Assembly (NCBI GenBank): GCA_964472605.1
Contig: CAYYLG010000001.1
Span: 11,119 to 66,160, forward strand
Reading direction: 5' to 3'
From: an uncultured Candidatus Saccharibacteria bacterium
Lineage (GTDB): Bacteria; Patescibacteriota; Minisyncoccia; Phycocordibacterales; CAIZIN01
DNA length: 55,042 nucleotides
Shown here: in pieces, positions 1-55,042 of the stretch
Numbering within the stretch: the stretch's first letter is position 1
How the letters are laid out: every line of letters starts with the position of its first letter
Notes under the pieces: generated by a model
Told to the model about the DNA's origin: nothing
Seen by the model: the letters and a program-made list of their open reading frames with translations, nothing else
Databases searched by the model: none
Position numbers and translations under genes: made by a program

Positions 1-48
1 GAAGATGGATCTGATATTGCTTTTGTTCCAGATAGGGTTGATGAATGA
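1..48 (+). CDS. 3' end of an upstream ORF (partial; ...AFVPDRVDE*)
   Basis: Frame 1 is open from the window edge. Stop TGA at 46-48 overlaps the next ATG (ATGA). Confidence 0.35.
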   Translation, partial: EDGSDIAFVPDRVDE

Positions 49-203
49 GAAATAAATACCCTGGAAAATGTTATGTATGTGGTAAATGGGTGGAAAAGGG
101 TCAGGGTCATTTTGAAAGATATAAAGGTAGTTGGCGAGTGCAATGTGCTTGTCATCCAATCGAAAAAATAAAGAGTATTTCTGAGGAAGAAAAAAATGTA
201 TGA
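45..203 (+). CDS. small Cys-rich (zinc-ribbon-like) protein, 52 aa
   Basis: ATG 45 overlaps the upstream stop. Translation is MRNKYPGKCYVCGKW...RVQCACHP, with a CxxC...CxC pattern. It is below the ORF-track length cutoff. Confidence 0.5.
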   Translation: MRNKYPGKCYVCGKWVEKGQGHFERYKGSWRVQCACHPIEKIKSISEEEKNV

Positions 204-231
204 CTCAATGGACATGGGATAGAAATTTTAG

Positions 232-272
232 TGGCCAATAAGACTTGACTTTCACTTCCTATCGTATAAGAT
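232..272 (+). promoter_or_regulatory. promoter, TGGCCAA-N-TTGAC class
   Basis: TGGCCAA 232-238, TTGACT 245-250, possible -10 TAAGAT 267-272. It lies upstream of the 358 gene and tmRNA. Confidence 0.5.
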
Positions 273-357
273 TTTTACAAGATTGATTGAGGGGGTATGC
301 TCTATGTTGCATCGACAGACAGTCTTCTAAGTTACTTCAACTTAGGAGGCTTGAAAC

Positions 358-720
358 ATGTCCAGAAGTTACAAAAAGTATCCGTGCATTAAGGATTGCT
401 CCAAACACGGAAAACGTTTTGCAAACAAAAGAGTTCGCAGAACAAAAGACCTTCCAGACGGAAAAGCTTACAGAAAAGTCTACAATCCTTGGGATATTTC
501 TGATTGGTCTTTTTCCAAAACATGGAATGAATACTGGAGGGAACAAATACAGGATTGGGGATTGAGGTATCTTCCTTATCGCTGGAGTAACAAACCTCGT
601 GGTTATTGCGCAGCATGGACTTTTAGGAAGCAACCTGAAACTCATTGGTCAAAACAAGATCCAAGGCTTCATGAAAAAAAACATAGAGGACTTTGGAGGC
701 TGATTTACTGTAAGAAATGA
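358..720 (+). CDS. hypothetical basic protein (K/R/W-rich), 120 aa
   Basis: AGGAGG lies about 7 nt upstream of the ATG, and the ORF is uninterrupted. No family recognised. Confidence 0.7.
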   Translation: MSRSYKKYPCIKDCSKHGKRFANKRVRRTKDLPDGKAYRKVYNPWDISDWSFSKTWNEYWREQIQDWGLRYLPYRWSNKPRGYCAAWTFRKQPETHWSKQDPRLHEKKHRGLWRLIYCKK

Positions 721-727
721 AAACTTT

Positions 728-1334
728 GGGGCCGACCGGTTTCGACGGGGGCAACAGAGATTGGAACTGCAAGCGGAGCATGTCGCATCATCTCCTAAAA
801 CTGTGTGGCAACCAATTAAACGGCGCTGACACTTCTCTCGCTGTTGCTGCCTAATTAGGCGGCTTGGGTTCTAGCCGACCTCGAAACAGAATGGCTAGTG
901 ACTGATGGAAAGTCATCGGACTGAGGGAAAGACCTCTGACGCCCTGGAAAGACTGGTGGTGGATCGGGAGAGGTCACACTCTCTGCCCTTGACGGTGGGA
1001 AAGACCACAACCTTGTTAGTGGGTTAAACTAACTAAGCTTGTAGGGGTTCTAATCAACGGGTTCTCGGACAGGGGTTCAATTGTAATGGTTGCTTTACTT
1101 CGAAAGAAGTATTGAAAAACTGGGTGAATTCAGGGAAAGCTAAGTTCTTTTAAGAATATGCCAATCCTGAGCCAAGCTATCAGTACACTGGTAGAAGGTG
1201 CAGAGACTACTGGAGAGATTAAGTCCTCTTAATAACCAGCTAGAGCGCCCAGCGTCCTAACGTAAAGACGAGGATGAAGAGATAGTCCAAGCCAAATTGA
1301 AAAATTTGGATAACTTGTCCCCTCGGCTCCACCA
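728..1334 (+). ncRNA. ssrA: tmRNA (transfer-messenger RNA), intron-interrupted
   Basis: The 5' end is GGGGCCGACCGGTTTCGACGGGGG. Acceptor 728-734 pairs with 1324-1330, including G3:U70, and CCA is encoded at 1332-1334. The tag reading frame 807-854 gives GNQLNGADTSLAVAA followed by TAA. The T stem AGGGG 1071-1075 / CCCCT 1319-1323 is split by 236 nt. Confidence 0.85.
1082..1317 (+). mobile_element. group I intron (ORF-less) in the tmRNA T-loop
   Basis: Removing it restores the 7-nt T-loop TTCAATT. The 5' exon ends in U (CAAT can pair with GTTG 1089-1092, with a U.G wobble at the splice site). The last intron nucleotide is G1317. There are two GAAA-capped hairpins (1096-1111, 1292-1309). P7-like strands are present: CAGAGACTA 1201-1209 and GATAGTCC 1281-1288. 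A CAGGGAAAG element is also present. Confidence 0.7.
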
Positions 1335-1356
1335 AATTTCTAGGGAAATTCCCTAC

Positions 1357-1398
1357 GGCTCCAGAATGTAATAGAAATGCATTCTGGAGCCTTTTATT
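1357..1398 (+). terminator. rho-independent terminator after tmRNA
   Basis: GGCTCCAGAATG...CATTCTGGAGCC forms a 12-bp stem and is followed by TTTTATT. Confidence 0.75.
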
Positions 1399-1911
1399 AT
1401 GGAAGTTAAATGTGAAAATTGCAATAAGTTGTTCAGTAAAAAGAAAGCGGAAATAACAAGATCTAAAAGACATTTTTGTTGTTTAAGCTGCTCTGTTACT
1501 TGGAATAATAGAAACACAAAAAGAGTTGGTGGTCAAAAAACTTTTATAGTAAAATATGCTAGTAATAAAAAAGACGATTACACACACTTTAGATTTTTTA
1601 AGAAATGTAGTAAAAATTCAAATAGAAAAGAAAGTAAAATAACTTTAAAGGATTTGAAAGATTGTTGGAATAAACAAGATGGAATTTGTCCTTATACTGG
1701 AATTAAATTAATTCTTCCTATTAGTACAAAAGGTTTTGATCCAGTAGTTTCAAAAATTTATAGAGCAAGTCTAGATCGAATTGATAGTTCTAAACCATAT
1801 GAAGTGGGTAACATACAATTTGTTTCGACTATGGCTAATTATGCCAAGAATAACTGTAGTCATGAAGAGATGATCAAGTTTTGTAAGGTAATAGCAGGCA
1901 ACTGGAAATAA
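1399..1911 (+). CDS. HNH/His-Me finger homing-endonuclease-like protein
   Basis: N-terminal CxxC...CxxC. The C-terminal motif SLDRIDSSKPYEVGNIQFVSTMANYAKN is paralogous to the C-terminus of ORF 21909-22652. Confidence 0.65.
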   Translation: MEVKCENCNKLFSKKKAEITRSKRHFCCLSCSVTWNNRNTKRVGGQKTFIVKYASNKKDDYTHFRFFKKCSKNSNRKESKITLKDLKDCWNKQDGICPYTGIKLILPISTKGFDPVVSKIYRASLDRIDSSKPYEVGNIQFVSTMANYAKNNCSHEEMIKFCKVIAGNWK

Positions 1912-1952
1912 TGGCCATGTGACTTGACTTACCCTCTTTTAGGTTGTAGTAT
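1912..1952 (+). promoter_or_regulatory. promoter, TGGCCAA-N-TTGAC class
   Basis: TGGCCAT 1912-1918, TTGACT 1924-1929, then a 17-nt spacer and TAGTAT 1947-1952. Confidence 0.55.
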
Positions 1953-1992
1953 TTACCTACTTGAGGGCGATTTCTTTTTTGGATCAATAAAA

Positions 1993-3294
1993 TTGGCTAA
2001 AGATAAAAATCTTGGTATTCCTAAGTCTCAAATTGAGGAAGATTTTCCGGGTATTGAATGTGATTGGATCGAGGAAAGAGATCTTGAAGCTCAGTGGATG
2101 AAAACTTATAATGAAGTATTAGAGTTTGTAAAAGAAAATAAAAAACTTCCGCCAGACGATTCTTCTTATGGGCGTTGGTGTTCCACTCAAAGGACAGTTT
2201 TTAAAGGTAAATCAAGAGGAATATTGAATGAGAGAAGGGTTGATCTTTTAGAAAAACTTCCCTATAATGTTTGGTTTTGGGACTATAACAATAAAGCTTC
2301 TGCTGAACAACATCGTGAATGGATTCAGTTAGAAAAATGTGGGAGAGTTCAGTGGGAGAATGAAATTTGGAAAAAATATAAAAATCAAGGTGCATTATCT
2401 CATGCTTGTTCTAAATTTAATAAAGATTGGAACTGGTTTACTGGCATTCCAGACAAAGCTTCTGCTGAACAACATCGTGAATGGATTCAAAAAGAAAAAT
2501 GTTCTTGTGAAAAATGGAGAAAAAAAATTCATAAAAAATATTTAGATCAAGGTGCTGTTGTAGACCCTAGAAAAACATTTAATCTTCCTGCAAAATGGTT
2601 TATTAGAGAGATTAAATCATTAAAAGAACATGTAGAAAAAATAAGAGAATTGGGATGCGAAACACTCTCTCAATATAGGTTTTTATATAAAAAATTCTCT
2701 TTAAATGAGAATGATTTTATATTAGACGTAAAAAAATATTTCAAAAAAGACGATGAATATTTTACTGGTATTAAAAAAATACAACCAACATTTGAAAAAT
2801 ATATAAACTGGATGGTCGAAGAAAAATGTTATAGATACTATTCTTGGAAAAAATACTGGAAGAAGTACAGAGATCTTGGGGCGACAATTCTCCCTCATCG
2901 ACAATTGAATATTAGTGAGAAAACATTTCAAGATAAGCTAGACAAAGAATTAGGAAATAAACATGCTAGTGTAGATCAACATAGGGAGTGGATTTCAAAA
3001 GAAAGATGCACCATAAATGAATGGAGAACTATTATCTATAAAAAATACTCTCATCTAGGATCTCATTGTATGCCCGAGAAGTTGTATAACAAAAAACCAT
3101 CTTGGTTTACTGGGAACAAGGAGCAATGTAGGAGTAGAATTGTAAACTTGGATACAGGAGAAATTTTTGATTCTGTACCAGAAGCAGCCAACAAAACAGG
3201 GATCGGTAGATCCGGTATAGCTAACGTTTTATGCGGAAGGGCCAAAACCGCAGGTGGATATCGTTGGGAAAAGATCGAGGTCGAAGATGAGTAA
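1993..3294 (+). CDS. helicase-associated (HA) domain protein with ~54-aa internal repeats and a C-terminal NUMOD/IENR-like HTH
   Basis: The ORF is open from 1924, but a promoter overlaps 1924-1952, so the start was set at in-frame TTG 1993 (uncertain). An HA-like segment reads WMKTYNEVLEFVKENKKLP...WCSTQR...LLEKL. The repeated module is ASAEQHREWIQ.EKC...KKY..G. The C-terminus FDSVPEAANKTGIGRSGIANVLCGRAKTAGGYRW resembles DNA-binding tails of phage homing endonucleases. Confidence 0.6.
   Translation: MAKDKNLGIPKSQIEEDFPGIECDWIEERDLEAQWMKTYNEVLEFVKENKKLPPDDSSYGRWCSTQRTVFKGKSRGILNERRVDLLEKLPYNVWFWDYNNKASAEQHREWIQLEKCGRVQWENEIWKKYKNQGALSHACSKFNKDWNWFTGIPDKASAEQHREWIQKEKCSCEKWRKKIHKKYLDQGAVVDPRKTFNLPAKWFIREIKSLKEHVEKIRELGCETLSQYRFLYKKFSLNENDFILDVKKYFKKDDEYFTGIKKIQPTFEKYINWMVEEKCYRYYSWKKYWKKYRDLGATILPHRQLNISEKTFQDKLDKELGNKHASVDQHREWISKERCTINEWRTIIYKKYSHLGSHCMPEKLYNKKPSWFTGNKEQCRSRIVNLDTGEIFDSVPEAANKTGIGRSGIANVLCGRAKTAGGYRWEKIEVEDE
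2293..2502 (+). repeat. in-gene tandem duplication (162-nt period)
   Basis: The 35-nt string AAAGCTTCTGCTGAACAACATCGTGAATGGATTCA is identical at 2293-2327 and 2455-2489. AGAAAAATGT is also shared just downstream. Confidence 0.85.
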
Positions 3295-3988
3295 TCTACA
3301 TTCAGACTACAAACGCCTTCCTTTCTATAAATGCGAACGAAAGTTTGCGGATAGAAAACTTGGAATTATTGACACTTATAGAGAAATATTCAACAGACAA
3401 AGCGTTCCTAAAGATCAACAATATTGGTGTGTTTGTGCTCAGCAATGTGATGAAAACAATCCAAAAAGAGAACCGGGATCTGAATGTATGCAAATGATTG
3501 ATTCTGGTCTTATCACTCCTGAACAATGGCGTGGGGTAGATTGGGAAGAAGATCTGATTGAATTAAATAAGAGTGTATATCCCGAGATTTCTTGGACTTA
3601 TGGTGAATTGAGAGGGGTTATGGCTGAAGCTTGGCGGAATGAATCATTTAATCCCGCAATTATAAATTGTGATCTTCTTACTATGAAGAAAAAAAGTTGT
3701 ACTATTGTAGCCGCTATTATATCAATGCTTTTAGAAAGAGACATTACCAACTGTATGCTGGTAATGAATTCAGTTCTTTCTACTTGGCATCATAGAGAAG
3801 CAGAAGGGAATGCGGGTGGCGAGTTACAGGATCACATACATTTTCTTTCAAAAGATTTAGATTTTGCAATTGCTTTAATAGAAAAAAATTGGACTGTTTT
3901 TCCTAAAGCCTATTCTTATCCCGGAACAAAAGGTTCAGCTTCAACAATGGGTTCAATTGTCATTTACAGAAAAGAAGACCAATGCTAA
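3287..3988 (+). CDS. hypothetical protein (233 aa)
   Basis: ATG 3287 overlaps the upstream stop; the ORF track opens at 3254. No family recognised. Confidence 0.6.
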   Translation: MSNLHSDYKRLPFYKCERKFADRKLGIIDTYREIFNRQSVPKDQQYWCVCAQQCDENNPKREPGSECMQMIDSGLITPEQWRGVDWEEDLIELNKSVYPEISWTYGELRGVMAEAWRNESFNPAIINCDLLTMKKKSCTIVAAIISMLLERDITNCMLVMNSVLSTWHHREAEGNAGGELQDHIHFLSKDLDFAIALIEKNWTVFPKAYSYPGTKGSASTMGSIVIYRKEDQC

Positions 3989-6084
3989 TAAGCAAAAGAA
4001 ATGATTTTACTGGTAGGCGTGGTGTTGTCAGTAGACACAAAGTGTGGACTGATAAAAAAGCTATCCAGGAATTAATCAATAGTTTTTCATCTGAAGTTAA
4101 AGTTCTTCGTCCTTGGCAACAGAAGGCTTATAAAGTATATTCAGAAATGGATTGCAGACATTTTAGAATTCGTGCTTCTACTGGAAGTGGAAAAACTCTT
4201 CTTGCTAAAGCATTAATACTTAAATATTTGGAAGATAATCCGAACTGTATAGCTATTGTATCAGTTCCTCTTCTTGCTGTTTCATTTGGTTTTACAAAAA
4301 AAGAATCATTTAAGCTTGATAAAAATACTATAAATATTAATAGTCTAATCCCGAGAAAAGAACATAATTTTGCAGCAGCAGAAGAATATGTTGGATGCGA
4401 TAGTAAAATGAAAGATTTTGAAAGGGCTATTAAAAGCAGGACCGGTGTGGCTGCTAAGAATAGAACTTTTATTATTAGTCATGCCATTCTTTCAAAATTA
4501 GATCCAAAAAAATTAGAAAATTGTTTACTTATAGTGGATGAAGTTCATCATTCACTTGCTGTAGACAATAATATTTGTAATGGTATTGGAAAAAGAATTT
4601 CTTATTGCTGTGAAAAGGCAGAAGAAAAAAATATTGCAATGATTCATTTGACTGCCACACCAATTAGGGCAGATGGTGGATCTCTTGTCCCTGAAAAATA
4701 TGATAAAGATTTTAAATGTTTTGATCTTTACACCAATGATCACTTATATGAAAATTGTGCTGGAATGAGTTTTACATATGATTATTTTTTTCATGAAGGT
4801 GATTATCTTGGTGAAAACGGAGCCATTTCTAAGTTTTATAGTTATGAAAAACTTCCTCCTACAATTATTATTTTTCCACATACAAGTAGTACAAAATATG
4901 CCCCCTTTATCAAAGATAAAGAAATGTGGGTTAGAAAATCTATTGAAGCTATTGTTGGAAGAAAAATTTCAACAAAGAAAATATATACTAAAAAAGATGG
5001 AAAAGATAACAATCCTGATGTTCATGTGGATGAAGATGGAGTGATGAATATTCACAATGGTAAAAGGAATATTAGAATTGTTGATCTTTTAAACGGAGAA
5101 GGAGAAAATCAAAAACGAAGAAAAAAACTAACATCTTGGGTTTCTGACAGAAAAAATGGAGATACTGTTGATGTTGTTCTTGGCATGATGATTCCAAGGG
5201 AGGGATTTGATTGGGAAAGGGCAAGCAGGCTTATCCTTATTGGATATCAAAGTTCTCTTGTTCAAGTTCTCCAAATTATTGGTAGATTATTTAGGTTTCA
5301 TGAAGAAAAACTAGCAAATGGAAACATTGTTCAAATGTGTCAACTTTTCCCTTTTGTTGATCCTAAAAAATTAAAAGTAAACGAAATGGATTCAAAAGTT
5401 GGAGATTTTATGAATACTATTTTAATGTCAATGGTTATTGAAGCTATTTTTTCACCTCCAAACATTATTTATAAAATGAAAGGAAAGGAGAATAAAAAAA
5501 TACAAAAAAATAATGTTATGACTATTTTTATCAATAAGATTGGTGAAAGTAAAGCAATTTCAATTATCAACAAGTGCTTTTTAGAAGTTCTTATTGTAAA
5601 AAATATGTTTGCTCATAAAACAGAAACAGAAAAAACATCTATTCTTAAAAAAAGATTGTTTCAAATTCTTGGCGATCATAATGTCCCTACTGATTTAAAA
5701 GAACTAATGGTGGACTGTGTTGTTCAAATTGATAAAAATAGATCTTTTAATTCAAAAAAGATTATTTCTCCTAAACCAGGAATGGATGTCTCTGATCTTG
5801 AAGATATAGATACATTAAATAAGGTTATTTCTGGTGAGTGGGTAGAGCACTATTCAAATACGACTGACATAAAACTTCTTGATAGAATTCAAATAAGACT
5901 TACAAAAAGTAGGAATATGTTTAAATATCGTGAAATGAAAAAATGGTTTGATGCACATGGTAAAAGAAGACCCAATTCCAAATCTTCTGATCCAGAAGAG
6001 GCAAAACATGGAAAATTTTATGATTATATTTTAAAAAAGGAAAAGCAATCTCAAAGAAGAGGAGAGGAGTTCATTTTAAGATGA
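3982..6084 (+). CDS. SF2 DEAD/DEAH-box (Res-like) helicase
   Basis: Motif I ASTGSGKT, motif II LIVDEVHH, motif III LTATPIR, motif VI QIIGRLFR. Confidence 0.8.
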   Translation: MLISKRNDFTGRRGVVSRHKVWTDKKAIQELINSFSSEVKVLRPWQQKAYKVYSEMDCRHFRIRASTGSGKTLLAKALILKYLEDNPNCIAIVSVPLLAVSFGFTKKESFKLDKNTININSLIPRKEHNFAAAEEYVGCDSKMKDFERAIKSRTGVAAKNRTFIISHAILSKLDPKKLENCLLIVDEVHHSLAVDNNICNGIGKRISYCCEKAEEKNIAMIHLTATPIRADGGSLVPEKYDKDFKCFDLYTNDHLYENCAGMSFTYDYFFHEGDYLGENGAISKFYSYEKLPPTIIIFPHTSSTKYAPFIKDKEMWVRKSIEAIVGRKISTKKIYTKKDGKDNNPDVHVDEDGVMNIHNGKRNIRIVDLLNGEGENQKRRKKLTSWVSDRKNGDTVDVVLGMMIPREGFDWERASRLILIGYQSSLVQVLQIIGRLFRFHEEKLANGNIVQMCQLFPFVDPKKLKVNEMDSKVGDFMNTILMSMVIEAIFSPPNIIYKMKGKENKKIQKNNVMTIFINKIGESKAISIINKCFLEVLIVKNMFAHKTETEKTSILKKRLFQILGDHNVPTDLKELMVDCVVQIDKNRSFNSKKIISPKPGMDVSDLEDIDTLNKVISGEWVEHYSNTTDIKLLDRIQIRLTKSRNMFKYREMKKWFDAHGKRRPNSKSSDPEEAKHGKFYDYILKKEKQSQRRGEEFILR

Positions 6085-6953
6085 TTACTAAATCTATTAT
6101 TGAAGAGGATTTTCCTTGTATTTCACAAGACTGGCTTTATAGTCTTGATAAAACTTGGTATTTATATTTAGAAAGACTAAAACATATATTAAAACAAAAT
6201 GAAAATAAGATTCCTTCTGTTCATTCAAAAAATGAAGAAGAACGAATAGTAGCAGCATGGTGTAATAATCAAAGACAAAAAAGAAAAAAGGGAATTCTTT
6301 CCCAAGAAAAAATTAATATTCTTAATAATATTGATGCTTGGTATTGGGAAACCGAAGATTTTTATAATAAATGGAAAAAAACTTATGAAGAAGTAAGTAA
6401 TTTTTTGAAATTAAATAAAAGAAATCCATCTATTACTTCTAAGAATCTTGATGAAGTAAGAATTGCAACTTGGTGTCATCGTCAAAGGGCTTTAAAAAAA
6501 AAGTATGATGATATTTCTAGAAAAAATAGAGGGATAATGGATCAAAATAGAATAAATCTTCTTGAAAAATTGCCAGGATGGACTTGGGCATTAGAAGATA
6601 AATGGGATATTAATTTTGAAAAATTTAAAAAAGTAGTTGAAGAAAAAAAGAGACTTCCGATGAAGGGTGAGCACCTTTATAATTGGATGCAAACTCAGAA
6701 AAAAGCTTATGTAGGAAAGGGACAGGGCGCTTATATTGATGAGTATAGAAAGAGTAAGTTAGAGTCAATTAAAGAATGGATTTGGTGTAATAAAAAAATT
6801 GTATGGAAAAACTTAGATACAAATAAAGAATTTATGTCTTCTAAAGATGCTGCTGAATCTGTTGGTATTAAATACCCAAATATAATTCTTGCAGCAAAAA
6901 ATGGTAGAAAAGCAGGTGGTTATCGTTGGGCTCGAATAGAAGTGGCCGAATAA
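6081..6953 (+). CDS. protein with three helicase-associated (HA) repeats and a C-terminal NUMOD/IENR-like HTH
   Basis: Three repeats follow the pattern W..Y..L......P........W...QR....G.L......LL....W.W. The C-terminus FMSSKDAAESVGIKYPNIILAAKNGRKAGGYRW parallels the end of ORF 1993-3294. Confidence 0.65.
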   Translation: MITKSIIEEDFPCISQDWLYSLDKTWYLYLERLKHILKQNENKIPSVHSKNEEERIVAAWCNNQRQKRKKGILSQEKINILNNIDAWYWETEDFYNKWKKTYEEVSNFLKLNKRNPSITSKNLDEVRIATWCHRQRALKKKYDDISRKNRGIMDQNRINLLEKLPGWTWALEDKWDINFEKFKKVVEEKKRLPMKGEHLYNWMQTQKKAYVGKGQGAYIDEYRKSKLESIKEWIWCNKKIVWKNLDTNKEFMSSKDAAESVGIKYPNIILAAKNGRKAGGYRWARIEVAE

Positions 6954-6960
6954 CTTGACA
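6943..6960 (+). promoter_or_regulatory. promoter motif, TGGCCAA-N-TTGAC class
   Basis: TGGCCGA 6943-6949 and TTGACA 6955-6960 overlap the upstream stop codon. The -10 element is unclear. Confidence 0.45.
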
Positions 6961-7009
6961 GTCGTGCAGAATCATAGTCTGATAAAATTATCAGTTAAGG
7001 AAACCTAAA

Positions 7010-7216
7010 ATGAAAGAAAAAACAGCAGGGCAAAAGGCAGCAGAAACAAGACGTAAAAACATTGAAGCCATGACACCAGCACAAAGAGCAGAAGTTACTC
7101 GCAAGCGTCGTGAAGCAGCCAAGAAAGCAGTTGAAACAAAGAAACAAAATGAATTGAAAGCAAAACGTTCTGAAGCAGCCAAGAAAGCTTGGGAAACTAG
7201 AAGAGCAAATGCTTGA
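7010..7216 (+). CDS. small highly basic protein with repeated EAAKKA(V/W)ET(K/R) motif
   Basis: AAGGAAACC lies upstream of the ATG. The 68-aa ORF is locally GC-richer than its neighbours. Confidence 0.6.
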   Translation: MKEKTAGQKAAETRRKNIEAMTPAQRAEVTRKRREAAKKAVETKKQNELKAKRSEAAKKAWETRRANA

Positions 7217-7225
7217 TTGAACTTT

Positions 7226-7375
7226 GGGAGTGATCCACTATTGGTATCGTGGTTGTCGCCAAAAAACGGCACGGTAGGGTAGCAGAAACGAATGATATAC
7301 TAGTCCATTTCATTTGAATCTGTCCGAAATGGGGGACAAGCCTGTTCCTTGTGGGTTCAATTCCCACCACTTCCA
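7226..7375 (+). tRNA. aberrant 150-nt tRNA-like gene (acceptor, D and T arms canonical; anticodon domain unresolved)
   Basis: The acceptor GGGAGTG / CACTTCC has G3:U70 and discriminator A, with no encoded CCA. The D arm is CCAC-TATTGGTATC-GTGG. The T arm is GTGGG-TTCAATT-CCCAC. About 95 nt lie between them and contain hairpins TGTCG/CGGCA (8-nt loop CCAAAAAA), CCATTTC/GAAATGG (14-nt loop) and GGGGACA/TGTTCCT. Confidence 0.5.
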
Positions 7376-7391
7376 ATTTAAAAGATTAAAA

Positions 7392-7691
7392 ATGAAATAT
7401 ACATTAGAAGAAATAAAAAAACTCATAAAAGAATGTGAGCAAAGGGCTGAAAATAAAGAAAAACCTGTTCTTGATTGGGTTGATTATGAAGATCAATATG
7501 ATCACACTCTTGTTGATGGAGGTTGGACAGCAGCAGGTGCTATAGTTGGATATCCTGTAGATCAAACTACATTTTGTTCTGTTCACTATCTTCCTTATGA
7601 AGAGTATTGTATTTCAACAAGAGGAACAATTGCTGCAATGTTACTTGCTGAAGCTTTAATCAAAAGAGAAACTAAAAAATTATTTGAGTAA
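7392..7691 (+). CDS. hypothetical protein (99 aa)
   Basis: ATG 7392 lies just after the tRNA-like gene. The upstream part of the track ORF overlaps that RNA. Confidence 0.6.
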   Translation: MKYTLEEIKKLIKECEQRAENKEKPVLDWVDYEDQYDHTLVDGGWTAAGAIVGYPVDQTTFCSVHYLPYEEYCISTRGTIAAMLLAEALIKRETKKLFE

Positions 7692-7696
7692 TAACT

Positions 7697-7939
7697 ATGA
7701 AAAGAGAACATAAACATAATAAACTCTTTAGAGTTTTAAGGTTTATGAAAGTATGTGGTGACCACATCTCTGATGAAAATACTTGTGTTTATGATATTTA
7801 TTTAAATCCTTACAACCCATTGTCTTGGTTCTTTGCTATTATACAATTTGGAATAGCAGTTTTATTAAATGGAATTATATCAATTCCTGAAGCCTATAAG
7901 GAAACTGTTAATCTATTTAAAAATTACTATAAAACTTAA
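7697..7939 (+). CDS. small membrane protein (1 predicted TM)
   Basis: Contains the hydrophobic segment LSWFFAIIQFGIAVLLNGIISI. Confidence 0.55.
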   Translation: MKREHKHNKLFRVLRFMKVCGDHISDENTCVYDIYLNPYNPLSWFFAIIQFGIAVLLNGIISIPEAYKETVNLFKNYYKT

Positions 7940-7987
7940 ATGTCTTTTTAATTGATTTACCATTTTTTTCTTCTTTTTGGATGATGA

Positions 7988-8521
7988 ATGAAAAATAATT
8001 TTATTTATCAAGTAATCACTGATCCATCAGAAATTACATATGATATGTATCGATCATTTATTAAGCTCTCTTTTAGGGAAAAGGGAACAATGATTGATTC
8101 ATTAAATATGATTCTTGAAGATGCCAAAATTAACTCATTTTATTATAGAAAAAGGGCAGTAAAGTTTGGTTACTATAAAAATAAAAGAAGATTAGTTGTA
8201 ATCGTTCTTGTTAAAGAACGTGAAACCAAGCAAATAGTTGGTTGGACTTTACTTTTTGAAAAGTTAAATTTAAAAGGTGACGTTTACAAATCAAGAATAA
8301 TTTCAGGAAATGTATATGTAAAAGCTAGTTTTAGAAGGATAGGTCTTGGTACAAACTTAATAAAAAAATCTTTAACGTCTTGTAAAGATAAGAAAAAAGT
8401 TGTTCGTTTCTTTTCTCATGATAAACAATCAAGATCATTTCTATGTAGAAATGTATTACCGAAAAGTAATTTCAATATCGAGTATGGTGATTTTGTTTCT
8501 TATGATTTTACAAAATCCTAA
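7988..8521 (+). CDS. GNAT-family N-acetyltransferase-like
   Basis: Motif A-like segment VYVKASFRRIGLGTNLIKKSL. Confidence 0.5.
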   Translation: MKNNFIYQVITDPSEITYDMYRSFIKLSFREKGTMIDSLNMILEDAKINSFYYRKRAVKFGYYKNKRRLVVIVLVKERETKQIVGWTLLFEKLNLKGDVYKSRIISGNVYVKASFRRIGLGTNLIKKSLTSCKDKKKVVRFFSHDKQSRSFLCRNVLPKSNFNIEYGDFVSYDFTKS

Positions 8522-8549
8522 TTCTGCATTTTAATAATTAAGGTGAAAA

Positions 8550-8795
8550 ATGAGAGAAATTTTAGTACTGTATCCAGGATCTTCTTATGAAGAAACTATC
8601 ATGGCAGAAAACATAAGAGATGCTCGCCGTATTCTTAAAGAAAAGAATAATGGCAAGTCTGTTCCTAAAGGAACGGAGTTTCGATATGTAAATACTAATT
8701 ATATCTTTCCACCAAAAGATAAAAAACTTACAGAAAAACAAACTAAAAATACAGAAATAGCAAAGTCTTATCCTGGTTTATTTTCAGTCAAATGA
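8550..8795 (+). CDS. hypothetical protein (81 aa)
   Basis: AAGGTGA lies upstream of the ATG, and the ORF is tightly packed against its neighbours. Confidence 0.55.
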   Translation: MREILVLYPGSSYEETIMAENIRDARRILKEKNNGKSVPKGTEFRYVNTNYIFPPKDKKLTEKQTKNTEIAKSYPGLFSVK

Positions 8796-9268
8796 TAGAC
8801 ATGGAACCAATGTTCGAAAAAGACACTTATTATGATGAATTTCATTATAAAGTTGTTATAGATAATTCTTGTTCTGACGAAATAAAAGAAATCTGTATTA
8901 AATATTGGGATATTAAAGCAACCATGCCATATACCATATGGATTTATCAAATTAAAGAAATATGTTCTGATTATAATATTAATAGAAATAAATTATGGTC
9001 TATAGTAAAAGAAAATTCTTATGCCTATTTAAGGAAATGTAAACAATGCAAAGGTCCAATGGAAAAGTTTTATCTTAGAACACAAATTAATACCATGATG
9101 GAACGTAGAGATAATAGAAGAGTCTGCGATACCTGTAAAAGTTTAAATAAAGTTAAAGATCGTAAAATGGACTTTGTAGAATTTGAAATGATTGATAACT
9201 TTCAAAGAGAAGAAGTAAAATCTTTTGAACCAACATTTGGAAACAGAATAGATAATTTAGAATTATGA
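8792..9268 (+). CDS. hypothetical zinc-ribbon protein; C-terminal ...DNLEL tail
   Basis: ATGA overlap with the upstream gene. Contains CKQC...CDTC. Ends in the D-h-h-E-h tail shared by about 10 proteins. Confidence 0.6.
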   Translation: MIDMEPMFEKDTYYDEFHYKVVIDNSCSDEIKEICIKYWDIKATMPYTIWIYQIKEICSDYNINRNKLWSIVKENSYAYLRKCKQCKGPMEKFYLRTQINTMMERRDNRRVCDTCKSLNKVKDRKMDFVEFEMIDNFQREEVKSFEPTFGNRIDNLEL

Positions 9269-9271
9269 ATA

Positions 9272-9309
9272 TGGCCTAATTGATTGAACTAGTAAGTGTC
9301 GTGTATTAC
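9272..9309 (+). promoter_or_regulatory. promoter, TGGCCAA-N-TTGAC class (variant)
   Basis: TGGCCTA 9272-9278, TTGAAC 9284-9289, TATTAC 9304-9309. Confidence 0.4.
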
Positions 9310-9344
9310 AACGGTTTCATTGAGTTGAACGAAAGGAAATAAAA

Positions 9345-9869
9345 ATGGACATTAAAGGAATCACACTTGGTAAAGCGCTTCGTTTGCGTTCTACTGTAGC
9401 AAATAAGATTGCCACTGCCTCTGCTCGTGCAAGACAAACTGCGATTAGTCTTAGCACTGATCCGAAGCCTGATTTTGATGTAAAAGAACAGCTTAAAATT
9501 TTTACAGACGAACAGAGAAATCTTCGTGAACTTAAAGTCAAGACTACAGCGAAGTCTTTGAATACAAAAGTTCTTATTCCTGAAGACATTCCAGTTGATG
9601 AAGCTGGTAAAGAAGTTCCGGTGTATTGCGCCGTTCTTATTCGAGACGATCTCAAGGCTCGTAAAAAGCTTTTGGATGAACTTATTGCAATGCCAGTAAG
9701 TGTTGATCGTTATGAGTATTATGATACTTCTGAAGGACAGGAGCGTCCAGTAAAGAAAAGAAACTTTAGTTTTGAAGAAGCTATCGCTACTTCAGAATTG
9801 CTTCAGGAATCAATTGATACCATTGACGGTATTATTCAGGGAACTGATGCTACTGTGAAGTTTGAGTAA
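9345..9869 (+). CDS. hypothetical protein (174 aa), GC-richer, possibly highly expressed
   Basis: AAAGGAAA lies upstream of the ATG. Codon composition differs from the neighbours. No family recognised. Confidence 0.65.
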   Translation: MDIKGITLGKALRLRSTVANKIATASARARQTAISLSTDPKPDFDVKEQLKIFTDEQRNLRELKVKTTAKSLNTKVLIPEDIPVDEAGKEVPVYCAVLIRDDLKARKKLLDELIAMPVSVDRYEYYDTSEGQERPVKKRNFSFEEAIATSELLQESIDTIDGIIQGTDATVKFE

Positions 9870-9870
9870 T

Positions 9871-10120
9871 CTCTTCGGAGGTTGCTCAAAGCGGGCGTTG
9901 AAGTTGTGTCTGCCTCTCTAAAAGGCAAGGAATAGCCAGTTAAGCTATGGTCCTATTACAATTCGAAATGGGTGAGAATTATTTAGCACATGGATAAACT
10001 CACCACACGGATGCATAGGGAACTGTGCAAATGGAATCAGGGCACTGGGCACTCATGAACACAATTCAACGTTTCCGTGGGGATGGGAAGGTTGAGCCCT
10101 TGGGTTCCCTTCCCTCCCTA
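9871..10120 (+). ncRNA. structured intergenic RNA of unknown class
   Basis: There is no ORF and the region is visibly GC-richer. A 13-bp long-range helix forms between 9896-9909 and 10059-10071 (one bulged G) and encloses several hairpins: 9911-9927, 9928-9954, 9971-10006. A UUCG hairpin lies at 9871-9880. A 12-bp GC-rich hairpin lies at 10085-10114. Confidence 0.5.
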
Positions 10121-10143
10121 AATCTTCTTGGGAAAGACAGACA

Positions 10144-11181
10144 ATGAATCAAGAGTCATGTCCTACATGTGATTACCCTCTTGAAGGGGGAGTCTGTCTT
10201 CTTTGTGAAGAAGAGTCTCAAAAAAGAAAAGAAATAGATAAGTATTTGACTAATTCTCTAAAGAAGAGAATGGTTTCAGATTATGCTCTTCCAATTACAG
10301 TTTTTGAAGAACCTCATTTCTCATATCAAAGAGGATTGTATTCTCTTCGTTATGGTGTGGATCTAATTATTTCTTGCTTAATTGAAGAAATTAAAAAACA
10401 TGGTGGTGAAGATCAGTTTTTTCAGTGGGAAGCATCCGTAAGAAAAGCAGTTATTGATAAAATTCAAGAAAAAGAATCATATAAAAAGTTTAATTCTCAA
10501 GCTTTACCCCAAATCAAATTTGAAGTCTTTGATAGGCTTTATATTCAGCCAAACCATGATTGTATTTTTGTTTCATTTGACATGGTTAAAGCAAACTTTC
10601 AAGCTTTACGTCATTTTGACCCCGACATCTTTGATAACCAAAATAATTGGCCTGAATATTTAAGTCAATTTAGTACATCAATGTATTTGATGGGGTCTAA
10701 AAGATTTAGACAAATCATATTTGGAAATTTAAATCCAAAAAGACAACAAGCTTATCAAAAGGTATTAATTTCTAAAGTTCTTTCAATTGTAGAAAGATTT
10801 GATTTGGGAGAAGTGTGCTTTACAAGTCCAGATGAATTTGTTGTTAAAGTAAATCCAACTGGATTGGAAGAAAAGCTTTCTCTTATTAAAGAAACCATAG
10901 ACAAAGAAACTGGACTTAAAATTAGAGTTACACAATTTAAATTAAAACAGCTTAAACCATTTTCGTACTTTGTAAAAGTACAAGATACAGATAGTGTAAT
11001 TGATCGTTTAGACATAAAGTGTGTTCCCAGTGTATTTTTTGCACAAGCCTTTAAGAGAGCTTACAGTTTGTATCAACCAGAGTTCCCGGGAATTCCTTTT
11101 GATATAATATACCAAGACTTAGCCTTTTACTTTGAGAAAAGACTAGCTTATTTTGAAAAATCTTTGGAATTCATTAATTAA
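10144..11181 (+). CDS. hypothetical protein with N-terminal zinc ribbon (345 aa)
   Basis: N-terminal CPTCDYPLEGGVCLLC. No family recognised. Confidence 0.65.
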   Translation: MNQESCPTCDYPLEGGVCLLCEEESQKRKEIDKYLTNSLKKRMVSDYALPITVFEEPHFSYQRGLYSLRYGVDLIISCLIEEIKKHGGEDQFFQWEASVRKAVIDKIQEKESYKKFNSQALPQIKFEVFDRLYIQPNHDCIFVSFDMVKANFQALRHFDPDIFDNQNNWPEYLSQFSTSMYLMGSKRFRQIIFGNLNPKRQQAYQKVLISKVLSIVERFDLGEVCFTSPDEFVVKVNPTGLEEKLSLIKETIDKETGLKIRVTQFKLKQLKPFSYFVKVQDTDSVIDRLDIKCVPSVFFAQAFKRAYSLYQPEFPGIPFDIIYQDLAFYFEKRLAYFEKSLEFIN

Positions 11182-11193
11182 TAGGAGAACAAA

Positions 11194-11619
11194 ATGAGCA
11201 GAGAATTGATTTTAGTTTTTATTGGAATATTTATATTTATAGCTGGTATAGTACATTTGTATTTGCAATTTATTAAACGATCTGGCAATCCAGATTTTTC
11301 TGAATTTTCAATATTAAAAGGCAGTCTGCTCGAAGCATTTCTTCTTTGTGTTACTCTTGTATTTTATTATTTTTTATTTTTTGTAAATAATGAAAATAAG
11401 AATATAGTAAGACAAGATCCTCCAGTAGAAAGTTTTTCAACCATTCAACATTTCAATAATGTTTCTGATGAAAAAACAGATGAAGAATTGGCTAAAGATG
11501 CTGAAGCAAAAAAACATTCTTTATTAAAAGATGTTGAACGAGAAGGCGCTGAAAAAGAACGTCAAGAAGCAAATGACTATATTAATAGTGCTCTTAAAAG
11601 AGCAGAATCCTCAAACTAA
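11194..11619 (+). CDS. membrane protein (2 TM) with charged C-terminal tail; possible NfeD-like partner of the SPFH gene
   Basis: TAGGAG lies upstream of the ATG. Two hydrophobic segments are present. It sits immediately upstream of the SPFH gene. Confidence 0.55.
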   Translation: MSRELILVFIGIFIFIAGIVHLYLQFIKRSGNPDFSEFSILKGSLLEAFLLCVTLVFYYFLFFVNNENKNIVRQDPPVESFSTIQHFNNVSDEKTDEELAKDAEAKKHSLLKDVEREGAEKERQEANDYINSALKRAESSN

Positions 11620-11635
11620 TTTAAAGGAAACAAAA

Positions 11636-12547
11636 ATGAAAAAACTACTGCTTTTGCCTATTTTACTTCTGGGAATTTTCTTTCTTTCTGGTTGTAGTGA
11701 ACAGGTTCCTCCCGGTTTTAAGGGAATGGTTATAACCCGTTCTCAAGGTTTGACAGGAGAAATTCTAGAACCTGGTCGCCATGAATGCTGGGGTTTTGAT
11801 AGAATGGTTCTCATGGAAGATAGGGAACTTATTGTATCAGAAGACATGAGTATTTTATGTGCTGATGATTTGAATTTTAAATTTGACTTACAAGTTCGTG
11901 CTAGATTGAAAACTGCAAATGGTGATCAGTTTAAAGAAATTTTAAATAGACAGGGTTCTCAAATTCAATGGGAAGGTAGTGTTGGGACACTTGGCATTAA
12001 AGTTTTTTATGATACATATGTTCAACCATTAGCAAGATCTATTGCTCGTGATATTGTTTCTGGTTATGAAACAACACAAATTAGAGAGAATAGAGATCAG
12101 ATTACAAAAGCTATTCAAGAAGAGTTGCTTAAACTTACAAATGGTCCAGATTGTCCGATGATGATTACAATGGTAGTTACTTCTAATTTTGACTATCCTG
12201 ATATCATTACTGCTGCTGTAGAAAAAAGTAGAGAACGAGAAATTGCAATTAAAGAAGAACAGGCGAAACAAGCAGTTGAATTGCTTAAAGTTGAAAATCG
12301 TTTAAAGATTGCAGAAAAAGAAAAGATTACTCGTGTTGCTGAAGCTGAAGCAGAAGCAGCTTATAATAAAATCTTGGCAAATGGGCTTACACCAGAATAC
12401 CTAGAACTTCGTAGACTTGAAGCATTAGCTACTTTATACGAAAGTGTTGGTGTCGGTGATAAAGTAATTATTACAGATGGAAGTAGTAATACTCCAGTAT
12501 TTCAACTTCCCTTGCCGGAATCAACTCAGTTTAAGCCTGTTGAATAA
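11636..12547 (+). CDS. SPFH/Band-7 (prohibitin-like) lipoprotein
   Basis: Signal peptide MKKLLLLPILLLGIFFLSGC carries a lipobox. An SPFH-like core is followed by an E/A/K-rich coiled coil (AEAEAEAAYNKILA). Confidence 0.7.
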   Translation: MKKLLLLPILLLGIFFLSGCSEQVPPGFKGMVITRSQGLTGEILEPGRHECWGFDRMVLMEDRELIVSEDMSILCADDLNFKFDLQVRARLKTANGDQFKEILNRQGSQIQWEGSVGTLGIKVFYDTYVQPLARSIARDIVSGYETTQIRENRDQITKAIQEELLKLTNGPDCPMMITMVVTSNFDYPDIITAAVEKSREREIAIKEEQAKQAVELLKVENRLKIAEKEKITRVAEAEAEAAYNKILANGLTPEYLELRRLEALATLYESVGVGDKVIITDGSSNTPVFQLPLPESTQFKPVE

Positions 12548-12605
12548 AAGGTAAAAAAGAAAAAGGATAAAATTCCTGTCTTTGGGTAGTGTATAATTAC
12601 ATTGT

Positions 12606-12683
12606 TGCGGGGTGGAGCAGTCCGGTTAGCTCGGGTGGCTCATAACCACCAGGTCGAGGGTTCAAATCCCTCCCCCGCTACCA
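12606..12683 (+). tRNA. tRNA-Met (CAU), initiator-like
   Basis: Aligns almost base-for-base with E. coli tRNA-fMet as I recall it. Features: 1:72 mismatch (U:U), A11:U24, anticodon loop CTCATAA, T-loop TTCAAAT, encoded CCA. Only 2 of the 3 G:C pairs in the anticodon stem are present. Confidence 0.85.
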
Positions 12684-12738
12684 GAGATATCTCCTTAAAA
12701 ACCTCTCAGAGTGATGATTGAAGTTTTTAAGGGTTTAG

Positions 12739-12775
12739 CCCCCGACAGTCACTCCTCTCGGGGGTATATTTATTT
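12739..12775 (+). terminator. rho-independent terminator after tRNA-Met
   Basis: CCCCCGA...TCGGGGG stem followed by TATATTTATTT. An additional 10-bp hairpin CCTTAAAAAC/GTTTTTAAGG lies just upstream. Confidence 0.6.
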
Positions 12776-12776
12776 C

Positions 12777-12819
12777 TGGCCAATATCTATTGATAACAAT
12801 TCTTGTCGTAGACTTTAAT
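12777..12819 (+). promoter_or_regulatory. promoter, TGGCCAA-N-TTGAC class
   Basis: TGGCCAA 12777-12783, TTGATA 12790-12795, TTTAAT 12814-12819. Confidence 0.45.
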
Positions 12820-12856
12820 AGCTTCAGTTGTTTATAAATAGGAGAATTTAAAAATA

Positions 12857-13225
12857 ATGGGTATTAAAATTACACTTCAGCAACTTCTTGACTCTAAACC
12901 AGCATTAGAAAAGATTGCTAAACAAGATATTGATATTGTTCAATCTTTTAAGTTAGCAAGAGTAATAAGAGAATTGAATGACCATTTTAAAGATTATGAT
13001 GAGCAAAGAATAGCGCTTATTAAAAAACTTGGAACGGAGGATAAAGATGGTAATTTCGAAGTAAAGGGAGATGCTAAAGAAGAGTTTGTTAATGAAATGG
13101 AAAAGCTCTTTGGTATCGAAGTTGATCTTTCGTTTGAACCTTTTAAACTTTCTGAATTTAAAGGTATAAAGATCTCTCCCGGTGATGCATTAGGACTTGA
13201 GGTTATATTTGACTTGAATAATTAA
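12857..13225 (+). CDS. hypothetical protein (122 aa)
   Basis: TAGGAGAA lies upstream of the ATG, and two terminators follow the ORF. Confidence 0.65.
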   Translation: MGIKITLQQLLDSKPALEKIAKQDIDIVQSFKLARVIRELNDHFKDYDEQRIALIKKLGTEDKDGNFEVKGDAKEEFVNEMEKLFGIEVDLSFEPFKLSEFKGIKISPGDALGLEVIFDLNN

Positions 13226-13251
13226 TTTTTAGTTTAATTATTATATTAGTC

Positions 13252-13274
13252 AGAAGAGGGCTGTCCTCTTTTTT
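13252..13274 (+). terminator. rho-independent terminator
   Basis: AAGAGG-GCTGT-CCTCTT followed by TTTT. Confidence 0.7.
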
Positions 13275-13294
13275 AATTGTTAGATTAATTTAGT

Positions 13295-13318
13295 AAGAAG
13301 AAGGTCGTCTTCTTTTTT
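13295..13318 (+). terminator. rho-independent terminator (second of tandem pair)
   Basis: AAGAAGA-AGGTCG-TCTTCTT followed by TTTT. Confidence 0.7.
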
Positions 13319-13340
13319 AATTTATTAATTTTTAATTTTA

Positions 13341-13994
13341 ATGAAAATGTCTGTTATGTTACAGGCGAAGGAGTCGTTCCCAATGAATATTAATTTAGAA
13401 AATGAAAATGATAAATGGCATACTATTGAAGATGATTTAATTCCATTTATCGAAATAGAAGGTTTAGAACCAAAATCTTCTAATTTGGTTGACAATAATA
13501 CATTAAGAATAGCTAATAATATTGTATTAGATGAAGAGTTGGGGATTGTTGAAAAAACAAAACGATCTCTAACTCTTCTAATACAAGCTTCTTTAGAAAT
13601 GCAAAGAATTGCTAAAAATTCATCTTCTTTTAGAAGAATAGACAAAACTTTTTTAGATGAATTTTGTACTATTTATTTTAAAGGTTCAAGAAGGATTGGT
13701 CACACAACTAATGTGTTACAGGTATGTTCTCAACAGTTTTCTGGTAGAGAGCAGTATGTACATTATATAACAAAACAAATTGACTGCTATTCTTCTTTTT
13801 TAAGAGAAAAAAAGATACCTAATCATGTTTCTGCGGGTTCTTTTGAAAGTTTAAATACACTTAATAGTAGCTATGTTTGTTTAATAGTTGATCTTCCATT
13901 TTTAATGACAAAAGCACAAAGAATTAAATTAGAAAACTTAGCTTTAAGTTGTGCTCAGAAAAAAGAAGAATTTCTTTTAATTAAAGTGGGTTAG
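13341..13994 (+). CDS. hypothetical protein (217 aa); possible degenerate P-loop (GSRRIGHTT)
   Basis: Uninterrupted ORF. The P-loop resemblance is weak. Confidence 0.55.
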   Translation: MKMSVMLQAKESFPMNINLENENDKWHTIEDDLIPFIEIEGLEPKSSNLVDNNTLRIANNIVLDEELGIVEKTKRSLTLLIQASLEMQRIAKNSSSFRRIDKTFLDEFCTIYFKGSRRIGHTTNVLQVCSQQFSGREQYVHYITKQIDCYSSFLREKKIPNHVSAGSFESLNTLNSSYVCLIVDLPFLMTKAQRIKLENLALSCAQKKEEFLLIKVG

Positions 13995-13995
13995 A

Positions 13996-14013
13996 TGGCC
14001 AATTAGTTTGACT
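13996..14013 (+). promoter_or_regulatory. promoter motif, TGGCCAA-N-TTGAC class
   Basis: TGGCCAA 13996-14002 and TTGACT 14008-14013. The -10 element is unclear. Confidence 0.4.
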
Positions 14014-14143
14014 TGTGAGGCTAGAATGCGCTGTAAAGAAGGCTATAAAAGGGATAAATCAGATAGTCCCCGAATAGGAAAATGGTTAAAATTTTATTTC
14101 CTCAAAAGAACTTGTAGGAAAAAATCATTGAAGGAGAAAGAAT

Positions 14144-14861
14144 ATGAAAAAGAACAAAGATAAATCCTGGAGGTGTCTTTGACACCATTCAAATTTTGAT
14201 CCAACCCGGAGAGGGTGGAAAAGATTCTCAGTTATTTGCTGAAGATCTTTCTAGCATGTATCAAAAACATGCAAAGAGACATGGGCATGAAGCTCGAATA
14301 GTCTCTAGTACGACCAAACAAATTCAATTAGAGGTCGTTGGTAAAAATCCTTGAAGAGCATTCCGGTTTGAAGCCGGACTTCATAGAGTACAAAGAGTTC
14401 CTCCAACTGAAAAGGGTGGTAGAACTCATACTTCTATTATAACCGTAATTGTTCTTAAACAAAAAGAACAAAAGCCAATTGAAATTGATAAAAAAAATGT
14501 CGTAGTAAGTTACTACAAAGATTCCGGCGCTGGTGGCCAGCATAGAAATAAAACAATGTCTGGTGTTCGGTTACAATATTCAGGTATAACTATTGAATGT
14601 TGTGATACAAGAGATCAGAGAAAAAATAAAGAAATAGCCTTCGAGCGTTTGGAAGAAAAACTTAAGCAAAGGGAGCTTGGAATTGAAAGAGAAAAAAAAG
14701 AAAGAGAAATGTCCAAGCAAAATCCCAATTGTGGTAAGCGTGGAAATTTCTTAAGGAACTACAACTACATGAGAGATGAAGTTTCACAAGACGGTAACAA
14801 ATATAAGCTCTCTCAATTTTTGAGAGGAAATCTGGAGAAGCTTTATGGTGAAGCCGTCTAA
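14144..14861 (+). CDS. class-I peptide chain release factor, N-terminally truncated; needs a +1 frameshift at 14177-14183 and decoding/readthrough of in-frame TGA 14352-14354
   Basis: Assembled as join(14144..14179,14181..14861). Motifs: QPGEGGKDSQLFAEDL, GLHRVQRVPPTEKGGRTHTS (RF1-type PxT), SGAGGQHRNKT (GGQ), RDQRKNKE, RNYNY. AAGGAG lies upstream of the ATG. Confidence 0.75.
14169..14183 (+). promoter_or_regulatory. prfB-type programmed +1 frameshift cassette
   Basis: GGAGG-TGT-CTT-TGA-C has the same architecture as the E. coli prfB site AGGGGG-TAT-CTT-TGA-C: an internal SD, a 3-nt spacer, then CUU UGA C. Confidence 0.75.
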
Positions 14862-14936
14862 ATCTAAAAACATTGAAAACAAGTAGGGGTAGTTATACTA
14901 ACTTCCTCTACTAATTTTAAGAGGAGGTTGGTCCCA

Positions 14937-15155
14937 ATGTCTGAATTGACTGGAAGCTACAAACGATTAAAATCACTTACTCATCAAGTGATCACAAAAG
15001 AAACTGATTGCAGAATCGAAGAATCTGAAAGAGGAGAAATTGTAATCTATACTGGACTTGTAAGTAAAGGAACTCGTTATCGAGTTGCTAAACCAGAAGA
15101 ACAAATGGATTATATTCCTCCAGAAGAACTTCAAGAATATTTAGAACAAACGTAA
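14937..15155 (+). CDS. hypothetical protein (72 aa)
   Basis: GAGGAGG lies about 11 nt upstream of ATG 14937. Confidence 0.6.
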   Translation: MSELTGSYKRLKSLTHQVITKETDCRIEESERGEIVIYTGLVSKGTRYRVAKPEEQMDYIPPEELQEYLEQT

Positions 15156-15160
15156 ATTAA

Positions 15161-15178
15161 TGGCCAAATGGGTTGATA
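15161..15178 (+). promoter_or_regulatory. promoter motif, TGGCCAA-N-TTGAC class
   Basis: TGGCCAA 15161-15167 and TTGATA 15173-15178. Confidence 0.4.
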
Positions 15179-15187
15179 CGGTTAAGG

Positions 15188-15222
15188 GGTTGTGTCCTAC
15201 TAAGACACAACCTCTTTCCTTT
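15188..15222 (+). terminator. terminator-like hairpin embedded just downstream of the promoter motif
   Basis: GGTTGTGTC-CTACTAA-GACACAACC (9 bp) followed by TCTTTCCTTTT. Confidence 0.5.
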
Positions 15223-15239
15223 TGAAGGGATCATTAAAG

Positions 15240-15743
15240 ATGAATGAAATAGTCAAAAGTATTCAAGAAGCAAAAACAGAAGAAGAGATTAAATTCATTC
15301 TTGCTGGAGCTATGGTTGCTTCAAAACTTAATGAAGAAAAATTTAATGAAGCCAATGAGTTCTGTGTTGAATATACAAAAAAACTAGAAAAAGCTAAAGA
15401 ACGAGAAGAACGTAGAAAAAGAGAGAAGCCTTGTGTCCCAGCTTACCTTTTGTATTGGGAAGAATCAGAAAGAGGATGGGGAACTAGACCAGATGGGGTT
15501 ACTATTGCTCTAACAAAAGAAGATATTGCTTCTGCAATTAAAAGACACTGGGATAATGAAAAGAAACACAATCCTTCAGGAGAGACTCCTGATGAATATA
15601 CAAGACCTTGTGGAGATCCAAAACTAATTGTGATTTCTCCTGTATTGAAAGAAGAAATAGAAGAAACAAAATTTAAGTCTTTAAGGCTTTGGAATAATGA
15701 GTATTATAAATATAAGAAAAATGGAGAAATAATTGATGAATAA
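15240..15743 (+). CDS. hypothetical protein (167 aa)
   Basis: ATG 15240 chosen; the ORF opens at TTG 15222. No family recognised. Confidence 0.6.
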   Translation: MNEIVKSIQEAKTEEEIKFILAGAMVASKLNEEKFNEANEFCVEYTKKLEKAKEREERRKREKPCVPAYLLYWEESERGWGTRPDGVTIALTKEDIASAIKRHWDNEKKHNPSGETPDEYTRPCGDPKLIVISPVLKEEIEETKFKSLRLWNNEYYKYKKNGEIIDE

Positions 15744-16227
15744 TTACCTGGGACCAAAGGTAGGTGTGGGCGTATTTGTTCTCAATCCAGATATTGAGGA
15801 CACAAGGTTTATTGTTGCTAAAAGAATTAGTAAAGACAATCATGGAAATGGATTATGGAGTCTTCCTGGTGGCGGAGTAGATTATAAAGAAGATCCAATT
15901 GCTTGTGCCAAAAGAGAAGTGAAGGAAGAATTTGGTATTGAAATTGAAGAACCAAAAATCTTAATTCCTGTTCCTTACACCAATGATATAATGCCTTTAT
16001 CTAGAAAAGGCGAGCATTATATTACTTTATTTTTTGTTGCTCATATGATTTCTGGACAAAAACCAGAAATTCAGGAAGAAGATGGCGGAAAAAAACATTC
16101 TGAGTGGAAATGGGTGACCCCTACAGAGTTTCTTTATGAAGATATTGATTTATTTTCTCCACTTGATACTTTATGTAAGAATATACAGGTAATGGGATTT
16201 TTGAAGGGATTCCATGGCCATTGTTAA
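15733..16227 (+). CDS. Nudix hydrolase
   Basis: Nudix box GGGVDYKEDPIACAKREVKEEFGIE. Confidence 0.8.
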   Translation: MMNNYLGPKVGVGVFVLNPDIEDTRFIVAKRISKDNHGNGLWSLPGGGVDYKEDPIACAKREVKEEFGIEIEEPKILIPVPYTNDIMPLSRKGEHYITLFFVAHMISGQKPEIQEEDGGKKHSEWKWVTPTEFLYEDIDLFSPLDTLCKNIQVMGFLKGFHGHC

Positions 16228-16281
16228 ATTTATCGTGATGTTGGTATGCCACGCCAATCTTTATTATAAGAAAGTAAAAAT

Positions 16282-17874
16282 ATGATAAAAGGAAAATCTA
16301 GTTTAGATGGAACTCCAATTGAAAAACTGTCTGATTATAGTAGAAAAAAAATAATAAAAATTTGTGATGATTGTAAAATAGAACTACAAATTTCTTATTG
16401 TGATTTAATTTTATCAAGAAAAAAAAGAAAAAGTGATATTGATAGATGTCATAAATGTGCAATGAAAAATCAAAGTGGAGAAAACAATCCTTCTAAAAAA
16501 CAAAATACTAGAAAAAAAATTAGTGAAAAATTAAAAGGTAAAAGTAAAAGATTTAAAAAAGGTTTTAATCCAAGAATACATACAATCAGAATAAACACAG
16601 CAGGTTATGTACTTGTTCATGATTATAAAAATAACAAAAAAGAATTCGAGCACAAATTAATTATGGAAAAAAATATAAAAAGAAAACTAAAAGGGAAAGA
16701 ACAAATCCATCACATTGATGGTGATAAAAAAAATAATAATATAGAAAACTTACTTTTAGTTAATGATGCTTCAGAGCATATGAAAGTTCATTCTCAAATA
16801 GAAAATTTATTTTTTGAATTATATAAAAAAAATATTGTTTATTTTGATAATGAAAACAAATCGTATAAATTAAATCCTCTTATAGAATTGAGTAGGTTTG
16901 AAGAAAGTCTTGGATTTGAAAATATAGCAATAAAACAAAAAAAGCAAATATGTGTTTCAAGATTAGATGTAAATTTGAAAAGTGAAGTAATAAGGGATGT
17001 CTTTTTAGATGTTCCTATGATGGCTGCAAACATGAGTACGGTAACAAATGCTGAATTCATTATTAAGCTTTCAAAATTAGGTGCAATGGGTGTAATGCAT
17101 CGTGCATGTTCTGATGAAGAAATTTTATCTTCTATAGAAAAAATTTCAAAAGAATGTGAATGGGTTGCAGGCTCTATTGGTGTATCAAACAAAGATATTG
17201 ATTTATTTAAAAATATGATTATTAATGGTTGTAATATCATATTTATAGACATTGCACATGGTTATAGTGAAGCTGTTTTTGATATGGCTAAAAAAATAAA
17301 AAAGTATTCTCCCTTAACCAAAGTTGTTGTTGGAAATACAACAAATATAAATATGCTTTATGAATGTTATGAATTTATTGATGCGATAAAAGTTGGTATA
17401 GCTCAAGGTTTTGCTTGTGAAACAAAAAATACTGCTGGTTGTACTGAAAAACAATTTTCTGCTATTTATAAATTTAAAGAAGTTTCTAAAAAACTAGAAG
17501 TTCCAATTATTTCTGATGGAGGAATCAGAGAACCTTCGGATTTCGTTAAAGCTATTGGGGCTGGAGCGAATTCTATCATGGCGGGAAAAATATTTGCAGA
17601 ATGTCCTGAGAGTGCAGCAGAACTTGGAACAGACAAAAATAATAATCCAATAAAAATTTATGCAGGAATGGCATCACAATATATTCAAGAAGCTTGGAAA
17701 GGCGGTGTTAAAGAAGGAACTTGTACTGAAGGTGGTGTTCGGTATTTGTCACTTGGGTTGCCAATTAATAAAATGCTTGAAAAATACTCTGGTGCATTGA
17801 GATCTGGGATAACTTATGCAGGAGCAAAAGATATTAAATCTTATCAAAATAATGTTGAATTTATTAAAATATAA
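16282..17874 (+). CDS. guaC: fusion protein: N-terminal HNH endonuclease domain + GMP reductase/IMPDH-family TIM barrel
   Basis: Residues ~1-190 carry CxxC...CxxC and HHIDGDKKNNNIENLLLVNDASEHMKVH. Residues ~200-530 are collinear with GuaC from its N-terminus (LGFENIAIK, VPMMAANM, IDIAHGYS, VVGN, catalytic-Cys loop GIAQGFACETK, ISDGGIR, IMAG). Confidence 0.75.
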   Translation: MIKGKSSLDGTPIEKLSDYSRKKIIKICDDCKIELQISYCDLILSRKKRKSDIDRCHKCAMKNQSGENNPSKKQNTRKKISEKLKGKSKRFKKGFNPRIHTIRINTAGYVLVHDYKNNKKEFEHKLIMEKNIKRKLKGKEQIHHIDGDKKNNNIENLLLVNDASEHMKVHSQIENLFFELYKKNIVYFDNENKSYKLNPLIELSRFEESLGFENIAIKQKKQICVSRLDVNLKSEVIRDVFLDVPMMAANMSTVTNAEFIIKLSKLGAMGVMHRACSDEEILSSIEKISKECEWVAGSIGVSNKDIDLFKNMIINGCNIIFIDIAHGYSEAVFDMAKKIKKYSPLTKVVVGNTTNINMLYECYEFIDAIKVGIAQGFACETKNTAGCTEKQFSAIYKFKEVSKKLEVPIISDGGIREPSDFVKAIGAGANSIMAGKIFAECPESAAELGTDKNNNPIKIYAGMASQYIQEAWKGGVKEGTCTEGGVRYLSLGLPINKMLEKYSGALRSGITYAGAKDIKSYQNNVEFIKI

Positions 17875-17903
17875 ATTCATTCTCAAATCTTTTGGTGAAA
17901 GTG

Positions 17904-18668
17904 ATGAGTCAAGGTAAATCAGCCTATTATTCAAATGAAGTTGTTCTAGCTCCGAACAATCAGGTTCTTTTTAGAGGTTCTTCTAAAAAGGTAGATTGGT
18001 ATTTGGACAGGGATCTGGCTGAGATTGTAGAAGAAGGACCACCAAGAACCATTAGACTTCTATTTGAACCTAATGGGCCTGGATCTGGTGAAGACAAATA
18101 TTCTTTGTCTGAAAAAGAATCAAGATGTGTTGTATGTAAGACAGAGGAACAACTAACTCGTCATCATGTTGTTCCTATTTGTTATAGAACACACCTTCCA
18201 GAGGAATATAAGTCATACAATATGCATGATGTTGTTCTTCTTTGTGAAGGTTGTCATACTAGATATGAACATTTTGCAACACAATTAAAAAAAGAATTTG
18301 GAGATATTTATGACGCTCCACTTGAAGGAATTAAATCTGCAACTAGTAGAATTGTTGGTTATTGTAGAACCATACTTAAACATGAAGATAAATTACCAGA
18401 AAATATTAAAAAAGAAATGCTTGATGCTATTAAAGAAGAATTTGGTAATAATGATCTTCAAACGATTCAAGAATGTTCTAAGATTGGTTCAAAAGCCTTA
18501 ATTACTCATGGTGAGCTTGTTGTCTCTAGAATGAATGAAACTCCTCAAGAGTTTGTTGAAATTTGGAGAAAACACTTCATTGAAACAATGAAGCCACAGC
18601 ATCTTCCCAATGGATGGTCTGTAACTCGTAGTATCTATTACAACAAAGAAAGATCAAAAAATGAGTAA
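17904..18668 (+). CDS. HNH-motif protein (254 aa)
   Basis: Motif CVVCKTEEQLTRHHVVP...NMHDVVLLCEGCHTRYEH. Confidence 0.55.
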   Translation: MSQGKSAYYSNEVVLAPNNQVLFRGSSKKVDWYLDRDLAEIVEEGPPRTIRLLFEPNGPGSGEDKYSLSEKESRCVVCKTEEQLTRHHVVPICYRTHLPEEYKSYNMHDVVLLCEGCHTRYEHFATQLKKEFGDIYDAPLEGIKSATSRIVGYCRTILKHEDKLPENIKKEMLDAIKEEFGNNDLQTIQECSKIGSKALITHGELVVSRMNETPQEFVEIWRKHFIETMKPQHLPNGWSVTRSIYYNKERSKNE

Positions 18669-19083
18669 AGATTATATAAAAGCAAAAGAGCTAGGATTAA
18701 CTGATAAAAATCGTTGGGAGGATGGTATTGAACATCATCCAATGAGTGTAAGAGTTGTACGTTTTTTAATGGAACATGATTTCCATGATTATGGTGATCA
18801 TTTTTGTTGGAAGTTTGGAGGCGATGGTGATAATGGTGAAACTCTCGCCTTTCAAATGGATGCTTTTTTTGAAATGCTAGAACAAGAAAAGGATAATAAC
18901 ATGAAATTCTTAGGTAGGATCTTTTCTAAGAAAAAAAGATACATAGTAAAAGATTCTTATGACTCAGTTGTTATTTGGGACACTGTGGAAGATAAAGAAT
19001 ATATTGAAGTTGAAAACTGTTTTCATGGCGGATGGGAAGAAGCAAGAAAAAAAGCACAAAAAATAGCAGATAAAATGAACTGA
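18661..19083 (+). CDS. hypothetical protein (140 aa)
   Basis: Start overlaps the upstream gene; the ORF is uninterrupted. Confidence 0.6.
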   Translation: MSKDYIKAKELGLTDKNRWEDGIEHHPMSVRVVRFLMEHDFHDYGDHFCWKFGGDGDNGETLAFQMDAFFEMLEQEKDNNMKFLGRIFSKKKRYIVKDSYDSVVIWDTVEDKEYIEVENCFHGGWEEARKKAQKIADKMN

Positions 19084-19094
19084 GAGGATTAGAA

Positions 19095-19361
19095 ATGTTT
19101 GGTATTGAGAAGAAAATTAAAGATCTTATAGCTCAAGAAGTATCTAAAGTAATAGATACTCAAATTGAATATAAAATTAGAGAAGTTATTCAAAAAGAAG
19201 TTAAACAAAATTTAAAATTTGAACTTCATGAACTAGAAAAAAATAAGTGGTATATCAGCATTAAATGGAATGGTGATCTACTAGAAAGATTAGAATTGTA
19301 CTCAGTTCTTTTAGATCCAGATGAAATCTGTAAGATAGTGGCAAATAAATTGGCCAAATAA
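19095..19361 (+). CDS. hypothetical protein (88 aa)
   Basis: GAGGA lies upstream of the ATG. Confidence 0.55.
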   Translation: MFGIEKKIKDLIAQEVSKVIDTQIEYKIREVIQKEVKQNLKFELHELEKNKWYISIKWNGDLLERLELYSVLLDPDEICKIVANKLAK

Positions 19362-19390
19362 CTTGACAGCCATCATTAAGTGGATATGAT
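19351..19390 (+). promoter_or_regulatory. promoter, TGGCCAA-N-TTGAC class
   Basis: TGGCCAA 19351-19357, TTGACA 19363-19368, then a 16-nt spacer and TATGAT 19385-19390. Confidence 0.6.
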
Positions 19391-19416
19391 GAGAAAAACA
19401 TCAAAAGGGTAAGGGA

Positions 19417-20187
19417 ATGGATAAGACAACTTTGGGCGATAGAATGAAAAGATATGAGCAAAGTTCTCGTTTCGTTTTAACGAGAAGAATGCCCGTTATT
19501 ATTCGTATTGATGGAAATGCTTTTCATACATATACTAAAGGTTTCAGTCGTCCTTTTGATGATATTATCATTAAGTCAATGGTTGAAGCCGCAAAACAAG
19601 TTTCATTAAAAGTTCAAGGTTTTAAGGCTGCTTATATTCAGTCAGATGAAGCTTCTTTTCTTCTAACTGACTATGACAACATTGATACTGAAGCTTGGTT
19701 TGATTATAATGTTTCTAAAGTTGTTTCAATTTCTGCATCTATTATGACTGCTTATTTTAATGAAACAATTAAAAATAATTTGCAGTCTTATTTTTCTAAT
19801 CATCCTAAATCGAATGATAAAGAATATGAAGAAGTAAAGTCCTATTTTAATAGAAATGCTGGTAAAATAGCATTTTTTGATTCTCGTGTATTTAATATTC
19901 CAAAGGAAGATGTTATTAATTACTTCAAATGGCGTCAGATTGACTGGTTTAGAAATTCTTTATCAATGTATTGTGGAAGTTTTTATTCCAGTAAACAAAT
20001 GCATGGTAAAAATAGGGATGATCAGCATGAAATGTTATATGAAAAAGGTAAAAATTGGACTACGGATTTAGATAGTCAAAAGAAAAACGGAACTTTTTTA
20101 TATAAAAAAGATAGAGAGTTGATCCAAGATTCAGACTACATTGTTGAATTTGATAGTTTTTATGAAAAATTTGAAGGAATAAATTAG
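19417..20187 (+). CDS. Thg1-like protein (tRNA-His guanylyltransferase / 3'-5' polymerase family)
   Basis: Motifs GDRMKRYE, PVIIRIDGNAFHTY and AYIQSDEASFLL. The 256-aa length is full-length for the family. Confidence 0.75.
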   Translation: MDKTTLGDRMKRYEQSSRFVLTRRMPVIIRIDGNAFHTYTKGFSRPFDDIIIKSMVEAAKQVSLKVQGFKAAYIQSDEASFLLTDYDNIDTEAWFDYNVSKVVSISASIMTAYFNETIKNNLQSYFSNHPKSNDKEYEEVKSYFNRNAGKIAFFDSRVFNIPKEDVINYFKWRQIDWFRNSLSMYCGSFYSSKQMHGKNRDDQHEMLYEKGKNWTTDLDSQKKNGTFLYKKDRELIQDSDYIVEFDSFYEKFEGIN

Positions 20188-20192
20188 ACATT

Positions 20193-20237
20193 CTTAGAAT
20201 CTCCAAAGTACAATAGTATTACTTTGGAGGTTCTAAG
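20193..20237 (+). promoter_or_regulatory. RBS-sequestering hairpin upstream of the LAGLIDADG gene
   Basis: CTTAGAATCTCCAAAGT (20193-20209) pairs with ACTTTGGAGGTTCTAAG (20221-20237) over 17 positions with one non-Watson-Crick pair. The 3' arm contains the GGAGG SD and abuts ATG 20238. Confidence 0.6.
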
Positions 20238-21026
20238 ATGAATAAAGATGAAATAAATAAAACGATAGAACTTTATAGTTCTGGTATTGGAACAAACGAA
20301 ATTGCAGAAATATTAGGTTTTCATAGGTCTAGTATTCAATATAACTTAAAAAAACAAGGAATTAAACTAAGGCATAGAAGTCCTGGCAACAAATATAATG
20401 TATTTTATTTTGATAATTACACAGAAGAAAATTGTTATTGGGCAGGATTTATTTATGCTGATGGGAACGTTAGAAAAGATGGTTGCTCAGTAAATATTCA
20501 TCTTTCTTCTGTTGATTTAGAGGCTTTAGAATTTATAGCAAAAGCAACAAAATATAATGGAAATATAGAAAAATGTAAAGATGGTTCTGTCAGAATTTAC
20601 TTTACAGGTAAGTGGTTTCCGAATGCTTTAAAAGAAAATTATGGAATTGGTCCAAATAAATCTAAAGATGGTAGAATTCCAAAAAATTTAGACAAGAAGA
20701 GTTTTAAACATTTCATAAGAGGTCTTTTTGATGGAGATGGTTGCATTACTATTTCAACAGTTCCTACAATAAATTTTACTTTGAATAAAGAAGATTGTTA
20801 CTATCTTTCCAAGTATTTTTATAATAATTTAGATGTTAAATTAAAGCAAAAACATAAATATGCTAAAATAATGGACAAAGGTTCCTATGGTCAGATTCAT
20901 TACAGTGGAAAAAATGCTAAAAAAATATTAGATTGGATGTATTCTGAATCAACAGAAGAAACAAGGCTTAGAAGAAAATATGAATTATACAAAAAGTTAT
21001 GGTTGCAGAGATTGGGCGAGAAATAG
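20238..21026 (+). CDS. LAGLIDADG homing endonuclease with N-terminal HTH
   Basis: Two LAGLIDADG motifs, WAGFIYADGNV and IRGLFDGDGCI. N-terminal HTH GTNEIAEILGFHRSSIQYNLKK. Confidence 0.85.
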   Translation: MNKDEINKTIELYSSGIGTNEIAEILGFHRSSIQYNLKKQGIKLRHRSPGNKYNVFYFDNYTEENCYWAGFIYADGNVRKDGCSVNIHLSSVDLEALEFIAKATKYNGNIEKCKDGSVRIYFTGKWFPNALKENYGIGPNKSKDGRIPKNLDKKSFKHFIRGLFDGDGCITISTVPTINFTLNKEDCYYLSKYFYNNLDVKLKQKHKYAKIMDKGSYGQIHYSGKNAKKILDWMYSESTEETRLRRKYELYKKLWLQRLGEK

Positions 21027-21282
21027 TGTTCAAATGTATTCGAGGGCTTTCTTTTCACAGAAACAATTGCATGGAAAGAAAGTTCCAGATATGCACGAAT
21101 TGCTTTATGGTATTGGAAAAAATTGGGCAACCGATTTGTCTGATCAAAAAAAGAATGGAACTTTCATCATTGGAGATGAAATTAATTGTTCGGTATTACC
21201 GAACTATCAATCAATCTCAGAAGTAATTGATCCCTTGCTGAGGGGAAAAGAGAAAGAAGATGTTACTACAGAAACTTTATGA
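20980..21282 (+). pseudogene. displaced duplicate 3' segment of the Thg1-like gene
   Basis: DWARNSVQMYSRAFFSQKQLHGKKVPDMHELLYGIGKNWATDLSDQKKNGTF parallels residues ~175-230 of ORF 19417 (DWFRNSLSMYCGSFYSSKQMHGKNRDDQHEMLYEKGKNWTTDLDSQKKNGTF). It is in the same reading phase and diverged at the nucleotide level. Confidence 0.7.
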
Positions 21283-21874
21283 AAGAGGGCTTGTTCAGCC
21301 CCCAAAATTTCTTATTAGCAATATTCACTATATGACTATCATGGGTTCTTTAGCCTATGGTGTTTCTAGTGATAATTCAGATTTTGATGTTTATGGTTTT
21401 TGCATTCCTCCAAAGGAATTGATCTTTCCACATATCTCTGGAGAGATTCCAGGTTTTGGAAGGCAAATTCAAAGATTTGAACAGTGGCAACAACATCATA
21501 TTTTTGATCCTTCCGAAAACGCTGGAAAGGGTCGTGAATATGACTTTTCTATTTATGGGATTGTGAAATACTTCCAGCTTTGTATGGAAAACAATCCAAA
21601 CATGATTGACAGTCTTTATACACCCCAAAGGTGTGTACTGCATTCGACTGCTGTGGGTAATCTTGTTAGAGAAAATCGAGATTTATTCTTACATAAAGGT
21701 GCATGGCATAAATTTAAAGGCTATGCATATAGTCAGTTAAATAAAATGAAATCACATAATCGTCAAGGTGCAGATGAAATAAATGATTTTGAAAAAAATC
21801 ACAACATTTCACCAGATACAAGAATAGAAGAAATTGAAGAAGAAATAAAAAGGAGAAAGTTGGATTTGGTTTGA
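21260..21874 (+). CDS. nucleotidyltransferase (RlaP/PF10127-like), N-terminal fragment of a split gene
   Basis: Motif MGSLAYGVSSDNSDFDVYGF (GS...D.D) and KGAWHKFKGYAYSQL. The typical C-terminal half is missing. Confidence 0.65.
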   Translation: MLLQKLYERGLVQPPKFLISNIHYMTIMGSLAYGVSSDNSDFDVYGFCIPPKELIFPHISGEIPGFGRQIQRFEQWQQHHIFDPSENAGKGREYDFSIYGIVKYFQLCMENNPNMIDSLYTPQRCVLHSTAVGNLVRENRDLFLHKGAWHKFKGYAYSQLNKMKSHNRQGADEINDFEKNHNISPDTRIEEIEEEIKRRKLDLV

Positions 21875-21908
21875 ACTGTGTTTTAGATATAAAAGTTGGA
21901 GGTGTAGT

Positions 21909-22652
21909 ATGTCTAAAACAATTGGAAGTAAAAAAAGAATATATAATAAATTTAATCTTTCAAAAGAAATACTTAAAAAAGAATATAAAAAAATTGGTAA
22001 TTGTAAAAAAATAGGAGAAAAATATGGATATTCTGAAACAACAATAAGAAAGTGGATGAGAAAATTCAATATTTCTTTTAGAAAAACTTGGGATAGAGGT
22101 GGACACAATATATTTCCAATTAAAGGAAAACGTTTTGGAAAATTAGTTGTTTTAGAAAAACAAGAAAGAAGAGAGTTTGACAATACGGAAGCAAAATGGA
22201 TTTGTCAATGTGATTGTGGAAATAAAATTATTACAGGAAGTAATAGATTAAGAAAGGGGTTGACTAAAAGTTGTGGATGTTTAAGGTCTGATAGATTGAC
22301 ATATAATTCTGTTGGAGACCTTTCTCATGCATATTGGTCAAGAATAGTTAAAGGTGCAAAAATTAGATCTTTAGATTTTGATATTACACCAGAATACTGT
22401 TGGGATTTATTTGTAAGACAAAATAAAAAATGTGCATTGACAGGAGAAGATATATTTTTATTAAATCCTTATTCATCTCAACAAACAGCATCACTTGATC
22501 GAATTGATTCTTCAAAAGGTTATACAAAGAAAAACATTCAGTGGGTTCACAAAGCAATTAATAGATTAAAAAACAGTTTGTCAGAATCTGAATTAATTGA
22601 TTGGAGTAAAAAAATTCATGAGTTTCAAAACAGTAAAAGATCTAACGGATGA
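21909..22652 (+). CDS. HNH homing endonuclease with N-terminal HTH
   Basis: GGAGG lies upstream of the ATG. Motifs CQCDCGN...SCGC and SLDRIDSSKGYTKKNIQWVHKAINRLKN. Confidence 0.75.
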   Translation: MSKTIGSKKRIYNKFNLSKEILKKEYKKIGNCKKIGEKYGYSETTIRKWMRKFNISFRKTWDRGGHNIFPIKGKRFGKLVVLEKQERREFDNTEAKWICQCDCGNKIITGSNRLRKGLTKSCGCLRSDRLTYNSVGDLSHAYWSRIVKGAKIRSLDFDITPEYCWDLFVRQNKKCALTGEDIFLLNPYSSQQTASLDRIDSSKGYTKKNIQWVHKAINRLKNSLSESELIDWSKKIHEFQNSKRSNG

Positions 22653-23067
22653 AGAGCTTATTCAATATTATAATATTGCAAAAAGATATAAAAGAGCTTT
22701 TGATATTAAATCATTTAAATATGACAGGAAGTTCGCTTATCATGTTGTACGGCTTCTAAACGAAGTTGAACAAATCCTTATTGAAGGTACTCTTGATTTG
22801 GAGAGGAATAGAGAACAACTCAAATCTATTCGTAGAGGAGATTGGACTCTTGAACAGATCACTGAATACTTCGAGAGTAAAGAAAAAACTCTTGAAGATT
22901 TGTATGCAAAGAGTGATTTACCGCATTCTCCAGATGAAGAAAAAATTAAACAACTTCTTTTACAATGTATTGAGATGCATTATGGTAAACTTGATGCAAA
23001 TACTCTAGTAAGAGTTGATGAAGCTTCTCAAAAGCTTAAACGTATTAAAGAAATACTAGAGTCATAA
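22618..23067 (+). CDS. nucleotidyltransferase (RlaP-like), C-terminal fragment of a split gene
   Basis: YDRKFAYHVVRLLNEVEQILIEGTLDLERNREQLKSIRRGDW matches the C-terminal helical half of the family. The start is uncertain (22597 or 22618) and overlaps the end of the HNH gene. Confidence 0.6.
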   Translation: MSFKTVKDLTDEELIQYYNIAKRYKRAFDIKSFKYDRKFAYHVVRLLNEVEQILIEGTLDLERNREQLKSIRRGDWTLEQITEYFESKEKTLEDLYAKSDLPHSPDEEKIKQLLLQCIEMHYGKLDANTLVRVDEASQKLKRIKEILES

Positions 23068-23068
23068 A

Positions 23069-23791
23069 ATGGGTATTAGAGTAAGTAAAAGAATAGGATG
23101 GGGTTTGTGTGATCTTCAAACTGATGAAGATGGTAAAATTATTGATTCAAGAATAAATAAAGAAGGATATATTTTTGATAAGTATGATGAAAGATATTCA
23201 ATAGAAGGCTATTTTCAATTACTTGAAAAAGTATATCAAGATAGTAAAGAAGATCAAAAAAAATTTGATATTATTCTAGACTATTCTATGATGGATGAAA
23301 TGAAGAAAAGTAAAGTGCAATTATATGATTGTATTCGTCATAACTCAGAATTTGGGTTGGCTAATATTCTTCATTTTGTACCTCCTATTCATGTTGGTCG
23401 ATGGACTAGACATGACGATCAAATAGATTATTATGAAGAAACAATTAATCATGAACAACATCCAAGGTTTCAATTATTAAATAGAACAATCTATCCATAT
23501 GATCATTATATAGATATTGAAAGTTTAGATAAAGATGGATTTCCAACAAAAATTCATTTTTGGAATAGACTTCAAATGTTTCAAACTATTTTTGAGAAAG
23601 ATGTAATCAATAATAATGAAATAAAAAAATTAGAAGAAGTTTTTGGATTTGCTACTAGAGAAGAATTCGAACGTCGTATTATTCCAGCGATTCCAAATGG
23701 TTTAATTTTATTTCTTAAATATGCTAAAATTTTTACAGATGATAAATTTATTTTTGATCTTAGACCAATGATTTATGTCTATTGGGGTTGA
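23069..23791 (+). CDS. hypothetical protein (240 aa)
   Basis: TAAAATG junction with the upstream gene; the ORF is uninterrupted. Confidence 0.6.
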   Translation: MGIRVSKRIGWGLCDLQTDEDGKIIDSRINKEGYIFDKYDERYSIEGYFQLLEKVYQDSKEDQKKFDIILDYSMMDEMKKSKVQLYDCIRHNSEFGLANILHFVPPIHVGRWTRHDDQIDYYEETINHEQHPRFQLLNRTIYPYDHYIDIESLDKDGFPTKIHFWNRLQMFQTIFEKDVINNNEIKKLEEVFGFATREEFERRIIPAIPNGLILFLKYAKIFTDDKFIFDLRPMIYVYWG

Positions 23792-23815
23792 AAATAGAAT
23801 GTAGTGTCGTACTAT
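23788..23815 (+). promoter_or_regulatory. possible sigma70-like promoter (no TGGCCAA element)
   Basis: TTGAAA 23788-23793, then a 16-nt spacer and TACTAT 23810-23815. Confidence 0.3.
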
Positions 23816-23846
23816 TATAAAAGTAAATTATTAGATTGGAAGTTAT

Positions 23847-24689
23847 ATGAACGGAAAAGAAGCCTCCGCCATTCGTAAAGGGCGTATTTTAAAACACAAT
23901 CAAAAAGAAAGTCCAAAAATAAGCCAAAAATTTTGGTATGTTTGGTATCGACAGGGTATCTCAACTCGTTCTAATAAAGAAGAACCGAGAATTCTGTTTC
24001 AAACTTGTTGTACAACAAAAGAATCTGCTGAAGAACAAAAGGCCAAGCTGAAAGATTCTGGCCTTTTTAGAGATTGTGAATTAGGTATTTTAAGTTTTGA
24101 TGCAGATATTAGAAATTTTCATTACAGAAAAGAAATAACTTCAAAAGATAAGGCTGGTTTAAAAGTTTTAGAACTTAGAAATTTTATTGTTGCGGATACA
24201 GAAACTACTGGTTTTGCAAAGTGGGATCAAGTTATAGATTTAGCAGCAGTTAAAGTAGTAGATAATAAAATTGTTGATAAGTTTCAAAGATACATTATTC
24301 CTACTTGTAAACTGAAACCAGATTCTATTAAAGTACATGGACTTACACTAGAATTTCTTCAAAAAAATGGTATACCAGCAAAACAAGCTTTTAGTGAATT
24401 TAAAACATTCATTAAAAATGGAGGACCATTTGTTGGTCATAATATTGCCTTTGATAAAAGAATGATAGAAAGTCATTCCAATAAAGTTCGGGTTCCTATT
24501 ATTGTTGATATTGGATTTGATACTCAAAAAATAGCAGAGAAACTTCTTCATTTACCTGATTATAAACTGGCCAATATAGTTGATCTTTTTGATTTAAGAG
24601 GTGAACTTCAAGCTCACAGTGCTTTGGATGATGTTATAGGCACATTCAAAGTAGCAGATATTATGCGTGAGGTATATAAAGGTGCATGA
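23847..24689 (+). CDS. DnaQ-like DEDDh 3'-5' exonuclease with N-terminal extension
   Basis: ExoI VADTETTG, ExoII FVGHNIAFDKRMI, ExoIII HSALDDV. Confidence 0.8.
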   Translation: MNGKEASAIRKGRILKHNQKESPKISQKFWYVWYRQGISTRSNKEEPRILFQTCCTTKESAEEQKAKLKDSGLFRDCELGILSFDADIRNFHYRKEITSKDKAGLKVLELRNFIVADTETTGFAKWDQVIDLAAVKVVDNKIVDKFQRYIIPTCKLKPDSIKVHGLTLEFLQKNGIPAKQAFSEFKTFIKNGGPFVGHNIAFDKRMIESHSNKVRVPIIVDIGFDTQKIAEKLLHLPDYKLANIVDLFDLRGELQAHSALDDVIGTFKVADIMREVYKGA

Positions 24690-24871
24690 ATTGTCCTGAT
24701 AAAATACAAGATTATGGATTACCTATTTTTTATGATATTTATTTGACAGATGGAACAAGTTGTAAGGCTAGATTTGATCCTCACAGAAATGCCTGGATAA
24801 CACAAGGTAAAAATATTAAAATTTCTACTTTGCAGGTAGTTAAGTGGGAGAAATCTGGCCAAGTTACTTGA
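24686..24871 (+). CDS. hypothetical small protein (61 aa), paralog of the next gene
   Basis: ATGA overlap with the upstream gene. GLPIFYDIYLTDGTSCKARF parallels GKPIWYEILLKNGEVRTAF in the next gene. Confidence 0.55.
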   Translation: MNCPDKIQDYGLPIFYDIYLTDGTSCKARFDPHRNAWITQGKNIKISTLQVVKWEKSGQVT

Positions 24872-24895
24872 CTCTAAAATGTAAGCCTCTATAAT
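24856..24895 (+). promoter_or_regulatory. promoter, TGGCCAA-N-TTGAC class (best sigma70 match)
   Basis: TGGCCAA 24856-24862, TTGACT 24868-24873, then a 16-nt spacer and TATAAT 24890-24895. Confidence 0.65.
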
Positions 24896-24920
24896 GTGTC
24901 AAGATCTCTGGAGGCAAACA

Positions 24921-25136
24921 ATGATAGAAGCTGGCTTTATAGAAGGCATTCCTGCTCATTACACAAGAAATGGAAAACCAATTTGGTATGAAATTCTTTT
25001 AAAGAATGGAGAAGTTAGAACGGCTTTTCCTTCTGCTGAAACAAGGAATGAAATACTAATTGATTGGGTAGTAGCATCATCTCGGACTGAAATAATTTCC
25101 GATGAACAAGTCTCTGGTTGGAAAATGATCACTTAG
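24921..25136 (+). CDS. hypothetical small protein (71 aa)
   Basis: GGAGG lies upstream of ATG 24921. The track start at 24894 lies inside the -10 box. Confidence 0.55.
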   Translation: MIEAGFIEGIPAHYTRNGKPIWYEILLKNGEVRTAFPSAETRNEILIDWVVASSRTEIISDEQVSGWKMIT

Positions 25137-25150
25137 GAGTAAAGATCTCA

Positions 25151-26467
25151 ATGTCTTACAAGGCAATCGTTACAAGAATCACGAATATTGAACCGCATCC
25201 AAATGCGGATAGACTTCGTGTAACAAAAATCGCAGGATATAATGTCATTATTGGGTTAAATACTCAAATTAATGATCGTGTAATCCTCTTTCCTCCTGAT
25301 GGTCAGCTTTCTGAGATTTATGCAGAAAAGAACGACCTTGTTGGTTATGTTGATGAAGCAACTGGTGAACGTAAAGGTGGTTACTTCGACAAGAACCGTC
25401 GAGTAAAAGCAACTAGACTTCGTTCAATGAAGTCTGAAGCATATGTTGCTTCTATTGATTCACTTTTCTTTACTGGTGTGGATTTGACTTCACTCAAAGA
25501 TGGTTTTGAATTCGATGAAATTAATGGGTTCAAAATCTGTGAGAAGTATTATACACCTGCCACAAGAAAGGCAATGGCTTCTGGCAAAAAACTTCGGAAA
25601 GATAATGAACATTTCCGTAAGCATATTGACACTAATCAGTATCGCATTCGCAAGGGCGATATTCAGAAAGGTGCGCTGATTTTTATCAGCCAGAAGCTTC
25701 ATGGTACTTCTGCTCGTGGTGGTTTTGTTCTGGATACCAAGAAGATTCCACTTAATCTTTTTGCGAAGATGTGGAATGCAACAGCAGGAAAATTCTTTGG
25801 TTTTTTAAAACCAAAAGAGTTTACGGATTTCGATAGGCTTATCGGAACTCGTAATGTGATTCTTGATAATCCAGATTCAGAAAAGGGTTTCTACAGAAAC
25901 GCTGGATCAACGGAAGAATTTCGCTTTAAGGCTTTTGATTCTTTCAAAGACCTTCTTCGTAAAGGCGAGATTGTTTATTCAGAACTCGTTGGATTTGTGG
26001 ATGAGCGACTTCCAATCATGCCCTTTGTTACTACTTCAAAAAGTAGCAATAAAGAGTTGGTGAAAAAGTACGGAAAAGAAATGCGTTATCTTTATAACTG
26101 TGTTCCTGGTCAGTGTGATCAGTACGTTTACAGAATTACTCAAACTTCTGATGACGGACATCCAACTGAACTTTCTTATTACCAAATGGTAAGAAGAGCA
26201 AAAGAACTCGGTTTGAAGACTCCGCCACTTATGAGAGATCCGTTTGTTTTCGATGGTGATTTCGAAAAGCTTGATGAAATCGTTGAAACACTTACGGAAG
26301 GTCCAGACATCATTGATGATTCTCATATCAGAGAAGGTGTCGTAATTCGTGCCGAAAACCCCGATGGAACGACTGTATTTCTAAAGTCTAAGTCATTCGA
26401 CTTCCTTGTTTTGGAAGGTGTGGCAAAAGACAATGCAGATTACGTCGATCTTGAAGAAGTCTCCTAA
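25151..26467 (+). CDS. ATP-dependent RNA ligase with N-terminal OB/tRNA-binding-like domain (DraRnl/NgrRnl, Rnl5-like)
   Basis: N-terminal ITNIEPHPNADRLRVTKIAGYNVIIG. Motif I QKLHGTS, motif IV-like REGVVIR, motif V FLKSKS. AGGAG lies upstream of ATG 25151. Confidence 0.75.
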   Translation: MSYKAIVTRITNIEPHPNADRLRVTKIAGYNVIIGLNTQINDRVILFPPDGQLSEIYAEKNDLVGYVDEATGERKGGYFDKNRRVKATRLRSMKSEAYVASIDSLFFTGVDLTSLKDGFEFDEINGFKICEKYYTPATRKAMASGKKLRKDNEHFRKHIDTNQYRIRKGDIQKGALIFISQKLHGTSARGGFVLDTKKIPLNLFAKMWNATAGKFFGFLKPKEFTDFDRLIGTRNVILDNPDSEKGFYRNAGSTEEFRFKAFDSFKDLLRKGEIVYSELVGFVDERLPIMPFVTTSKSSNKELVKKYGKEMRYLYNCVPGQCDQYVYRITQTSDDGHPTELSYYQMVRRAKELGLKTPPLMRDPFVFDGDFEKLDEIVETLTEGPDIIDDSHIREGVVIRAENPDGTTVFLKSKSFDFLVLEGVAKDNADYVDLEEVS

Positions 26468-26471
26468 ACAT

Positions 26472-26505
26472 GAGGATGCCCTTTTGGGCATCCTCTAATT
26501 TCTCT
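26472..26505 (+). terminator. rho-independent terminator after the RNA ligase gene
   Basis: GAGGATGCCC-TTTT-GGGCATCCTC (10 bp) followed by TAATTTCTCT. Confidence 0.65.
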
Positions 26506-26517
26506 AAGGAAAAGAAT

Positions 26518-26892
26518 ATGAGAAAAGGAAATTTTAAATTAGGTTATATTCGAGACTATTCTGGTTATGTTGACTTCCTAATGGAAGTTAAGAAAGAATT
26601 TTATAATGACAATGATGACAATGAAGATTTTTATAATCTTTTGGAGCTTAGTCATTCTGAAATAGAATCTGATATGGAACATCAGGATGATGACAATTGG
26701 TTGCCAGATGACGTTTTGAAAAAATGGTTCTTAAAATTTGCTCAAGATGCCAAAGATCAAGCAACTCATGATGACATAAAAGTTTTCCCTGATGATATCT
26801 TTTATCCAGTGTATGTATGTTTTTATTGGGATGAAGATGAAGATACTCATCATATTATTTGGTATAAAGAACAAGAAGTTAAGAAATATTAA
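26518..26892 (+). CDS. acidic hypothetical protein (124 aa)
   Basis: AAGGAAAAG lies upstream of ATG 26518. The track start at 26470 lies inside the terminator hairpin. Confidence 0.55.
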   Translation: MRKGNFKLGYIRDYSGYVDFLMEVKKEFYNDNDDNEDFYNLLELSHSEIESDMEHQDDDNWLPDDVLKKWFLKFAQDAKDQATHDDIKVFPDDIFYPVYVCFYWDEDEDTHHIIWYKEQEVKKY

Positions 26893-26904
26893 AGGATAAA
26901 ATTT

Positions 26905-27951
26905 ATGAGAGAAGACATGGCAGATGAGGTATGGGACAATAAAGCGTTGGCCCATCATCCTCATGATCGTTGGGTAACTTCTGATGGAACTACCTTTTAT
27001 CCATCGGCAATAACTGTAGATAAAGTTCCTCCAGGCATGTATCGTGTACGATTCAACATGTCTATGGGACTGCCTTTTTTTGAAAGGCTTAAAATTAATA
27101 CCGAAGATCTTATTCAATTTCCTGGAACAAATTCAGAAACAATTATAAGAGAAATTCAAGATTTTTGGGAAAGAAAAGAACTTTTTGAGCAATATGAAGT
27201 TGCTTATAAAAGAGGAATCTTTCTTTATGGTCCACCAGGATCTGGTAAGAGTTGTATCATTAGACTTGTTGTTGCAGATCTTGTAAAAAATAGGGGTGGC
27301 GTTTGTCTTATTATGGGCGACCCTGAAACTTTCATGACTGGTCTTCGTAAATTTCGTGAGATACAGCCAGAGACTCCTGTTGTTGTTCTTCTTGAAGATA
27401 TTGATGAAATCTTGAGAAGATACAACGAATCTGAAGTTCTTAATATTTTGGATGGTTTGGAAAATGTAGATAATACTGTTTTCCTCGCAACAACCAACTA
27501 TCCAAAACGTTTGGGGGCTAGAATCATCAATCGTCCAAGTCGTTTTGATAAGAGATTTCTTATTGACTTTCCTACAATTGAAGCAAGAGAGATTTACCTT
27601 AAAAATCTTGCTAAAAGAGGAAATGTTCAAATCAACATTAAGAAATGGGCAAAGGATACTGAAAAATTCACTTTTGCTCATCTTAAGGAACTGTTTGTTG
27701 CAGTTGTTATTCTTGATAACGACTACGAAACATCCCTTGAGAGTCTTAAGAAAATGAGAATCATTCCTGAAGATCCTGAAGAGTTTGATGAAGTTGATTC
27801 TTCTGATCCAGATGATGATTGTGATGAAGATGATGAGGACGAAAACAAAGAAGATCAAGAGATTCCTGAAGCAGTTGTACAAGTCGCTCAGGAACTTCTT
27901 GGAATGATCAAAACCTCTATGAAAAATAGAGAAGTTAAAGATGAAGAATAA
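26905..27951 (+). CDS. AAA+ ATPase (classical AAA) with acidic C-terminal tail
   Basis: Walker A GPPGSGKS, Walker B VVLLEDIDE, second region of homology TTNYPKRLGARIINRPSRFDKR. Confidence 0.85.
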   Translation: MREDMADEVWDNKALAHHPHDRWVTSDGTTFYPSAITVDKVPPGMYRVRFNMSMGLPFFERLKINTEDLIQFPGTNSETIIREIQDFWERKELFEQYEVAYKRGIFLYGPPGSGKSCIIRLVVADLVKNRGGVCLIMGDPETFMTGLRKFREIQPETPVVVLLEDIDEILRRYNESEVLNILDGLENVDNTVFLATTNYPKRLGARIINRPSRFDKRFLIDFPTIEAREIYLKNLAKRGNVQINIKKWAKDTEKFTFAHLKELFVAVVILDNDYETSLESLKKMRIIPEDPEEFDEVDSSDPDDDCDEDDEDENKEDQEIPEAVVQVAQELLGMIKTSMKNREVKDEE

Positions 27952-27956
27952 TTGCG

Positions 27957-28004
27957 GGGCTTTGGAGAGTCCATCCTTTCCAAGCCCTGATAATTTCTTT
28001 TTTT
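27957..28004 (+). terminator. possible terminator
   Basis: Imperfect stem GGGCTT...AAGCCC followed by TTTCTTTTTTT. Confidence 0.35.
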
Positions 28005-28029
28005 ACTTTCAATAATATAGGAGAATGAG

Positions 28030-28557
28030 ATGCAATTTTATATACCATCAATTGGTGATCAAATTAGACTCCTTGAAGGCTGGCGTTTTAGATTATTTGC
28101 AGAATATAGAAACTCTGCTTTTGCTGCTGCCATTTTTGGATATGGAGTAGATGGTGTCGCTCAAAATGAAAAGAAAAGAGATTTTTTAACAGATTTACAG
28201 TCTGCTCAATTCAAACTTGATAAGTTAAAAAGCAAATCTCTTGTTCCAACTGCTCAAGGCTCTCCTCAATTTAGGGATATATGGGGAGCCAACGGAGATT
28301 TTTTAATTGTAACTCTTCCGAAGGGATTGATTCTTACTGTAGATAGAATCTATATCCGAAAAGGTAAAGAAGATTTTGATTCAATTACATTTAATGTTCC
28401 CAAGAAAACATCAAATGTAGAAGGTCTTAATGGAAGGTTTTGGGCAAAACTTTCTGATGTGAATAGATTGCAATTTGAAAAGTTTATTCCAGGCAAACAG
28501 TCTTGGATTAGCTCTGTTGATGAAGAGTATGATGAATTTGATTTAGTTGAAATATGA
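28030..28557 (+). CDS. hypothetical protein (175 aa); C-terminal ...FDLVEI
   Basis: TAGGAGAA lies upstream of the ATG. Ends in the shared C-terminal tail. Confidence 0.65.
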   Translation: MQFYIPSIGDQIRLLEGWRFRLFAEYRNSAFAAAIFGYGVDGVAQNEKKRDFLTDLQSAQFKLDKLKSKSLVPTAQGSPQFRDIWGANGDFLIVTLPKGLILTVDRIYIRKGKEDFDSITFNVPKKTSNVEGLNGRFWAKLSDVNRLQFEKFIPGKQSWISSVDEEYDEFDLVEI

Positions 28558-28796
28558 AAATAAGTTATGGAGATAAGTCCGCAGAAGTCCATCTAATAAA
28601 ATCAGATATTGATATTGGAAATTGGACTGTTAGTTTTGATTTTTCTGTTTTAGCTTCAAACCCTGAAGAGGCAGCAAAACTAATAGATATTCTTAAAATA
28701 GAATATGAAAATTTAATAAATCCTTCTCCAATTTCTGTAAACCAAATAGAACAAGAAATAGAAATTGAAGATTATTTTAAATTTATTGAAATATGA
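28554..28796 (+). CDS. hypothetical protein (80 aa); C-terminal ...FKFIEI
   Basis: ATGA overlap with the upstream gene. Ends in the shared C-terminal tail. Confidence 0.6.
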   Translation: MKISYGDKSAEVHLIKSDIDIGNWTVSFDFSVLASNPEEAAKLIDILKIEYENLINPSPISVNQIEQEIEIEDYFKFIEI

Positions 28797-29323
28797 TTAC
28801 ATTTAATGAAAATCAAAGAGTACATTTTGGATCAGATCTCTTAGATCTAAAGATGACTTATGAAAAGCCTTTGTTTGTTACTCACAAACCAAGAGGGCTT
28901 TGGTATGGATTTGGAGATTCATGGATTTCTTGGTGTTTCCGAGAAGGTTGTAATAGTTTTGTCAATAAAAGAAATAGTATTCATGAATTGAATATTGATT
29001 TAGAACAAATATTAGTAATTGATAGTAAAGAAAAACTTATAGAATTTTCAAACAAGTACGGAACTTCTATTTTAGGAAGAAAAAGTTTCAAAGGATTTAA
29101 AGAAAGTGTTGATTGGGCAGAAGTTATGTCTCAATACAAAGGGATTGAAATCTCACCATATTACCCTTCTTTTGATCTAGGTAATGACTTCTTCTGGTAT
29201 TTTGGATGGGATTGCGCATCTGGATGTTTGTGGGATTTATCTTGTCTAAAAGAGGAACCAAAATTATTATACAGTAAAGCCGATCAAACAGGATGGGATT
29301 ACAATGAAGTTGAAAAAGAGTAG
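28793..29323 (+). CDS. hypothetical protein (176 aa)
   Basis: ATGA overlap with the upstream gene. Contains the W-rich motif FWYFGWDCASGCLWD. Family not recognised. Confidence 0.6.
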   Translation: MITFNENQRVHFGSDLLDLKMTYEKPLFVTHKPRGLWYGFGDSWISWCFREGCNSFVNKRNSIHELNIDLEQILVIDSKEKLIEFSNKYGTSILGRKSFKGFKESVDWAEVMSQYKGIEISPYYPSFDLGNDFFWYFGWDCASGCLWDLSCLKEEPKLLYSKADQTGWDYNEVEKE

Positions 29324-29558
29324 AACCTGGTGTTTAAAAGAGAAGAAAAGGTTTTATACTGAATTTATTCCCAAATATAGTAAAGCAAGATTGGATTTCT
29401 CTTTCTTTGGTGAGATTATTAGACCTTTAAAAAAGTATAAGAGATTTAAAGTCGTAAGATGTCCAGATTGTAATCGTCGTTTAACTGTTTCTTCAGAATA
29501 TGATATGGATGGTTTTGAAATATATTATTATATACCACCGCATAAAAAAAGATCATGA
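29304..29558 (+). CDS. hypothetical basic protein with CxxC (84 aa)
   Basis: Start overlaps the upstream gene. Contains RCPDCNRR. Confidence 0.5.
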   Translation: MKLKKSRTWCLKEKKRFYTEFIPKYSKARLDFSFFGEIIRPLKKYKRFKVVRCPDCNRRLTVSSEYDMDGFEIYYYIPPHKKRS

Positions 29559-29980
29559 AATATAGTGCTTATCATAATTACAGTATGCATAAAAACTTAA
29601 TAATGTTTTTGTTGGAAAAAACTCCAACTAAATATTTTGATAAAAATGGTTATAATATATGTTTTGGTGATACAGTTAAAGTTCCTGTATTGAGGGCTAG
29701 TGAATGTAAGAAAATTAGAAACAAAAATCATGGTCTTTTTTATTTAAATGGTATTGTTGTACCAGAAAATATTGGTACTAAAAATTATGAACCACAAATA
29801 ATGTTTTGGTCAGAGGATGTATCTAAATTAACAAATCCAATTAGACCAGAGATATTCTCTCAACATCTTTTTTATGCTGAAGAATTGTCATGGAAAGAAG
29901 TTGAAATTACAAACAATAAGACGGAATTGTTGAGTAGACAAAATAATTTTGAAGATACTTTAGATTTTATAGAGATTTAA
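29555..29980 (+). CDS. hypothetical protein (141 aa); C-terminal ...LDFIEI
   Basis: ATGA overlap with the upstream gene. Ends in the shared C-terminal tail. Confidence 0.6.
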   Translation: MKYSAYHNYSMHKNLIMFLLEKTPTKYFDKNGYNICFGDTVKVPVLRASECKKIRNKNHGLFYLNGIVVPENIGTKNYEPQIMFWSEDVSKLTNPIRPEIFSQHLFYAEELSWKEVEITNNKTELLSRQNNFEDTLDFIEI

Positions 29981-29981
29981 A

Positions 29982-30500
29982 ATGGAAAGACCAGATTGGC
30001 ACACATATTTTATGTCAATTGCTTTTGTTGTAGCACAACGAAGTATTGATACAAGTACTAAAGTTGGATGTGTAGTTGTTAATAAAGAAAATAGTATATT
30101 GACAACGGGTTATAATGGGCCTCCTAGAGGAATGAAGGATATAAACATTCCAACTACTCGTCCAGAAAAGTATTCCTATATGTCTCATGCCGAAATTAAT
30201 GCGATAGCAAATGCAGCAAGACATGGAATTAGTTTGAGAGATTCTGTATTTTATGTAACAACTCCGCCTTGTGATGTTTGTTTTAGATCAATAATTAACT
30301 GTGGGGCTGAGAAAGTTATATATGGTCCAATTCCAACTGGTCAAGATCATCGTTATAATTTTGATACAACAATCAGGATGATGAAAGAGTCTGGAATCTC
30401 TCTTGTCTCTTTTGAGAGTCTTCATCCAGAGAATCCACTTGGTTTTATAGAAGTTTTAGAATCAATACCTCCATACCTTAAGAAAAAGATCGAAAAATAA
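29982..30500 (+). CDS. dCMP deaminase
   Basis: Motifs SHAEINAI and TPPCDVC (the zinc-binding HAE...PCxxC pattern). Confidence 0.85.
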   Translation: MERPDWHTYFMSIAFVVAQRSIDTSTKVGCVVVNKENSILTTGYNGPPRGMKDINIPTTRPEKYSYMSHAEINAIANAARHGISLRDSVFYVTTPPCDVCFRSIINCGAEKVIYGPIPTGQDHRYNFDTTIRMMKESGISLVSFESLHPENPLGFIEVLESIPPYLKKKIEK

Positions 30501-30502
30501 AC

Positions 30503-30543
30503 TGGCCAATTTGCTTGACAAGTGAATTAGTTTGGCCTAAACT
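30503..30543 (+). promoter_or_regulatory. promoter, TGGCCAA-N-TTGAC class
   Basis: TGGCCAA 30503-30509, TTGACA 30515-30520, then a 17-nt spacer and TAAACT 30538-30543. Confidence 0.55.
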
Positions 30544-30570
30544 GGTTCAAACCAGTGGGAGAGGTATCTT

Positions 30571-31437
30571 ATGCCGAAACAATCTTTGGAAGATATGGTT
30601 GCCTCAAAAATGGGGCGAATGGCTTTAAGTCTCTTCAAAAATGATGAAGAGTTTAAAGCTGCAAAAGATGCAGAAGACATTTGTAATCTTTTGAAGAAAC
30701 GTTCTAATGGTGATGTCCAAACGACACCACAAACAGTTCTTCGTATGATTAACAACTGGATTGCTAGTAATAAATGTAAGGCTTCTGATTTTGCAGAGAT
30801 ATTAAAAGCTTCAAAGAAAGGAACTGGACGTAAAGGTAAAATTAGTTTCCGTGAAGAGTTAGAAACTTATTATAAGAAAGATATTTGGAAAGTATTTGGA
30901 GAGAAACTGAGCGGTTGTAAGGATATCGCACAGGCTTTGTCTGTCTTGTCTCATGATTCAAATGGCAAGATTAAAACCAGTGAACAAACATTTCGCAAGA
31001 CAGTTGAAGCTGGAATTGAAGCAAATGAAATTCCAAAAGATGCTTCCTGGATTTCTATTGTACCAAAAAAACGTCGTAGAAGGACTGCTGAAGAAAAAGC
31101 TAAAGAAAGTTCTTCTGTTGAGTCAGACAATCTAGTCAATGCAAAGGTCCATTGCAAAAAATGTGGATTCACAGGTCAAAAGGTAGTCGCTATATATAAC
31201 AAGCATTGTGGTACTGCGCTTAAAGCACAACGCTGTGCTAAGTGTCAGTCGTGGGCAAGTGGTATTCTTACGTTTGAAGCATATGGCAAAGTTGTCAGTA
31301 AAACATGTACAACAGATCCTGATGGTTGTGTTGGTGAGGATTTCATTGATGAGAATTGGAATATTATTCCAAATCCTTTCATGGAATCTCCATCAAAAGA
31401 ACAATTAGATAAAATGAAAAAGAGGAAGGTTATGTAG
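30571..31437 (+). CDS. hypothetical protein with C-terminal zinc ribbons (288 aa)
   Basis: GGGAGAGG lies upstream of the ATG. Contains CKKCG...CAKC. Confidence 0.65.
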   Translation: MPKQSLEDMVASKMGRMALSLFKNDEEFKAAKDAEDICNLLKKRSNGDVQTTPQTVLRMINNWIASNKCKASDFAEILKASKKGTGRKGKISFREELETYYKKDIWKVFGEKLSGCKDIAQALSVLSHDSNGKIKTSEQTFRKTVEAGIEANEIPKDASWISIVPKKRRRRTAEEKAKESSSVESDNLVNAKVHCKKCGFTGQKVVAIYNKHCGTALKAQRCAKCQSWASGILTFEAYGKVVSKTCTTDPDGCVGEDFIDENWNIIPNPFMESPSKEQLDKMKKRKVM

Positions 31438-32936
31438 TGATAGAGAGAGCGCCTATTTTATTAGAGGATATAACTAGAGCAATAAATAGTTTCGAAGATC
31501 AAAAAAATATTATAGATGCTATTTTTTCAGAAATAGATTTTGTAATGAACTCTATTCCTGAATCTTTAATTAAAGATGATAGAGCATTAACTTTTCTTGC
31601 AGCATACTATTCGAATAAAACAGGCTCTAATACATTCTTAACCATTATCTTAGCTCTTTCATCTTTTTTAGGTGAAGATGAAGTTGATTTGTTATTAAAA
31701 GAGTTAGTTTTTTTAAATAGCGAAGATCTTTTAATAATAGAAGACACTATTAAAAATTTTAGAGATAATAATTTTTTATATAACAAGTTTTGTGAATGTG
31801 TTCAAGATGCAAAAAATTTGTGCTATAAAATTAATTTAAACAATAATAATTTTTCCACTAAAGTAGGTAAAGAGTTTTCTATATTCTACCTATTGTCTAT
31901 TGTATTTGGAAAAGAGAAGTTTGATTCAAATACTAAAATTTTAAAAGATTGTTGTATACTAACAAAATTTAAAGATATAAAAAGAAATTCTGTAAATATT
32001 AATGTTGGTAATTTGGTATTTATGGAAGAAAGATCTGTCTTTAGTGATAGGTCATTGTTTAAACCTTTAATACCAAAATCTTTAATGTTAGAAATTAGTG
32101 ATTTGAGCAAGTTCTCCAAATCAGCAGAAGATGCTGTTTTACTTTATTTTGAAGTATCTATTTCAGAAATAGAAAACTGGGAGATAGAGAATGATTGGAA
32201 GGTTTTGTCATTCAAACAGAGGATAAATATTCAAAATATAAAAAGGATAAAGTATGTTGGAGATCTAAGTTTCAAAACAAAGCATATTGAAAATTTCGAG
32301 AATATAAATCTTCCGTTTGATCTTTCTATCTATGATTTAAGTAATACTAAGATTATTTTTCCTTTTTATAACACTATAGAAAGACTTGAAAAAATTTCAA
32401 CCATCAAGCCCAACATAAAACCTGCTTTAAATACTTTAGATAAGGTTTTAGATATTGAGAGGGAATGTATAGTTAGATTTACAAAAATATCTATTTTAAA
32501 AACGTTCAAAGGTTTTGGTAATATAATTAACATATGTCATCAAGGAACATTTGAACCTTTCTTTTTCTTTGGAGAATTAAACTTACAAAAAATTCCTTCC
32601 GTATTCTCAGTTGGTATTCATGATGGAAGAAATTGGATAAATAATGACTTTAATATAAGTAAATTCTATTTAAAAGAAATGTCTGATTTCTGTTTAGACT
32701 TGATAGTTCAGAAACATGAAATTTCCTTATTTATAAAACCTTTTGATAAAAACAATTTTAATCCTATAATGATTAAAAGTGAAAAATTAAAAACAAATCA
32801 TGACTTTACCAAAAGCACTCTTTACCTTGGTTCGGCCAATAAAAATTATCGTTCATCAATAATGGATGTTGATGAGGTCTTTATGTATCATACCCCTCAA
32901 AATATAGGTGATTATTTAACTTCAGAAGTTTGTTAA
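31437..32936 (+). CDS. hypothetical protein with C-terminal LamG/concanavalin-like module (499 aa)
   Basis: GTG start overlaps the upstream TAG. C-terminal motifs VGIHDGRNW and STLYLGSANKNYRSSIMDVDEVFMY. The gene is very AT-rich. Confidence 0.55.
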   Translation: MIERAPILLEDITRAINSFEDQKNIIDAIFSEIDFVMNSIPESLIKDDRALTFLAAYYSNKTGSNTFLTIILALSSFLGEDEVDLLLKELVFLNSEDLLIIEDTIKNFRDNNFLYNKFCECVQDAKNLCYKINLNNNNFSTKVGKEFSIFYLLSIVFGKEKFDSNTKILKDCCILTKFKDIKRNSVNINVGNLVFMEERSVFSDRSLFKPLIPKSLMLEISDLSKFSKSAEDAVLLYFEVSISEIENWEIENDWKVLSFKQRINIQNIKRIKYVGDLSFKTKHIENFENINLPFDLSIYDLSNTKIIFPFYNTIERLEKISTIKPNIKPALNTLDKVLDIERECIVRFTKISILKTFKGFGNIINICHQGTFEPFFFFGELNLQKIPSVFSVGIHDGRNWINNDFNISKFYLKEMSDFCLDLIVQKHEISLFIKPFDKNNFNPIMIKSEKLKTNHDFTKSTLYLGSANKNYRSSIMDVDEVFMYHTPQNIGDYLTSEVC

Positions 32937-32939
32937 ATT

Positions 32940-34163
32940 ATGATAAATACTTTTTTTAAACTGCAAAAAATTAAAAAACTTTTAACTTCTATAGAATTTG
33001 AAGTAGAAAATCCTAGATTTTCGATCTGTAAAAAAATTCTTTTATTGAGAGAATTTTTGTTATCAGCAAAAGTCACACAGGCCCTTTTATTTGGTGGCTT
33101 TGTGAGAGACTATCTTTATTACAGAAGTTGGTATGTACTTAGAAACCTTTATACAAAAGATAGCGGCGATTTCGATATTAGTATTGATGAAAAAGATTTT
33201 TATAAGTTAAAAGCATATTGCAAGTCTGTTAATACTGATAAAAATTATGGATTTGTAATAAAGTATGAAGATGATTCTAAAATTAGTTTATATTTTTATG
33301 ATTTGGAGATGAAAGTAGATTTTTGTACATTTCATCCTAGTGAAACACATTTTTCTTGTTGTACAATGTCTTATGATATTATAAAATTAAAATTTCCTAT
33401 TTCCATAATTAAAAACAAATGGAATATAGATGCTATTTATAACTTTTGTATAGGAAAAAAGATAGTAGCAAATTTTAATAAGACCAAACCACAAGAAATT
33501 TTTACCTTTGATTATTATTCTGATTTATTATCCTTTTCCGAAAAATATAATTTAAAAATTGAAAAAGAAACATTAGAAGATTTTAAATATCTTGATCATT
33601 TTTTGAGCGAAAAAAAGAACTATGCATATCTACCAAAAGAAGTAAATAGATTACTCTCAAACAAAAGAAAAAGAAATTTTGTAGTTAATAATTTTCAAAA
33701 AATAAAAGATTTCTACAGTCTTATTGGTTGTTACAATATAGTAGATTATTTTTCTGAGATAGAGAATACTTTAAACCTTTCAACTTTAAAGAAGGAAAAA
33801 ATAAAAATATTAGAAGACTCAGTATTAGAATATTCTTTAAATACAAAGTATTGTATTAATGATTATGACGCTTTTAATATTTGTAAAAATGAAGATTTAG
33901 CAAACTCTATTTACTTTTATGTTTCTTTTAGGGGTGTTTTTTCTAACAATTTAGAAATCGGATTTCATGATGGTACTGACTGGAGAACAAAGCATTTTTT
34001 TATTCTGAGATCTGAAGAAATAAAATTCAATATTACCAATAATATTATTAAAGTATTTATAGATGAAAATGAAATATTTTCACATAGCTTATATGTTAAT
34101 TCTTTTCTTGTAAATTATGATATTAAAAGAAACAACGATTATGGGGTTTTGAAATGTTTATAA
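32940..34163 (+). CDS. polyA polymerase/CCA-adding-type nucleotidyltransferase head + LamG-like C-terminal module
   Basis: ALLFGGFVRDYL...SGDFDISID matches the GGxVRD...DxD pattern. C-terminal IGFHDGTDW parallels the corresponding segment of ORF 31437. Confidence 0.55.
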   Translation: MINTFFKLQKIKKLLTSIEFEVENPRFSICKKILLLREFLLSAKVTQALLFGGFVRDYLYYRSWYVLRNLYTKDSGDFDISIDEKDFYKLKAYCKSVNTDKNYGFVIKYEDDSKISLYFYDLEMKVDFCTFHPSETHFSCCTMSYDIIKLKFPISIIKNKWNIDAIYNFCIGKKIVANFNKTKPQEIFTFDYYSDLLSFSEKYNLKIEKETLEDFKYLDHFLSEKKNYAYLPKEVNRLLSNKRKRNFVVNNFQKIKDFYSLIGCYNIVDYFSEIENTLNLSTLKKEKIKILEDSVLEYSLNTKYCINDYDAFNICKNEDLANSIYFYVSFRGVFSNNLEIGFHDGTDWRTKHFFILRSEEIKFNITNNIIKVFIDENEIFSHSLYVNSFLVNYDIKRNNDYGVLKCL

Positions 34164-34996
34164 AGAAAACACATAAAATTTACTACAGTCTAAATGAAGT
34201 AATTGAAAAATTTAGAGAAGTTCAACCAAATAAGTTTACTGACATTGGTTGTGGTGTGTGCTTTATAAAATTTAAGGAAGATCTAGACGTAAGTAAGGTT
34301 GAAAAATTTTTAAAATACTATTGTATAGAGAACTCATGGAGCCCAGACCTTCCTTTAGAAACATTTTTTAAATATTTTAATGGAGATAAAGAGGACATTG
34401 AATTTTCAAACTTTATAGTAGATCAGTATAGTAAGTTTGGTTCTATTTCTGGTGGAAATCATTTTATTGAATATGGTAGAACAAGTGATAATCAAAACTA
34501 TTTCATTATTCATTCTGGAAATAATGGAATATATGAATATCTATATAAAAGATTTGGATCTTCAAAAGCAATCTTTATAAGTAAATTAATTGCCATTGAA
34601 AATAGAAAAGAAATAATGAACAAATTAATATATATCTTTAAAATAAGAAATATAGAAAAAAAATTTGATCAAGTTCATTATAATGCAATTAAAGTTGACA
34701 GTAATAGTGATTATAGACTTTTAAGAGGTGTTAGTAGAGCAGACGAATCTAATGGAAATATATTTTTAAATGGTCCTTGGAAAAAATCACTTTTAATTTA
34801 TCCTAACAAAAATGCCGAATATGTATCACATGGATTCGAAGAAATCGTTTTTGGTGAGGTCAATTATAAGAATAAAAAGAATTATTTCAATAAAAATTAT
34901 TTTAGAGAATATAAAGAAATTCCTATTTATGAAGAAATTAAAAGCTATTTAGAATTAAACCCTCTTGTTATTTCAAGACCTATAGGAATCTTTTAA
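34154..34996 (+). CDS. compact, divergent RtcB-like protein (280 aa)
   Basis: RtcB-like motifs occur in order: FTDIGCGV, SGGNHFIEYG, IIHSGNNG, VHYNAI...LLRGVSRA, VSHG, YKEI. It is about 130 aa shorter than E. coli RtcB, and the HGAGR motif is reduced to HGFEE. Confidence 0.5.
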   Translation: MFIKKTHKIYYSLNEVIEKFREVQPNKFTDIGCGVCFIKFKEDLDVSKVEKFLKYYCIENSWSPDLPLETFFKYFNGDKEDIEFSNFIVDQYSKFGSISGGNHFIEYGRTSDNQNYFIIHSGNNGIYEYLYKRFGSSKAIFISKLIAIENRKEIMNKLIYIFKIRNIEKKFDQVHYNAIKVDSNSDYRLLRGVSRADESNGNIFLNGPWKKSLLIYPNKNAEYVSHGFEEIVFGEVNYKNKKNYFNKNYFREYKEIPIYEEIKSYLELNPLVISRPIGIF

Positions 34997-35395
34997 ATGA
35001 AGACTTTAATTGTTATTTTAGGAATGCCTGGTTCTGGTAAAACAAAATTGATAAACAAATTGTTTGATCAAAATGTAAATCATGAAGGCTTTTTAAATAA
35101 AAGCTTTTTAATGATTGAAACAGAAAAATATACTGTAATAGAACACACTGGATTTAATGCAAAAGCAAGACATTTTATTCAAAGTTATGATGGCCCTGTA
35201 ATTCAAATTTTAGTAGATAAGCCTATTCTAAAATGTTTGTATAGTATTTTTTCTGATCTTTTTAAATTTAAAAGAAGTCTTTCTTCAACACTATCCAGAG
35301 TTAAATGTTTAATTTTTTACAAAATAAATGAAAAATATCTAGAATCTGAACAAAAGGCAATAAGGGTAATCTTTAATGATAATTTTAAACCCTAA
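34997..35395 (+). CDS. small P-loop NTPase/kinase (132 aa)
   Basis: Walker A GMPGSGKT at residues 9-16. Confidence 0.6.
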   Translation: MKTLIVILGMPGSGKTKLINKLFDQNVNHEGFLNKSFLMIETEKYTVIEHTGFNAKARHFIQSYDGPVIQILVDKPILKCLYSIFSDLFKFKRSLSSTLSRVKCLIFYKINEKYLESEQKAIRVIFNDNFKP

Positions 35396-37337
35396 AAAAT
35401 TTAGCTTTGAAATAAATAATTTTACTGATATTCTACACCTTACTGAAGGTGAAGTTATTACCTTTTTTAATTCTAAAAAAGAAGTTATTGCGCACTTGTC
35501 TAAAGTACGAAACGGATGTTATAAAGAATACGCTTATTCATTTAACTTGGGAACAAAGGGTAGATGGAGTAAAAACACTTGCTTCTTTAAAGCAGAGAGT
35601 AATATTGAATTTGAGATATTAGATAAGAATTGTATTTCAATTAATGGAAACAAAATAATATCAAAATTCTTTATAGATAACTTTAAAGAAGAGGTTTATG
35701 TTGTAATTGGAAAAAGAAAAGAATTAGAATTTAAAGGGAACGATCTTAGCATTCATATCGATATCAATAATTTTTTATATGAAAAATTAGAAAATTATGA
35801 AGATTTAGAAAATAAAAAATATCAGTTTGACTTTGGATTTGCGGCAGGAGTTGGAGATATTATTTGGGGATTGTGTAATAAAAAACATAATCTCTTTTTG
35901 TCAAATATGACATCAACAAAAAGAGGTAGAGATGCTGTTTTAGAATTTTATTCAGACATATACCATCTTGATATGGGCTATCTAAAACAACAGTATTATG
36001 ATTTTAAAAGATTTTATACCATTTTAAGTGAAGGCATAGAGTTAGATCCTGATCTAGAAATTAATTTTTGTGGACAAAATGTTAGATTAGAGGCTGGAAT
36101 ACCCTTCACTAATGAAGAAATAAAAAAAATAAGATTTCATTTAGAGTCAAGTAATTTTATAAAAATATTAGATTTTAATCATGATGCTGTTGAAGTAAGA
36201 ACTGGTGGAATCTTAGCAAATGTACTTTCAAATTTAGGTTATAAATCTATTCAAATAGGCGAGTATTCTAATTTTGATACAATCAATAAAGAGAATTATA
36301 TTGATACAAAAGACAACGTTGTTGATGCATATAGGACATTAAATTCAGCAAGATTTGTTTATGGTGAAGCATGTGGTTTCAATATATATGCTAGTCTTCT
36401 TGGAATTGATAATTTTGGTGTTTTGTATAGTGGTTTAGGCGGATTATCACTAACACTAGGGGACTTTAACCACATAAAAGAAGGCAAGACAAAAATTCAT
36501 GTAATAAATTTAGAAAATTCCTATAAAGATTATGGCTTGGAGGATGAAAGATTAAGAACTTCTAAAAGAATGTCCAATTATTTAAGTAATTGGAAAAACT
36601 CATATCATGAAGATGGTAATGTAATTTGTCCTGTTTGTTTCTGTAAGCAAAAAAAAGAAGATCACCTACAATATGAATGTAATTATTGTGGAGTGTTTGT
36701 AACTAAAACAAATAATAAGTTTGAATATAACGATAATTATTTAAAAATATACGATACATATCCATACGAAGAAATGAATAAGATAAGACAAACATTCATA
36801 ACAAATGGAAAAACTATTTTAGATTATGGATGTGGAAAAAGACATTTTGTAAATCATCTTTTAAATAATGGATATAACGCTTATGGATATGATGTAGTCC
36901 CAAATGAAGAGAATTTAAATTGGAGAGAATTGTTTGATAGAACTTATGATTACATTACTTTTTTCGATTCATTAGAACACATTGAAAATATTCATCAAGA
37001 GTTAATTCCACTTTTATGTTTGACAAAAAAAGTTATAATAACTATACCAAATGTAATTGAAGAAGCTACTTTAGACGATATTAAAAAATACAAACACTAT
37101 AAACCTGGAGAACACATACTACACTTTAAAAGAAAAACTTTAGAAATACTTATGTCAATGCACGGTTTCTCTTTAGAAAGTATTAGTTTTATAGAAAATG
37201 ATATTAGAAAATTCTCCTCAATGGGATTTAGTGTAGCTACATATATTTTTAAAGATTCAAGATCGTTTCATGTTCCATTTGAAATAAGACCCAAAATTAT
37301 AAAGGATTACTTTAAATATGAGAAACACTTTGTATGA
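35376..37337 (+). CDS. multidomain protein: N-terminal LamG-like module, central GT9-like (?) region, Cys4 ribbon, C-terminal class I SAM methyltransferase
   Basis: MTase motif I ILDYGCGKRHF, then YDYITFFDSLEHIEN. Cys4 ribbon CPVCFC...CNYCG. AAGVGDIIWG and GEACGFNIYASLLG weakly resemble glycosyltransferase family 9. Confidence 0.55.
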   Translation: MIILNPKKFSFEINNFTDILHLTEGEVITFFNSKKEVIAHLSKVRNGCYKEYAYSFNLGTKGRWSKNTCFFKAESNIEFEILDKNCISINGNKIISKFFIDNFKEEVYVVIGKRKELEFKGNDLSIHIDINNFLYEKLENYEDLENKKYQFDFGFAAGVGDIIWGLCNKKHNLFLSNMTSTKRGRDAVLEFYSDIYHLDMGYLKQQYYDFKRFYTILSEGIELDPDLEINFCGQNVRLEAGIPFTNEEIKKIRFHLESSNFIKILDFNHDAVEVRTGGILANVLSNLGYKSIQIGEYSNFDTINKENYIDTKDNVVDAYRTLNSARFVYGEACGFNIYASLLGIDNFGVLYSGLGGLSLTLGDFNHIKEGKTKIHVINLENSYKDYGLEDERLRTSKRMSNYLSNWKNSYHEDGNVICPVCFCKQKKEDHLQYECNYCGVFVTKTNNKFEYNDNYLKIYDTYPYEEMNKIRQTFITNGKTILDYGCGKRHFVNHLLNNGYNAYGYDVVPNEENLNWRELFDRTYDYITFFDSLEHIENIHQELIPLLCLTKKVIITIPNVIEEATLDDIKKYKHYKPGEHILHFKRKTLEILMSMHGFSLESISFIENDIRKFSSMGFSVATYIFKDSRSFHVPFEIRPKIIKDYFKYEKHFV

Positions 37338-37683
37338 AGAATTGACAAAAGATACAAGTACTTTAGGACTATCAATTAATGAGATAGCTTATATCGTTAA
37401 ATCATGGGGAGAAGACCGACAATTTGATACCCCTACTTCTTTAAAAACAAGAGAAGAAAGGATATTAATGAATGAAAAGCTTATGCTTGTAGTCACAGAA
37501 GTAGCAGAGGCATGTGAGGCTTTAAGAAAACTAGATATTGACGAAATGGAATTTGAGTTGGCCGATGTTGTAATCAGAGTTTTGAATCTGGCAGGATCGC
37601 TAGGCATTGATCTTGACAAGAGAATTGCTGATAAAATGGAAATCAATAGAGGAAGACCTATTAAGCATGGAAAAGACTGCTGA
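37318..37683 (+). CDS. mazG: MazG-like NTP pyrophosphohydrolase
   Basis: Motifs LVVTEVAEACEALRK and EFELADVVIRVLNLAGSLGIDLDKRIADKMEINRGR. Confidence 0.75.
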   Translation: MRNTLYEELTKDTSTLGLSINEIAYIVKSWGEDRQFDTPTSLKTREERILMNEKLMLVVTEVAEACEALRKLDIDEMEFELADVVIRVLNLAGSLGIDLDKRIADKMEINRGRPIKHGKDC

Positions 37684-37858
37684 AATGCCAAATCAATACT
37701 TGTTTGAAATTACTATGGAAACTATTGATGGTAAGAATTTTTGCATTAAAGCAAATCCAGAACAAATTCGTTATTTTCCAGATAAAAAGTTAATTCGGAT
37801 TTCCAATTTTGATGGCGAATATTATTCATCAAAATATAAAATAAAAGTAATTGGTTAA
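37667..37858 (+). CDS. hypothetical small protein (63 aa)
   Basis: ATG 37667 overlaps the end of mazG. The start is uncertain; the track opens at 37607. Confidence 0.45.
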   Translation: MEKTAEMPNQYLFEITMETIDGKNFCIKANPEQIRYFPDKKLIRISNFDGEYYSSKYKIKVIG

Positions 37859-38392
37859 ATGTCTACACCTTTTAAAATTAATCAAAAGGCATATATTATA
37901 TCGACTGCAATAACGATTGCTAGAGACTCTTTAAATCAATACCCAGTTTTAAATGAATATTATAAACAAAATAATGGTTATGAAATGTTTCGATATTTTA
38001 TTGGAATTGATTTAAAGAATAGTCATATATTAAAAGAAAAAATTTTAATCCAACCTACTTGGATTTTAAATATTTTAGAAGACACAAATGGAAAGCAGAA
38101 AGATATTAGAATTCATTTAGACAATAATTTTCCATTTTTAACAGAAAATAAAACAACAATAACACTTCAACAGATATGGGGAATTGTAGATGTTGCTTCA
38201 GTATACTCTCCAATGATAAGCTCTGATTTTATTTATCATTCAAGACTTGATGCAGAGCTTGTTATTTCTAGGTATGAATTAGGAACTGATGTAAATCCGT
38301 TCATTGAACTAAATAAAGAAAAAATAAATTCTACTGAAAATAATACTGGCCTATTGGATCTTGATTACATCAATCACATTGAGATATGTTAG
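37859..38392 (+). CDS. hypothetical protein (177 aa); C-terminal ...INHIEIC
   Basis: TAAATG junction with the upstream gene. Carries a near-terminal version of the shared tail. Confidence 0.6.
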   Translation: MSTPFKINQKAYIISTAITIARDSLNQYPVLNEYYKQNNGYEMFRYFIGIDLKNSHILKEKILIQPTWILNILEDTNGKQKDIRIHLDNNFPFLTENKTTITLQQIWGIVDVASVYSPMISSDFIYHSRLDAELVISRYELGTDVNPFIELNKEKINSTENNTGLLDLDYINHIEIC

Positions 38393-38431
38393 TGGTGAAA
38401 TTTGGCCATAGGCATAATGAAAGGTTCATAA

Positions 38432-39709
38432 ATGATTTTTCAAAAAATAGTTGATCAAAAAGGGACTCGGGGACTACTGGTCTTTATGTGGCAGTGTTTT
38501 ACAACAGTTACAAAGCGTCTTCAATCAAGTAAAGATGCTAGTTTTAAAATTCAAATGAATAAAAAGAACTTTGATGTTCTTTTGAATAACTTTCCTGAGC
38601 ATTTCAGAAGGGCAAACTCTGACTATTATTTTTGGGGTCAGAAAATTGATATTGAAGATATTGAAAGTGGAAATTTAATTCGTTTTTGCAAGAACGATGC
38701 AGTATCTTCACCCTTTATGGTAGTGACACCTGCTTCACCTATTTATGTAGAGTCTTTGGCAGATCTAAATAGTAAACAAGAGACCGCTTTTAGAGCCTTT
38801 CTTAAGCAGCAAGCTCTTAGAGATGTTTCAGATGAAAGATTTAAAACTTTATATGAAAAACTTAAGGAAAAATCAAATTCCAACTCTAATGTTGGAGAAG
38901 AATCTGTTGAACAACTAATGAATGCTTTGCTTGGTATTTTTAATGATATTTCTAGCAATAAGAAAGTAAAAGATCCAGATAAAAACGCTGATTATAAAAC
39001 AGCGAAAGAAATTGCCATTAGTATTTTTCCCAAAAATTTGGTGGATCAACTGGAAGCAAGTGGAAAAAGACTTAAGGACAAACTTCAGAGCACAGGAACT
39101 GATTTACTCAATCAGTTTAAACAAGAAGGAACATCAGTGCTTGAGGAGTTAAAGAAATTAGATATTGATGGCATCTTGGATTATTTGCTAAAAGACTTGG
39201 ATGCTATCCTTGATCAATTTGATGGTGATCTTGATGAATTGATTCGTGTATTAGAAGAAAAGTTTCCTGAACATTTTAAGACAAACAATCAAGATAACCT
39301 TTCTGAGAAAGAGACTTTTGAACAGAAAAACAATAAATCATCTATTAAAGCATATGCTGAAAGTATGATTCCTATTGCAATTAAGCATGTAGTTTATGGT
39401 TTTGATGTTTTAGAACATAAATCAACATTATTAATTACTGTTCAGTCTAGTGAAGATGAACTTTATTTAATTAGTGATGTTAAAGTTGGAGAAGTTAAAT
39501 TTACTTCTCATGGAAGAGACGTTCAAGAACTTGTCAACAACATAAATAAAAATTTAATTTCAAATTATAAAATGCTCTCTATAATAAATGCTTCTAAGGA
39601 TATTCAATCTGTTGGACTCACTGATCCTGTGGCTCAACGAAAGCTTCAACAAGAGATATTTATTAATGAACAATTCCTAAGTCAATTTAAAGTTATTTAT
39701 TTAACATAA
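38432..39709 (+). CDS. hypothetical protein (425 aa), central acidic/coiled region
   Basis: AAAGG lies upstream of the ATG; the ORF is uninterrupted. Confidence 0.65.
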   Translation: MIFQKIVDQKGTRGLLVFMWQCFTTVTKRLQSSKDASFKIQMNKKNFDVLLNNFPEHFRRANSDYYFWGQKIDIEDIESGNLIRFCKNDAVSSPFMVVTPASPIYVESLADLNSKQETAFRAFLKQQALRDVSDERFKTLYEKLKEKSNSNSNVGEESVEQLMNALLGIFNDISSNKKVKDPDKNADYKTAKEIAISIFPKNLVDQLEASGKRLKDKLQSTGTDLLNQFKQEGTSVLEELKKLDIDGILDYLLKDLDAILDQFDGDLDELIRVLEEKFPEHFKTNNQDNLSEKETFEQKNNKSSIKAYAESMIPIAIKHVVYGFDVLEHKSTLLITVQSSEDELYLISDVKVGEVKFTSHGRDVQELVNNINKNLISNYKMLSIINASKDIQSVGLTDPVAQRKLQQEIFINEQFLSQFKVIYLT

Positions 39710-39721
39710 GGACTTTTTATA

Positions 39722-40288
39722 ATGGAAATAACAGAGAACATAATTGTTACTTATGCTAGAAATATAATATATGGTTATACTCCAATGTCCGTACAATCTA
39801 ATTCTTTTTTAGGTTCAGTTATATCTATTAAAAAAGAATTGGATCGTCTTAAAGAATTTAACCTTGAGAGTGGAGACTCTGTTTTACCAAGGAAAAGATC
39901 AGTTGATGAAGCTATAAGAACTGCTGCAAATGTTTCTAGAGAAGATTGGAAACAGGTTACTGAATTTGTAAAAACAGATTTTAATGATTGGATAGTAATA
40001 AAAAAATGTCTTGATACTACTGAAACTTCGAGTATACTTGAATTTTTGAAATGGTGTTTAGACAATCGTTTTCATTTGTCTGACCTTAGAGTAAGAAACT
40101 ATTGTTCTCTTAGGATTAATGCAAAGAAAAAAACTAAAGTTGTAATTGCGGATCTAGATGGATTTCATGTTCAAACAGCATATGGTTCATTTACAACTAG
40201 ATTAATGCCAGATGTATATTCTGTAAAACTAGGAAAAGATGATCCAATTAATATTGAGCTATATAAGGATGTTGTTATAAATGAGTGA
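39722..40288 (+). CDS. hypothetical protein (188 aa)
   Basis: Uninterrupted ORF, tightly packed against its neighbours. Confidence 0.6.
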   Translation: MEITENIIVTYARNIIYGYTPMSVQSNSFLGSVISIKKELDRLKEFNLESGDSVLPRKRSVDEAIRTAANVSREDWKQVTEFVKTDFNDWIVIKKCLDTTETSSILEFLKWCLDNRFHLSDLRVRNYCSLRINAKKKTKVVIADLDGFHVQTAYGSFTTRLMPDVYSVKLGKDDPINIELYKDVVINE

Positions 40289-40649
40289 AATTAAAAAACA
40301 ACTAGCAGAAGCAAAAATAGCAGAAGGCAATAAGGTACGAGAAAGAATACAAAAGACAAGTGGTTTTGTTGAATTACCAAATAGACCCCTAAGAGTGCAT
40401 CCAATTGGAACTGTCAGAAATAGGGAAAAATATTTAGGTTCTGATCCATATAAAGATACTAAAAATCCAGAATGGCTAGAAATATTTTTAACTAGACATT
40501 CAAGTATTTCAATGAACACAGAATCAAATAGAAAATATTTATTTCCAGAAAAAGAAAAGATTGTTATTCAAAAATCTTATAAAAAGTATCCTCCTAAAAA
40601 AAGTAAACTTAGAAAATTTCTAGAGAATTTAATCAAACAAATTCCTTGA
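40281..40649 (+). CDS. hypothetical basic protein (122 aa)
   Basis: Start overlaps the upstream gene. Confidence 0.55.
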   Translation: MSEIKKQLAEAKIAEGNKVRERIQKTSGFVELPNRPLRVHPIGTVRNREKYLGSDPYKDTKNPEWLEIFLTRHSSISMNTESNRKYLFPEKEKIVIQKSYKKYPPKKSKLRKFLENLIKQIP

Positions 40650-40657
40650 GGAAATTA

Positions 40658-41410
40658 ATGAAATATATAATATCATTATTCAAAAATATTGAAGGTCGTG
40701 GATACTTTTTTAGAGATGCAGGAGATCATGTCGAAGAAATATATGATCTTGAAAAAGCAACAATATTCTCATCAAAGAAAGCAGCAGAAGAAGCTGTAAA
40801 GTCCACTAAAATGGAAGAATATTGTAAGATAGAAAAGTATGATGATCTTATAGAAGAATTTCTTAAATGGAAAGAAGCAGGAATGGTTCGTAGAACTATA
40901 CCTAAGATTAATAAAAAAGTTTCAAGACCTTATAATGGAGAGGGACTTGAAGAAGTTATAGAATTTAAAAAGTATCATCATACTCATGAAGCAGAAATTA
41001 CTTATGAACATTGGAAAACCTGGCCTTATTTAAGCAAATTCCTTGATAATTTTTATGATCATGAGTTTTATACAAATAGGAATTATACTGAATCTTATAT
41101 GACTTTCAAGATAAAGATTGAAAGAAATAAATCAAGTTTTGAAAAATTTAAGGAAGAATTTGATAGATTAATTCCTCATGTCACATACAAAATACCTGGC
41201 GAAACAAATGATGGTATACCAGTTGAGTATTTGTGTTTTTCTATTTTTGAACATACTTGTTCAGAACATGGTATTTATAACTTTTACTTCAATACGTTTG
41301 AGGATAAACACAAGATTGTAAAAACAACATATGGTCACACTCGTGACTATTTCCAAGGCACCTTTGAAGAGTGCTACAATGAAATAAAATCCGAACTTTA
41401 CTACGATTAA
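40658..41410 (+). CDS. hypothetical protein (250 aa)
   Basis: GAGGA lies upstream of ATG 40658; the ORF opens at TTG 40646. Confidence 0.6.
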   Translation: MKYIISLFKNIEGRGYFFRDAGDHVEEIYDLEKATIFSSKKAAEEAVKSTKMEEYCKIEKYDDLIEEFLKWKEAGMVRRTIPKINKKVSRPYNGEGLEEVIEFKKYHHTHEAEITYEHWKTWPYLSKFLDNFYDHEFYTNRNYTESYMTFKIKIERNKSSFEKFKEEFDRLIPHVTYKIPGETNDGIPVEYLCFSIFEHTCSEHGIYNFYFNTFEDKHKIVKTTYGHTRDYFQGTFEECYNEIKSELYYD

Positions 41411-41421
41411 GGAAAATTATT

Positions 41422-42198
41422 ATGAAATTAAATCTTAAGTGGCAACATGAAATTTGTGATACTGATTGTTATAATGAGATATTTTTCTCAACTACACATG
41501 AGTATAAAAATGCAACTATATTTGGTAGAATTCTTCCAATTCATGATGAAGAATTTAAATTCTTAGCTCAATTAAATATTGTTGTTGACAACGATGCTCT
41601 TCCAGTCGAAAGAAAGGTTAATACCTTTAAAGAGGGAATGGAGTGGGCAGAAAAGGCGGCAGCAAGAGAACTTCCTAAAATGCTTAATGAACAGCATTAT
41701 GTTCTTGGTTTCATTCCTATTCATGATGAGTCTGAGCCAACAAAAAGAAAAGTCCTTCTTATTAGAAAAAATCATCCTGATTATCAAGCTGGAAAACTAA
41801 ATGGCATTGGTGGAAAAGTAGAACCAGGTGAAGATCCACTAACAGCAATGGTTAGGGAATGTAAAGAAGAAGTTGTACCTAAAGAGTTTAATCCAGAAGT
41901 ATTTCCGTTGGAAACTCTAGAAAATCCAGATAACTGGAATAACTTTTATAATTTTAAATTTAAAAACAAGCAAACTGGAACTACAGGAATTGTCTATTGT
42001 TTTAGAATGACAAATTTAATTCCACAGGATTCTATACAAGAAGCAATTTTAAATCCTCCTACAGAAGAAAAATTAGAAGTTCATTATTTTGATGATATAA
42101 TTCTATCAACAATTAATGTAATGCCTAATCTTCCTCTGATTGTTCAGGCAATGAATTTTTATGGTTTAAATTTACCTGCAATTGAGGCTTGGGACTAA
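41422..42198 (+). CDS. Nudix hydrolase with N-terminal extension
   Basis: Nudix box GIGGKVEPGEDPLTAMVRECKEEV. Confidence 0.7.
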   Translation: MKLNLKWQHEICDTDCYNEIFFSTTHEYKNATIFGRILPIHDEEFKFLAQLNIVVDNDALPVERKVNTFKEGMEWAEKAAARELPKMLNEQHYVLGFIPIHDESEPTKRKVLLIRKNHPDYQAGKLNGIGGKVEPGEDPLTAMVRECKEEVVPKEFNPEVFPLETLENPDNWNNFYNFKFKNKQTGTTGIVYCFRMTNLIPQDSIQEAILNPPTEEKLEVHYFDDIILSTINVMPNLPLIVQAMNFYGLNLPAIEAWD

Positions 42199-42488
42199 TG
42201 AGAGAAGTTAAAGTTATTGAGCCTAAAGATGGTATCCCTGCTTGGATTTGGACAGGAAGTGGATATAGTGCAGGAATAATAGAAATTAAACAAAGTTTTA
42301 TGGGTAGTGGAAGAATGGTTTGGCCAGGTGGTAAAGGTTTATCATGTGATATTGAAAAAACAACTTTTTATTCACATCACCCAGAAACTGGAGTTTCTGC
42401 ACAAGATCAACTTCTTAAAGAATATACAAAATGTAAAAAAGAATATGAATGGTTTTATGATATTTTTGGAGACTTAGAAAGTACATAA
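42198..42488 (+). CDS. hypothetical protein (96 aa)
   Basis: TAATG overlap with the upstream gene; the ORF opens at TTG 42189. Confidence 0.55.
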   Translation: MREVKVIEPKDGIPAWIWTGSGYSAGIIEIKQSFMGSGRMVWPGGKGLSCDIEKTTFYSHHPETGVSAQDQLLKEYTKCKKEYEWFYDIFGDLEST

Positions 42489-42489
42489 A

Positions 42490-42990
42490 ATGCCTCCTGA
42501 AGATAGAAGAGATTCTGAATATTCTATATGGAATGACTCATTTGGTGGTTATGGCTATGGTTTTTCAACAGACTATAGTTTAGATCATTTTGATGTTGTT
42601 CTTCCTGATTTTAGTGAACTACAAACTAGAATAAAAGAAATTGAGGAAGAACGACGCCTAAGAGCGCTTCTTGAAAATAAAAAGAAGTTTGGTGAAATTT
42701 GGATACAAAACACAACGAATAGAGTTTTGCTAGTTCCTATTCTTAATGTTGGGTTGCCAATAGCAGAACCAATTAACTTAATGGAATATACGGATGTTAA
42801 TTTTCTTAAGGAAAATGCTTTAACAATTTTTGACTGGATTCAGCAACAATCTGGAGTAAGTGTTTGGTATCATAAACCAAATGAAAGACCTATTATTGGT
42901 GCTGAAAATATTAAAAATGTTGTAACTGGATTTAATCCTGAAGAAAAAGAAAATAATATTGATGATTTCACAGATTTGATTGAATTATAA
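42490..42990 (+). CDS. hypothetical protein (166 aa); C-terminal ...FTDLIEL
   Basis: TAAAATG junction with the upstream gene. Ends in the shared C-terminal tail. Confidence 0.6.
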   Translation: MPPEDRRDSEYSIWNDSFGGYGYGFSTDYSLDHFDVVLPDFSELQTRIKEIEEERRLRALLENKKKFGEIWIQNTTNRVLLVPILNVGLPIAEPINLMEYTDVNFLKENALTIFDWIQQQSGVSVWYHKPNERPIIGAENIKNVVTGFNPEEKENNIDDFTDLIEL

Positions 42991-43001
42991 AGGACAATTA
43001 T

Positions 43002-43232
43002 ATGGCTACTTTTTCTATTTCACAAGAGATTCATTTGTCGGCATTTTTACCAGACTCAAAGATGGATGCGGTTATTGTTATTAGAAGTAATAATAGAATG
43101 ACTCTTGAGTCGGATTGTATGGATTATGCATTTTCTCCAAGAGATGCAGATATTCTATCAAAAATGTTTAAGAAAGCTTCAAAAATAGCAAGACATACTA
43201 ACTTTCCAGAATATGAAACAATTGAAGTATGA
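43002..43232 (+). CDS. hypothetical protein (76 aa); C-terminal ...YETIEV
   Basis: AAGGA lies upstream of the ATG. Ends in the shared C-terminal tail. Confidence 0.55.
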   Translation: MATFSISQEIHLSAFLPDSKMDAVIVIRSNNRMTLESDCMDYAFSPRDADILSKMFKKASKIARHTNFPEYETIEV

Positions 43233-43489
43233 AAAATTGGATAACAAGAGATGGTAGAACTGTTGGTTTGCAGGATATGGATTCTACCCATTTAAGAAAT
43301 ATACTTAACTTAATGCAGAAAACTTCTCTAAAAAAAAGAATACCAATGAATCGAGTTAGGATTGGCAAGAACTCAGATATAACTTATTTGGATATTCAAG
43401 AAGCATTAAGGTTTGCGAAGCCAGTAAATAATTCTCAAATTAATACAGAAGATTCACCAGATAGTATAATTGATATGTTGGAAATATGA
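43229..43489 (+). CDS. hypothetical protein (86 aa); C-terminal ...IDMLEI
   Basis: ATGA overlap with the upstream gene. Ends in the shared C-terminal tail. Confidence 0.55.
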   Translation: MKNWITRDGRTVGLQDMDSTHLRNILNLMQKTSLKKRIPMNRVRIGKNSDITYLDIQEALRFAKPVNNSQINTEDSPDSIIDMLEI

Positions 43490-43499
43490 TAGAGTAATA

Positions 43500-43535
43500 T
43501 GGCCAACTTACTTGATTTGGTGTGGTCACTATAAG
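43500..43535 (+). promoter_or_regulatory. promoter, TGGCCAA-N-TTGAC class
   Basis: TGGCCAA 43500-43506, TTGATT 43512-43517, TATAAG 43530-43535 (short spacer). Confidence 0.4.
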
Positions 43536-43575
43536 AAAATTTATTTACTGGTGACTGAAAGGAAATCAAAAACCA

Positions 43576-44475
43576 ATGAAAAAAAATTCTAAAAGTTTTG
43601 ATATCTTTAAAAGACTTGGGTATGAGTCTGTAGAAAATCAAAAGGTTAAAACGCTTTTAGCGGGACAGTTGTTGGTTTCTATTCCTTGGTTAATTATTTG
43701 TTTTTTATTTATGTTAATCATTGAATGGTTATCACCAAACTTTTTTAACTATCCATATTTTTACTTAAACATTCAATCAATACTTTACTTCACTCCACTA
43801 TTTGCTTATGCTGCTGTCATGGCAGGATTATCAACATTAAGCATTGTTTCAACAGTTAAAGATGAGGAAAATTTTGCTTTAGGAATAGGAACTTCAGTTC
43901 TTGCTGGAACTTGGGAAGAATTAGGTTTTAGATGGATATTTATTTGTACCTCAATGGCCGGTATTGTAGTTATGAACTGGTTATTAGGTACATTTTTTAT
44001 TTGGTTTCTTGTTGTTTTCTTTTTTGGAATATCGCTTTTCCTACTTCTTGGTGGTGATGGATTTAAGAAGTTAATTTCAATAATACCATTTGGATTTGGG
44101 ATGCTTTTCTTTCATCTTGCAGGAAAAACAGATCCTTTACTTTGGTTATATGATGTTTTCTTTCTTCCAGTAACAAATTTCTTTACTATTGGTTTCTTTG
44201 AGAACATTTTGTATGGCGACTATCCAAAATTATTTATCTTTGGTATGATTGCAGCAAATGCAAAATTTAGGGATGGACATAAGTACCAAGGACCGATTGG
44301 TATTGTAAACTCTTGGTTTGTTGGTTTTATTCTAATGTACTGTATGCTTACCTATGGTTTGTTTACTGCTATTATTCTTCATATTATTTACGATCTAGAG
44401 TTTGATATTATCAGATATGTTGGTCGTAAATTGTATGGAACAAAGGGTTATGAAGTAACTATAGAAAATGCCTAA
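43576..44475 (+). CDS. CPBP-family (CAAX protease/Abi-like) intramembrane metalloprotease
   Basis: Multiple TM segments. Motifs GTWEELGFRW (EExxxR) and AIILHIIYD (HxxxD). Confidence 0.65.
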   Translation: MKKNSKSFDIFKRLGYESVENQKVKTLLAGQLLVSIPWLIICFLFMLIIEWLSPNFFNYPYFYLNIQSILYFTPLFAYAAVMAGLSTLSIVSTVKDEENFALGIGTSVLAGTWEELGFRWIFICTSMAGIVVMNWLLGTFFIWFLVVFFFGISLFLLLGGDGFKKLISIIPFGFGMLFFHLAGKTDPLLWLYDVFFLPVTNFFTIGFFENILYGDYPKLFIFGMIAANAKFRDGHKYQGPIGIVNSWFVGFILMYCMLTYGLFTAIILHIIYDLEFDIIRYVGRKLYGTKGYEVTIENA

Positions 44476-45301
44476 AATAAATGTATATTATAAAGAAGAA
44501 GACAAAAAAACAACTTGGTCAGATGTTAGAGGGAATAGGTATCTTGGATATTCCATTCACTACAAGTTATATAATCTTAAAACACATTGTAGAGCAAGAG
44601 ATAATAATATATTAATTACAACAGGAACTAATGATGAAAAATATTATATATTAAATCAGGTGTCTTGGAATAGTCTTGTAACTACATATGCTTGTCCAAC
44701 TTCTTATTCAAAAGGAAGTTTAGAAAATGTTTTCAAAAAACAATTAAGTCAAATTATTGAAACCTTCTATAATATAAAAGATAACTTTGTAAAAATAAGT
44801 TATCTAAGGAAAGAATACAAGATAAGAATATTTTGTGCAGGGTATCACTTTTATATAGAAAGACAAGGCAAAGAATACATTACTAGTTTCCCTGCTGCTT
44901 TTAACATAGAAACAAAAACATTTCAGAGATTATATTTAGCAAAATATTATGTACTAGCAGTTATTGTCGCTTTTTTAAAGCAAGAAAACTTGTTTAATAC
45001 AGAAGTTAAGTTTTCTTATAAAGAAGGTGATCTACCAGAAAGAAGCTCATATAATATTTCTAATCAAGTTATAGAAGAATTGTATCAAGAACAAATTCAA
45101 TTCAGGGGAATTAATAGAGAAGAATATTTAAAAACAATTGCAGAAGAACGTGCAAAATTAAAATATGAAGAAGAAAGAGAAAGACAAAGAGTTTTGTTTG
45201 AAGAAAAAAAGAAAAAAGAAGAATTAGAAAAGAAAAGAATTAAAATGCAAGAAAAATATAAGGATGTTGATGACTCTGACATTAGGTTTATTGAATTATG
45301 A
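44468..45301 (+). CDS. hypothetical protein (277 aa) with K/E-rich coiled region; C-terminal ...IRFIEL
   Basis: Start overlaps the upstream gene. Ends in the shared C-terminal tail. Confidence 0.6.
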   Translation: MPKINVYYKEEDKKTTWSDVRGNRYLGYSIHYKLYNLKTHCRARDNNILITTGTNDEKYYILNQVSWNSLVTTYACPTSYSKGSLENVFKKQLSQIIETFYNIKDNFVKISYLRKEYKIRIFCAGYHFYIERQGKEYITSFPAAFNIETKTFQRLYLAKYYVLAVIVAFLKQENLFNTEVKFSYKEGDLPERSSYNISNQVIEELYQEQIQFRGINREEYLKTIAEERAKLKYEEERERQRVLFEEKKKKEELEKKRIKMQEKYKDVDDSDIRFIEL

Positions 45302-45501
45302 TAATTAAGGATAGTGAGGTATTTAATGAATTTAGATTTCCAATAACTGAATTAAGAATTCGCATTCTTGATCCCACACCTCGGGTTGCTCATTTTTGGG
45401 TTCCAGCAAATCAGAATGAAAACTTTAATTTAAGAGAATTGGTGCCAAATCATTTAAAGAATCATTTTCCTACAATGAAATACAACAAAAATCAAGAATA
45501 A
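45298..45501 (+). CDS. hypothetical protein (67 aa)
   Basis: ATGA overlap with the upstream gene. Confidence 0.5.
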   Translation: MIIKDSEVFNEFRFPITELRIRILDPTPRVAHFWVPANQNENFNLRELVPNHLKNHFPTMKYNKNQE

Positions 45502-45516
45502 GGCCAATGCTTGATA
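45501..45516 (+). promoter_or_regulatory. promoter motif (variant AGGCCAA-N3-TTGATA)
   Basis: AGGCCAA 45501-45507 and TTGATA 45511-45516. Confidence 0.35.
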
Positions 45517-45533
45517 ATCATCTTAATATATAA

Positions 45534-45564
45534 GATCCTGCATATTGCGGGGTCTTTTTATTTT
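45534..45564 (+). terminator. terminator-like hairpin just downstream of the promoter motif
   Basis: GATCCTGC-ATATT-GCGGGGTC (8 bp including two G.U pairs) followed by TTTTTATTTT. Confidence 0.5.
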
Positions 45565-45574
45565 GGAGGTAAAT

Positions 45575-46447
45575 ATGGCAAAAAGAAGAAATTTTCCTGT
45601 TGAATTTGAATGGGAAAACGAGCAAAGGACTGCTAAATTTACAGATATTGCAGTACAAAGATATGATATTGAAGAAAGATCAATAATGGGCGACTTCAGT
45701 TGGAATCCTAACATACCATGTTATTATATTTATACTAAAAAATTTAATATTCTTGCGCTTACTTATAGTAGATTTAAAACCCCAAGGGTTGTTCAGCATT
45801 CAATTGCAGGATTTGAAAATAGAGTTGGTAATGAACATATTTTTTTACTATTACAAAGCACTGAAAATGAATTGGAAAACAATAAGTATGTAGTTCATGA
45901 TATGTTGAATCCAAAATTATTTTTTGAAAAGAATGATTGGATATTTTCAACCAGATCTAAGTTTTTAATAAATATAGCACAAATACCGGATATAGGCTTT
46001 TCTTCTGTTGATTTTGATACTTGGAGAAAATCTGCATTATTAGATTTTTTAAATGGATATATACATCATAATAATAGGTATCTTGAGCATATCTTTAACA
46101 CAAGAAGAAATAGAACTAGAAATGAAATAGGAACCGTTAGATTATTACATAGAAAAGACGATGATACAGGATATGAGGGTCATGTCTTTGGTTATAAATA
46201 TTATGTTGGAAAAGCAAAAGAATCTTCTGATGCTAGAAGACAATGCCAAGGCTTCTGTTCTTCTTTGGGAATAGAAACCAATCTATTTCATAATTATGCT
46301 GCTGCCGCTATCTCTCTTGAAGAAAAACTGGCCGAATATTGGGCAGAGAACTACAAGAGATTTAGAGTATATTATAGAGACCGGGATATCTTGCGTCCTA
46401 GACTAAAAACAATTCCAGTAAATAGATTAGATCAATTGGAGATTTAA
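45575..46447 (+). CDS. hypothetical protein (290 aa); C-terminal ...LDQLEI
   Basis: GGAGG lies upstream of ATG 45575. Ends in the shared C-terminal tail. Confidence 0.65.
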   Translation: MAKRRNFPVEFEWENEQRTAKFTDIAVQRYDIEERSIMGDFSWNPNIPCYYIYTKKFNILALTYSRFKTPRVVQHSIAGFENRVGNEHIFLLLQSTENELENNKYVVHDMLNPKLFFEKNDWIFSTRSKFLINIAQIPDIGFSSVDFDTWRKSALLDFLNGYIHHNNRYLEHIFNTRRNRTRNEIGTVRLLHRKDDDTGYEGHVFGYKYYVGKAKESSDARRQCQGFCSSLGIETNLFHNYAAAAISLEEKLAEYWAENYKRFRVYYRDRDILRPRLKTIPVNRLDQLEI

Positions 46448-46975
46448 ATGTTTTGTAATTCATATAATTTTTTAGATATGCCTCACTTATTGAAGCGTCG
46501 TCCAATGATGAGACATGTAAGAGGACGTAGATTTGATGAAGTTATGTCAATACAGCAGGAAGAAAGAGAAATTATAAATCAATATAAAGAAAAACTAAAA
46601 AACTTTATTCCTCTTGAAGTTAAAACAGATGCAAGTTGGGGAAACATTCAAAGTAAATGGATGGAAGACCTAAGAAGGCGAGGCCGTGGTCCCAGAATTA
46701 ATCCAAGGGACATTACACGCATTAGACAAGAGCTAGATGCCTATGTGACACTTTATCAATCCAATAAGCTTCTTAAACTCTATATGCTTGCAGAGAAGAT
46801 AGAGAAGAGGCAGTTAGGGTCTTTAGCTCCCTCAGAGCCCTTAAAGCCCCCAAGACGTTCGAGAGGGCTTCAGAATACCCTTCCAAGCCCCAATCCCTTC
46901 GATTCTCAAATCATTTTCTATGAGGATTTTCAAGAGATGACACAATTCTCTCCACCGCCTCCACAGAATTTATGA
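46448..46975 (+). CDS. hypothetical protein with basic middle and Pro-rich C-terminus (175 aa)
   Basis: TAAATG junction with the upstream gene. The 3' half is locally GC-richer. Confidence 0.6.
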   Translation: MFCNSYNFLDMPHLLKRRPMMRHVRGRRFDEVMSIQQEEREIINQYKEKLKNFIPLEVKTDASWGNIQSKWMEDLRRRGRGPRINPRDITRIRQELDAYVTLYQSNKLLKLYMLAEKIEKRQLGSLAPSEPLKPPRRSRGLQNTLPSPNPFDSQIIFYEDFQEMTQFSPPPPQNL

Positions 46976-46996
46976 GGAGATATTGGGAGAAGATAA

Positions 46997-47344
46997 ATGC
47001 ATTCTTTTGATTTTCCAAATCCTAAAAATCATGCTTTCTTCTACTTTGAAGAAATACCAATATACTATGATGAATATCAAGATGATGAGCCTGATGATCC
47101 TTTGGATTTTTTAGTTCATGAAATATTTGATTATAAGTTTTCCATTAGAAAATATGAACAGAAATTATTTTTAGATGATTCTATGGTTAATGGAAAATTA
47201 GTAGAATACTTTGATTGGGCAAGAGAAAAATATCAAGAAATAGTAGATTCAAAACAATATAGTTATGCTCTACATGCAGCAGAACTATTGTTTGACTATA
47301 TCCCAAGTAGTTTTTGGCTTAAAGAAATTGATAAATATAAGTAA
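46997..47344 (+). CDS. WxFP-family member
   Basis: GGGAGAAG lies upstream of the ATG. N-terminus MHSFDFPNPKNH. Confidence 0.65.
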   Translation: MHSFDFPNPKNHAFFYFEEIPIYYDEYQDDEPDDPLDFLVHEIFDYKFSIRKYEQKLFLDDSMVNGKLVEYFDWAREKYQEIVDSKQYSYALHAAELLFDYIPSSFWLKEIDKYK

Positions 47345-47597
47345 ACAATTTGATTTTCCTGATCCTGAAGCTTTAGAAGTAGAAGCTGATGGCGAAATAA
47401 AAAGGGTTTTTGAAGATGGTAGTATTGTTTGGACAAAAGATGGACATAGACATCGAGGATTTGATTTGCCCGCATTTATTTCAAGTGATGGAAGTAAATA
47501 TTGGTATAAAAATGGATGTATAAGTAGAGATTGTGGACCGGCTGTTATTCTTTTTACTGGAGAACAAATTTTTTATAAAAACGGAAAGATAATATAA
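47328..47597 (+). CDS. WxFP-family member with NG..HR..GPA (MORN-like) repeats
   Basis: KQFDFPDPEAL. There is no nearby ATG, so a TTG 47328 start is assumed. Contains WTKDGHRHRG...WYKNGCISRDCGPA...FYKNGKI. Confidence 0.45.
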   Translation: MINISKQFDFPDPEALEVEADGEIKRVFEDGSIVWTKDGHRHRGFDLPAFISSDGSKYWYKNGCISRDCGPAVILFTGEQIFYKNGKII

Positions 47598-47752
47598 TGA
47601 TTATAAAAGAAGAAGATTTAATTTCATATTTTAAATATCCCGAAAATTGCAATAGTAATCTGTTCATTAAGATTTCTAATTTATCACAAAAGGATAGAGA
47701 AAAGTTGCAAAGTTATTGGAATAATTTATGGGGAAATTTTTTTAATGTCTGA
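47597..47752 (+). CDS. small ORF, weak family member (51 aa)
   Basis: TAATG overlap with the upstream gene. Contains SYFKYPENCN. Below the track length cutoff. Confidence 0.4.
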   Translation: MIIKEEDLISYFKYPENCNSNLFIKISNLSQKDREKLQSYWNNLWGNFFNV

Positions 47753-48020
47753 GAATATAAATAATTTTGAATTCCCCAATAGAGCTAATTTTACTACTGA
47801 TATTGATGAGATTGATGTTATGAAATTAATGAATGCTTGGCGAAGAGGAGAAGTCCCAACAGAAACCGTTAAGCTTTGGATTGGTGTATCAAATGAAGAA
47901 GAGTCCAGGCAACTTGAAAGAGAAATAGAAGATGATTATAATCAAGGTTTAATTATTAATTATAGATTAAAAGAAAATTCTCATAGAGATATAAATCTTA
48001 GGTTTTTAGAAGATGAATAA
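47745..48020 (+). CDS. WxFP-family member (subfamily B)
   Basis: NNFEFPNRANF. Confidence 0.6.
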   Translation: MSENINNFEFPNRANFTTDIDEIDVMKLMNAWRRGEVPTETVKLWIGVSNEEESRQLEREIEDDYNQGLIINYRLKENSHRDINLRFLEDE

Positions 48021-48468
48021 GTTTGAATTTCCAAATATATATAATTTTCTTCCTGAAGAATTTGGTTTTCTTAACTATAGATTTATGCTTTCTGAAAATC
48101 TAGAAACAAATGAAGAAAAGATAAATAGGATTAGAGAAATTTTAGATAGACATTGTTTGGATTTAAGGAGAGTACTTAAAGAACATATAAATCTTAATCT
48201 TGAAGAAAAGATACAATGGATTGAAGAAGCATATTATACTGCCGAGATAGGTTATCTTTTAAGCGGAGATCCAAAATATTATAAAAAATCAAAATACTTT
48301 GAGTTACTACTTAAAGTATATAAAAATCCAGAAATGAAAAAAATGGAATTAAGAACAAGGCTAGAAGCTAAAAGACAAAAATCTATTGACAGAAAAACAG
48401 TTCAACAAATTATATCTAATGGGGATAGTTATTTATTAAATGATAATGAACGAATGGGATTTTCCTGA
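48013..48468 (+). CDS. WxFP-family member (subfamily A)
   Basis: MNKFEFPNIYNF. Confidence 0.6.
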   Translation: MNKFEFPNIYNFLPEEFGFLNYRFMLSENLETNEEKINRIREILDRHCLDLRRVLKEHINLNLEEKIQWIEEAYYTAEIGYLLSGDPKYYKKSKYFELLLKVYKNPEMKKMELRTRLEAKRQKSIDRKTVQQIISNGDSYLLNDNERMGFS

Positions 48469-48709
48469 TGCAGAAAATTATTTACATAAAGTTGAACATT
48501 TGATGGGCACTCAATACCAAGACTCAGATTGGATTGAGGGAGTTAGAATTGTTCTAAATAGAAATAAAAAACATAAATCAAAAGAAGAACATCAAGAGTT
48601 TGTTAAAAAAGTACTTATTATAGTTAATAAAGCATATGATAATACAGGAGCAAAAAGATATAGAGATTTTATTAGAGAAATAGAAAATGCATATAATATC
48701 AAAGTTTAA
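48440..48709 (+). CDS. WxFP-family member (subfamily A)
   Basis: MIMNEWDFPDAENY and an internal AYDNTG motif. Confidence 0.6.
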   Translation: MIMNEWDFPDAENYLHKVEHLMGTQYQDSDWIEGVRIVLNRNKKHKSKEEHQEFVKKVLIIVNKAYDNTGAKRYRDFIREIENAYNIKV

Positions 48710-48989
48710 CTTTCCAGATCCACATGACTTTTTACCTGATCATCTTTTTATAAAAGATAAAGATGATATTTTAGTTTCACCATTTGAAGAAAGATGGTGT
48801 AATGTTATGAACTGGGCATTAAAAGTAGAGCCTAAAACCGAAATAAAATATAAATACATAAAAATTCTAAAAGAAGCTTTTGAAATCACAGAATGTGATC
48901 ATATAAGAAATTTCTTATTAAGAAGAGATATAGAATTGCTTGTAGGTAGATTTAAATATTTTGAAGAGTATGGCCCTTATGTTAGATAA
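48687..48989 (+). CDS. WxFP-family member (subfamily A)
   Basis: SKFNFPDPHDF. Confidence 0.6.
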   Translation: MHIISKFNFPDPHDFLPDHLFIKDKDDILVSPFEERWCNVMNWALKVEPKTEIKYKYIKILKEAFEITECDHIRNFLLRRDIELLVGRFKYFEEYGPYVR

Positions 48990-49254
48990 AATAAAAATAG
49001 ATGAGAGCCTTCGATTTCCTGATCCAAAAAACTTTCATTTGGAAGCTTCTACATTTGGGGGTGTAAATTATTTGAATCCAAAATGGGCGGACAAAGCTTT
49101 TCAGTATTTCAAAGAATCTCTCCCAAAAACAAATATGGCTATACTTTTAAAAAGTAATATTTTGAGAGAACTTACTATAGCATATGACAATACTGGTGAT
49201 TTAAAATTAAAAAAAATAATAAAAGAAGTTGAAAATACCAGTGTAGTAATTTAA
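48979..49254 (+). CDS. WxFP-family member (subfamily A)
   Basis: ESLRFPDPKNF and AYDNTG. The start is uncertain; the ORF opens at 48961. Confidence 0.5.
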   Translation: MLDKIKIDESLRFPDPKNFHLEASTFGGVNYLNPKWADKAFQYFKESLPKTNMAILLKSNILRELTIAYDNTGDLKLKKIIKEVENTSVVI

Positions 49255-49264
49255 GGAAAGCAAA

Positions 49265-49858
49265 ATGAAAAACAAATCAAAAAATCTTCTGATTCTAGAA
49301 AATGGTTTTGAAATTCCATATTTCAAAAATCATTATACTTACCCAGCAACAAAGGGTAATAATTGTGAAAAATATATTAAAGAAATATCTAACTTTTCAA
49401 ATGATAGTTTAGAAAAACTTACAAAAGAAAATGTAGAGGAAGCTCAAGAAATAATTACTAAAGCAGAAGAAGCTTTACAAAATTGGAAAGAATTCGAAGA
49501 CTTTGAAAGTAATGAAATTATAGAAGTTAGAGATCTGGAAAAAGAACTTGAAAAATTAGAACATATGACTGTCTTTGATTTACATTTTCAATTATCAAGA
49601 AGCTATAAACAAGTTAGTCGTGTTTTCGATTTGTTTGATGATTTGTTTATAGTGTGCCATACTCATAAAGAATTATTAGATTGTTTTAAAAAAATAGAAA
49701 ATCTTTATAAAGTTTTAAATCAAAAATTAGAAAATGGTTTGGGTAAAAATGTAGGAAATTTAATCGTAAAAAGAAAAGAGGACACAGTTAGAAATACAGG
49801 AGAAACTAATGAATGTACAGGACAATCAACGAGTGTGGGAGAATATCAAACCACATAG
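49265..49858 (+). CDS. WxFP-family member (longer, 197 aa)
   Basis: NGFEIPYFKNH. AAGGAAAG lies upstream of the ATG. Confidence 0.6.
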   Translation: MKNKSKNLLILENGFEIPYFKNHYTYPATKGNNCEKYIKEISNFSNDSLEKLTKENVEEAQEIITKAEEALQNWKEFEDFESNEIIEVRDLEKELEKLEHMTVFDLHFQLSRSYKQVSRVFDLFDDLFIVCHTHKELLDCFKKIENLYKVLNQKLENGLGKNVGNLIVKRKEDTVRNTGETNECTGQSTSVGEYQTT

Positions 49859-49862
49859 AATT

Positions 49863-50156
49863 ATGCTAAACCATTGCTGGGATACTCCAGACCCCTATAA
49901 TTTTTTAGATTCTGAATGGATGTTTAATAGTACAATTGGCATAGATGTTAATGGAGAAAATTTTCATATTCCACTTTATACAACAGAATCACAGACAACA
50001 ACGCCTTCAAGGTGGACAAATGAACCAGTATGGCTAGAAGAAAGACCAGAAATATTATTACCAAGATTTGATTTTGGCCCTTACAATATAAGGGTAAGTA
50101 GTCCTGTAATTGATACAAGATTGACATATGGGATTATAACTTCTGTAGAGGCATAA
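49863..50156 (+). CDS. WxFP-family member
   Basis: MLNHCWDTPDPYNF. ATG 49863 was chosen because it does not overlap the upstream gene. Confidence 0.55.
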   Translation: MLNHCWDTPDPYNFLDSEWMFNSTIGIDVNGENFHIPLYTTESQTTTPSRWTNEPVWLEERPEILLPRFDFGPYNIRVSSPVIDTRLTYGIITSVEA

Positions 50157-50158
50157 AC

Positions 50159-50488
50159 ATGGAATGGGATTTTCCAAATTATGAAAATTATCTGTATCCT
50201 GTTGAATATTGTATATTTAAAACAACTTTGTTTGCAAATACAAGAGAACTAATATTTGATACAGATCATTTTACTAATACAGAAATGTGGATTAAAAGAG
50301 TTAGAATTATGCTACATCAAGATAACTCACACTTGAAGGGCTTTGATAAATTAAAAAGAATTGAAGAACTTAAAAAAATAAAGACAGACTGTACAAATGC
50401 TTTTGAAAACACAAATAATATTAAAATAAAACCTCTTTTAGCAGAGATAGACAGTCAAATGGAAATACTTTATAAGAGCGATAAATGA
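50159..50488 (+). CDS. WxFP-family member (subfamily A)
   Basis: MEWDFPNYENY and an AFENTN motif. Confidence 0.65.
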   Translation: MEWDFPNYENYLYPVEYCIFKTTLFANTRELIFDTDHFTNTEMWIKRVRIMLHQDNSHLKGFDKLKRIEELKKIKTDCTNAFENTNNIKIKPLLAEIDSQMEILYKSDK

Positions 50489-50703
50489 TGATTATATCAA
50501 TAGATAATTGGGCATACCCTTTTTTTAATAATTTTTGTGATTTAAAAGACATTAATTTAAATGAGGATATGTTTAATTTTATAGGAGAAAATTTAGTTTT
50601 AGTTAATAGCAAATACTGGCAAACACCAACAGAAGGAACTGAAGAGTGGAAAATTTTAAATGAATATTTTACGGAAAGAAATATTAGTTACATTTACGTC
50701 TGA
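50485..50703 (+). CDS. WxFP-family member
   Basis: IDNWAYPFFNNF, close to the partial last member IDNWTYPNFNNY. Confidence 0.55.
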   Translation: MMIISIDNWAYPFFNNFCDLKDINLNEDMFNFIGENLVLVNSKYWQTPTEGTEEWKILNEYFTERNISYIYV

Positions 50704-50878
50704 ATGGGAATATCCTAATTATAGGAATTTTCAAGAAAAAAAGTTAGGGATTGTTCCTTTAATTGAGATTGGAGAAGTAAATCTTCAGCCTTTACAAGCA
50801 AGTGCTATGAATTTAGTTAATTATTTGAGGTCAAGACATGGAATGGGAAATACCGAAGAAACAGAATCATTTACCTAA
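50660..50878 (+). CDS. WxFP-family member
   Basis: TSEWEYPNYRNF. The only ATG gives a 44-nt overlap with the upstream gene. Confidence 0.5.
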   Translation: MNILRKEILVTFTSEWEYPNYRNFQEKKLGIVPLIEIGEVNLQPLQASAMNLVNYLRSRHGMGNTEETESFT

Positions 50879-51464
50879 AGTTGAGCACGAACAGACTCTT
50901 ATTGACAATCCCGAATTGTGGGCCAAATCAATGAGAGATACTATTTTCGATATTAGACATGATTTTAAAAGACCAAAAGAAGATGAAAAGATTAATTGGA
51001 TTGCAACAAATATAAAAACAATTGTTGGAATACTTAATAGAATTAAACATGAATGTCAGAAAGCGTATGATGCTATTGGATACAAAGACATTCTTGAAAT
51101 CATAAAAGAATTAGACGAATTCCTAAAGAATCCACAAAACTTCCCTCTCGCAAATACAAATAAAAATAAAATGTATATTCCTGCATTTGAATATGGACTT
51201 TTAGGCCCGAATAATGAAAGAAAAAAGGGTGTAAAAATCCATATAAATGGTCCGTATTCTCAATCTATGGCCGATTTTATTGAAAATATCAGAAGCAACC
51301 CCGATTATTGGTGTGAATTCCATAACCTGGGATTTACTACATTAAAAAATAATGAAAATTATTATGCTTTTTATGACTGGATGCCACGAAAAGAATCAAT
51401 ACCAGCAAGAGAAATGCGAGAAAGAATAGAAGATTTACAGCGCAGAACAAATGGTGAAATTTAA
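50838..51464 (+). CDS. WxFP-family member (208 aa, subfamily A)
   Basis: MEWEIPKKQNH and an AYDAIG motif. Confidence 0.6.
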   Translation: MEWEIPKKQNHLPKVEHEQTLIDNPELWAKSMRDTIFDIRHDFKRPKEDEKINWIATNIKTIVGILNRIKHECQKAYDAIGYKDILEIIKELDEFLKNPQNFPLANTNKNKMYIPAFEYGLLGPNNERKKGVKIHINGPYSQSMADFIENIRSNPDYWCEFHNLGFTTLKNNENYYAFYDWMPRKESIPAREMRERIEDLQRRTNGEI

Positions 51465-51733
51465 TGGATAAAGAAACTAAAATTATATATAGCTTTGGAT
51501 TAATGATTTATCTTGAAGATATTCAAGATCCAATTTCTTTATCAGGACGAGTAAGCATAGATGAACATCTTAGTAATAGTGATAGAATTACTGATATAGA
51601 TAAATTTTATTCAAAGACATATACTGTTGGAGATATTGTAATTGTAGAAAATGCAAATGAAGTTAATAAATATTTTGCTCCAAGTCCCCTGTATATGATA
51701 AATAAATACCTTCATCAAGATGAAGACAACTAA
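51464..51733 (+). CDS. hypothetical small protein (no family motif)
   Basis: TAATG overlap with the upstream gene; 89 aa. Confidence 0.5.
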   Translation: MDKETKIIYSFGLMIYLEDIQDPISLSGRVSIDEHLSNSDRITDIDKFYSKTYTVGDIVIVENANEVNKYFAPSPLYMINKYLHQDEDN

Positions 51734-51953
51734 TTGGGATATCCCAGATAAAAAGAACTACTTTGAGTTCTTTAAAGAAGATAATATAGAATTACTTAAA
51801 AAATGGCGCAAGAAAGAAATTAGTTTAGAAAATTATCTTGACAGTATTCCAAAAGAATATTCCGAAGCTTTGATTAAATACTGTGAAGAAGAAAGAATTA
51901 ATTTAGTATTATACCTAGAGTCAGTATGCTGGGCACTATTTGAAGAAAATTAA
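51720..51953 (+). CDS. WxFP-family member (subfamily B)
   Basis: MKTTNWDIPDKKNYF and LENYLDSIPKE. Confidence 0.6.
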   Translation: MKTTNWDIPDKKNYFEFFKEDNIELLKKWRKKEISLENYLDSIPKEYSEALIKYCEEERINLVLYLESVCWALFEEN

Positions 51954-51964
51954 GGATAAATAAA

Positions 51965-52228
51965 ATGAAAATGTATATCATTGTAGATAATATTACCGGA
52001 CAAGCACTATCCAAATACTCTCCTCATTCAGAAGACCTCTGGGAATGGGATGGAGAATATATTGATGACTTTGGTGAGTATATGACTAATGTCGAAATTT
52101 TCGGCGCAGAAGAGGCAGATAAAGCAATTGAACACCTAATACAAGTCTTCGATCAAACAGATGGTCAAGATACCGACTTTGAGAAAGTAGAAGTTGAAAA
52201 AGCTAAAGTTTATAAATTGGCAGAATAA
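51965..52228 (+). CDS. acidic hypothetical small protein (no family motif)
   Basis: AAGGA lies upstream of the ATG; 87 aa. Confidence 0.5.
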   Translation: MKMYIIVDNITGQALSKYSPHSEDLWEWDGEYIDDFGEYMTNVEIFGAEEADKAIEHLIQVFDQTDGQDTDFEKVEVEKAKVYKLAE

Positions 52229-52458
52229 TGGAATTCGATTTCCCTAAACCAGAAAACCATACAGAATTCTTTCTTTTTAAAAGAAAGCATCACCCAATTC
52301 AATGTTATGAATTGGTTCTACATTCAAAGAAAGATTTAGAAGAATTGATACAAAAAGCTAAATTAAATAGTGAATGGTATGCGTATGTAGATACCCATGA
52401 AGAAATGATAAATTTTTTTGCAAAAGAAGTATGGAGAAATAAATATGCCATTAACTGA
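52228..52458 (+). CDS. WxFP-family member
   Basis: MEFDFPKPENH. Confidence 0.6.
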   Translation: MEFDFPKPENHTEFFLFKRKHHPIQCYELVLHSKKDLEELIQKAKLNSEWYAYVDTHEEMINFFAKEVWRNKYAIN

Positions 52459-52651
52459 AAAGGAAATAGAATTAACAGAAACACTCGGTAGTGTTTGGAA
52501 TGAGTTTCTTAAATTAGAACCAAAACATCCCCTAGATAATCATGAATTCGTTGATGCCATACACAAAGCACAACACCTAATCATGATTCGAGCGGCTAGA
52601 AGAGATCATCCAGATATCTTTTATACGGAAAAGAAAAATGAAAACAACTGA
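52445..52651 (+). CDS. hypothetical small protein (no family motif)
   Basis: GGAG lies upstream of ATG 52445. Confidence 0.45.
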   Translation: MPLTEKEIELTETLGSVWNEFLKLEPKHPLDNHEFVDAIHKAQHLIMIRAARRDHPDIFYTEKKNENN

Positions 52652-53075
52652 TTGGGACTTTCCAAACCCAAATCTACTAAGATCAACCAAAGTACCAAAG
52701 TTCTTTGATACCATACACACAGAACAACCAGAGAAATGGGCCTACCAATTTAAAGGTAGGCTCTATTTTAGTAGAGATACAGAAGCCACACTCTTTACAA
52801 GATTTGATGGCGAAAACTTCAGAGAAGAACAAGAAACTCAATTCAAATTCTATGGAGAAGTCCTCCTAGATCAACTACAAGAAGCCTATAATGATACCGG
52901 CTCGCTCGCAATTAAAAAAGTTATGCAAGATAAGTATTTTTTAGAATTTCTAGAAAAATTAAAAGATGAAAATACTAGAAACAAATTAGCAAAAAAAGCG
53001 CAAGAAGAACAAGAGAATAGGTTCTACTCACCAATAAACAAACCAATTGATTGGCAAATACCAAACGAGGAATAA
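52638..53075 (+). CDS. WxFP-family member (subfamily A); second motif copy at its C-terminus
   Basis: MKTTDWDFPNPN, an AYNDTG motif, and a C-terminal IDWQIPNEE. Confidence 0.6.
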   Translation: MKTTDWDFPNPNLLRSTKVPKFFDTIHTEQPEKWAYQFKGRLYFSRDTEATLFTRFDGENFREEQETQFKFYGEVLLDQLQEAYNDTGSLAIKKVMQDKYFLEFLEKLKDENTRNKLAKKAQEEQENRFYSPINKPIDWQIPNEE

Positions 53076-53078
53076 ATT

Positions 53079-53369
53079 ATGAATTGGCTACTACCTGAAA
53101 GCAAAAACTTTATCAACTCTCCAGAACAATATAGAAATCTACTTGAAGACTTTATGGATAGAAAAATCACAACAGAACAATATATGAATGCTATCCCACA
53201 AGAACAAAAAGATACCATCAATCAAATGGTAGAAGAAAAAGGACTTGAATTAGATCTTACTATTGCTACTATTCATTATGTCGTAACTAAGAATATTAAA
53301 AAATTAGATCAATTTTTGGCCGAAAAAGCTGTAGAGGATCTGGAAAATGAAGATTTGCAAGATTTGTGA
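53079..53369 (+). CDS. WxFP-family member (subfamily B)
   Basis: MNWLLPESKNF and EQYMNAIPQE. Confidence 0.55.
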   Translation: MNWLLPESKNFINSPEQYRNLLEDFMDRKITTEQYMNAIPQEQKDTINQMVEEKGLELDLTIATIHYVVTKNIKKLDQFLAEKAVEDLENEDLQDL

Positions 53370-53679
53370 ATGGGACTTTCCATCAGAAGAACTCTATAAA
53401 GAACAATTTTTTAGTAAATTCACAAACAATTTAGCAGAATCATTACTAAATAGATTAAATACTTCCTCATTTTATTATGAAAAACTTACTGATTCAGAAC
53501 TGTTAGAATGTTATGAACAAGGATATATAACAACAGTTAACTTACTTAACATAATACCAGCCGAAGCAAGAATTGAGGCTGTAAGATCAAATAGAACACA
53601 TGGAAATTTAACTCAAGATGATAGACAAAATATCGCCAATACAATTCGAAGATCAATGGGAATATCCAGAACCCCATAA
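53347..53679 (+). CDS. WxFP-family member (subfamily B)
   Basis: CEWDFPSEELY and NLLNIIPAE. Confidence 0.55.
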   Translation: MKICKICEWDFPSEELYKEQFFSKFTNNLAESLLNRLNTSSFYYEKLTDSELLECYEQGYITTVNLLNIIPAEARIEAVRSNRTHGNLTQDDRQNIANTIRRSMGISRTP

Positions 53680-53851
53680 CTTCTTTAATCGAATTAAATA
53701 CAAAAAAGAAAATGTCTTGGGAATAGGGGATGGAAAACCTGTCTTCTTCGATCTCACACTTAGATATGATGAAAAAGTAGACGAATTCTATATGCATCAA
53801 ATTAGACACCTGGAAAATCAATTAGCTAAGGAATTTGAATACTATGATTAA
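53618..53851 (+). CDS. WxFP-family member
   Basis: EDQWEYPEPHNF. The only ATG gives a 62-nt overlap with the upstream gene. Confidence 0.5.
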   Translation: MIDKISPIQFEDQWEYPEPHNFFNRIKYKKENVLGIGDGKPVFFDLTLRYDEKVDEFYMHQIRHLENQLAKEFEYYD

Positions 53852-54068
53852 AATCGCAGACGAATGGAGCTTACCTAACTTCAAAAACTTCGCTACACCC
53901 GAAGACTACGAAAGAATAGCAGAACTCTACCACACAAAAGAACTCTCAACATATCAAGTCTTTCAACTACTACCTAAAATGGCTGTACATAAACTTAAAA
54001 AAAGCATCCTGTTTAAAACAACGTATACAGGAGCAAGTTACCTCAGCCTCTTACCACAAGAAAAATGA
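53844..54068 (+). CDS. WxFP-family member (subfamily B)
   Basis: ADEWSLPNFKNF and YQVFQLLPK. Confidence 0.55.
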   Translation: MIKIADEWSLPNFKNFATPEDYERIAELYHTKELSTYQVFQLLPKMAVHKLKKSILFKTTYTGASYLSLLPQEK

Positions 54069-54136
54069 GAACTTCTAAACCAATTATATGAAATTAGAAC
54101 CAATAAAATACCTATAGAATTTTTCGGAGAATAAAA

Positions 54137-54538
54137 ATGGATGATAAATTATTTGAAAAACTAAGTTGGGAATACTCCCCCATCACAATAAAAGAAGTCA
54201 AAGAACATACCAAAACAGAAGATGTCTTTCATTGCCTTAAAGCAACATTAGGACTCTTTACACTCATTGTCTTCTATAGAACCGGATACATACCACCAAA
54301 TCACAATCTTAATAAACCATTCAAACCACTACAACCAACATCCAATGTCTTTAAACTAATGCTCTTTGGAGAATTGCCAATCCTAAACAACTACAAAACA
54401 GGCAAAGACCTACACGAAGATGTCACTCAATGCCAAAGAGAACTAGAAGATCTACTCCTAAAACATATAGAAGAATGCAACTCCTGGCCGCAAGAAATAG
54501 AAGATCAAAGAAAACAAGAATGGCTTAACAAAATATAA
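54137..54538 (+). CDS. hypothetical protein, weak family member (133 aa)
   Basis: GGAGAA lies upstream of the ATG. Contains LSWEYSP. Confidence 0.5.
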   Translation: MDDKLFEKLSWEYSPITIKEVKEHTKTEDVFHCLKATLGLFTLIVFYRTGYIPPNHNLNKPFKPLQPTSNVFKLMLFGELPILNNYKTGKDLHEDVTQCQRELEDLLLKHIEECNSWPQEIEDQRKQEWLNKI

Positions 54539-54595
54539 ATAGAATTTATTTTAAATAATTTCTGATTTTTTGCGCAAAAGTAAAAGGTTACTCAA

Positions 54596-54901
54596 ATGCA
54601 ATGGCACCCACCAGAACCACTTAACCACACACCATTCATCATAGCAGAAATAAATGGTATACCATTCGAGCACCCACAATGGCTCGCAACACTAAAAGCA
54701 TACTACGAAAATGCAATCAAACCTACATTAGATGGATTACCAGAACACTCACATAAATACTACCTGGTATCACAACTCACAAAAGCATACCTTGATACCA
54801 ATAGAAAAGATATCAAAGAATTCCTCACACAAGTACTACAAGAATATGATGAATACTTCGCTAAACACTCACATTACGGTAGAAGAGCTATAATAGAATG
54901 A
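54596..54901 (+). CDS. WxFP-family member (subfamily A)
   Basis: MQWHPPEPLNH and an AYLDTN motif. Confidence 0.6.
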   Translation: MQWHPPEPLNHTPFIIAEINGIPFEHPQWLATLKAYYENAIKPTLDGLPEHSHKYYLVSQLTKAYLDTNRKDIKEFLTQVLQEYDEYFAKHSHYGRRAIIE

Positions 54902-55042
54902 TTAAAATAGATAATTGGACATACCCTAACTTTAATAATTATGACGAATTCTATCCAGAAACACTCCCTCAAGAAAGTATCCTATATATCCCACAAAGAA
55001 TACCGGAATCAGAATTGTCTAATTATATTAGGATTAAACCTA
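54898..55042 (+). CDS. WxFP-family member (5' partial, runs off the window)
   Basis: ATGA overlap with the upstream gene. N-terminus MIKIDNWTYPNFNNY. Confidence 0.55.
   Translation, partial: MIKIDNWTYPNFNNYDEFYPETLPQESILYIPQRIPESELSNYIRIKP

What the first reader, a model, noticed from the sequence alone, without database searches (positions are those of the whole stretch)
728..1334. Phage-borne tmRNA gene split by a group I intron in its T-loop
**tmRNA hallmarks**
- The 5' end reads GGGGCCGACCGGTTTCGACGGGGG.
- The acceptor stem 728-734/1324-1330 has the alanine G3:U70 pair, and CCA is encoded.
- The tag ORF ends ...ADTSLAVAA-TAA.

**The interruption**
- The T stem halves (AGGGG 1071-1075, CCCCT 1319-1323) are 236 nt apart.
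- Excising 1082-1317 restores a 7-nt T-loop, TTCAATT. This is the same T-loop as in the tRNA-like gene at 7356-7362.

**Group I traits of the insert**
- U at the 5' splice site can wobble-pair with G in GTTG 1089-1092.
- The terminal nucleotide is G1317.
- Two GAAA-capped hairpins are present.
- P7-like strands (CAGAGACTA / GATAGTCC) resemble the Tetrahymena core as I recall it.

As far as I know, intron-invaded tmRNA genes have been reported only rarely (a clostridial case). I am not aware of one on a virus.
Basis: partly seen in the sequence, partly recalled or inferred. Interest (0 to 1): 0.8.

Follow-up and report, generated by a model that had tools for sequence, protein, structure and literature searches.

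The report
Intron-split tmRNA gene in a phage

Summary
Rfam finds a group I intron (109 bits, 1068-1309). It also finds a tmRNA whose 3' T-arm and acceptor half is missing (62 bits, 735-1083). ARAGORN sees nothing in the raw DNA. After removal of 1082-1317 it calls a 371-nt tmRNA with tag GADTSLAVAA.

The restored 3' end is identical over 28 nt to at least 42 natural uninterrupted tmRNAs. The intron (236 nt, no ORF, -1 U, omega G) has a full P1-P9 core, supported by covariation across 38 related viral introns.

The rarity claim is out of date. The tmRNA database lists 883 unique intron-form tmRNAs in 21 phyla, mostly at this same T-loop subsite (position 7). I also found split tmRNAs in other viral sequences: the 735-kb phage LR756501, several IMG/VR contigs and RefSeq crAss-like phages. 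Hence: a new member of a known kind, in a setting I could not find described in the papers searched.

One addition. The ORF just downstream (1399-1911) belongs to a zinc-finger/PacI-like endonuclease family. This family recurs next to tmRNA genes, or inside their introns, in otherwise unrelated phage contigs. That suggests a homing element that targets tmRNA genes.

Phage origin is inferred from gene content; no structural gene lies in the window.

The parts
728..1081 (+). tmRNA 5' exon. It holds the acceptor 5' strand (728-734), the D-like region, the pseudoknot region and tag, and the 5' half of the T stem (1071-1075) plus T-loop nucleotides 1-6 (1076-1081).
   Evidence: Rfam RF00023 at 61.9 bits over 735-1083; ARAGORN on the spliced sequence.
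822..854 (+). Tag reading frame GADTSLAVAA plus TAA stop. The resume codon is GGC at 822. A strain variant reads GADTALAVAA.
   Evidence: ARAGORN tag at positions 95-127 of the spliced RNA; SNP T834G in L002-L004.
1078..1092 (+). P1. Exon CAAU 1078-1081 pairs with the internal guide GUUG 1089-1092. U1081:G1089 is the wobble pair at the 5' splice site.
   Evidence: Read from the sequence; the Rfam alignment places P1 here.
1082..1317 (+). Group I intron, 236 nt, no ORF. Helices: P2 1096-1101/1106-1111 (L2 GAAA); P3 1120-1126/1246-1252; P4 1130-1135/1165-1170; P5/P5a 1139-1148/1153-1161; P6/P6a 1171-1183/1188-1199; P7 G1203 plus 1205-1209/1283-1288 (A1204 bulged); P7.1/7.2 1210-1223/1228-1239; P8 1253-1258/1271-1276; P9 1292-1298/1303-1309 (L9 GAAA). 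Omega G is 1317.
   Evidence: Rfam RF00028 at 109.2 bits; the minimum-free-energy fold recovers P2-P9, z = -3.15; covariation on 38 related introns.
1318..1334 (+). tmRNA 3' exon: T-loop nucleotide 7 (T1318), T stem 3' half 1319-1323, acceptor 3' strand 1324-1330, discriminator A1331, CCA 1332-1334.
   Evidence: Sequence; ARAGORN on the spliced sequence; the spliced 28-mer is identical to natural intronless tmRNA 3' ends.
1357..1398 (+). Intrinsic-terminator-like hairpin (14 bp, 7 G-C pairs) followed by TTTTATT, between the tmRNA 3' end and the next ORF.
   Evidence: Terminator scan.
1399..1911 (+). 170-aa endonuclease-like ORF with an N-terminal zf-FCS-type zinc finger and a C-terminal PacI-like beta-beta-alpha-metal motif (DRIDS..Y...N). 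Candidate free-standing homing endonuclease linked to tmRNA genes.
   Evidence: PHROG endonuclease, endonuclease VII and HNH families; 159 homologues; PDB profile hits 2das (E 5.5e-4) and PacI 3ldy (E 0.05); recurrent adjacency to tmRNA genes.

Best explanation
Positions 728-1334 are a standard one-piece tmRNA gene, carried by a large uncultivated phage-like genome. A compact, ORF-less group I intron interrupts it between T-loop nucleotides 6 and 7.

The proposed mechanism follows. Each step is marked as shown or inferred.

1. The precursor is transcribed and ends at the hairpin 1357-1391 (inferred).
2. The intron folds into a P1-P9 ribozyme (shown by model score and covariation).
3. An exogenous guanosine attacks after U1081, which sits in the U:G pair of P1. 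Omega G1317 then docks in the P7 pocket (G1203-C1288 / G1205-C1287), and the exons are joined (inferred from the group I mechanism).
4. This yields a 371-nt RNA with a normal tRNA-Ala-like domain: G3:U70, T-arm AGGGG-TTCAATT-CCCCT, and ACCA (shown in silico).
5. With the host's SmpB, AlaRS and EF-Tu, the RNA rescues stalled ribosomes and adds the tag GADTSLAVAA (inferred).

The intron is a selfish passenger that splicing makes harmless. The ORF at 1399-1911 is most likely a free-standing homing-type endonuclease whose family targets tmRNA gene 3' regions. It may help the locus, and perhaps the intron, spread during co-infection (inferred).
For: - Rfam gives Intron_gpI at 109.2 bits and tmRNA at 61.9 bits. 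The tmRNA match is truncated exactly at the intron.
- ARAGORN is negative on the unspliced DNA. On the spliced sequence it calls a tmRNA with tag GADTSLAVAA.
- The spliced 28-mer AGGGGTTCAATTCCCCTCGGCTCCACCA occurs uninterrupted in at least 120 metagenome contigs. In 42 of them ARAGORN calls a tmRNA ending at that 28-mer. Three representatives aligned in full share about 35 nt of the 3' domain and the 5' GGGGCCG..GGTTTCGACGGGG.
- On 38 related viral introns, 81.6% of cells are paired against 62% in shuffles (0 of 500 shuffles reach it), and 34-40% when the partners are slid. P3 is 99.6% paired, P4 100% and P7 100%. Compensatory changes occur in P2, P3, P6a, P8 and P9.
- The minimum-free-energy fold recovers the helices.
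- The subsite is the main known one, position 7.
- Strain variants have 3 exon SNPs and no intron SNPs, and all keep the intron.
- The same architecture occurs in other viral sequences. ARAGORN calls a tmRNA after splicing in LR756501, L038 and L102. L082, L111 and L113 fit by T-arm and acceptor structure only.
- For the endonuclease: homologues at 37-48% identity lie directly 3' of tmRNA genes in L113, L042, L148, L153, L154 and L150/L151. They lie antisense inside the split T-arm intron in L155 and cr128_1. Nothing else is shared between these loci.
Against: - There are no RNA data, so splicing is inferred.
- P1 has only 4 (perhaps 5) pairs, and P10 has at most one.
- No sigma-70-like promoter lies upstream of 728.
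- No SmpB gene was found in the window, so function would depend on the host protein.
- ARAGORN labels the tag 'not identified'.
- No capsid, portal or terminase gene is in the window, and relatives are absent from INPHARED and IMG/VR.
- The endonuclease lacks the DHDH/CxxC residues of the characterised F-CphI family, and its PacI match is weak (E 0.05). Activity is therefore unproven.
- Homologues also sit beside intact, intronless tmRNA genes. The intron is therefore not required for the genome to tolerate the endonuclease.
Confidence: 0.88

Rival explanations
1. The tmRNA gene is dead. The intron no longer splices, or the RNA is processed into two pieces at other sites, so the locus is a pseudogene or a non-canonical two-piece tmRNA.
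For: No expression data exist. P1 is short and P10 almost absent. Permuted two-piece tmRNAs do exist, and I found them in crAss-like phages.
Against: The intron scores 109 bits and retains every position that is invariant across the 38 aligned introns. Part of that invariance was imposed by the search pattern. The exons rebuild a T-arm and acceptor identical to those of working-type tmRNAs. The gene order here is standard, not permuted. The locus is conserved among strains, with no intron SNPs.
Confidence: 0.05
2. The contig is bacterial or belongs to another mobile element, so this is simply one more bacterial intron-form tmRNA and not a viral one.
For: No virion or packaging gene lies in the 55-kb window or in the 10-kb flanks I could read. 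There is no close relative in phage databases.
Against: - Nearly all sizeable ORFs lie on one strand, GC is about 30%, and there are dozens of small orphan ORFs.
- None of the window ORFs scanned against Pfam or PHROGs matched a ribosomal or other bacterial housekeeping family.
- PHROG hits include helicase, RNA ligase, a Thg1-like enzyme (found in 160 phage records), DNA polymerase exonuclease, dCMP deaminase, MazG, and several HNH endonucleases.
- Contigs reach 120-207 kb with the same character.
- The same endonuclease-tmRNA pairing occurs in IMG/VR contigs, and the endonuclease lies inside the putative tmRNA intron of the RefSeq crAss-like phage cr128_1.
Confidence: 0.07
3. The ORF at 1399-1911 has nothing to do with the intron or with homing. 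It is an ordinary phage nuclease or host-takeover protein that merely lies downstream.
For: The catalytic motif is atypical: DRID instead of DHDH, and no CxxC. Pfam finds nothing. A paralogue at 21909-22649 also matches PHROG 'Srd anti-sigma / sigma-70 decoy' families. One homologue lies between tRNA-Ser genes rather than next to a tmRNA.
Against: Ten of the 13 homologue contexts examined have a tmRNA, or a split tmRNA T-arm, directly adjacent to or enclosing the ORF. The genomes share no other detectable protein. The ORF occurs in both orientations and also antisense inside the intron, which is typical of mobile endonuclease genes. The intron ORFs of cr4_1 and cr118_1 share its N-terminal zinc finger (hhalign probability 93%) but carry a canonical HNH domain.
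Confidence: 0.25

Closest known systems
Intron-form bacterial tmRNA genes (first seen in Clostridium botulinum; 883 unique sequences in the 2025 tmRNA database, PMC11915505)
   Same: A group I intron in the T-psi-C loop at internucleotide position 7, with -1 U paired to G in P1, an omega G and a P7.1 region. It is mostly ORF-less and close in size (the database's 843 founding introns average 293 nt).
   Different: The carrier here is a phage-like genome. That paper assigns its intron forms to bacterial phyla (plus one doubtful archaeal bin) and does not mention phage cases. The tag GADTSLAVAA is new to ARAGORN. I could not run that paper's tmRNA_intron model, so sequence-level kinship to the bacterial introns is untested.
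Phage-encoded tmRNAs (79 unique in PMC11915505, including the CDS-less form of mycobacteriophage DS6A)
   Same: A tmRNA gene on a phage genome, among tRNA and RNA-repair genes. An intronless example from IMG/VR (L014) sits next to a tRNA array.
   Different: The paper does not say whether any of its 79 phage sequences is an intron form. This one needs splicing to mature.
Cyanophage S-PM2 psbA intron plus the free-standing endonuclease F-CphI ('collaborative homing', PMC6083498)
   Same: An ORF-less group I intron in a conserved gene, with a small free-standing endonuclease gene directly beside it. The best phage BLAST match of the intron core is the psbA intron of cyanophage S-SRM01.
   Different: The endonuclease here lacks F-CphI's DHDH/CxxC signature (membership not met). 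Its cleavage site is unknown. Homologues also flank intronless tmRNA genes.
Group I introns in bacterial and phage tRNA anticodon loops (bioRxiv 10.1101/2020.01.27.920355)
   Same: The same compact ribozyme family invades tRNA-shaped genes. A close relative interrupts the anticodon loop of a tRNA(CAT) gene in Klebsiella jumbo phage Muenster.
   Different: The insertion is in the T-loop, a site used only in tmRNA, which has no anticodon loop.
T4 SegB, a free-standing homing endonuclease in the T4 tRNA gene cluster (from memory, not checked here)
   Same: A free-standing endonuclease gene embedded among tRNA-type genes, which promotes preferential inheritance of that region.
   Different: SegB is a GIY-YIG enzyme. 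No functional data exist for the family found here.

Membership tests
tmRNA (Rfam RF00023) | Covariance-model score at or above the gathering threshold | tested here: met
   61.9 bits against a threshold of 47, for the 5' exon alone.
tmRNA (Rfam RF00023) | tRNA-Ala-like domain: 7-bp acceptor stem with G3:U70, discriminator A, CCA, and a T-arm with a 7-nt loop | tested here: met
   728-734/1324-1330 with G730:U1328, and ACCA at 1331-1334. The T-arm is restored only after removal of 1082-1317. It is identical to the 3' ends of natural tmRNAs.
tmRNA (Rfam RF00023) | Internal tag reading frame with a resume codon and a stop, ending in hydrophobic residues plus AA | tested here: met
   GADTSLAVAA-TAA at 822-854.
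tmRNA (Rfam RF00023) | Pseudoknots PK1-PK4 and the long P2 helix | tested here: inconclusive
   P2 and PK1 align with high posterior probability. The PK2-PK4 region aligns poorly and consists of repeated GGAAAG(A/T)C hairpins. No pseudoknot-aware test was run.
tmRNA (Rfam RF00023) | Alanylation, SmpB binding and trans-translation activity | not testable with these tools
   No SmpB gene was found in the window.
Group I intron (Rfam RF00028) | Covariance-model score at or above the gathering threshold, over the full model | tested here: met
   109.2 bits against a threshold of 50, model positions 1-253.
Group I intron (Rfam RF00028) | -1 U in a U:G wobble pair at the end of P1, and omega G as the last intron base | tested here: met
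   U1081:G1089 and G1317. This is the only choice that also restores a 7-nt T-loop.
Group I intron (Rfam RF00028) | Conserved core P3-P9, including the P3/P7 pseudoknot and the P7 G-binding helix with a bulged A | tested here: met
   The helices are mapped. P3 is 99.6% paired and P4 and P7 are 100% paired, with compensatory changes, over 38 homologues. Caveat: the homologues were picked with a pattern that fixes parts of P4, P6 and P7.
Group I intron (Rfam RF00028) | GTP-dependent self-splicing | not testable with these tools
   This needs an in-vitro assay or RNA-seq.
Intron-form tmRNA, T-loop position 7 (PMC11915505) | Intron between T-loop nucleotides 6 and 7 | tested here: met
   TTCAAT|T.
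Group I subgroup IA3 (assigned to the first tmRNA intron; from memory) | Match to a subgroup-specific structure or model | not tested
   No subgroup models were available. A P7.1/7.2 extension, typical of subgroup IA, is present.
F-CphI / DHHRN (Endo VII-motif) homing endonucleases | A central DHDH flanked by CX2-4C and CX2C, plus the conserved R and N | tested here: not met
   The family alignment shows an invariant D126-R127-I128-D129 and no flanking CxxC pairs in the C-terminal half. The motif definition comes from PMC6083498.
HNH / beta-beta-alpha-metal nucleases (PacI-like) | Significant profile match to a solved beta-beta-alpha-metal nuclease | tested here: inconclusive
   PacI 3ldy at E 0.05 over DRxDS..GY..N..N..K. 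PHROG HNH and endonuclease VII families at E 1e-8 to 1e-16.
Tailed phage genome | Virion or packaging hallmark genes (capsid, portal, terminase, tail) | tested here: inconclusive
   None in the window or the readable flanks. The gene content is otherwise phage-typical.

The most novel reading that the evidence does not exclude
Phage tmRNA genes are a hot spot for a guild of cooperating selfish elements.

- Group I introns occupy all four T-loop subsites (2, 3, 7, 8) in viral tmRNA genes, in both standard and circularly permuted genes. The 'permuted plus intron' form, seen in crAss-like phages, is not among the three gene forms listed in the tmRNA database paper.
- A family of endonucleases guided by a zf-FCS zinc finger homes to the tmRNA 3' region. 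It occurs free-standing in either orientation, or nested antisense in the intron.
- In the window, the ORF-less intron and the neighbouring endonuclease would work as a 'collaborative homing' pair. The intron splits the endonuclease's target in the T-arm DNA and so protects the carrier genome. The endonuclease cuts intronless tmRNA genes of co-infecting phages, or of the host, and drives the copying of both elements.
Probability: 0.35. Interest if true: 0.65.

Novelty: new member of a known kind. Interest (0 to 1): 0.4.

Why it matters
On its own, this is one more intron-form tmRNA at the usual subsite, so it does not change what is known about tmRNA or group I introns. Three things follow from it.

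1. **Annotation.** ARAGORN misses such genes completely and Rfam sees only a truncated match. Phage tmRNAs are therefore undercounted. I recovered about ten further split viral tmRNAs, several of them in RefSeq crAss-like phages and in the 735-kb phage LR756501.
2. **Phage biology.** The RNA sits among translation and RNA-repair genes: tRNA-Met, a Thg1-like enzyme, RNA ligases, a release-factor-like gene and a second mini tmRNA-like RNA. This fits the idea that large phages take over ribosome rescue.
3. **Mobile-element biology.** The recurrent pairing of tmRNA genes with one endonuclease family gives a concrete, testable candidate for a new homing system aimed at a universally conserved RNA gene.

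Tried and rejected
- **Close relatives of the phage.** Megablast of 16 kb against INPHARED found nothing. An exact 21-mer of the exon-intron junction found nothing in IMG/VR. A protein-guided locus search with the 456-aa neighbour found nothing. The helicase gave one 23%-identity hit.
- **Host or donor inferred from the tmRNA.** A 5' 23-mer matched four Sumerlaeota MAGs and one Hyphomicrobiales MAG. Overall identity is only 65-68%, no better than to unrelated tmRNAs. I rejected this as evidence of host.
- **Intronless allele of this same tmRNA.** The 28-mer scan found many intronless tmRNAs, but none above 67% identity over the whole RNA. The junction is validated, but intron mobility in this lineage is not shown.
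- **Promoter.** No sigma-70-like site lies upstream of 728 beyond chance.
- **Exact splice site of the LR756501 tmRNA.** No boundary gives -1 U, omega G and a 7-nt loop together. Left open.
- **Rfam tmRNA models on the unspliced crAss-like and IMG/VR loci.** No hits at E below 0.01. Those calls rest on ARAGORN after splicing, or on T-arm and acceptor geometry only.
- **Membership of the endonuclease in the F-CphI family.** Rejected on motifs.
- **L033.** It looked like a T-loop intron in a tRNA-Ala gene, but the tRNA geometry does not close. Not pursued.
Full report
**1. The observation**

- The 5' end is tmRNA-like, GGGGCCGACCGGTTTCGACGGGGG.
- The acceptor helix 728-734/1324-1330 has G730:U1328 at the G3:U70 position.
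- A1331 and CCA follow at 1331-1334.
- The short frame GGC GCT GAC ACT TCT CTC GCT GTT GCT GCC TAA lies at 822-854.
- The T-stem halves AGGGG (1071-1075) and CCCCT (1319-1323) are separated by an insert.

ARAGORN on the raw window reports only a tRNA-Met at 12606-12683 and no tmRNA. Rfam at gathering thresholds reports three things.
- Intron_gpI at 1068-1309: 109.2 bits, E 1.5e-27, full model.
- tmRNA at 735-1083: 61.9 bits, E 7.4e-22.
- The tRNA-Met.

The tmRNA alignment runs normally until the T-loop. It then lacks the 3' T-stem and acceptor strand, which is what a gene cut at that point would give. When I joined 728-1081 to 1318-1334, ARAGORN called a 371-nt tmRNA with tag GADTSLAVAA. The same stretch with the insert gave nothing.

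**2. Splice sites**

T1082 and T1318 are the same base, so the exon sequence alone does not fix the boundary. The group I rules do. The last intron base must be G (G1317). The last exon base should be a U paired with G in P1, and U1081 pairs with G1089 within CAAU/GUUG. This gives a 236-nt intron at 1082-1317 and a T-loop TTCAAT|T. In the numbering of the tmRNA database paper this is internucleotide position 7, the main known site.

Natural sequences give an independent check.
- In 42 of them ARAGORN calls a tmRNA that ends exactly there.
- In 12 it calls a tRNA-Ala.
- Many of the rest have GGGGCCG 348 nt upstream.

Aligned representatives share the whole tRNA-like domain with the window RNA but only about 67% identity overall. 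The junction therefore rebuilds a sequence that working tmRNAs use. I did not find an intronless allele of this particular tmRNA.

**3. Intron anatomy**

The minimum-free-energy fold (-65 kcal/mol, z = -3.15) recovers the helices.

| Element | Coordinates |
|---|---|
| P2 | 1096-1101/1106-1111, GAAA loop |
| P3 | 1120-1126/1246-1252 |
| P4 | 1130-1135/1165-1170 |
| P5/P5a | 1139-1148/1153-1161 |
| P6/P6a | 1171-1183/1188-1199 |
| P7.1/7.2 hairpin | 1210-1239 |
| P8 | 1253-1258/1271-1276 |
| P9 | 1292-1298/1303-1309, GAAA loop |
| P7 (pseudoknot) | G1203:C1288, bulged A1204, GACUA 1205-1209 / UAGUC 1283-1287 |

To test the model I collected relatives with a gapped core pattern. I aligned 38 of them with the window and counted pairs.
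- 81.6% of cells are paired, against 62.0% in shuffles (0 of 500 reach it) and 32-40% when partners are slid.
- P3 is 99.6% paired, and P4 and P7 are 100% paired.
- Compensatory changes occur in P2, P3, P6a, P8 and P9.
- The P7 pair G1203:C1288 alternates between G-C (21 sequences) and A-U (17).

One caveat applies. The search pattern fixed parts of P4, P6, P7 and J8/7, so invariance there is partly by construction. The covariation elsewhere is not. The intron has no ORF. P1 is short (4-5 pairs) and P10 almost absent; I note these as weak points.

**4. Is the carrier a phage?**

The window is the last 55,042 bp of ENA contig ERZ27283041:k141_3575820, which is 65,195 bp long. Near-identical DNA occurs in contigs up to 120 kb, and one gene lies on a 206,854-bp contig.

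Nearly all sizeable ORFs are on the + strand and GC is about 30%. The following families were recognised.
- a helicase
- an RNA ligase
- a fragment like a tRNA-splicing ligase
- an RlaP nucleotidyltransferase
- a Thg1-like enzyme
- a DNA polymerase exonuclease subunit
- dCMP deaminase, MazG and NUDIX
- a methyltransferase
- at least four HNH-type endonucleases

The Thg1-like protein has homologues in 160 phage records. No capsid, portal, terminase or tail gene lies in the window or in the flanks I could read. There is no close relative in INPHARED or IMG/VR. I rate 'large phage' as likely (about 0.9), but it is inferred.

**5. What is already known**

The 2025 tmRNA database paper (PMC11915505) lists 'intron' as one of three standard gene forms. 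It reports 883 unique sequences, all in the T-psi-C loop, mostly at position 7, and found in 21 phyla. Minor subsites 2, 3 and 8 are restricted to Anaerolineae, Bacteroidia and Saprospiraceae. An earlier preprint counted 343 such genes.

The same database holds 79 phage tmRNAs but does not say whether any is an intron form. Its supplementary table covers only bacteria and archaea. Searches for phage, viral or jumbo-phage tmRNA together with introns found no paper describing one. A 2026 study of gut jumbo phages reports about 18 group I introns per genome but contains neither 'tRNA' nor 'tmRNA' anywhere in its text.

**6. Other viral examples found here**

BLAST of the locus against phage genomes matched only the intron core. 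One match lies in LR756501, an unannotated 735-kb 'uncultured phage'. There a 96-bit group I intron splits a tmRNA T-arm. After removal of the intron ARAGORN calls a tmRNA with tag GDYKMNAEDMMSIPTSLTGKVATESFVEDLVLA. I could not fix its exact boundary.

I screened the flanks of 137 intron matches for a split T-arm plus an acceptor with G3:U70. This gave five more IMG/VR cases.

| Locus | T-loop position | ARAGORN after splicing | Note |
|---|---|---|---|
| L038 | 3 | positive | Rfam tmRNA 49 bits next to the intron |
| L102 | 2 | positive | |
| L082 | 7 | negative | 669-nt intron with an antisense HNH ORF |
| L111 | 3 | negative | geometry only |
| L113 | 3 | negative | geometry only |

Other members of the intron family sit in cyanophage psbA (S-SRM01) and in the anticodon loop of a tRNA(CAT) gene of Klebsiella jumbo phage Muenster. 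The window's gene is therefore not unique among viruses. It is an example of an overlooked but recurrent arrangement.

**7. The neighbouring endonuclease**

Downstream of the tmRNA comes a terminator-like hairpin at 1357-1391, and then a 170-aa ORF at 1399-1911. It matches PHROG endonuclease, endonuclease VII and HNH families. Pfam finds nothing.

The large protein search found 159 homologues, all unnamed, and several on contigs of 100-360 kb. A profile built from 43 of them gave two matches in the PDB.
- The N-terminus matches a MYM/FCS-type zinc finger (2das, E 5.5e-4).
- The C-terminus matches the beta-beta-alpha-metal restriction enzyme PacI weakly (3ldy, E 0.05).
- The invariant residues are C5, C8, C27, C31, W90, Q93, G95, C97, D126-R127-I128-D129-S130, Y134, N138 and K150.

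It lacks the DHDH/CxxC signature that defines the F-CphI family. I therefore do not file it there.

I examined thirteen homologue contexts, counting the window and treating the sister contigs L150 and L151 separately.

| Locus | Arrangement |
|---|---|
| window | tandem after the intron-form tmRNA |
| L113 | tandem after an intron-form tmRNA |
| L042 | convergent, at the 3' end of an intron-form tmRNA |
| L148, L153, L154 | tandem after intronless tmRNAs (70-112 bits) |
| L150, L151 | convergent after long intronless tmRNAs |
| L155, crAss-like cr128_1 | antisense inside a group I intron that splits a tmRNA T-arm |
| cr6_1 | beside an intron of unknown host gene |
| cr56_1 | unresolved |
| L146 (Ardenticatenales MAG) | between two tRNA-Ser genes |

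Across these loci the endonuclease is the only shared protein. The antisense ORFs inside the cr4_1 and cr118_1 introns are canonical HNH enzymes that share only the N-terminal zinc finger (hhalign probability 93%).

This is the signature of a mobile endonuclease gene whose target lies in or next to the tmRNA 3' region. The closest worked example is cyanophage S-PM2. There the free-standing F-CphI cuts intronless psbA, and the adjacent ORF-less intron protects its own genome; this is 'collaborative homing' (PMC6083498). The same logic may apply here, but it is untested. Homologues sit beside uninterrupted tmRNA genes, so the intron is not obligatory for self-protection.

**8. Most likely mechanism**

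- Shown: the gene has the tmRNA and group I features, and removing 1082-1317 restores a canonical tRNA-like domain.
- Inferred from the established group I pathway: guanosine attack after U1081, then exon ligation after omega G1317.
- Inferred from tmRNA biology: charging with alanine through G3:U70, delivery by host SmpB and EF-Tu, and tagging with GADTSLAVAA.
- Speculative: why the phage carries it. Plausibly it frees ribosomes stalled on degraded host mRNAs. The translation and RNA-repair genes nearby are consistent with that, and so is a ClpP gene directly upstream of the tmRNA in two other endonuclease-linked loci.

**9. Verdict**

The novelty claim is overstated. This is a new member of a known kind, the position-7 intron-form tmRNA, in a viral setting that I could not find described but that recurs in public data.

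Interest is moderate. The more original leads are the tmRNA-linked endonuclease family and the permuted, intron-split tmRNAs of crAss-like phages. Both lie beyond the finding as given.

Noticed in passing
window 7226-7376 (+): A second, 151-nt tmRNA-like or tRNA-like RNA. Its acceptor GGGAGTG/CACTTCC has G3:U70, and its T-arm is GTGGG-TTCAATT-CCCAC. The same AACTTT motif lies just 5' of it as at the real tmRNA. It has no CCA and no obvious tag. Rfam tmRNA scores 18.2 bits, E 0.0023; for the fold. It may be a CDS-less mini-tmRNA like that of phage DS6A.
   Followed up: partly
window about 14143-14861 (+): A release-factor-like gene: GGQ at 14532, a 'RVPPTE' PxT motif of RF1 type, and no N-terminal domain 1. 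A prfB-like +1 frameshift site (GGAGG-TGT-CTT-TGA-C) lies near its start. A second in-frame TGA at 14352 aligns, in my by-eye comparison with E. coli RF1 recalled from memory, to an aromatic position. This may be recoding or UGA-dependent regulation.
   Followed up: partly
L024 (crAss-like phage cr4_1, NC_055893) 1516/2271; L025 (cr118_1, MT774379) 1413/2173; L155 (reverse strand) 1861/2685: After removal of a 750-820-nt group I intron that carries an antisense HNH ORF, ARAGORN calls circularly permuted (two-piece) tmRNA genes. The tags are GNTSYVMDYTRLAA, GNNVNFFDYTLKVA and GNSYIADYTKLAA. The intron sits at T-loop position 8 (cr4_1, cr118_1) or position 2 (L155). 'Permuted plus intron' is not among the three gene forms listed in PMC11915505.
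   Followed up: partly
L021 = LR756501.1 716709-719843 (reverse complement), tmRNA from locus position 1096, intron 1454-1685: The 735-kb uncultured phage has an unannotated tmRNA split by a group I intron in the T-loop, with a 33-aa tag and no encoded CCA. No boundary satisfies -1 U, omega G and a 7-nt loop together.
   Followed up: partly
L156 = crAss-like phage cr128_1 (NC_055885), reverse strand 836-2160: A split T-arm, GAGGG-TT | 869-nt intron | CGAAT-CCCTC, with acceptor GGGGCAT/ATGCTCC. The annotated 'endonuclease' (KNV43_gp101, a homologue of window 1399-1911) lies antisense inside the intron. ARAGORN and Rfam do not call a tmRNA, so this rests on geometry only.
   Followed up: partly
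L022 = Klebsiella phage Muenster MT708547 302826-303130: An unannotated tRNA(CAT) gene in the tRNA array is interrupted in its anticodon loop by a group I intron of the same family (104 bits). An HNH endonuclease gene lies a few hundred bases downstream, beyond the next tRNA gene.
   Followed up: partly
window 16282-17874 (+): A single ORF fuses an N-terminal HNH_3 endonuclease domain to a complete IMPDH/GMP-reductase domain. It may be a homing endonuclease inserted at the 5' end of a metabolic gene, or an unrecognised intron or intein boundary.
   Followed up: no
window 21909-22649 (+): A 247-aa paralogue of the tmRNA-linked endonuclease, which also matches PHROG 'Srd anti-sigma / sigma-70 decoy' families.
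   Followed up: no
window 1924-3294 (+) and 6081-6953 (+): Two ORFs carry helicase-associated (HA) domains. The first also has an I-HmuI NUMOD-like DNA-binding domain. It is 456 aa here but 402 aa in strain variants L002 and L003, so the region just after the endonuclease varies between strains.
   Followed up: no
L024 1-153, L157 2321-2442, L158 2286-2383 and 3030-3187: Rfam RAGATH-9, RAGATH-7-assoc and RAGATH-20 RNAs lie next to the intron and endonuclease loci of crAss-like phages. In cr6_1 the RAGATH-7-assoc RNA directly precedes the group I intron on the same strand, so it may be part of the interrupted RNA gene.
   Followed up: no
L148 696-1412 and L153 130-855: A ClpP protease gene lies shortly upstream of the tmRNA in two endonuclease-linked loci, followed in L153 by a DUF4326 gene. 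A (weak) DUF4326 gene also lies upstream of the window's tmRNA (L011 8979-9404). This hints at a functional link between the tag and a phage-encoded protease.
   Followed up: no
L016 and L018 (Sumerlaeota MAGs) compared with window 880-1010: The window tmRNA and Sumerlaeota tmRNAs share repeated GGGAAAGACC-type hairpins and a 'AACAGAA(T/G)' motif (window CGAAACAGAATGG; Sumerlaeota GGCAACAGAATGA / GGCAACAGAAGAG) in the pseudoknot region, although overall identity is only about 67%.
   Followed up: no

What the first reader, a model, noticed from the sequence alone, without database searches (positions are those of the whole stretch)
7226..7375. 150-nt tRNA-like gene with an alanine-type acceptor stem and a non-canonical anticodon domain
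**Canonical parts**
- The 7-bp acceptor GGGAGTG/CACTTCC has G3:U70 and A73.
- D and T arms are normal.

**Non-canonical parts**
- About 95 nt lie between the D and T arms.
- They contain a hairpin with an 8-nt loop (CCAAAAAA), a 7-bp stem with a 14-nt loop containing TTTGAAT, and a type-II-like variable hairpin.
- I could not derive a standard 5-bp stem with a 7-nt anticodon loop.
- No CCA is encoded, unlike the tmRNA and tRNA-Met in this window.

**Possible interpretations**
- A tRNA carrying a small intron or insertion.
- An expanded-loop (frameshift or nonsense suppressor) tRNA.
- A decoy or mimic for anticodon nucleases.
- A Y-RNA/tmRNA-like alanine-accepting regulatory RNA.

It sits in a genome that also carries a recoded release-factor gene and many RNA-repair genes.
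Basis: seen in the sequence. Interest (0 to 1): 0.65.

Follow-up and report, generated by a model that had tools for sequence, protein, structure and literature searches.

The report
Phage tRNA-shaped RNA that cannot decode
A large uncultured phage carries a real 150-nt RNA gene with the alanine-type acceptor arm and T arm of a tRNA or tmRNA but three odd hairpins where the anticodon should be; it is a new variant of the little-understood tRNA-like RNAs of phages, and its function is still only inferred.

Summary
Window 7226-7375 (+) encodes a tRNA-shaped RNA. It has a perfect 7-bp acceptor stem (G3:U70, A73), a canonical T arm (GUGGG-UUCAAUU-CCCAC), a 4-bp D arm with G18G19, and no encoded CCA. 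It fills a 175-nt gap between two ORFs and is 47% G+C against 27-31% in the flanks.

ARAGORN and the Rfam tRNA model do not call it. Only the tmRNA model touches it, at 18 bits and through its two ends.

The 98 nt between the D and T arms fold into three parts: a 5-bp hairpin with an 8-nt loop, a 12-bp hairpin at 7282-7323, and an 8-bp variable-arm-like hairpin.

No deletion gives a convincing tRNA, and there is no group I or BHB intron signal. tmRNA hallmarks (UCGAC, GGAC beside the T stem, P2 helix, proper tag) are absent.

The same acceptor/T-arm signature occurs in 80 bacterial tmRNAs. In IMG/VR it also occurs in phage tRNA-Tyr and tRNA-Ala genes and in many short tmRNA-like RNAs.

No homolog of the whole element was found, because the phage is an orphan, so there is no covariation evidence.

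Best reading: a non-decoding, probably alanine-chargeable tRNA/tmRNA mimic. It is a new variant of a known kind (T4 RNAC, DS6A-type domain-only tmRNA).

The parts
7226..7232 (+). Acceptor stem, 5' strand (GGGAGUG); the expected RNase P cleavage site lies 5' of G7226
   Evidence: 7/7 pairs with 7368-7374, including G3:U70. Pair probabilities are 0.99.
7235..7252 (+). D arm: stem CCAC/GUGG with a 10-nt loop UAUUGGUAUC (G18G19 present; U8, A14 and A21 absent)
   Evidence: Read. p about 0.30, competing with a helix between 7245-7251 and 7270-7276 at p about 0.37.
7254..7271 (+). Hairpin A at the anticodon-arm position: 5-bp stem UGUCG/CGGCA with an 8-nt loop CCAAAAAA (no U33)
   Evidence: Read. 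p about 0.23. ARAGORN reads it as the anticodon 'aaaa' only in artificial deletion variants.
7278..7325 (+). Hairpin B: long hairpin with pairs GG/CC, GCAGA/UCUGU and CGAAUGA/UCAUUUG, a 2x2 AA/AA internal loop and a 14-nt apical loop. It contains a chance-level 11-codon frame, GCA...UGA, at 7282-7317.
Evidence: Pair probabilities are 0.85-1.0.
7331..7350 (+). Hairpin C: 8-bp variable-arm-like hairpin (GGGGGACA AGCC UGUUCCUU) abutting the T arm
   Evidence: Core pairs have p 0.98-0.99. It is present in both the MFE and the centroid structure.
7351..7367 (+). T arm: GUGGG UUCAAUU CCCAC
   Evidence: Canonical T loop. Matched by the Rfam tmRNA model. p 0.96-0.99. One of two exact motif hits in the window.
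7368..7375 (+). Acceptor stem, 3' strand (CACUUCC) plus discriminator A7375. No CCA is encoded; AUUU follows.
   Evidence: Read. The 22-nt 3' signature is shared with 80 bacterial tmRNA genes, and with phage tRNA-Tyr and tRNA-Ala genes and short tmRNA-like RNAs.

Best explanation
This is a genuine gene for a 150-nt tRNA-shaped non-coding RNA. It is not a decoding tRNA and not a tmRNA.

**Shown**
- One half is a perfect acceptor/T-arm 'minihelix' of the alanine type (G3:U70, A73). The same kind is used by tmRNAs and by some phage tRNAs.
- The other half is a multi-helix junction. A D arm, a hairpin with an 8-nt A-rich loop, a long 12-bp hairpin and a variable-arm-like hairpin stand in place of a normal anticodon and variable region.
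- The element sits 9 nt after one ORF and 16 nt before the next, in an all-plus-strand gene array.

**Inferred**
1. It is co-transcribed with its neighbours.
2. It is released like a tRNA: RNase P cuts at G7226 and an RNase Z-type enzyme cuts after A7375, because CCA is not encoded. The CCA-adding enzyme then adds CCA.
3. AlaRS can charge it, because G3:U70 in an acceptor helix is sufficient for that enzyme (established knowledge).
4. With no U-turn anticodon loop it cannot read codons. With no UCGAC/GGAC SmpB-binding motifs it is unlikely to act in trans-translation.
5. It most likely works as a molecular mimic. It would occupy or divert factors that recognise the acceptor/T-arm/elbow of tRNA-Ala or tmRNA: AlaRS, EF-Tu, processing and repair enzymes, or host tRNA-directed nucleases.

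The surrounding phage region is devoted to keeping translation running: a tmRNA, an RF2-like factor, a Thg1-like enzyme, RlaP, an RNA ligase, an RNase T-like exonuclease and Nudix enzymes.

My confidence is about 0.6 that it is a functional, non-decoding tRNA/tmRNA-like RNA. It is only about 0.25 for the specific mimic or decoy role.
For: **Core anatomy and composition**
- Intact core helices and a canonical T loop.
- G+C of 47% against 27-31% in the flanks, within an orphan AT-rich genome.
- MFE z-score of -2.1.

**Not a decoding tRNA**
- ARAGORN is negative with and without the intron option.
- No Rfam hit at gathering score.
- The only sub-threshold family hit is tmRNA, through the two ends: 18.2 bits, E = 2e-4 in a 5-kb search.
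- No clean tRNA emerges from 864 deletion variants.

**The acceptor/T-arm signature elsewhere**
- GGTTCAATTCC-NNN-CACTTCCA gives 114 hits in GTDB genomes, of which 80 are full tmRNA genes with normal tags.
- In IMG/VR the same acceptor also closes at least 28 short non-canonical RNAs of 60-122 nt in the first 120 rows. Some of these score as tmRNA (52-71 bits) and others do not (27-38 bits).

**Precedents**
- The DS6A tmRNA consists of the tRNA-like domain only, and a similar molecule inhibits tmRNA (PMC4131195, PMC11915505).
- T4 RNAC is 139 nt, has a T arm plus a terminal stem and two internal hairpins, and is expressed but of unknown function (PMC3014915, PMC9697503).

**Context**
- Pfam hits to Thg1, RNA_ligase, RlaP, RNase_T, NUDIX and RF-1.
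- A canonical phage tmRNA once its intron is spliced out in silico.
Against: - No homolog of the whole element was found, so there is no covariation or conservation evidence. Every copy retrieved is identical. The neighbouring proteins have no relatives. IMG/VR, JGI metagenomes, GTDB genomes and INPHARED gave nothing related.
- Expression, processing and aminoacylation are untested.
- Every canonical tRNA of this phage, and its tmRNA, encode CCA, while this element does not. This could mean it is never charged.
- The D stem is not favoured over an alternative helix.
- The interior resembles neither tRNAs (best 37 against shuffles 31.8 +/- 2.6) nor tmRNAs (24 against 26.5 +/- 2.8) significantly.
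- The tmRNA-model hit arises only from the acceptor and T arm, which any alanine-type tRNA would also match.
Confidence: 0.55

Rival explanations
1. It is a cis-acting tRNA-like punctuation or regulatory element. The structure exists to be cut by RNase P and RNase Z, which separates or stabilises the flanking mRNAs. Alternatively it binds a tRNA-binding protein 16 nt upstream of the next start codon and so controls that gene. On this reading the excised RNA has no function in trans.
For: - It lies 9 nt after the stop of ORF 7010-7216 and 16 nt before the ATG at 7392, within a co-oriented gene array.
- No sigma-70-like promoter or terminator of its own was found around it.
- No CCA is encoded, unlike all the phage's true tRNAs.
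- It is solitary, about 17 kb from the tRNA cluster.
Against: A processing signal needs only the acceptor/T-arm minihelix. The 98-nt, GC-enriched, well-paired interior and the G3:U70 pair would be unnecessary. No other such element lies between other genes of the 75 kb examined.
Confidence: 0.15
2. It is a decoding tRNA. Either a pre-tRNA whose insertion is removed by an unknown splicing route, or a tRNA with an expanded anticodon loop that reads a special codon (frameshift or stop suppression).
For: - Hairpin A sits exactly where an anticodon arm should be: 1 nt after the D stem, with a 5-bp stem.
- ARAGORN at default threshold accepts a few deletion variants, namely Gln(CUG), Ser(UGA) and an 8-nt-loop 'aaaa' tRNA.
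- The phage carries RNA ligase and other RNA-repair enzymes and an RF2-like gene with UGA recoding.
Against: - The accepted variants have mismatched stems, U at position 37, or break the D arm.
- The loop CCAAAAAA has no U33.
- No group I intron signal.
- The BHB-like motif is at chance level.
- The stable 12-bp hairpin B and hairpin C leave no canonical anticodon stem-loop.
- Bacteria have no known splicing route for an intron of about 60 nt (established knowledge).
Confidence: 0.07
3. It is a minimal tmRNA. An alanine-charged tRNA-like part carries its own short message, GCA GAA ACG AAU GAU AUA CUA GUC CAU UUC AUU UGA (AETNDILVHFI), and adds an unusual tag to stalled proteins.
For: - The acceptor and T arm are of tmRNA type.
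- An 11-codon open frame starts with GCA, and an A-rich stretch and UAG lie upstream.
- The phage invests in ribosome rescue: it has a tmRNA and an RF2-like gene.
Against: - 73 of 80 tmRNAs sharing the 3' signature have UCGA(C/U) in nt 8-28, and 74 of 80 have GGAC abutting the T stem. The element has neither.
- No P2 helix forms (p = 0.00).
- The frame starts at nt 57, against 83-95 in 80 tmRNAs, and ends in HFI rather than a hydrophobic (A/V)A end.
- The frame lies entirely inside a 12-bp hairpin.
- An 11-codon open frame is expected by chance.
- The Rfam score is 18.2 against a gathering score of 47.
- The phage already has a canonical tmRNA with the tag GADTSLAVAA.
Confidence: 0.06
4. It is a decaying relic: a tRNA or tmRNA gene disrupted by insertions or rearrangement, or a recombination-site remnant, with no present function.
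For: - The anticodon is destroyed or absent, CCA is missing, and the U8/A14/A21 set is missing.
- There is no detectable conservation, because no relatives exist.
- Fragments of tmRNA and tRNA 3' ends are common in phages as attachment sites (for example L005).
Against: - All 16 core base pairs, the T loop and G18G19 are intact.
- The interior is strongly paired and 47% G+C in a 31% G+C genome, whereas decay would drift towards A+T and mismatches.
- Both acceptor strands are present, unlike an attachment-site fragment.
Confidence: 0.1

Closest known systems
Phage T4 RNAC (species 1 RNA, 139 nt; NC_000866 70908-71046)
   Same: - A phage-encoded stable RNA of similar size.
- Its ends form a terminal stem stacked on a canonical T arm (CCGGG UUCGAAU CCCGG).
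- Its body is a long hairpin plus a shorter hairpin next to the T arm.
- It is expressed, but its function has been unknown for decades (PMC3014915, PMC9697503).
   Different: - No sequence similarity.
- RNAC has no D arm, no G3:U70 and an imperfect terminal stem.
- It lies inside the tRNA cluster.
- Rfam gives it only a weak tRNA-Sec-like match, not tmRNA.
tmRNA forms consisting only of the tRNA-like domain, with no tag coding sequence (mycobacteriophage DS6A type; also found here in IMG/VR L265, L315, L280, L308 and GTDB L166, L212)
   Same: - Phage-borne and without a tag coding sequence.
- Alanine-type acceptor (often the very same GGGAGUG/CACUUCC, A73) and a T arm.
- Some also lack an encoded CCA.
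- A similar molecule inhibits trans-translation, possibly by titrating SmpB (PMC4131195).
   Different: - Those are 60-125 nt and keep the GGNUUCGAC and GGA(C/U) motifs and a closed P2a helix.
- They score 52-71 bits with Rfam tmRNA.
- The element is 150 nt, has UAUCGUG and UUCCUU instead, has a D stem and three extra hairpins, and scores 18 bits.
Canonical tmRNA (RF00023), including the phage's own intron-containing copy at 728-1334
   Same: - G3:U70 acceptor, A73 and the T loop UUCAAUU.
- The 3' 22-nt signature is found in 80 bacterial tmRNA genes.
   Different: No P2 helix, no pseudoknots, no credible tag frame, none of the tRNA-like-domain motifs, and less than half the length.
Class II (long variable arm) tRNAs of phages, for example tRNA-Tyr(GUA) in IMG/VR L309, and non-canonical tRNA-like genes L300 and L363
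   Same: - Same acceptor family (GGAAGUG or GGGAGUG with CACUUCC, A73).
- A8 and a similar D arm in L309 (ACUCCAC UACUGGUUGU GUGGAG).
- A hairpin next to the T arm.
- L363 and L300 also have G3:U70 with oversized 'anticodon' loops that ARAGORN does not call.
   Different: - Those are 76-95 nt.
- tRNA-Tyr has a normal CUGUAAA loop.
- The similarity of the interior to tRNAs is only about 2 sd above shuffles.
- The element carries about 55 extra nt (hairpin B).
Bacterial Y RNA YrlA (tRNA-like module tethered to Rsr/Ro60)
   Same: A non-coding RNA that mimics the tRNA D/T-arm elbow and is linked to RNA repair operons (own knowledge of Chen et al. 2014 and Wang et al. 2018; not re-read here).
   Different: - In YrlA the RNA ends form the Ro-binding stem and the acceptor-like stem is closed. 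Here the ends form the acceptor stem.
- No Rfam Y RNA hit.
- No TROVE/Rsr domain among the window ORFs scanned.

Membership tests
Canonical tRNA (RF00005) | 7-bp acceptor stem, 5-bp T stem with a GTPsiC-type 7-nt loop, D loop with G18G19 | tested here: met
   Read. Pair probabilities. Motif.
Canonical tRNA (RF00005) | 5-bp anticodon stem with a 7-nt loop (Y32 U33 NNN R37) | tested here: not met
   - The only arm at that position has the 8-nt loop CCAAAAAA.
- ARAGORN is negative.
- Deletion scan.
Canonical tRNA (RF00005) | Conserved tertiary nucleotides U8, A14, A21 | tested here: not met
   The element has A8, U14 and C21.
Canonical tRNA (RF00005) | Detected by the tRNA covariance model or ARAGORN; length 70-95 nt | tested here: not met
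   No tRNA hit is listed at E up to 10 in the region; three lower-scoring same-clan matches were suppressed and their identity is not shown. ARAGORN finds none. The length is 150 nt.
tmRNA (RF00023) | G3:U70 acceptor, A73, T arm | tested here: met
   The signature is shared with 80 tmRNA genes.
tmRNA (RF00023) | Motifs of the tRNA-like domain: GGNUUCGAC after the acceptor, and GGAC abutting the T stem | tested here: not met
   73 of 80 and 74 of 80 comparison tmRNAs have them. The element has GGUAUCGUG and UUCCUU.
tmRNA (RF00023) | P2 helix between the 5' and 3' flanks of the body; pseudoknots | tested here: not met
   The candidate UUGUC/GACAA helix has p = 0.00. The body is only 98 nt.
tmRNA (RF00023) | Tag reading frame with a resume codon near nt 83-95 and a hydrophobic C-terminus | tested here: not met
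   The only frame is at nt 57-92, gives AETNDILVHFI and lies inside a hairpin. Comparison tags.
tmRNA (RF00023) | Reaches the Rfam gathering score (47 bits) | tested here: not met
   18.2 bits.
Domain-only (tag-less) tmRNA, DS6A type | About 60-125 nt; tRNA-like-domain motifs kept; P2a closed by a loop directly before the T arm | tested here: not met
   L265, L280 and L308 score 63.4, 52.5 and 70.6 bits. The element scores 18.2 bits, and 74 nt of extra hairpins lie between the possible P2a-like helix and the T arm.
Domain-only (tag-less) tmRNA, DS6A type | Binds SmpB and inhibits trans-translation | not testable with these tools
   This needs a binding assay or an in vivo assay.
tRNA interrupted by a group I intron | Group I catalytic core (over 200 nt) in the anticodon loop | tested here: not met
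   The Rfam Intron_gpI model hits only 1068-1309, in the tmRNA. The insertion here is under 100 nt.
tRNA with an archaeal-type (BHB) intron | Bulge-helix-bulge motif at the exon-intron junctions | tested here: not met
   One loose match, but 218 of 300 shuffles have at least one.
YrlA / bacterial Y RNA | RNA ends form the Ro(Rsr)-binding stem; tRNA-like module internal; rsr gene nearby | tested here: not met
   The ends form the acceptor stem. No Y RNA hit. No TROVE domain was found.
T4 RNAC-like phage stable RNA (a descriptive class, not a curated family) | Phage RNA of about 120-150 nt, with a terminal stem plus T arm and a body of hairpins | tested here: met
   Architecture comparison, against 49 and 50.
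T4 RNAC-like phage stable RNA (a descriptive class, not a curated family) | Sequence homology to RNAC; location in the tRNA cluster | tested here: not met
   No similarity in the blastn search of phage genomes. The element is about 17 kb from the tRNA cluster.

The most novel reading that the evidence does not exclude
The element is a new type of trans-acting translation-rescue or identity-switched RNA. It would be an alanine-charged tRNA body that carries its own RNA stand-in for the anticodon arm (hairpin A plus the D stem, where tmRNA uses SmpB) and a short internal message or effector domain (hairpin B). The phage would use it alongside its canonical tmRNA and RF2-like factor to handle stalled ribosomes, or to tag proteins with a non-degradative peptide. 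An equally unexcluded variant is that it founds an undescribed class of alanine-accepting tRNA mimics that phages use against tRNA-directed host defences.
Probability: 0.06. Interest if true: 0.85.

Novelty: new variant of a known kind. Interest (0 to 1): 0.45.

Why it matters
Phages are known to carry tRNAs, tmRNAs and a few tRNA-like RNAs whose roles are unknown. T4 RNAC has been unexplained for about 50 years, and the DS6A domain-only tmRNA is another case.

This element adds an unusually large and elaborate example. It has an intact alanine identity set and sits in a phage region full of translation-rescue and RNA-repair genes.

The database scans made for it also showed a wider pattern. 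Short RNAs of 60-122 nt with the same alanine-type acceptor closing variable hairpin bodies are common in uncultured phage contigs. Many fall below the tmRNA gathering score.

If these RNAs are charged and act as mimics or decoys, they would be a general phage tool for manipulating tRNA- and tmRNA-dependent processes or host tRNA-targeting defences.

As it stands, the element is a well-defined candidate for northern blotting, aminoacylation and binding assays. It is not a demonstrated new mechanism.

Tried and rejected
**tRNA and intron readings**
1. ARAGORN with default, intron and relaxed settings. It finds nothing at default. The relaxed calls ignore the real acceptor stem.
2. A scan of 864 single deletions for a hidden canonical tRNA. 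There were 10 weak calls and none was convincing.
3. BHB intron motif: at chance level.
4. Group I intron or small ribozymes in the insert: no Rfam hit at E up to 10.
5. A 'UCA' or 'UGA' anticodon reading in UUUCAUU or UUUGAAU. Both need stems with mismatches, have U at position 37, and conflict with hairpin B (p about 1.0).

**Searches for homologs**
6. INPHARED blastn of 3 kb and of the element: only generic T-arm hits. The Lactococcus phage hit is a 3' tRNA fragment.
7. Neighbouring proteins. The helicase has relatives of at most 27% identity, and the downstream ORF has none.
8. All contigs carrying the locus are identical.
9. Exact or gapped patterns in IMG/VR: no relative of the whole element.
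That scan was wasted.

**Other tests**
11. Paralogs in the window and in 20 kb of extra flank: none.
12. Ancestry from the interior sequence: tRNA similarity is about 2 sd above shuffles and tmRNA similarity is nil, so this is unresolved.
13. Complementarity of the loops to other parts of the window: only chance 9-11-mers.
14. Pfam and PHROGs on neighbouring ORFs: nothing RNA-related next to the element.
15. A protein-coding reading. Gene callers extend the downstream ORF to ATG 7329, inside the element. I rejected this because the extension is made of hairpin C, the T arm and the acceptor strand, and has no better ribosome-binding site than ATG 7392.
Full report
**1. What is there**

The window is an all-plus-strand, 31% G+C segment of a large uncultured phage. 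Contigs reach up to 206,854 bp, and the window matches the last 55 kb of ena:ERZ27283041:k141_3575820.

The finding lies in the gap between ORF 7010-7216 (a 68-aa basic protein) and the ATG at 7392. Element position equals window coordinate minus 7225.

The sequence shows the following directly:
- A 7/7-paired acceptor stem, GGGAGUG/CACUUCC, with G3:U70 and discriminator A73 (7375).
- A possible eighth pair, U7225:A7375.
- A8 and U9.
- A D arm, CCAC-UAUUGGUAUC-GUGG.
- A T arm, GUGGG-UUCAAUU-CCCAC, with every canonical T-loop residue.
- No CCA; AAUUU follows.

By contrast, the phage's tmRNA, tRNA-Met and five further tRNAs just upstream of the window all encode CCA. Those five are Phe x2, Ala-UGC, Ala-GGC and Arg-UCU.

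The exact T-loop motif GGTTCRANTCC occurs only twice in 55 kb: here and in tRNA-Met. The element is 47% G+C against 27-31% in its flanks. Its MFE z-score is -2.1.

**2. Secondary structure**

In the Boltzmann ensemble:

| Feature | Window coordinates | Pair probability |
|---|---|---|
| Acceptor stem | 7226-7232 with 7368-7374 | 0.99 |
| T stem | within 7351-7367 | 0.96-0.99 |
| Long hairpin B (5 + 7 bp, AA/AA internal loop) | 7282-7323 | 0.85-1.0 |
| Hairpin C (8 bp, variable-arm-like, abuts the T arm) | 7331-7350 | up to 0.99 |
| D stem | 7235-7238 with 7249-7252 | about 0.30 |
| Hairpin A (8-nt loop CCAAAAAA) | 7254-7271 | about 0.23 |
| Alternative 7-bp helix | 7245-7251 with 7270-7276 | about 0.37 |

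The D stem and hairpin A compete with the alternative 7-bp helix. A fold constrained to the cloverleaf core costs only 0.6 kcal/mol more than the MFE.

The molecule is best drawn as a multi-helix junction: acceptor, D arm, hairpin A, hairpin B, hairpin C and T arm.

**3. It is not a decoding tRNA**

- ARAGORN finds nothing at default settings, with or without introns. Relaxed calls use spurious acceptor stems.
- Rfam at gathering score finds only the intron-containing tmRNA, its group I intron and tRNA-Met in the window.
- I deleted every internal segment that leaves 70-96 nt (864 variants). Only 10 are called. They have mismatched anticodon stems, U at position 37, a broken D arm, or the 8-nt 'aaaa' loop.
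- No group I or ribozyme model matches the insert.
- A loose bulge-helix-bulge match is meaningless, because 218 of 300 shuffles have one.
- Hairpin A sits at the anticodon-arm position but has no U33.

**4. It is not a tmRNA either, although one half looks like one**

The only family that touches the element is tmRNA RF00023: 18.2 bits against a gathering score of 47, E = 2e-4 in a 5-kb search. It aligns only the acceptor strands and the T arm.

Searching GTDB genomes for the 3' signature GGTTCAATTCC-NNN-CACTTCCA gave 114 hits.
- 80 of them are full-length tmRNA genes (300-432 nt) with ordinary tags.
- Most of the rest are truncated tmRNAs, attachment-site fragments or random coding matches.
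- Only two or three are tRNA-like.
- Many of those tmRNAs begin GGGAGUGA(Y)(U)UGG(Y)UUCGAC.

In those same 80 tmRNAs the hallmarks of the tRNA-like domain are nearly universal:
- UCGA(C/U) in nt 8-28 in 73 of 80.
- GGAC abutting the T stem in 74 of 80.

The element has UAUCGUG and UUCCUU instead. A P2-type helix (UUGUC/GACAA) has probability 0.00.

The one open frame, GCA...UGA at nt 57-92 (AETNDILVHFI), is not a credible tag:
- It starts far from the nt 83-95 seen in the 80 tmRNAs.
- It ends unlike their tags.
- It lies wholly inside hairpin B.
- Its length is expected by chance.

The phage's own tmRNA, once its T-loop group I intron (1082-1317) is removed in silico, is a canonical 371-nt tmRNA. 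It has GGUUUCGAC, UCGGAC and the tag GADTSLAVAA.

**5. The signature is not exclusive to tmRNA in phages**

In IMG/VR the relaxed pattern GGTTCRANTCC-NNN-CACTTCCA was capped at 120 rows. It returned:
- 16 tmRNAs.
- 46 ordinary tRNAs, including 22 tRNA-Tyr(GUA) and 11 tRNA-Ala(UGC).
- Several permuted tmRNAs.
- At least 28 short non-canonical RNAs of 60-122 nt closed by the same acceptor.

Among the short RNAs:
- Domain-only forms with UUCGAC and a closed P2a score as tmRNA: L265 at 63 bits, L280 at 52 bits, and L308 (122 nt) at 71 bits.
- A frequent family has conserved ends, GGGAGUGAUAAGGUAAG ... AACGGCGG-UUCGAYU-CCGCC-CACUUCC-A, and a hypervariable 30-70-nt hairpin body. It is 73-116 nt long and scores 38 bits.
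- tRNA-like genes with a normal D arm but an oversized 'anticodon' loop also occur (L300 at 27 bits, and L363).

One phage tRNA-Tyr (L309) has a D arm much like the element's. However, the element's interior is only about 2 sd more similar to 869 tRNAs than shuffled versions are. It is not similar at all to tmRNA 5' regions.

Ancestry from a tmRNA tRNA-like domain or from a class II tRNA is therefore unresolved. What is clear is the class. Phages carry many small RNAs that keep an alanine-type acceptor/T-arm minihelix and replace the rest. This 150-nt element is the largest and most tRNA-like body I saw. No 130-160-nt relative exists in IMG/VR.

**6. No homologs, hence no covariation**

- All contigs carrying the locus are identical over the element.
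- The adjacent helicase has no relative above 27% identity among 5.8 billion proteins, and the downstream ORF has none at all.
- INPHARED has no related phage.
- Thg1-like proteins match at no more than 48% in unrelated phages.
- Exact 18-21-mers of the D arm, hairpin A and the T-arm/acceptor find only random coding hits.
- My single JGI metagenome scan used a pattern that was too loose and was wasted on random hits.
- No paralog exists in the window or in 20 kb of additional flank.

**7. Context**

The region encodes:
- The intron-containing tmRNA.
- A short RF2-like gene with the classical CUU-UGA-C +1 frameshift site (14177-14183), a further in-frame UGA (14352-14354) and a GGQ motif.
- A Thg1-like enzyme, an RlaP-family nucleotidyltransferase, an RNA ligase, an RNase T-like exonuclease and two Nudix proteins.

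The immediate neighbours of the element are uninformative. No promoter or terminator of its own was detected.

**8. Mechanism (inferred)**

1. The element is transcribed within the operon.
2. RNase P cuts at its 5' end. Because CCA is missing, an RNase Z-type cut follows the discriminator, and CCA is then added.
3. G3:U70 with A73 in a 7-bp helix is sufficient for AlaRS (established knowledge), so charging with alanine is plausible.
4. Without a U-turn anticodon loop it cannot decode. Without the tRNA-like-domain motifs it is unlikely to bind SmpB.
5. I therefore favour a mimic or decoy role for factors that read the acceptor/T-arm/elbow.

The precedents are the DS6A domain-only tmRNA, where a similar molecule inhibits tmRNA (PMC4131195, PMC11915505), and T4 RNAC, which has a similar architecture and is expressed but of unknown function (PMC3014915, PMC9697503).

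The main rival is a purely cis-acting processing or regulatory structure. A decoding tRNA, a mini-tmRNA and a relic are less likely, for the reasons given above.

**9. Verdict**

- Novelty: a new variant of a known kind.
- Interest is moderate. The element is well defined, unusual and testable, but there is no conservation or expression evidence and no demonstrated function.

Noticed in passing
window 728-1334: The phage tmRNA gene is interrupted in its T loop by a 236-nt group I intron (1082-1317; Rfam 109 bits). Spliced in silico, it is a canonical 371-nt tmRNA with the tag GADTSLAVAA and an encoded CCA. ARAGORN misses it unspliced. An HNH/endonuclease VII-like ORF follows at 1399-1911.
   Followed up: yes
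window 14145-14861: A short RF2-like gene carries the classical prfB +1 frameshift site CTT-TGA-C (14177-14183, with GGAGG upstream). In the shifted frame there is a second, in-frame TGA (14352-14354) upstream of the HRV...GGQ (14532-14540) region. TGA is a normal stop in 17 of 56 window ORFs. Double UGA-dependent control of a phage release factor may hint at a host with unusual UGA decoding.
   Followed up: partly
IMG/VR loci L248, L256, L259, L274, L277, L302, L320, L337, L344, L345, L355, L359, L367-L372: A frequent family of 73-116-nt phage RNAs. The ends are conserved (GGGAGTGATAAGGTAAG ... AACGGCGGTTCGAYTCCGCCCACTTCCACTAA; G3:U70, no CCA) and the central hairpin is hypervariable. It scores below the Rfam tmRNA gathering score (38 bits for L277) and ARAGORN does not call it. 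It may be an undescribed family related to the tmRNA tRNA-like domain, comparable to T4 RNAC.
   Followed up: partly
IMG/VR L308 1727-1851; L300 4672-4766 (-); L363: L308 is a 122-nt 'mini-tmRNA' with the tRNA-like-domain motifs and a P2 helix but no stop-terminated tag frame (70.6 bits). L300 and L363 are tRNA-like genes with G3:U70, a normal D arm and oversized (10-13-nt) 'anticodon' loops, which ARAGORN does not call.
   Followed up: partly
L006 1-800 and 4901-4977 (10 kb upstream of the window start, same contig): A tRNA cluster (Phe-GAA x2, Ala-UGC, Ala-GGC, Arg-UCU), all with encoded CCA. A G+C-rich spacer of about 290 nt (L006 400-690) between the two tRNA-Ala genes has no ORF and no Rfam hit. 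It may be another structured RNA.
   Followed up: no
window 19417-21282: The Thg1-like ORF (19417-20187) is followed by a LAGLIDADG homing-endonuclease ORF (20238-21026) and a 100-aa ORF (20980-21282). The Thg1-like gene may be split by an intron or other mobile insertion.
   Followed up: no
window 16282-17874: An IMP dehydrogenase/GMP reductase-like ORF carries an HNH_3 endonuclease motif in its N-terminal 200 residues. This may be a fused or inserted homing endonuclease.
   Followed up: no
window 46997-54901 (continuing in L009): A tandem array of about 25 small paralogous ORFs (70-200 aa) share an N-terminal motif like W(D/E)FP(N/D)P.N(F/Y). There are no Pfam hits.
   Followed up: no
window 7010-7216: The 68-aa ORF just upstream of the element is very basic. 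It is built of three repeats of the type AAKKA(V/W)ETRR-N. This motif is recurrent in phage proteins of unknown function (weak PHROG 12127 hit). It could be a nucleic-acid binder.
   Followed up: partly
window 7329-7691: Public gene calls extend the downstream ORF to ATG 7329, inside the RNA element (a 120-aa product). The extra 21 codons are hairpin C, the T arm and the acceptor strand, so this is probably an annotation artefact. ATG 7392 gives a 99-aa protein.
   Followed up: partly

What the first reader, a model, noticed from the sequence alone, without database searches (positions are those of the whole stretch)
9871..10120. GC-rich, highly structured ~250-nt intergenic RNA of unknown class
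**Context**
- This is the longest ORF-free gap in a densely packed genome.
- It is visibly GC-richer than its surroundings.

**Structure**
- A 13-bp long-range helix (9896-9909 with 10059-10071, one bulge) closes a multi-hairpin domain.
- A UUCG-capped hairpin precedes it.
- A 12-bp GC-rich hairpin (10085-10114) follows it, with no T-run behind it.

This architecture suggests a stable non-coding RNA (ribozyme, riboregulator or protein-binding RNA) rather than a simple terminator. I cannot match it to a known family by eye.
Basis: seen in the sequence. Interest (0 to 1): 0.6.

Follow-up and report, generated by a model that had tools for sequence, protein, structure and literature searches.

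The report
Folded heptad RNA behind DUF6847 gene
The gap holds a real, conserved, roughly 260-base folded RNA that matches no catalogued RNA family, always follows one small gene of unknown function (DUF6847/DIP1984-like), and carries a row of evenly spaced 7-base units, so it is probably the RNA half of an undescribed protein-RNA pair carried by large phages.

Summary
Window 9861-10119 (+ strand) is a GC-rich, ORF-free stretch that folds better than all 200 shuffles.

I found nine distinct copies in metagenomic and viral contigs. All share one architecture:
- a hairpin over the stop codon of the upstream gene (P1);
- a 17-25 bp closing helix (P2);
- an inner hairpin (P4) in which all six pairs show compensatory change;
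- a tract of 7-nt units (consensus A-Y-U-N-N-G-N, ending in ACUGGG);
- a GC-rich 3' hairpin (P6) that relatives follow with a U-run.

Nothing in Rfam 15 matches. The RNA travels with the upstream 174-aa gene, not the downstream one. That gene is a DUF6847/DIP1984-like four-helix bundle whose self-association is supported by a model.

In my own test on Bacillota, 14 of 16 DUF6847 genes have an unannotated conserved RNA-like region behind them, with a weaker period-7 signal. Profiles did not link the two sets significantly.

This scan had already noted the same gene-plus-heptad-RNA pair on other DNA. I reached my reading before seeing those notes.

Best reading: a protein-partnered RNA of an undescribed class, with the heptad tract as a docking rail. 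Binding, expression and function are all untested.

The parts
9345..9869 (+). Upstream partner gene of 174 aa, DUF6847/DIP1984-like. Its GC is already raised (38-40%).
   Evidence: 18 of 27 family members match PF20935, best E 1.5e-10. The AlphaFold model is a four-helix bundle plus a beta hairpin. The top PDB match is 3KDQ, prob 1.00, TM 0.55-0.62. The gene sits directly upstream of the RNA in all 9 loci.
9861..9890 (+). P1: a 13-bp hairpin with a UUCG loop (9874-9877). It encloses the last two sense codons and the stop codon (9867-9869) of the upstream gene.
   Evidence: Fold. GAG/CUC becomes GAA/UUC in L005. Five of 12 pairs show compensatory change.
9891..9909 (+). P2, 5' strand of the long closing helix.
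   Evidence: Pairs with 10059-10078. An equivalent duplex of -14.7 to -26.0 kcal/mol is present in all 9 copies, and 0 of 300 shuffles match it in each. ACGGGAUGU/ACAUUCCGU becomes ACGAAAUGU/ACAUUUCGU in L005.
9911..9954 (+). P3a and P3b: variable hairpins (9911-9927 and 9928-9954). Their number and length differ between copies.
   Evidence: Folds. Hairpin stems differ in sequence between copies, for example CCCU/AGGG, UAGC/GCUA and GUGC/GCAC.
9956..9964 (+). Junction UUACAAUUC before P4 (AAUUC-AAA is conserved). In the window it repeats the ACAAUUC of the P2 3' strand, so it could pair with 9900-9908 as an alternative.
   Evidence: Read from the sequence. Conserved block in the alignment. The alternative pairing is inferred and not tested.
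9971..10004 (+). P4 hairpin (GGUGAG 9971-9976 with CUCACC 9999-10004). Its interior holds the conserved GCACNNGG (9986-9993).
   Evidence: All 6 pairs change on both sides across 9 copies. The spacing from GCAC to CACACG is a fixed 18 nt in the seven close copies.
10015..10050 (+). Heptad tract: five 7-nt units (AUAGGGA, ACUGUGC, AAAUGGA, AUCAGGG+C, ACUGGGC). The window's copy is the most degenerate and has one extra base.
   Evidence: The distance from CACACG to the last ACUGGG is 39 nt in six copies, 40 in the window and 32 in L005, which is one unit fewer. Stacked-unit information is 0.63 bits per position at period 7, against 0.13-0.27 at periods 5, 6, 8 and 9, and 0.08 in shuffles (0 of 2000).
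10059..10078 (+). P2, 3' strand. It ends in UUCCGU directly before P6.
   Evidence: UUCCGUGG is conserved in the alignments.
10079..10119 (+). P6: a GC-rich 3' hairpin with a purine-run 5' strand (GGGGAUGGGAAGG). It is the probable 3' end or terminator.
   Evidence: 7 of 10 pairs change on both sides. A U-run follows directly in L165, L019 and L005, and after a short UAAA or UGAA spacer in L007, L015 and L020. There is no U-run in the window.

Best explanation
Window 9861-10119 encodes, on the + strand, a roughly 260-nt structured RNA. It is made together with, or just behind, the mRNA of the upstream DUF6847/DIP1984-like gene, and it works as that protein's RNA partner.

**Shown**
- The RNA is conserved with compensatory base changes.
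- It is always directly downstream of this gene, whatever gene comes next.
- It contains a fixed-length tract of 7-nt units.

**Inferred**
- P1 and P6 cap the two ends of the RNA.
- The long helix P2 holds the core together and presents the heptad tract.
- Copies of the self-associating four-helix-bundle protein dock on successive heptads, one binding surface per 7 nt.
- Together they form a defined ribonucleoprotein.

What the particle does is unknown. The neighbourhood is rich in translation and RNA-repair genes (tmRNA, a tRNA-like RNA, tRNA-Met, a release factor, an RNA ligase, a Thg1-like gene). That hints at RNA metabolism and nothing more.
For: **Linkage**
- All 9 copies follow a DUF6847-like gene on the same strand.
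- The downstream gene differs: the 313-345-aa zinc-ribbon protein in three copies, and other genes of 82-172 aa in five more. None was called on the 998-nt L020 contig.
- Distant homologues of the downstream gene lack both the DUF6847-like gene and the gap.

**Structure**
- 90.7% of cells pair against 72% in shuffles. 13 of 16 pairs change on both sides, with 0 of 500 shuffles reaching this. Slid controls pair at 43-61%.
- On the full-length curated alignment, 24 of 41 pairs show compensatory change. There are 35 G-U cells against 6 A-C cells, which places the RNA on the + strand.
- The P2 duplex is present in all 9 copies.
- Model R1 finds the untrained copy L165 at 49.9 bits, E = 1.5e-8.

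**Heptad tract**
- Lag-7 identity is 0.40-0.57 in relatives.
- L005 is exactly one unit shorter.

**Protein**
- DUF6847 fold.
- The self-association model scores 0.75 against a best control of 0.01. The mark was reached by 20 of 30 proteins solved as pairs of one chain and by 1 of 23 solved as single chains. Runs agree in at least 77% of contacts, and partner pLDDT is at least 83.
- A relative (3KDQ) is solved with several chains, so this pass may come from memory.

**Generality, tested here**
- 14 of 16 DUF6847 loci in 15 Bacillota genomes have GAGGG[UC]GGG 165-246 nt behind the stop codon on the same strand.
- The segment just before that motif is complementary to the first 60 nt after the stop codon (0-19 of 200 shuffles match), as a closing helix would be.
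- They also show a period-7 signal of 0.19 bits against 0.08-0.09 at other periods.
Against: - No RNA data exist for this DNA, so the transcript, its ends and its stability are unknown.
- Protein-RNA binding is untested and cannot be modelled with the tools at hand.
- The protein is mildly acidic (pI about 5.5), which is not typical of RNA binders.
- Single-sequence folds pair about 47-69% of the tract's bases, no less than the rest of the RNA. A single-stranded rail is therefore not shown. What is seen is that the alignment-based fold finds no shared helix in the tract beyond a weak 3-bp one.
- The window's own tract is the most degenerate: lag-7 identity is 0.33 and there is one extra base.
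- There are only nine copies, and they are related. The shuffle controls therefore overstate the significance.
- Neither model R1 nor nhmmer profiles link the phage clade to the Bacillota RNAs (best E = 0.18).
Confidence: 0.45

Rival explanations
1. It is a cis-acting attenuator in the 3' UTR or intergenic region. The DUF6847 protein, or another factor, binds the heptad tract next to P2 and P6. That decides whether transcription stops at P6 or reads into the downstream genes, as HutP and TRAP do on their leaders.
For: - P6 abuts the P2 3' strand directly and looks like a terminator in relatives, with a U-run after it in L165, L019 and L005.
- The layout of regulator gene, periodic sites, terminator and then further genes mirrors hutP and the hut terminator. 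HutP recognises UAGNNNNUAGNNNNUAG, which has period 7 (PMC2425495).
- In the window, 9900-9908 can pair either with 9956-9964 or with the P2 3' strand.
- A conserved pyrimidine motif (UCCUUC or UCUCC) is complementary to the purine-run 5' strand of P6. This is inferred.
Against: - The downstream genes are unrelated between loci, so there is no common regulated target.
- The window's P6 has no U-run.
- I found no covariation supporting an antiterminator. Purine and pyrimidine runs pair promiscuously.
- About 260 nt with four covarying helices is more than known protein-dependent attenuators need.
Confidence: 0.2
2. It is a stable RNA that acts independently of the DUF6847 protein, for example as a decoy or sponge for a host factor, or as a ribozyme. 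It is merely co-transcribed with the gene.
For: - End-capping hairpins P1 and P6, strong structure, and conserved unpaired blocks AAUUC-AAA, GCACNNGG and CACACG.
- The phage carries other unusual RNAs: an intron-split tmRNA and a tRNA-like RNA.
Against: - Strict linkage to one protein family in 9 of 9 phage-type loci. An RNA-like region follows the same family in 14 of 16 Bacillota loci.
- That linkage is hard to explain without a functional tie.
- No match to any known ribozyme or sponge family.
Confidence: 0.15
3. It is only a transcription terminator plus a stabilising 3' structure for the upstream mRNA, with no further function.
For: - P6 is terminator-like in relatives.
- P1 overlaps the stop codon, so the element belongs to the 3' end of that mRNA.
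Against: - A terminator needs one hairpin.
- Here, fixed spacings of 18 and 39 nt, conserved unpaired blocks and covarying inner helices persist while the two flanking proteins have diverged to 36-65% (upstream gene) and 45-50% (downstream gene) identity.
Confidence: 0.08
4. It is a DNA-level element (origin, iterons or a recombination site), or a degenerate intron or other mobile insertion.
For: - Short repeats and raised GC can mark DNA sites.
- The window holds a group I intron and homing-endonuclease genes elsewhere.
Against: - Helices are kept by compensatory changes, with 35 G-U against 6 A-C cells. That fits RNA on one strand.
- No group I match appears even at E = 10, while the same library finds the window's real intron at 109 bits.
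- The upstream ORF ends at the same conserved ...FE-stop in the eight closer copies, so no exon is interrupted.
- There is a single copy in the assembly.
Confidence: 0.04

Closest known systems
HutP binding sites in the Bacillus subtilis hut terminator RNA (PMC2425495)
   Same: - Short motifs repeat at exactly 7-nt spacing (UAGNNNNUAGNNNNUAG).
- They lie in an RNA just behind the regulator's own gene and next to a terminator hairpin.
- They are read by a homo-oligomer.
   Different: - The motif here is A-Y-U-N-N-G-N, not NAG.
- There are five or more units inside a 260-nt RNA closed by a long helix.
- The upstream protein is a DUF6847 four-helix bundle, not HutP.
- There is no common downstream operon.
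- Binding is not shown.
TRAP sites in the Bacillus trp leader (11 G/UAG triplets wrapped round an 11-subunit ring; from established knowledge)
   Same: A row of evenly spaced short units, each presumed to contact one subunit of a repeated protein.
   Different: - The TRAP period is 5-6 nt, and the protein is a beta-sheet ring.
- TRAP has a clear attenuation role for one operon.
- There is no homology of RNA or protein.
DIP1984 family / Pfam DUF6847 (crystal structure 3KDQ, Corynebacterium diphtheriae, function unknown)
   Same: The upstream gene belongs to this family by profile (18 of 27 members) and by fold.
   Different: - Searching papers for DUF6847 or DIP1984 returned no occurrence of either term. 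The only hits were to the annotation label 'septicolysin', in genome surveys.
- The window's own protein falls below Pfam's threshold.
Gene-linked partner RNAs such as bacterial Y RNAs with Ro60/Rsr, or the IscB/IsrB omega RNA (from established knowledge)
   Same: A structured RNA of 100-300 nt is encoded next to the gene of the protein it binds, and the pair moves together between genomes.
   Different: - No sequence or structure match: Rfam holds Y RNA and HEARO models and neither hits.
- No Ro60, RuvC or HNH domains in the neighbours.
- The periodic heptad tract has no counterpart in these RNAs.
Orphan structured RNA motifs named after a neighbouring DUF gene (Rfam; comparative-genomics motifs)
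   Same: A conserved fold found by comparison, of unknown function, and defined by its gene association.
   Different: None of the 4227 Rfam 15 models matches this RNA or the Bacillota DUF6847-linked regions at E up to 0.01.

Membership tests
Any Rfam 15 family | A covariance-model match at the gathering score, or at least E < 0.01 | tested here: not met
   There are no matches in 9870-10143 at the gathering score. The best E within 9700-10300 is 0.3, to unrelated snoRNA models. There are none in five other copies (L007, L015, L019, L021, L165) or in 13 Bacillota loci.
Group I intron | A match to the catalytic core model (RF00028) | tested here: not met
   No hit appears even at E = 10. The same library finds the window's real intron, 1068-1309, at 109 bits.
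Group I intron | It interrupts a continuous gene, with a conserved U-G pair at the 5' splice site | tested here: not met
   The upstream ORF ends at the conserved ...FE-stop in the eight closer copies. The downstream gene differs between loci. The U9867-G9884 pair is U-A in L005 and L007.
Intrinsic (Rho-independent) terminator, for P6 | A GC-rich hairpin followed directly by a U-run | tested here: inconclusive
   The hairpin is present and covaries. There is no U-run in the window, and the scan calls no terminator there. A U-run follows directly in L165, L019 and L005, and after a 4-5 nt spacer in L007, L015 and L020.
HutP/TRAP-type periodic protein-binding RNA | Three or more short motifs at a fixed period | tested here: met
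   Information is 0.63 bits per position at period 7, against 0.13-0.27 at other periods, and 0 of 2000 shuffles reach it. The tract length is fixed, and L005 lacks exactly one unit.
HutP/TRAP-type periodic protein-binding RNA | A cognate HutP or TRAP protein, with binding demonstrated | tested here: not met
   The neighbouring protein is DUF6847-like with a four-helix-bundle fold. The Pfam scan shows no HutP or TRAP domain. Binding cannot be tested with these tools.
Riboswitch or leader of the downstream gene | A conserved association with one class of downstream gene | tested here: not met
   The downstream genes differ (313-345 aa, 121-123 aa, 82 aa, 172 aa). Distant homologues of the 345-aa gene lack the RNA.
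Type III toxin-antitoxin RNA (ToxI-like) or another known defence system | Tandem repeats of about 36 nt upstream of an endoribonuclease toxin, or a protein match to a defence model | tested here: not met
   The units are 7 nt and lie downstream of the gene. There is no PADLOC match for the 174-aa or 345-aa proteins or for two relatives.
DUF6847-linked heptad RNA (provisional family from this scan's earlier notes; not published) | It lies directly behind a DUF6847/DIP1984-like gene on the same strand | tested here: met
   This holds in 9 of 9 loci. The gene family is assigned.
DUF6847-linked heptad RNA (provisional family from this scan's earlier notes; not published) | A folded RNA with a closing helix and a phased 7-nt tract | tested here: met
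DUF6847-linked heptad RNA (provisional family from this scan's earlier notes; not published) | Detectable homology to the RNAs behind cellular DUF6847 genes | tested here: inconclusive
   Bacillota loci show the same layout, and in L297 and L298 the same A-Y-U-N-N-G-N units. Model R1 gives E of 1.4 or worse, and nhmmer gives a best E of 0.18, though that hit is on the right strand within the L298 tract.

The most novel reading that the evidence does not exclude
DUF6847/DIP1984 proteins and the heptad-bearing RNA encoded behind them form a widespread, undescribed class of ribonucleoprotein, shared by bacteria, their large phages and (per earlier scan notes) archaea. In it, a self-associating helical-bundle protein reads an RNA rail with one contact every 7 nt. 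The phage copy would be used during infection to act on host or phage RNA metabolism.
Probability: 0.4. Interest if true: 0.8.

Novelty: categorically new. Interest (0 to 1): 0.7.

Why it matters
- If the pairing is real, it gives a first functional handle on a protein family that has had a crystal structure since 2009 and still has no known role.
- It would add an RNA class that is absent from Rfam.
- It would add an unusual mode of recognition: a phased 7-nt rail inside a folded scaffold.
- Its presence in large phages that also carry a tmRNA, a tRNA-like RNA, a release factor and RNA-repair enzymes suggests a role in the contest over translation or RNA integrity.
- The cassette is small, about 800 bp for gene plus RNA. 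It can be cloned and tested directly for binding, stoichiometry and structure.

Tried and rejected
**Searches for relatives**
- DNA similarity for 9300-10700 in the phage collection gave no match.
- blastn of the gap in 60 related genomes found only the window's own copy.
- Close-relative protein scans of viral contigs with either flanking protein found none.
- Profile scans with A3 and A5 in viral, metagenome and genome contigs found only L165 as a new locus.
- A5 in 400 genomes of the class and PF20935 in 300 of the phylum gave no match.
- tblastn of P0036 against plasmids and phages gave none.
- P0048 has no close relatives.

**Pattern scans**
- Two DNA patterns in viral contigs gave 139 loci. 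Model R1 matched none of the 99 I scanned.
- A heptad pattern in genome contigs was swamped by cyanobacterial heptamer tandem repeats.

**Core cellular RNAs**
- I considered a divergent SRP, 6S or RNase P RNA.
- RNase P RNA lies elsewhere, on C18. SRP and 6S models find nothing in the assembly.
- The region is not conserved in same-genus genomes, so I dropped this idea.

**Expression**
- No RNA holder is listed for this DNA.
- Laying contigs of four partial holders showed only identical fragments and no informative variants in the RNA.

**Phage status**
- The Terminase_6N and Phage_capsid Pfam models find nothing in the assembly.
- Phage status therefore rests on the IMG/VR relative L165, the homing endonucleases, the RNA ligase, the one-strand gene layout and absence from related genomes.

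**Other checks**
- Pseudoknot partners for GCACNNGG, AAUUC and the pyrimidine motif: I found no consistent covariation by eye.
- Predicted unpaired state of the rail: not supported by single-sequence partition functions.

Full report
**Observation.** The gap 9870-10143 lies between ORF 9345-9869 and ORF 10144-11181.
- GC is 46-50% here, against 24-33% in the AT-rich genes on either side. GC is already 38-40% across the upstream gene.
- The + strand folds to -96.8 kcal/mol, z = -3.7, with 0 of 200 shuffles as good. The minus strand is nearly as good (z = -3.5).
- Exact coordinates are:
  - P1: 9861-9873 with 9878-9890, UUCG loop, with the stop codon 9867-9869 inside the stem.
  - P2: 9891-9909 with 10059-10078.
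  - P6: 10079-10091 with 10108-10119.
It is not the longest ORF-free gap, because three others are longer. Those hold a tmRNA plus group I intron, a tRNA and a recoded release-factor gene.
- No Rfam 15 family matches.

**Where the window comes from.**
- It is part of a 120-kb contig in a 0.7-Mb assembly.
- Earlier notes of this scan call the contig a huge phage.
- I see homing endonucleases, an RNA ligase and genes almost all on one strand.
- A relative sits on a 147-kb IMG/VR contig.
- The cassette was not found in about 700 related genomes searched.
- Two Pfam hallmark models found nothing in the assembly. 'Large phage' is therefore likely but not proven here.

**Which gene the RNA belongs to.**
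- Homologues of the downstream 345-aa protein at 45-50% identity (L005, L007) keep a gap of 264-274 nt with conserved blocks.
- More distant homologues (L009, L010, L012, L013) have no such gap and a different upstream gene.
- Homologues of the upstream 174-aa protein are all followed by the RNA, whatever gene comes next: L015, L017, L019, L021 and the IMG/VR locus L165. L020, a 998-nt contig, carries the RNA too, but no downstream gene was called on it.
- That gives nine distinct copies. The unit is the upstream gene plus the RNA.

**Structure.** Every copy folds into the same plan:
- P1 lies over or just after the stop codon.
- The closing helix P2 starts immediately after P1.
- Variable hairpins (P3) follow.
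- P4 has a conserved GCACNNGG inside it.
- CACACG comes next, then the periodic tract, then the P2 3' strand ending in UUCCGU.
- P6 follows immediately.

The evidence for these helices is:
- On my curated alignment of the seven close copies, 41 consensus pairs are 88% paired. 24 show compensatory change, and G-U cells outnumber A-C cells 35 to 6. This places the RNA on the + strand.
- A covariance model of the 3' domain (R1) recovers the untrained L165 at 49.9 bits (E = 1.5e-8) and finds a single copy in the assembly.
- On the model-made alignment of all nine, P4 and P6 are 90.7% paired against 72% in shuffles. 13 of 16 pairs change on both sides (0 of 500 shuffles), and slid controls pair at 43-61%.
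- The P2 duplex is present in all nine, at -14.7 to -26.0 kcal/mol, with 0 of 300 shuffles matching it in each.
- The nine sequences are related, so these controls overstate the significance. The direction of the result is clear.

**The heptad tract.**
- The distance from GCAC to CACACG is 18 nt in the seven close copies.
- The distance from CACACG to the last ACUGGG is 39 nt in six copies, 40 in the window and 32 in L005, which is exactly one unit fewer.
- Stacked in register, the units read A-Y-U-N-N-G-N. Information is 0.63 bits per position at period 7, against 0.13-0.27 at periods 5, 6, 8 and 9, and 0.08 in shuffles (0 of 2000).
- Lag-7 identity is 0.40-0.57 in relatives and 0.33 in the window, whose copy is the most degenerate.
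- Units within one RNA resemble each other: ACUUUG four times in L021, ACUCUG twice in L019 and ACUAGG twice in L015.
- No other such array exists on the contig.
- Whether the tract is unpaired is open. The alignment-based fold finds no shared helix there beyond a weak 3-bp one. Single-sequence ensembles pair 47-69% of its bases.

**The protein.**
- The 174-aa product has no Pfam hit of its own.
- A profile search finds 25 clusters among 1.8 billion representatives. 18 of 27 aligned members match DUF6847 (PF20935, best E 1.5e-10).
- The AlphaFold model is a four-helix bundle with a beta hairpin (mean pLDDT 78).
- The best solved match is 3KDQ, the DIP1984 protein of unknown function (prob 1.00, TM 0.55-0.62).
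- A self-association model of four copies scores 0.75 against a best control of 0.01. The mark was reached by 20 of 30 proteins solved as pairs of one chain and by 1 of 23 solved as single chains. Runs agree in at least 77% of contacts, and partner pLDDT is at least 83.
- 3KDQ has several chains, so this pass may reflect memory of that structure.
- The protein is mildly acidic (pI about 5.5) but has many invariant Arg and Lys residues.
- There is no PADLOC match.
- A paper search for DUF6847 or DIP1984 returned no occurrence of either term. The only hits were to the annotation label 'septicolysin', in genome surveys.

**Wider distribution.**
- After I had reached this reading, a look-up showed that this scan had already noted the same pair on other DNA: a DIP1984/DUF6847-like gene followed by a folded RNA with 7-nt units. 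The notes cover candidate-phyla bacteria, DPANN archaea, gut bacteria and phages. These are unchecked AI notes.
- I tested the claim on Bacillota. PF20935 hits 15 of 301 genomes, giving 17 matches, one of them a fragment.
- In 14 of the 16 full-length loci, GAGGG[UC]GGG lies 165-246 nt behind the stop codon on the same strand. The chance expectation is about 0.003 per locus.
- The segment just before that motif is complementary to the first 60 nt after the stop codon (0-19 of 200 shuffles match), as a closing helix would be.
- There is also a period-7 signal of 0.19 bits against 0.08-0.09 at other periods.
- L297 and L298 carry units such as ACUGUGU and ACUGGGU, the same form as the phage clade.
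- None of these regions matches Rfam.
- Formal homology is not shown. R1 gives E of 1.4 or worse and nhmmer gives a best E of 0.18.
- One difference stands out. In Bacillota the purine run after the closing helix has no complementary strand behind it. In the phage clade it forms the 5' strand of P6.

**Mechanism.**
- Best reading (0.45): the RNA is the partner of the DUF6847 protein, and the heptads are docking sites for successive copies of a self-associating protein. P1 and P6 cap the ends, and P2 holds the core together.
- Chief rival (0.20): a protein-dependent attenuator of the HutP type (period-7 sites, PMC2425495). This fits the terminator-like P6 but not the unrelated downstream genes.
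- Other rivals: an independent RNA (0.15), a plain terminator or stabiliser (0.08), and a DNA element or intron (0.04).
- Nothing here shows expression, binding or function.

**Verdict.**
- This is a real, conserved, uncatalogued structured RNA tied to a protein family of unknown function.
- The instance is one more member, from a large-phage clade, of a gene-RNA pair that this scan has met before.
- I found no published description of the pair.

Noticed in passing
L288-L301 (Bacillota genomes G754-G1027), 165-246 nt downstream of each DUF6847 gene: 14 of 16 loci carry a nearly invariant GUGAGGG[UC]GGGnnnGGGGA preceded by UACUACC and a period-7 tract. No Rfam match. Two tandem second copies (L303, L304) lack the motif.
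   Followed up: partly
window 9900-9908, 9956-9964 and 10061-10069: ACAAUUC occurs twice, so GAAGUUGUG can pair either with the junction before P4 or with the P2 3' strand. L007 and L015 show a similar choice (GAAUUAU with AUAAUUC, against GUUGAAUU with AAUUUAAC). This may be an alternative fold or may be chance in A/U-rich sequence.
   Followed up: no
L007:2781-2789, L015, L017, L020 and L021 (5' variable region); window 9914-9920: A conserved pyrimidine motif (UCCUUC, UCUCC or CCUCUCU) is complementary to the purine-run 5' strand of P6. It could be a pseudoknot or an antiterminator. I found no covariation to support either.
   Followed up: no
window 10144-11181: The downstream 345-aa protein starts with a CxxC...CxxC zinc ribbon. 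It has no Pfam, PHROG or PADLOC match and only 17 relatives among 5.8 billion clusters, several of them on contigs of 100-360 kb.
   Followed up: partly
L015:710-1075; L007:16-242, 1189-1355 and 6033-6107: Relatives keep the same neighbourhood of translation RNAs near the cassette: a tmRNA, a group I intron, a weak tmRNA-like hit (possibly the tRNA-like RNA) and a tRNA. In L015 a release-factor gene lies about 1.1 kb downstream.
   Followed up: no
L168-L247 (genome-contig scan): The pattern ACUNNGN x3 + ACUGGG mostly hits cyanobacterial heptamer tandem arrays (Nostoc, Dolichospermum, Desmonostoc and others). These are presumably the known short tandemly repeated sequences and are unrelated to this RNA.
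   Followed up: no
L014:6504-7002: A TnpB-like gene (OrfB_IS605, Cas12f1-like_TNB) sits near a distant homologue of the 345-aa gene in one contig but not in its near-identical relative L013.
   Followed up: no
window 9345-9869: The last codons AAG UUU GAG are identical at synonymous sites in five of the eight closer copies, and L005's GAA is compensated in P1. The RNA structure therefore constrains the end of the coding sequence.
   Followed up: partly
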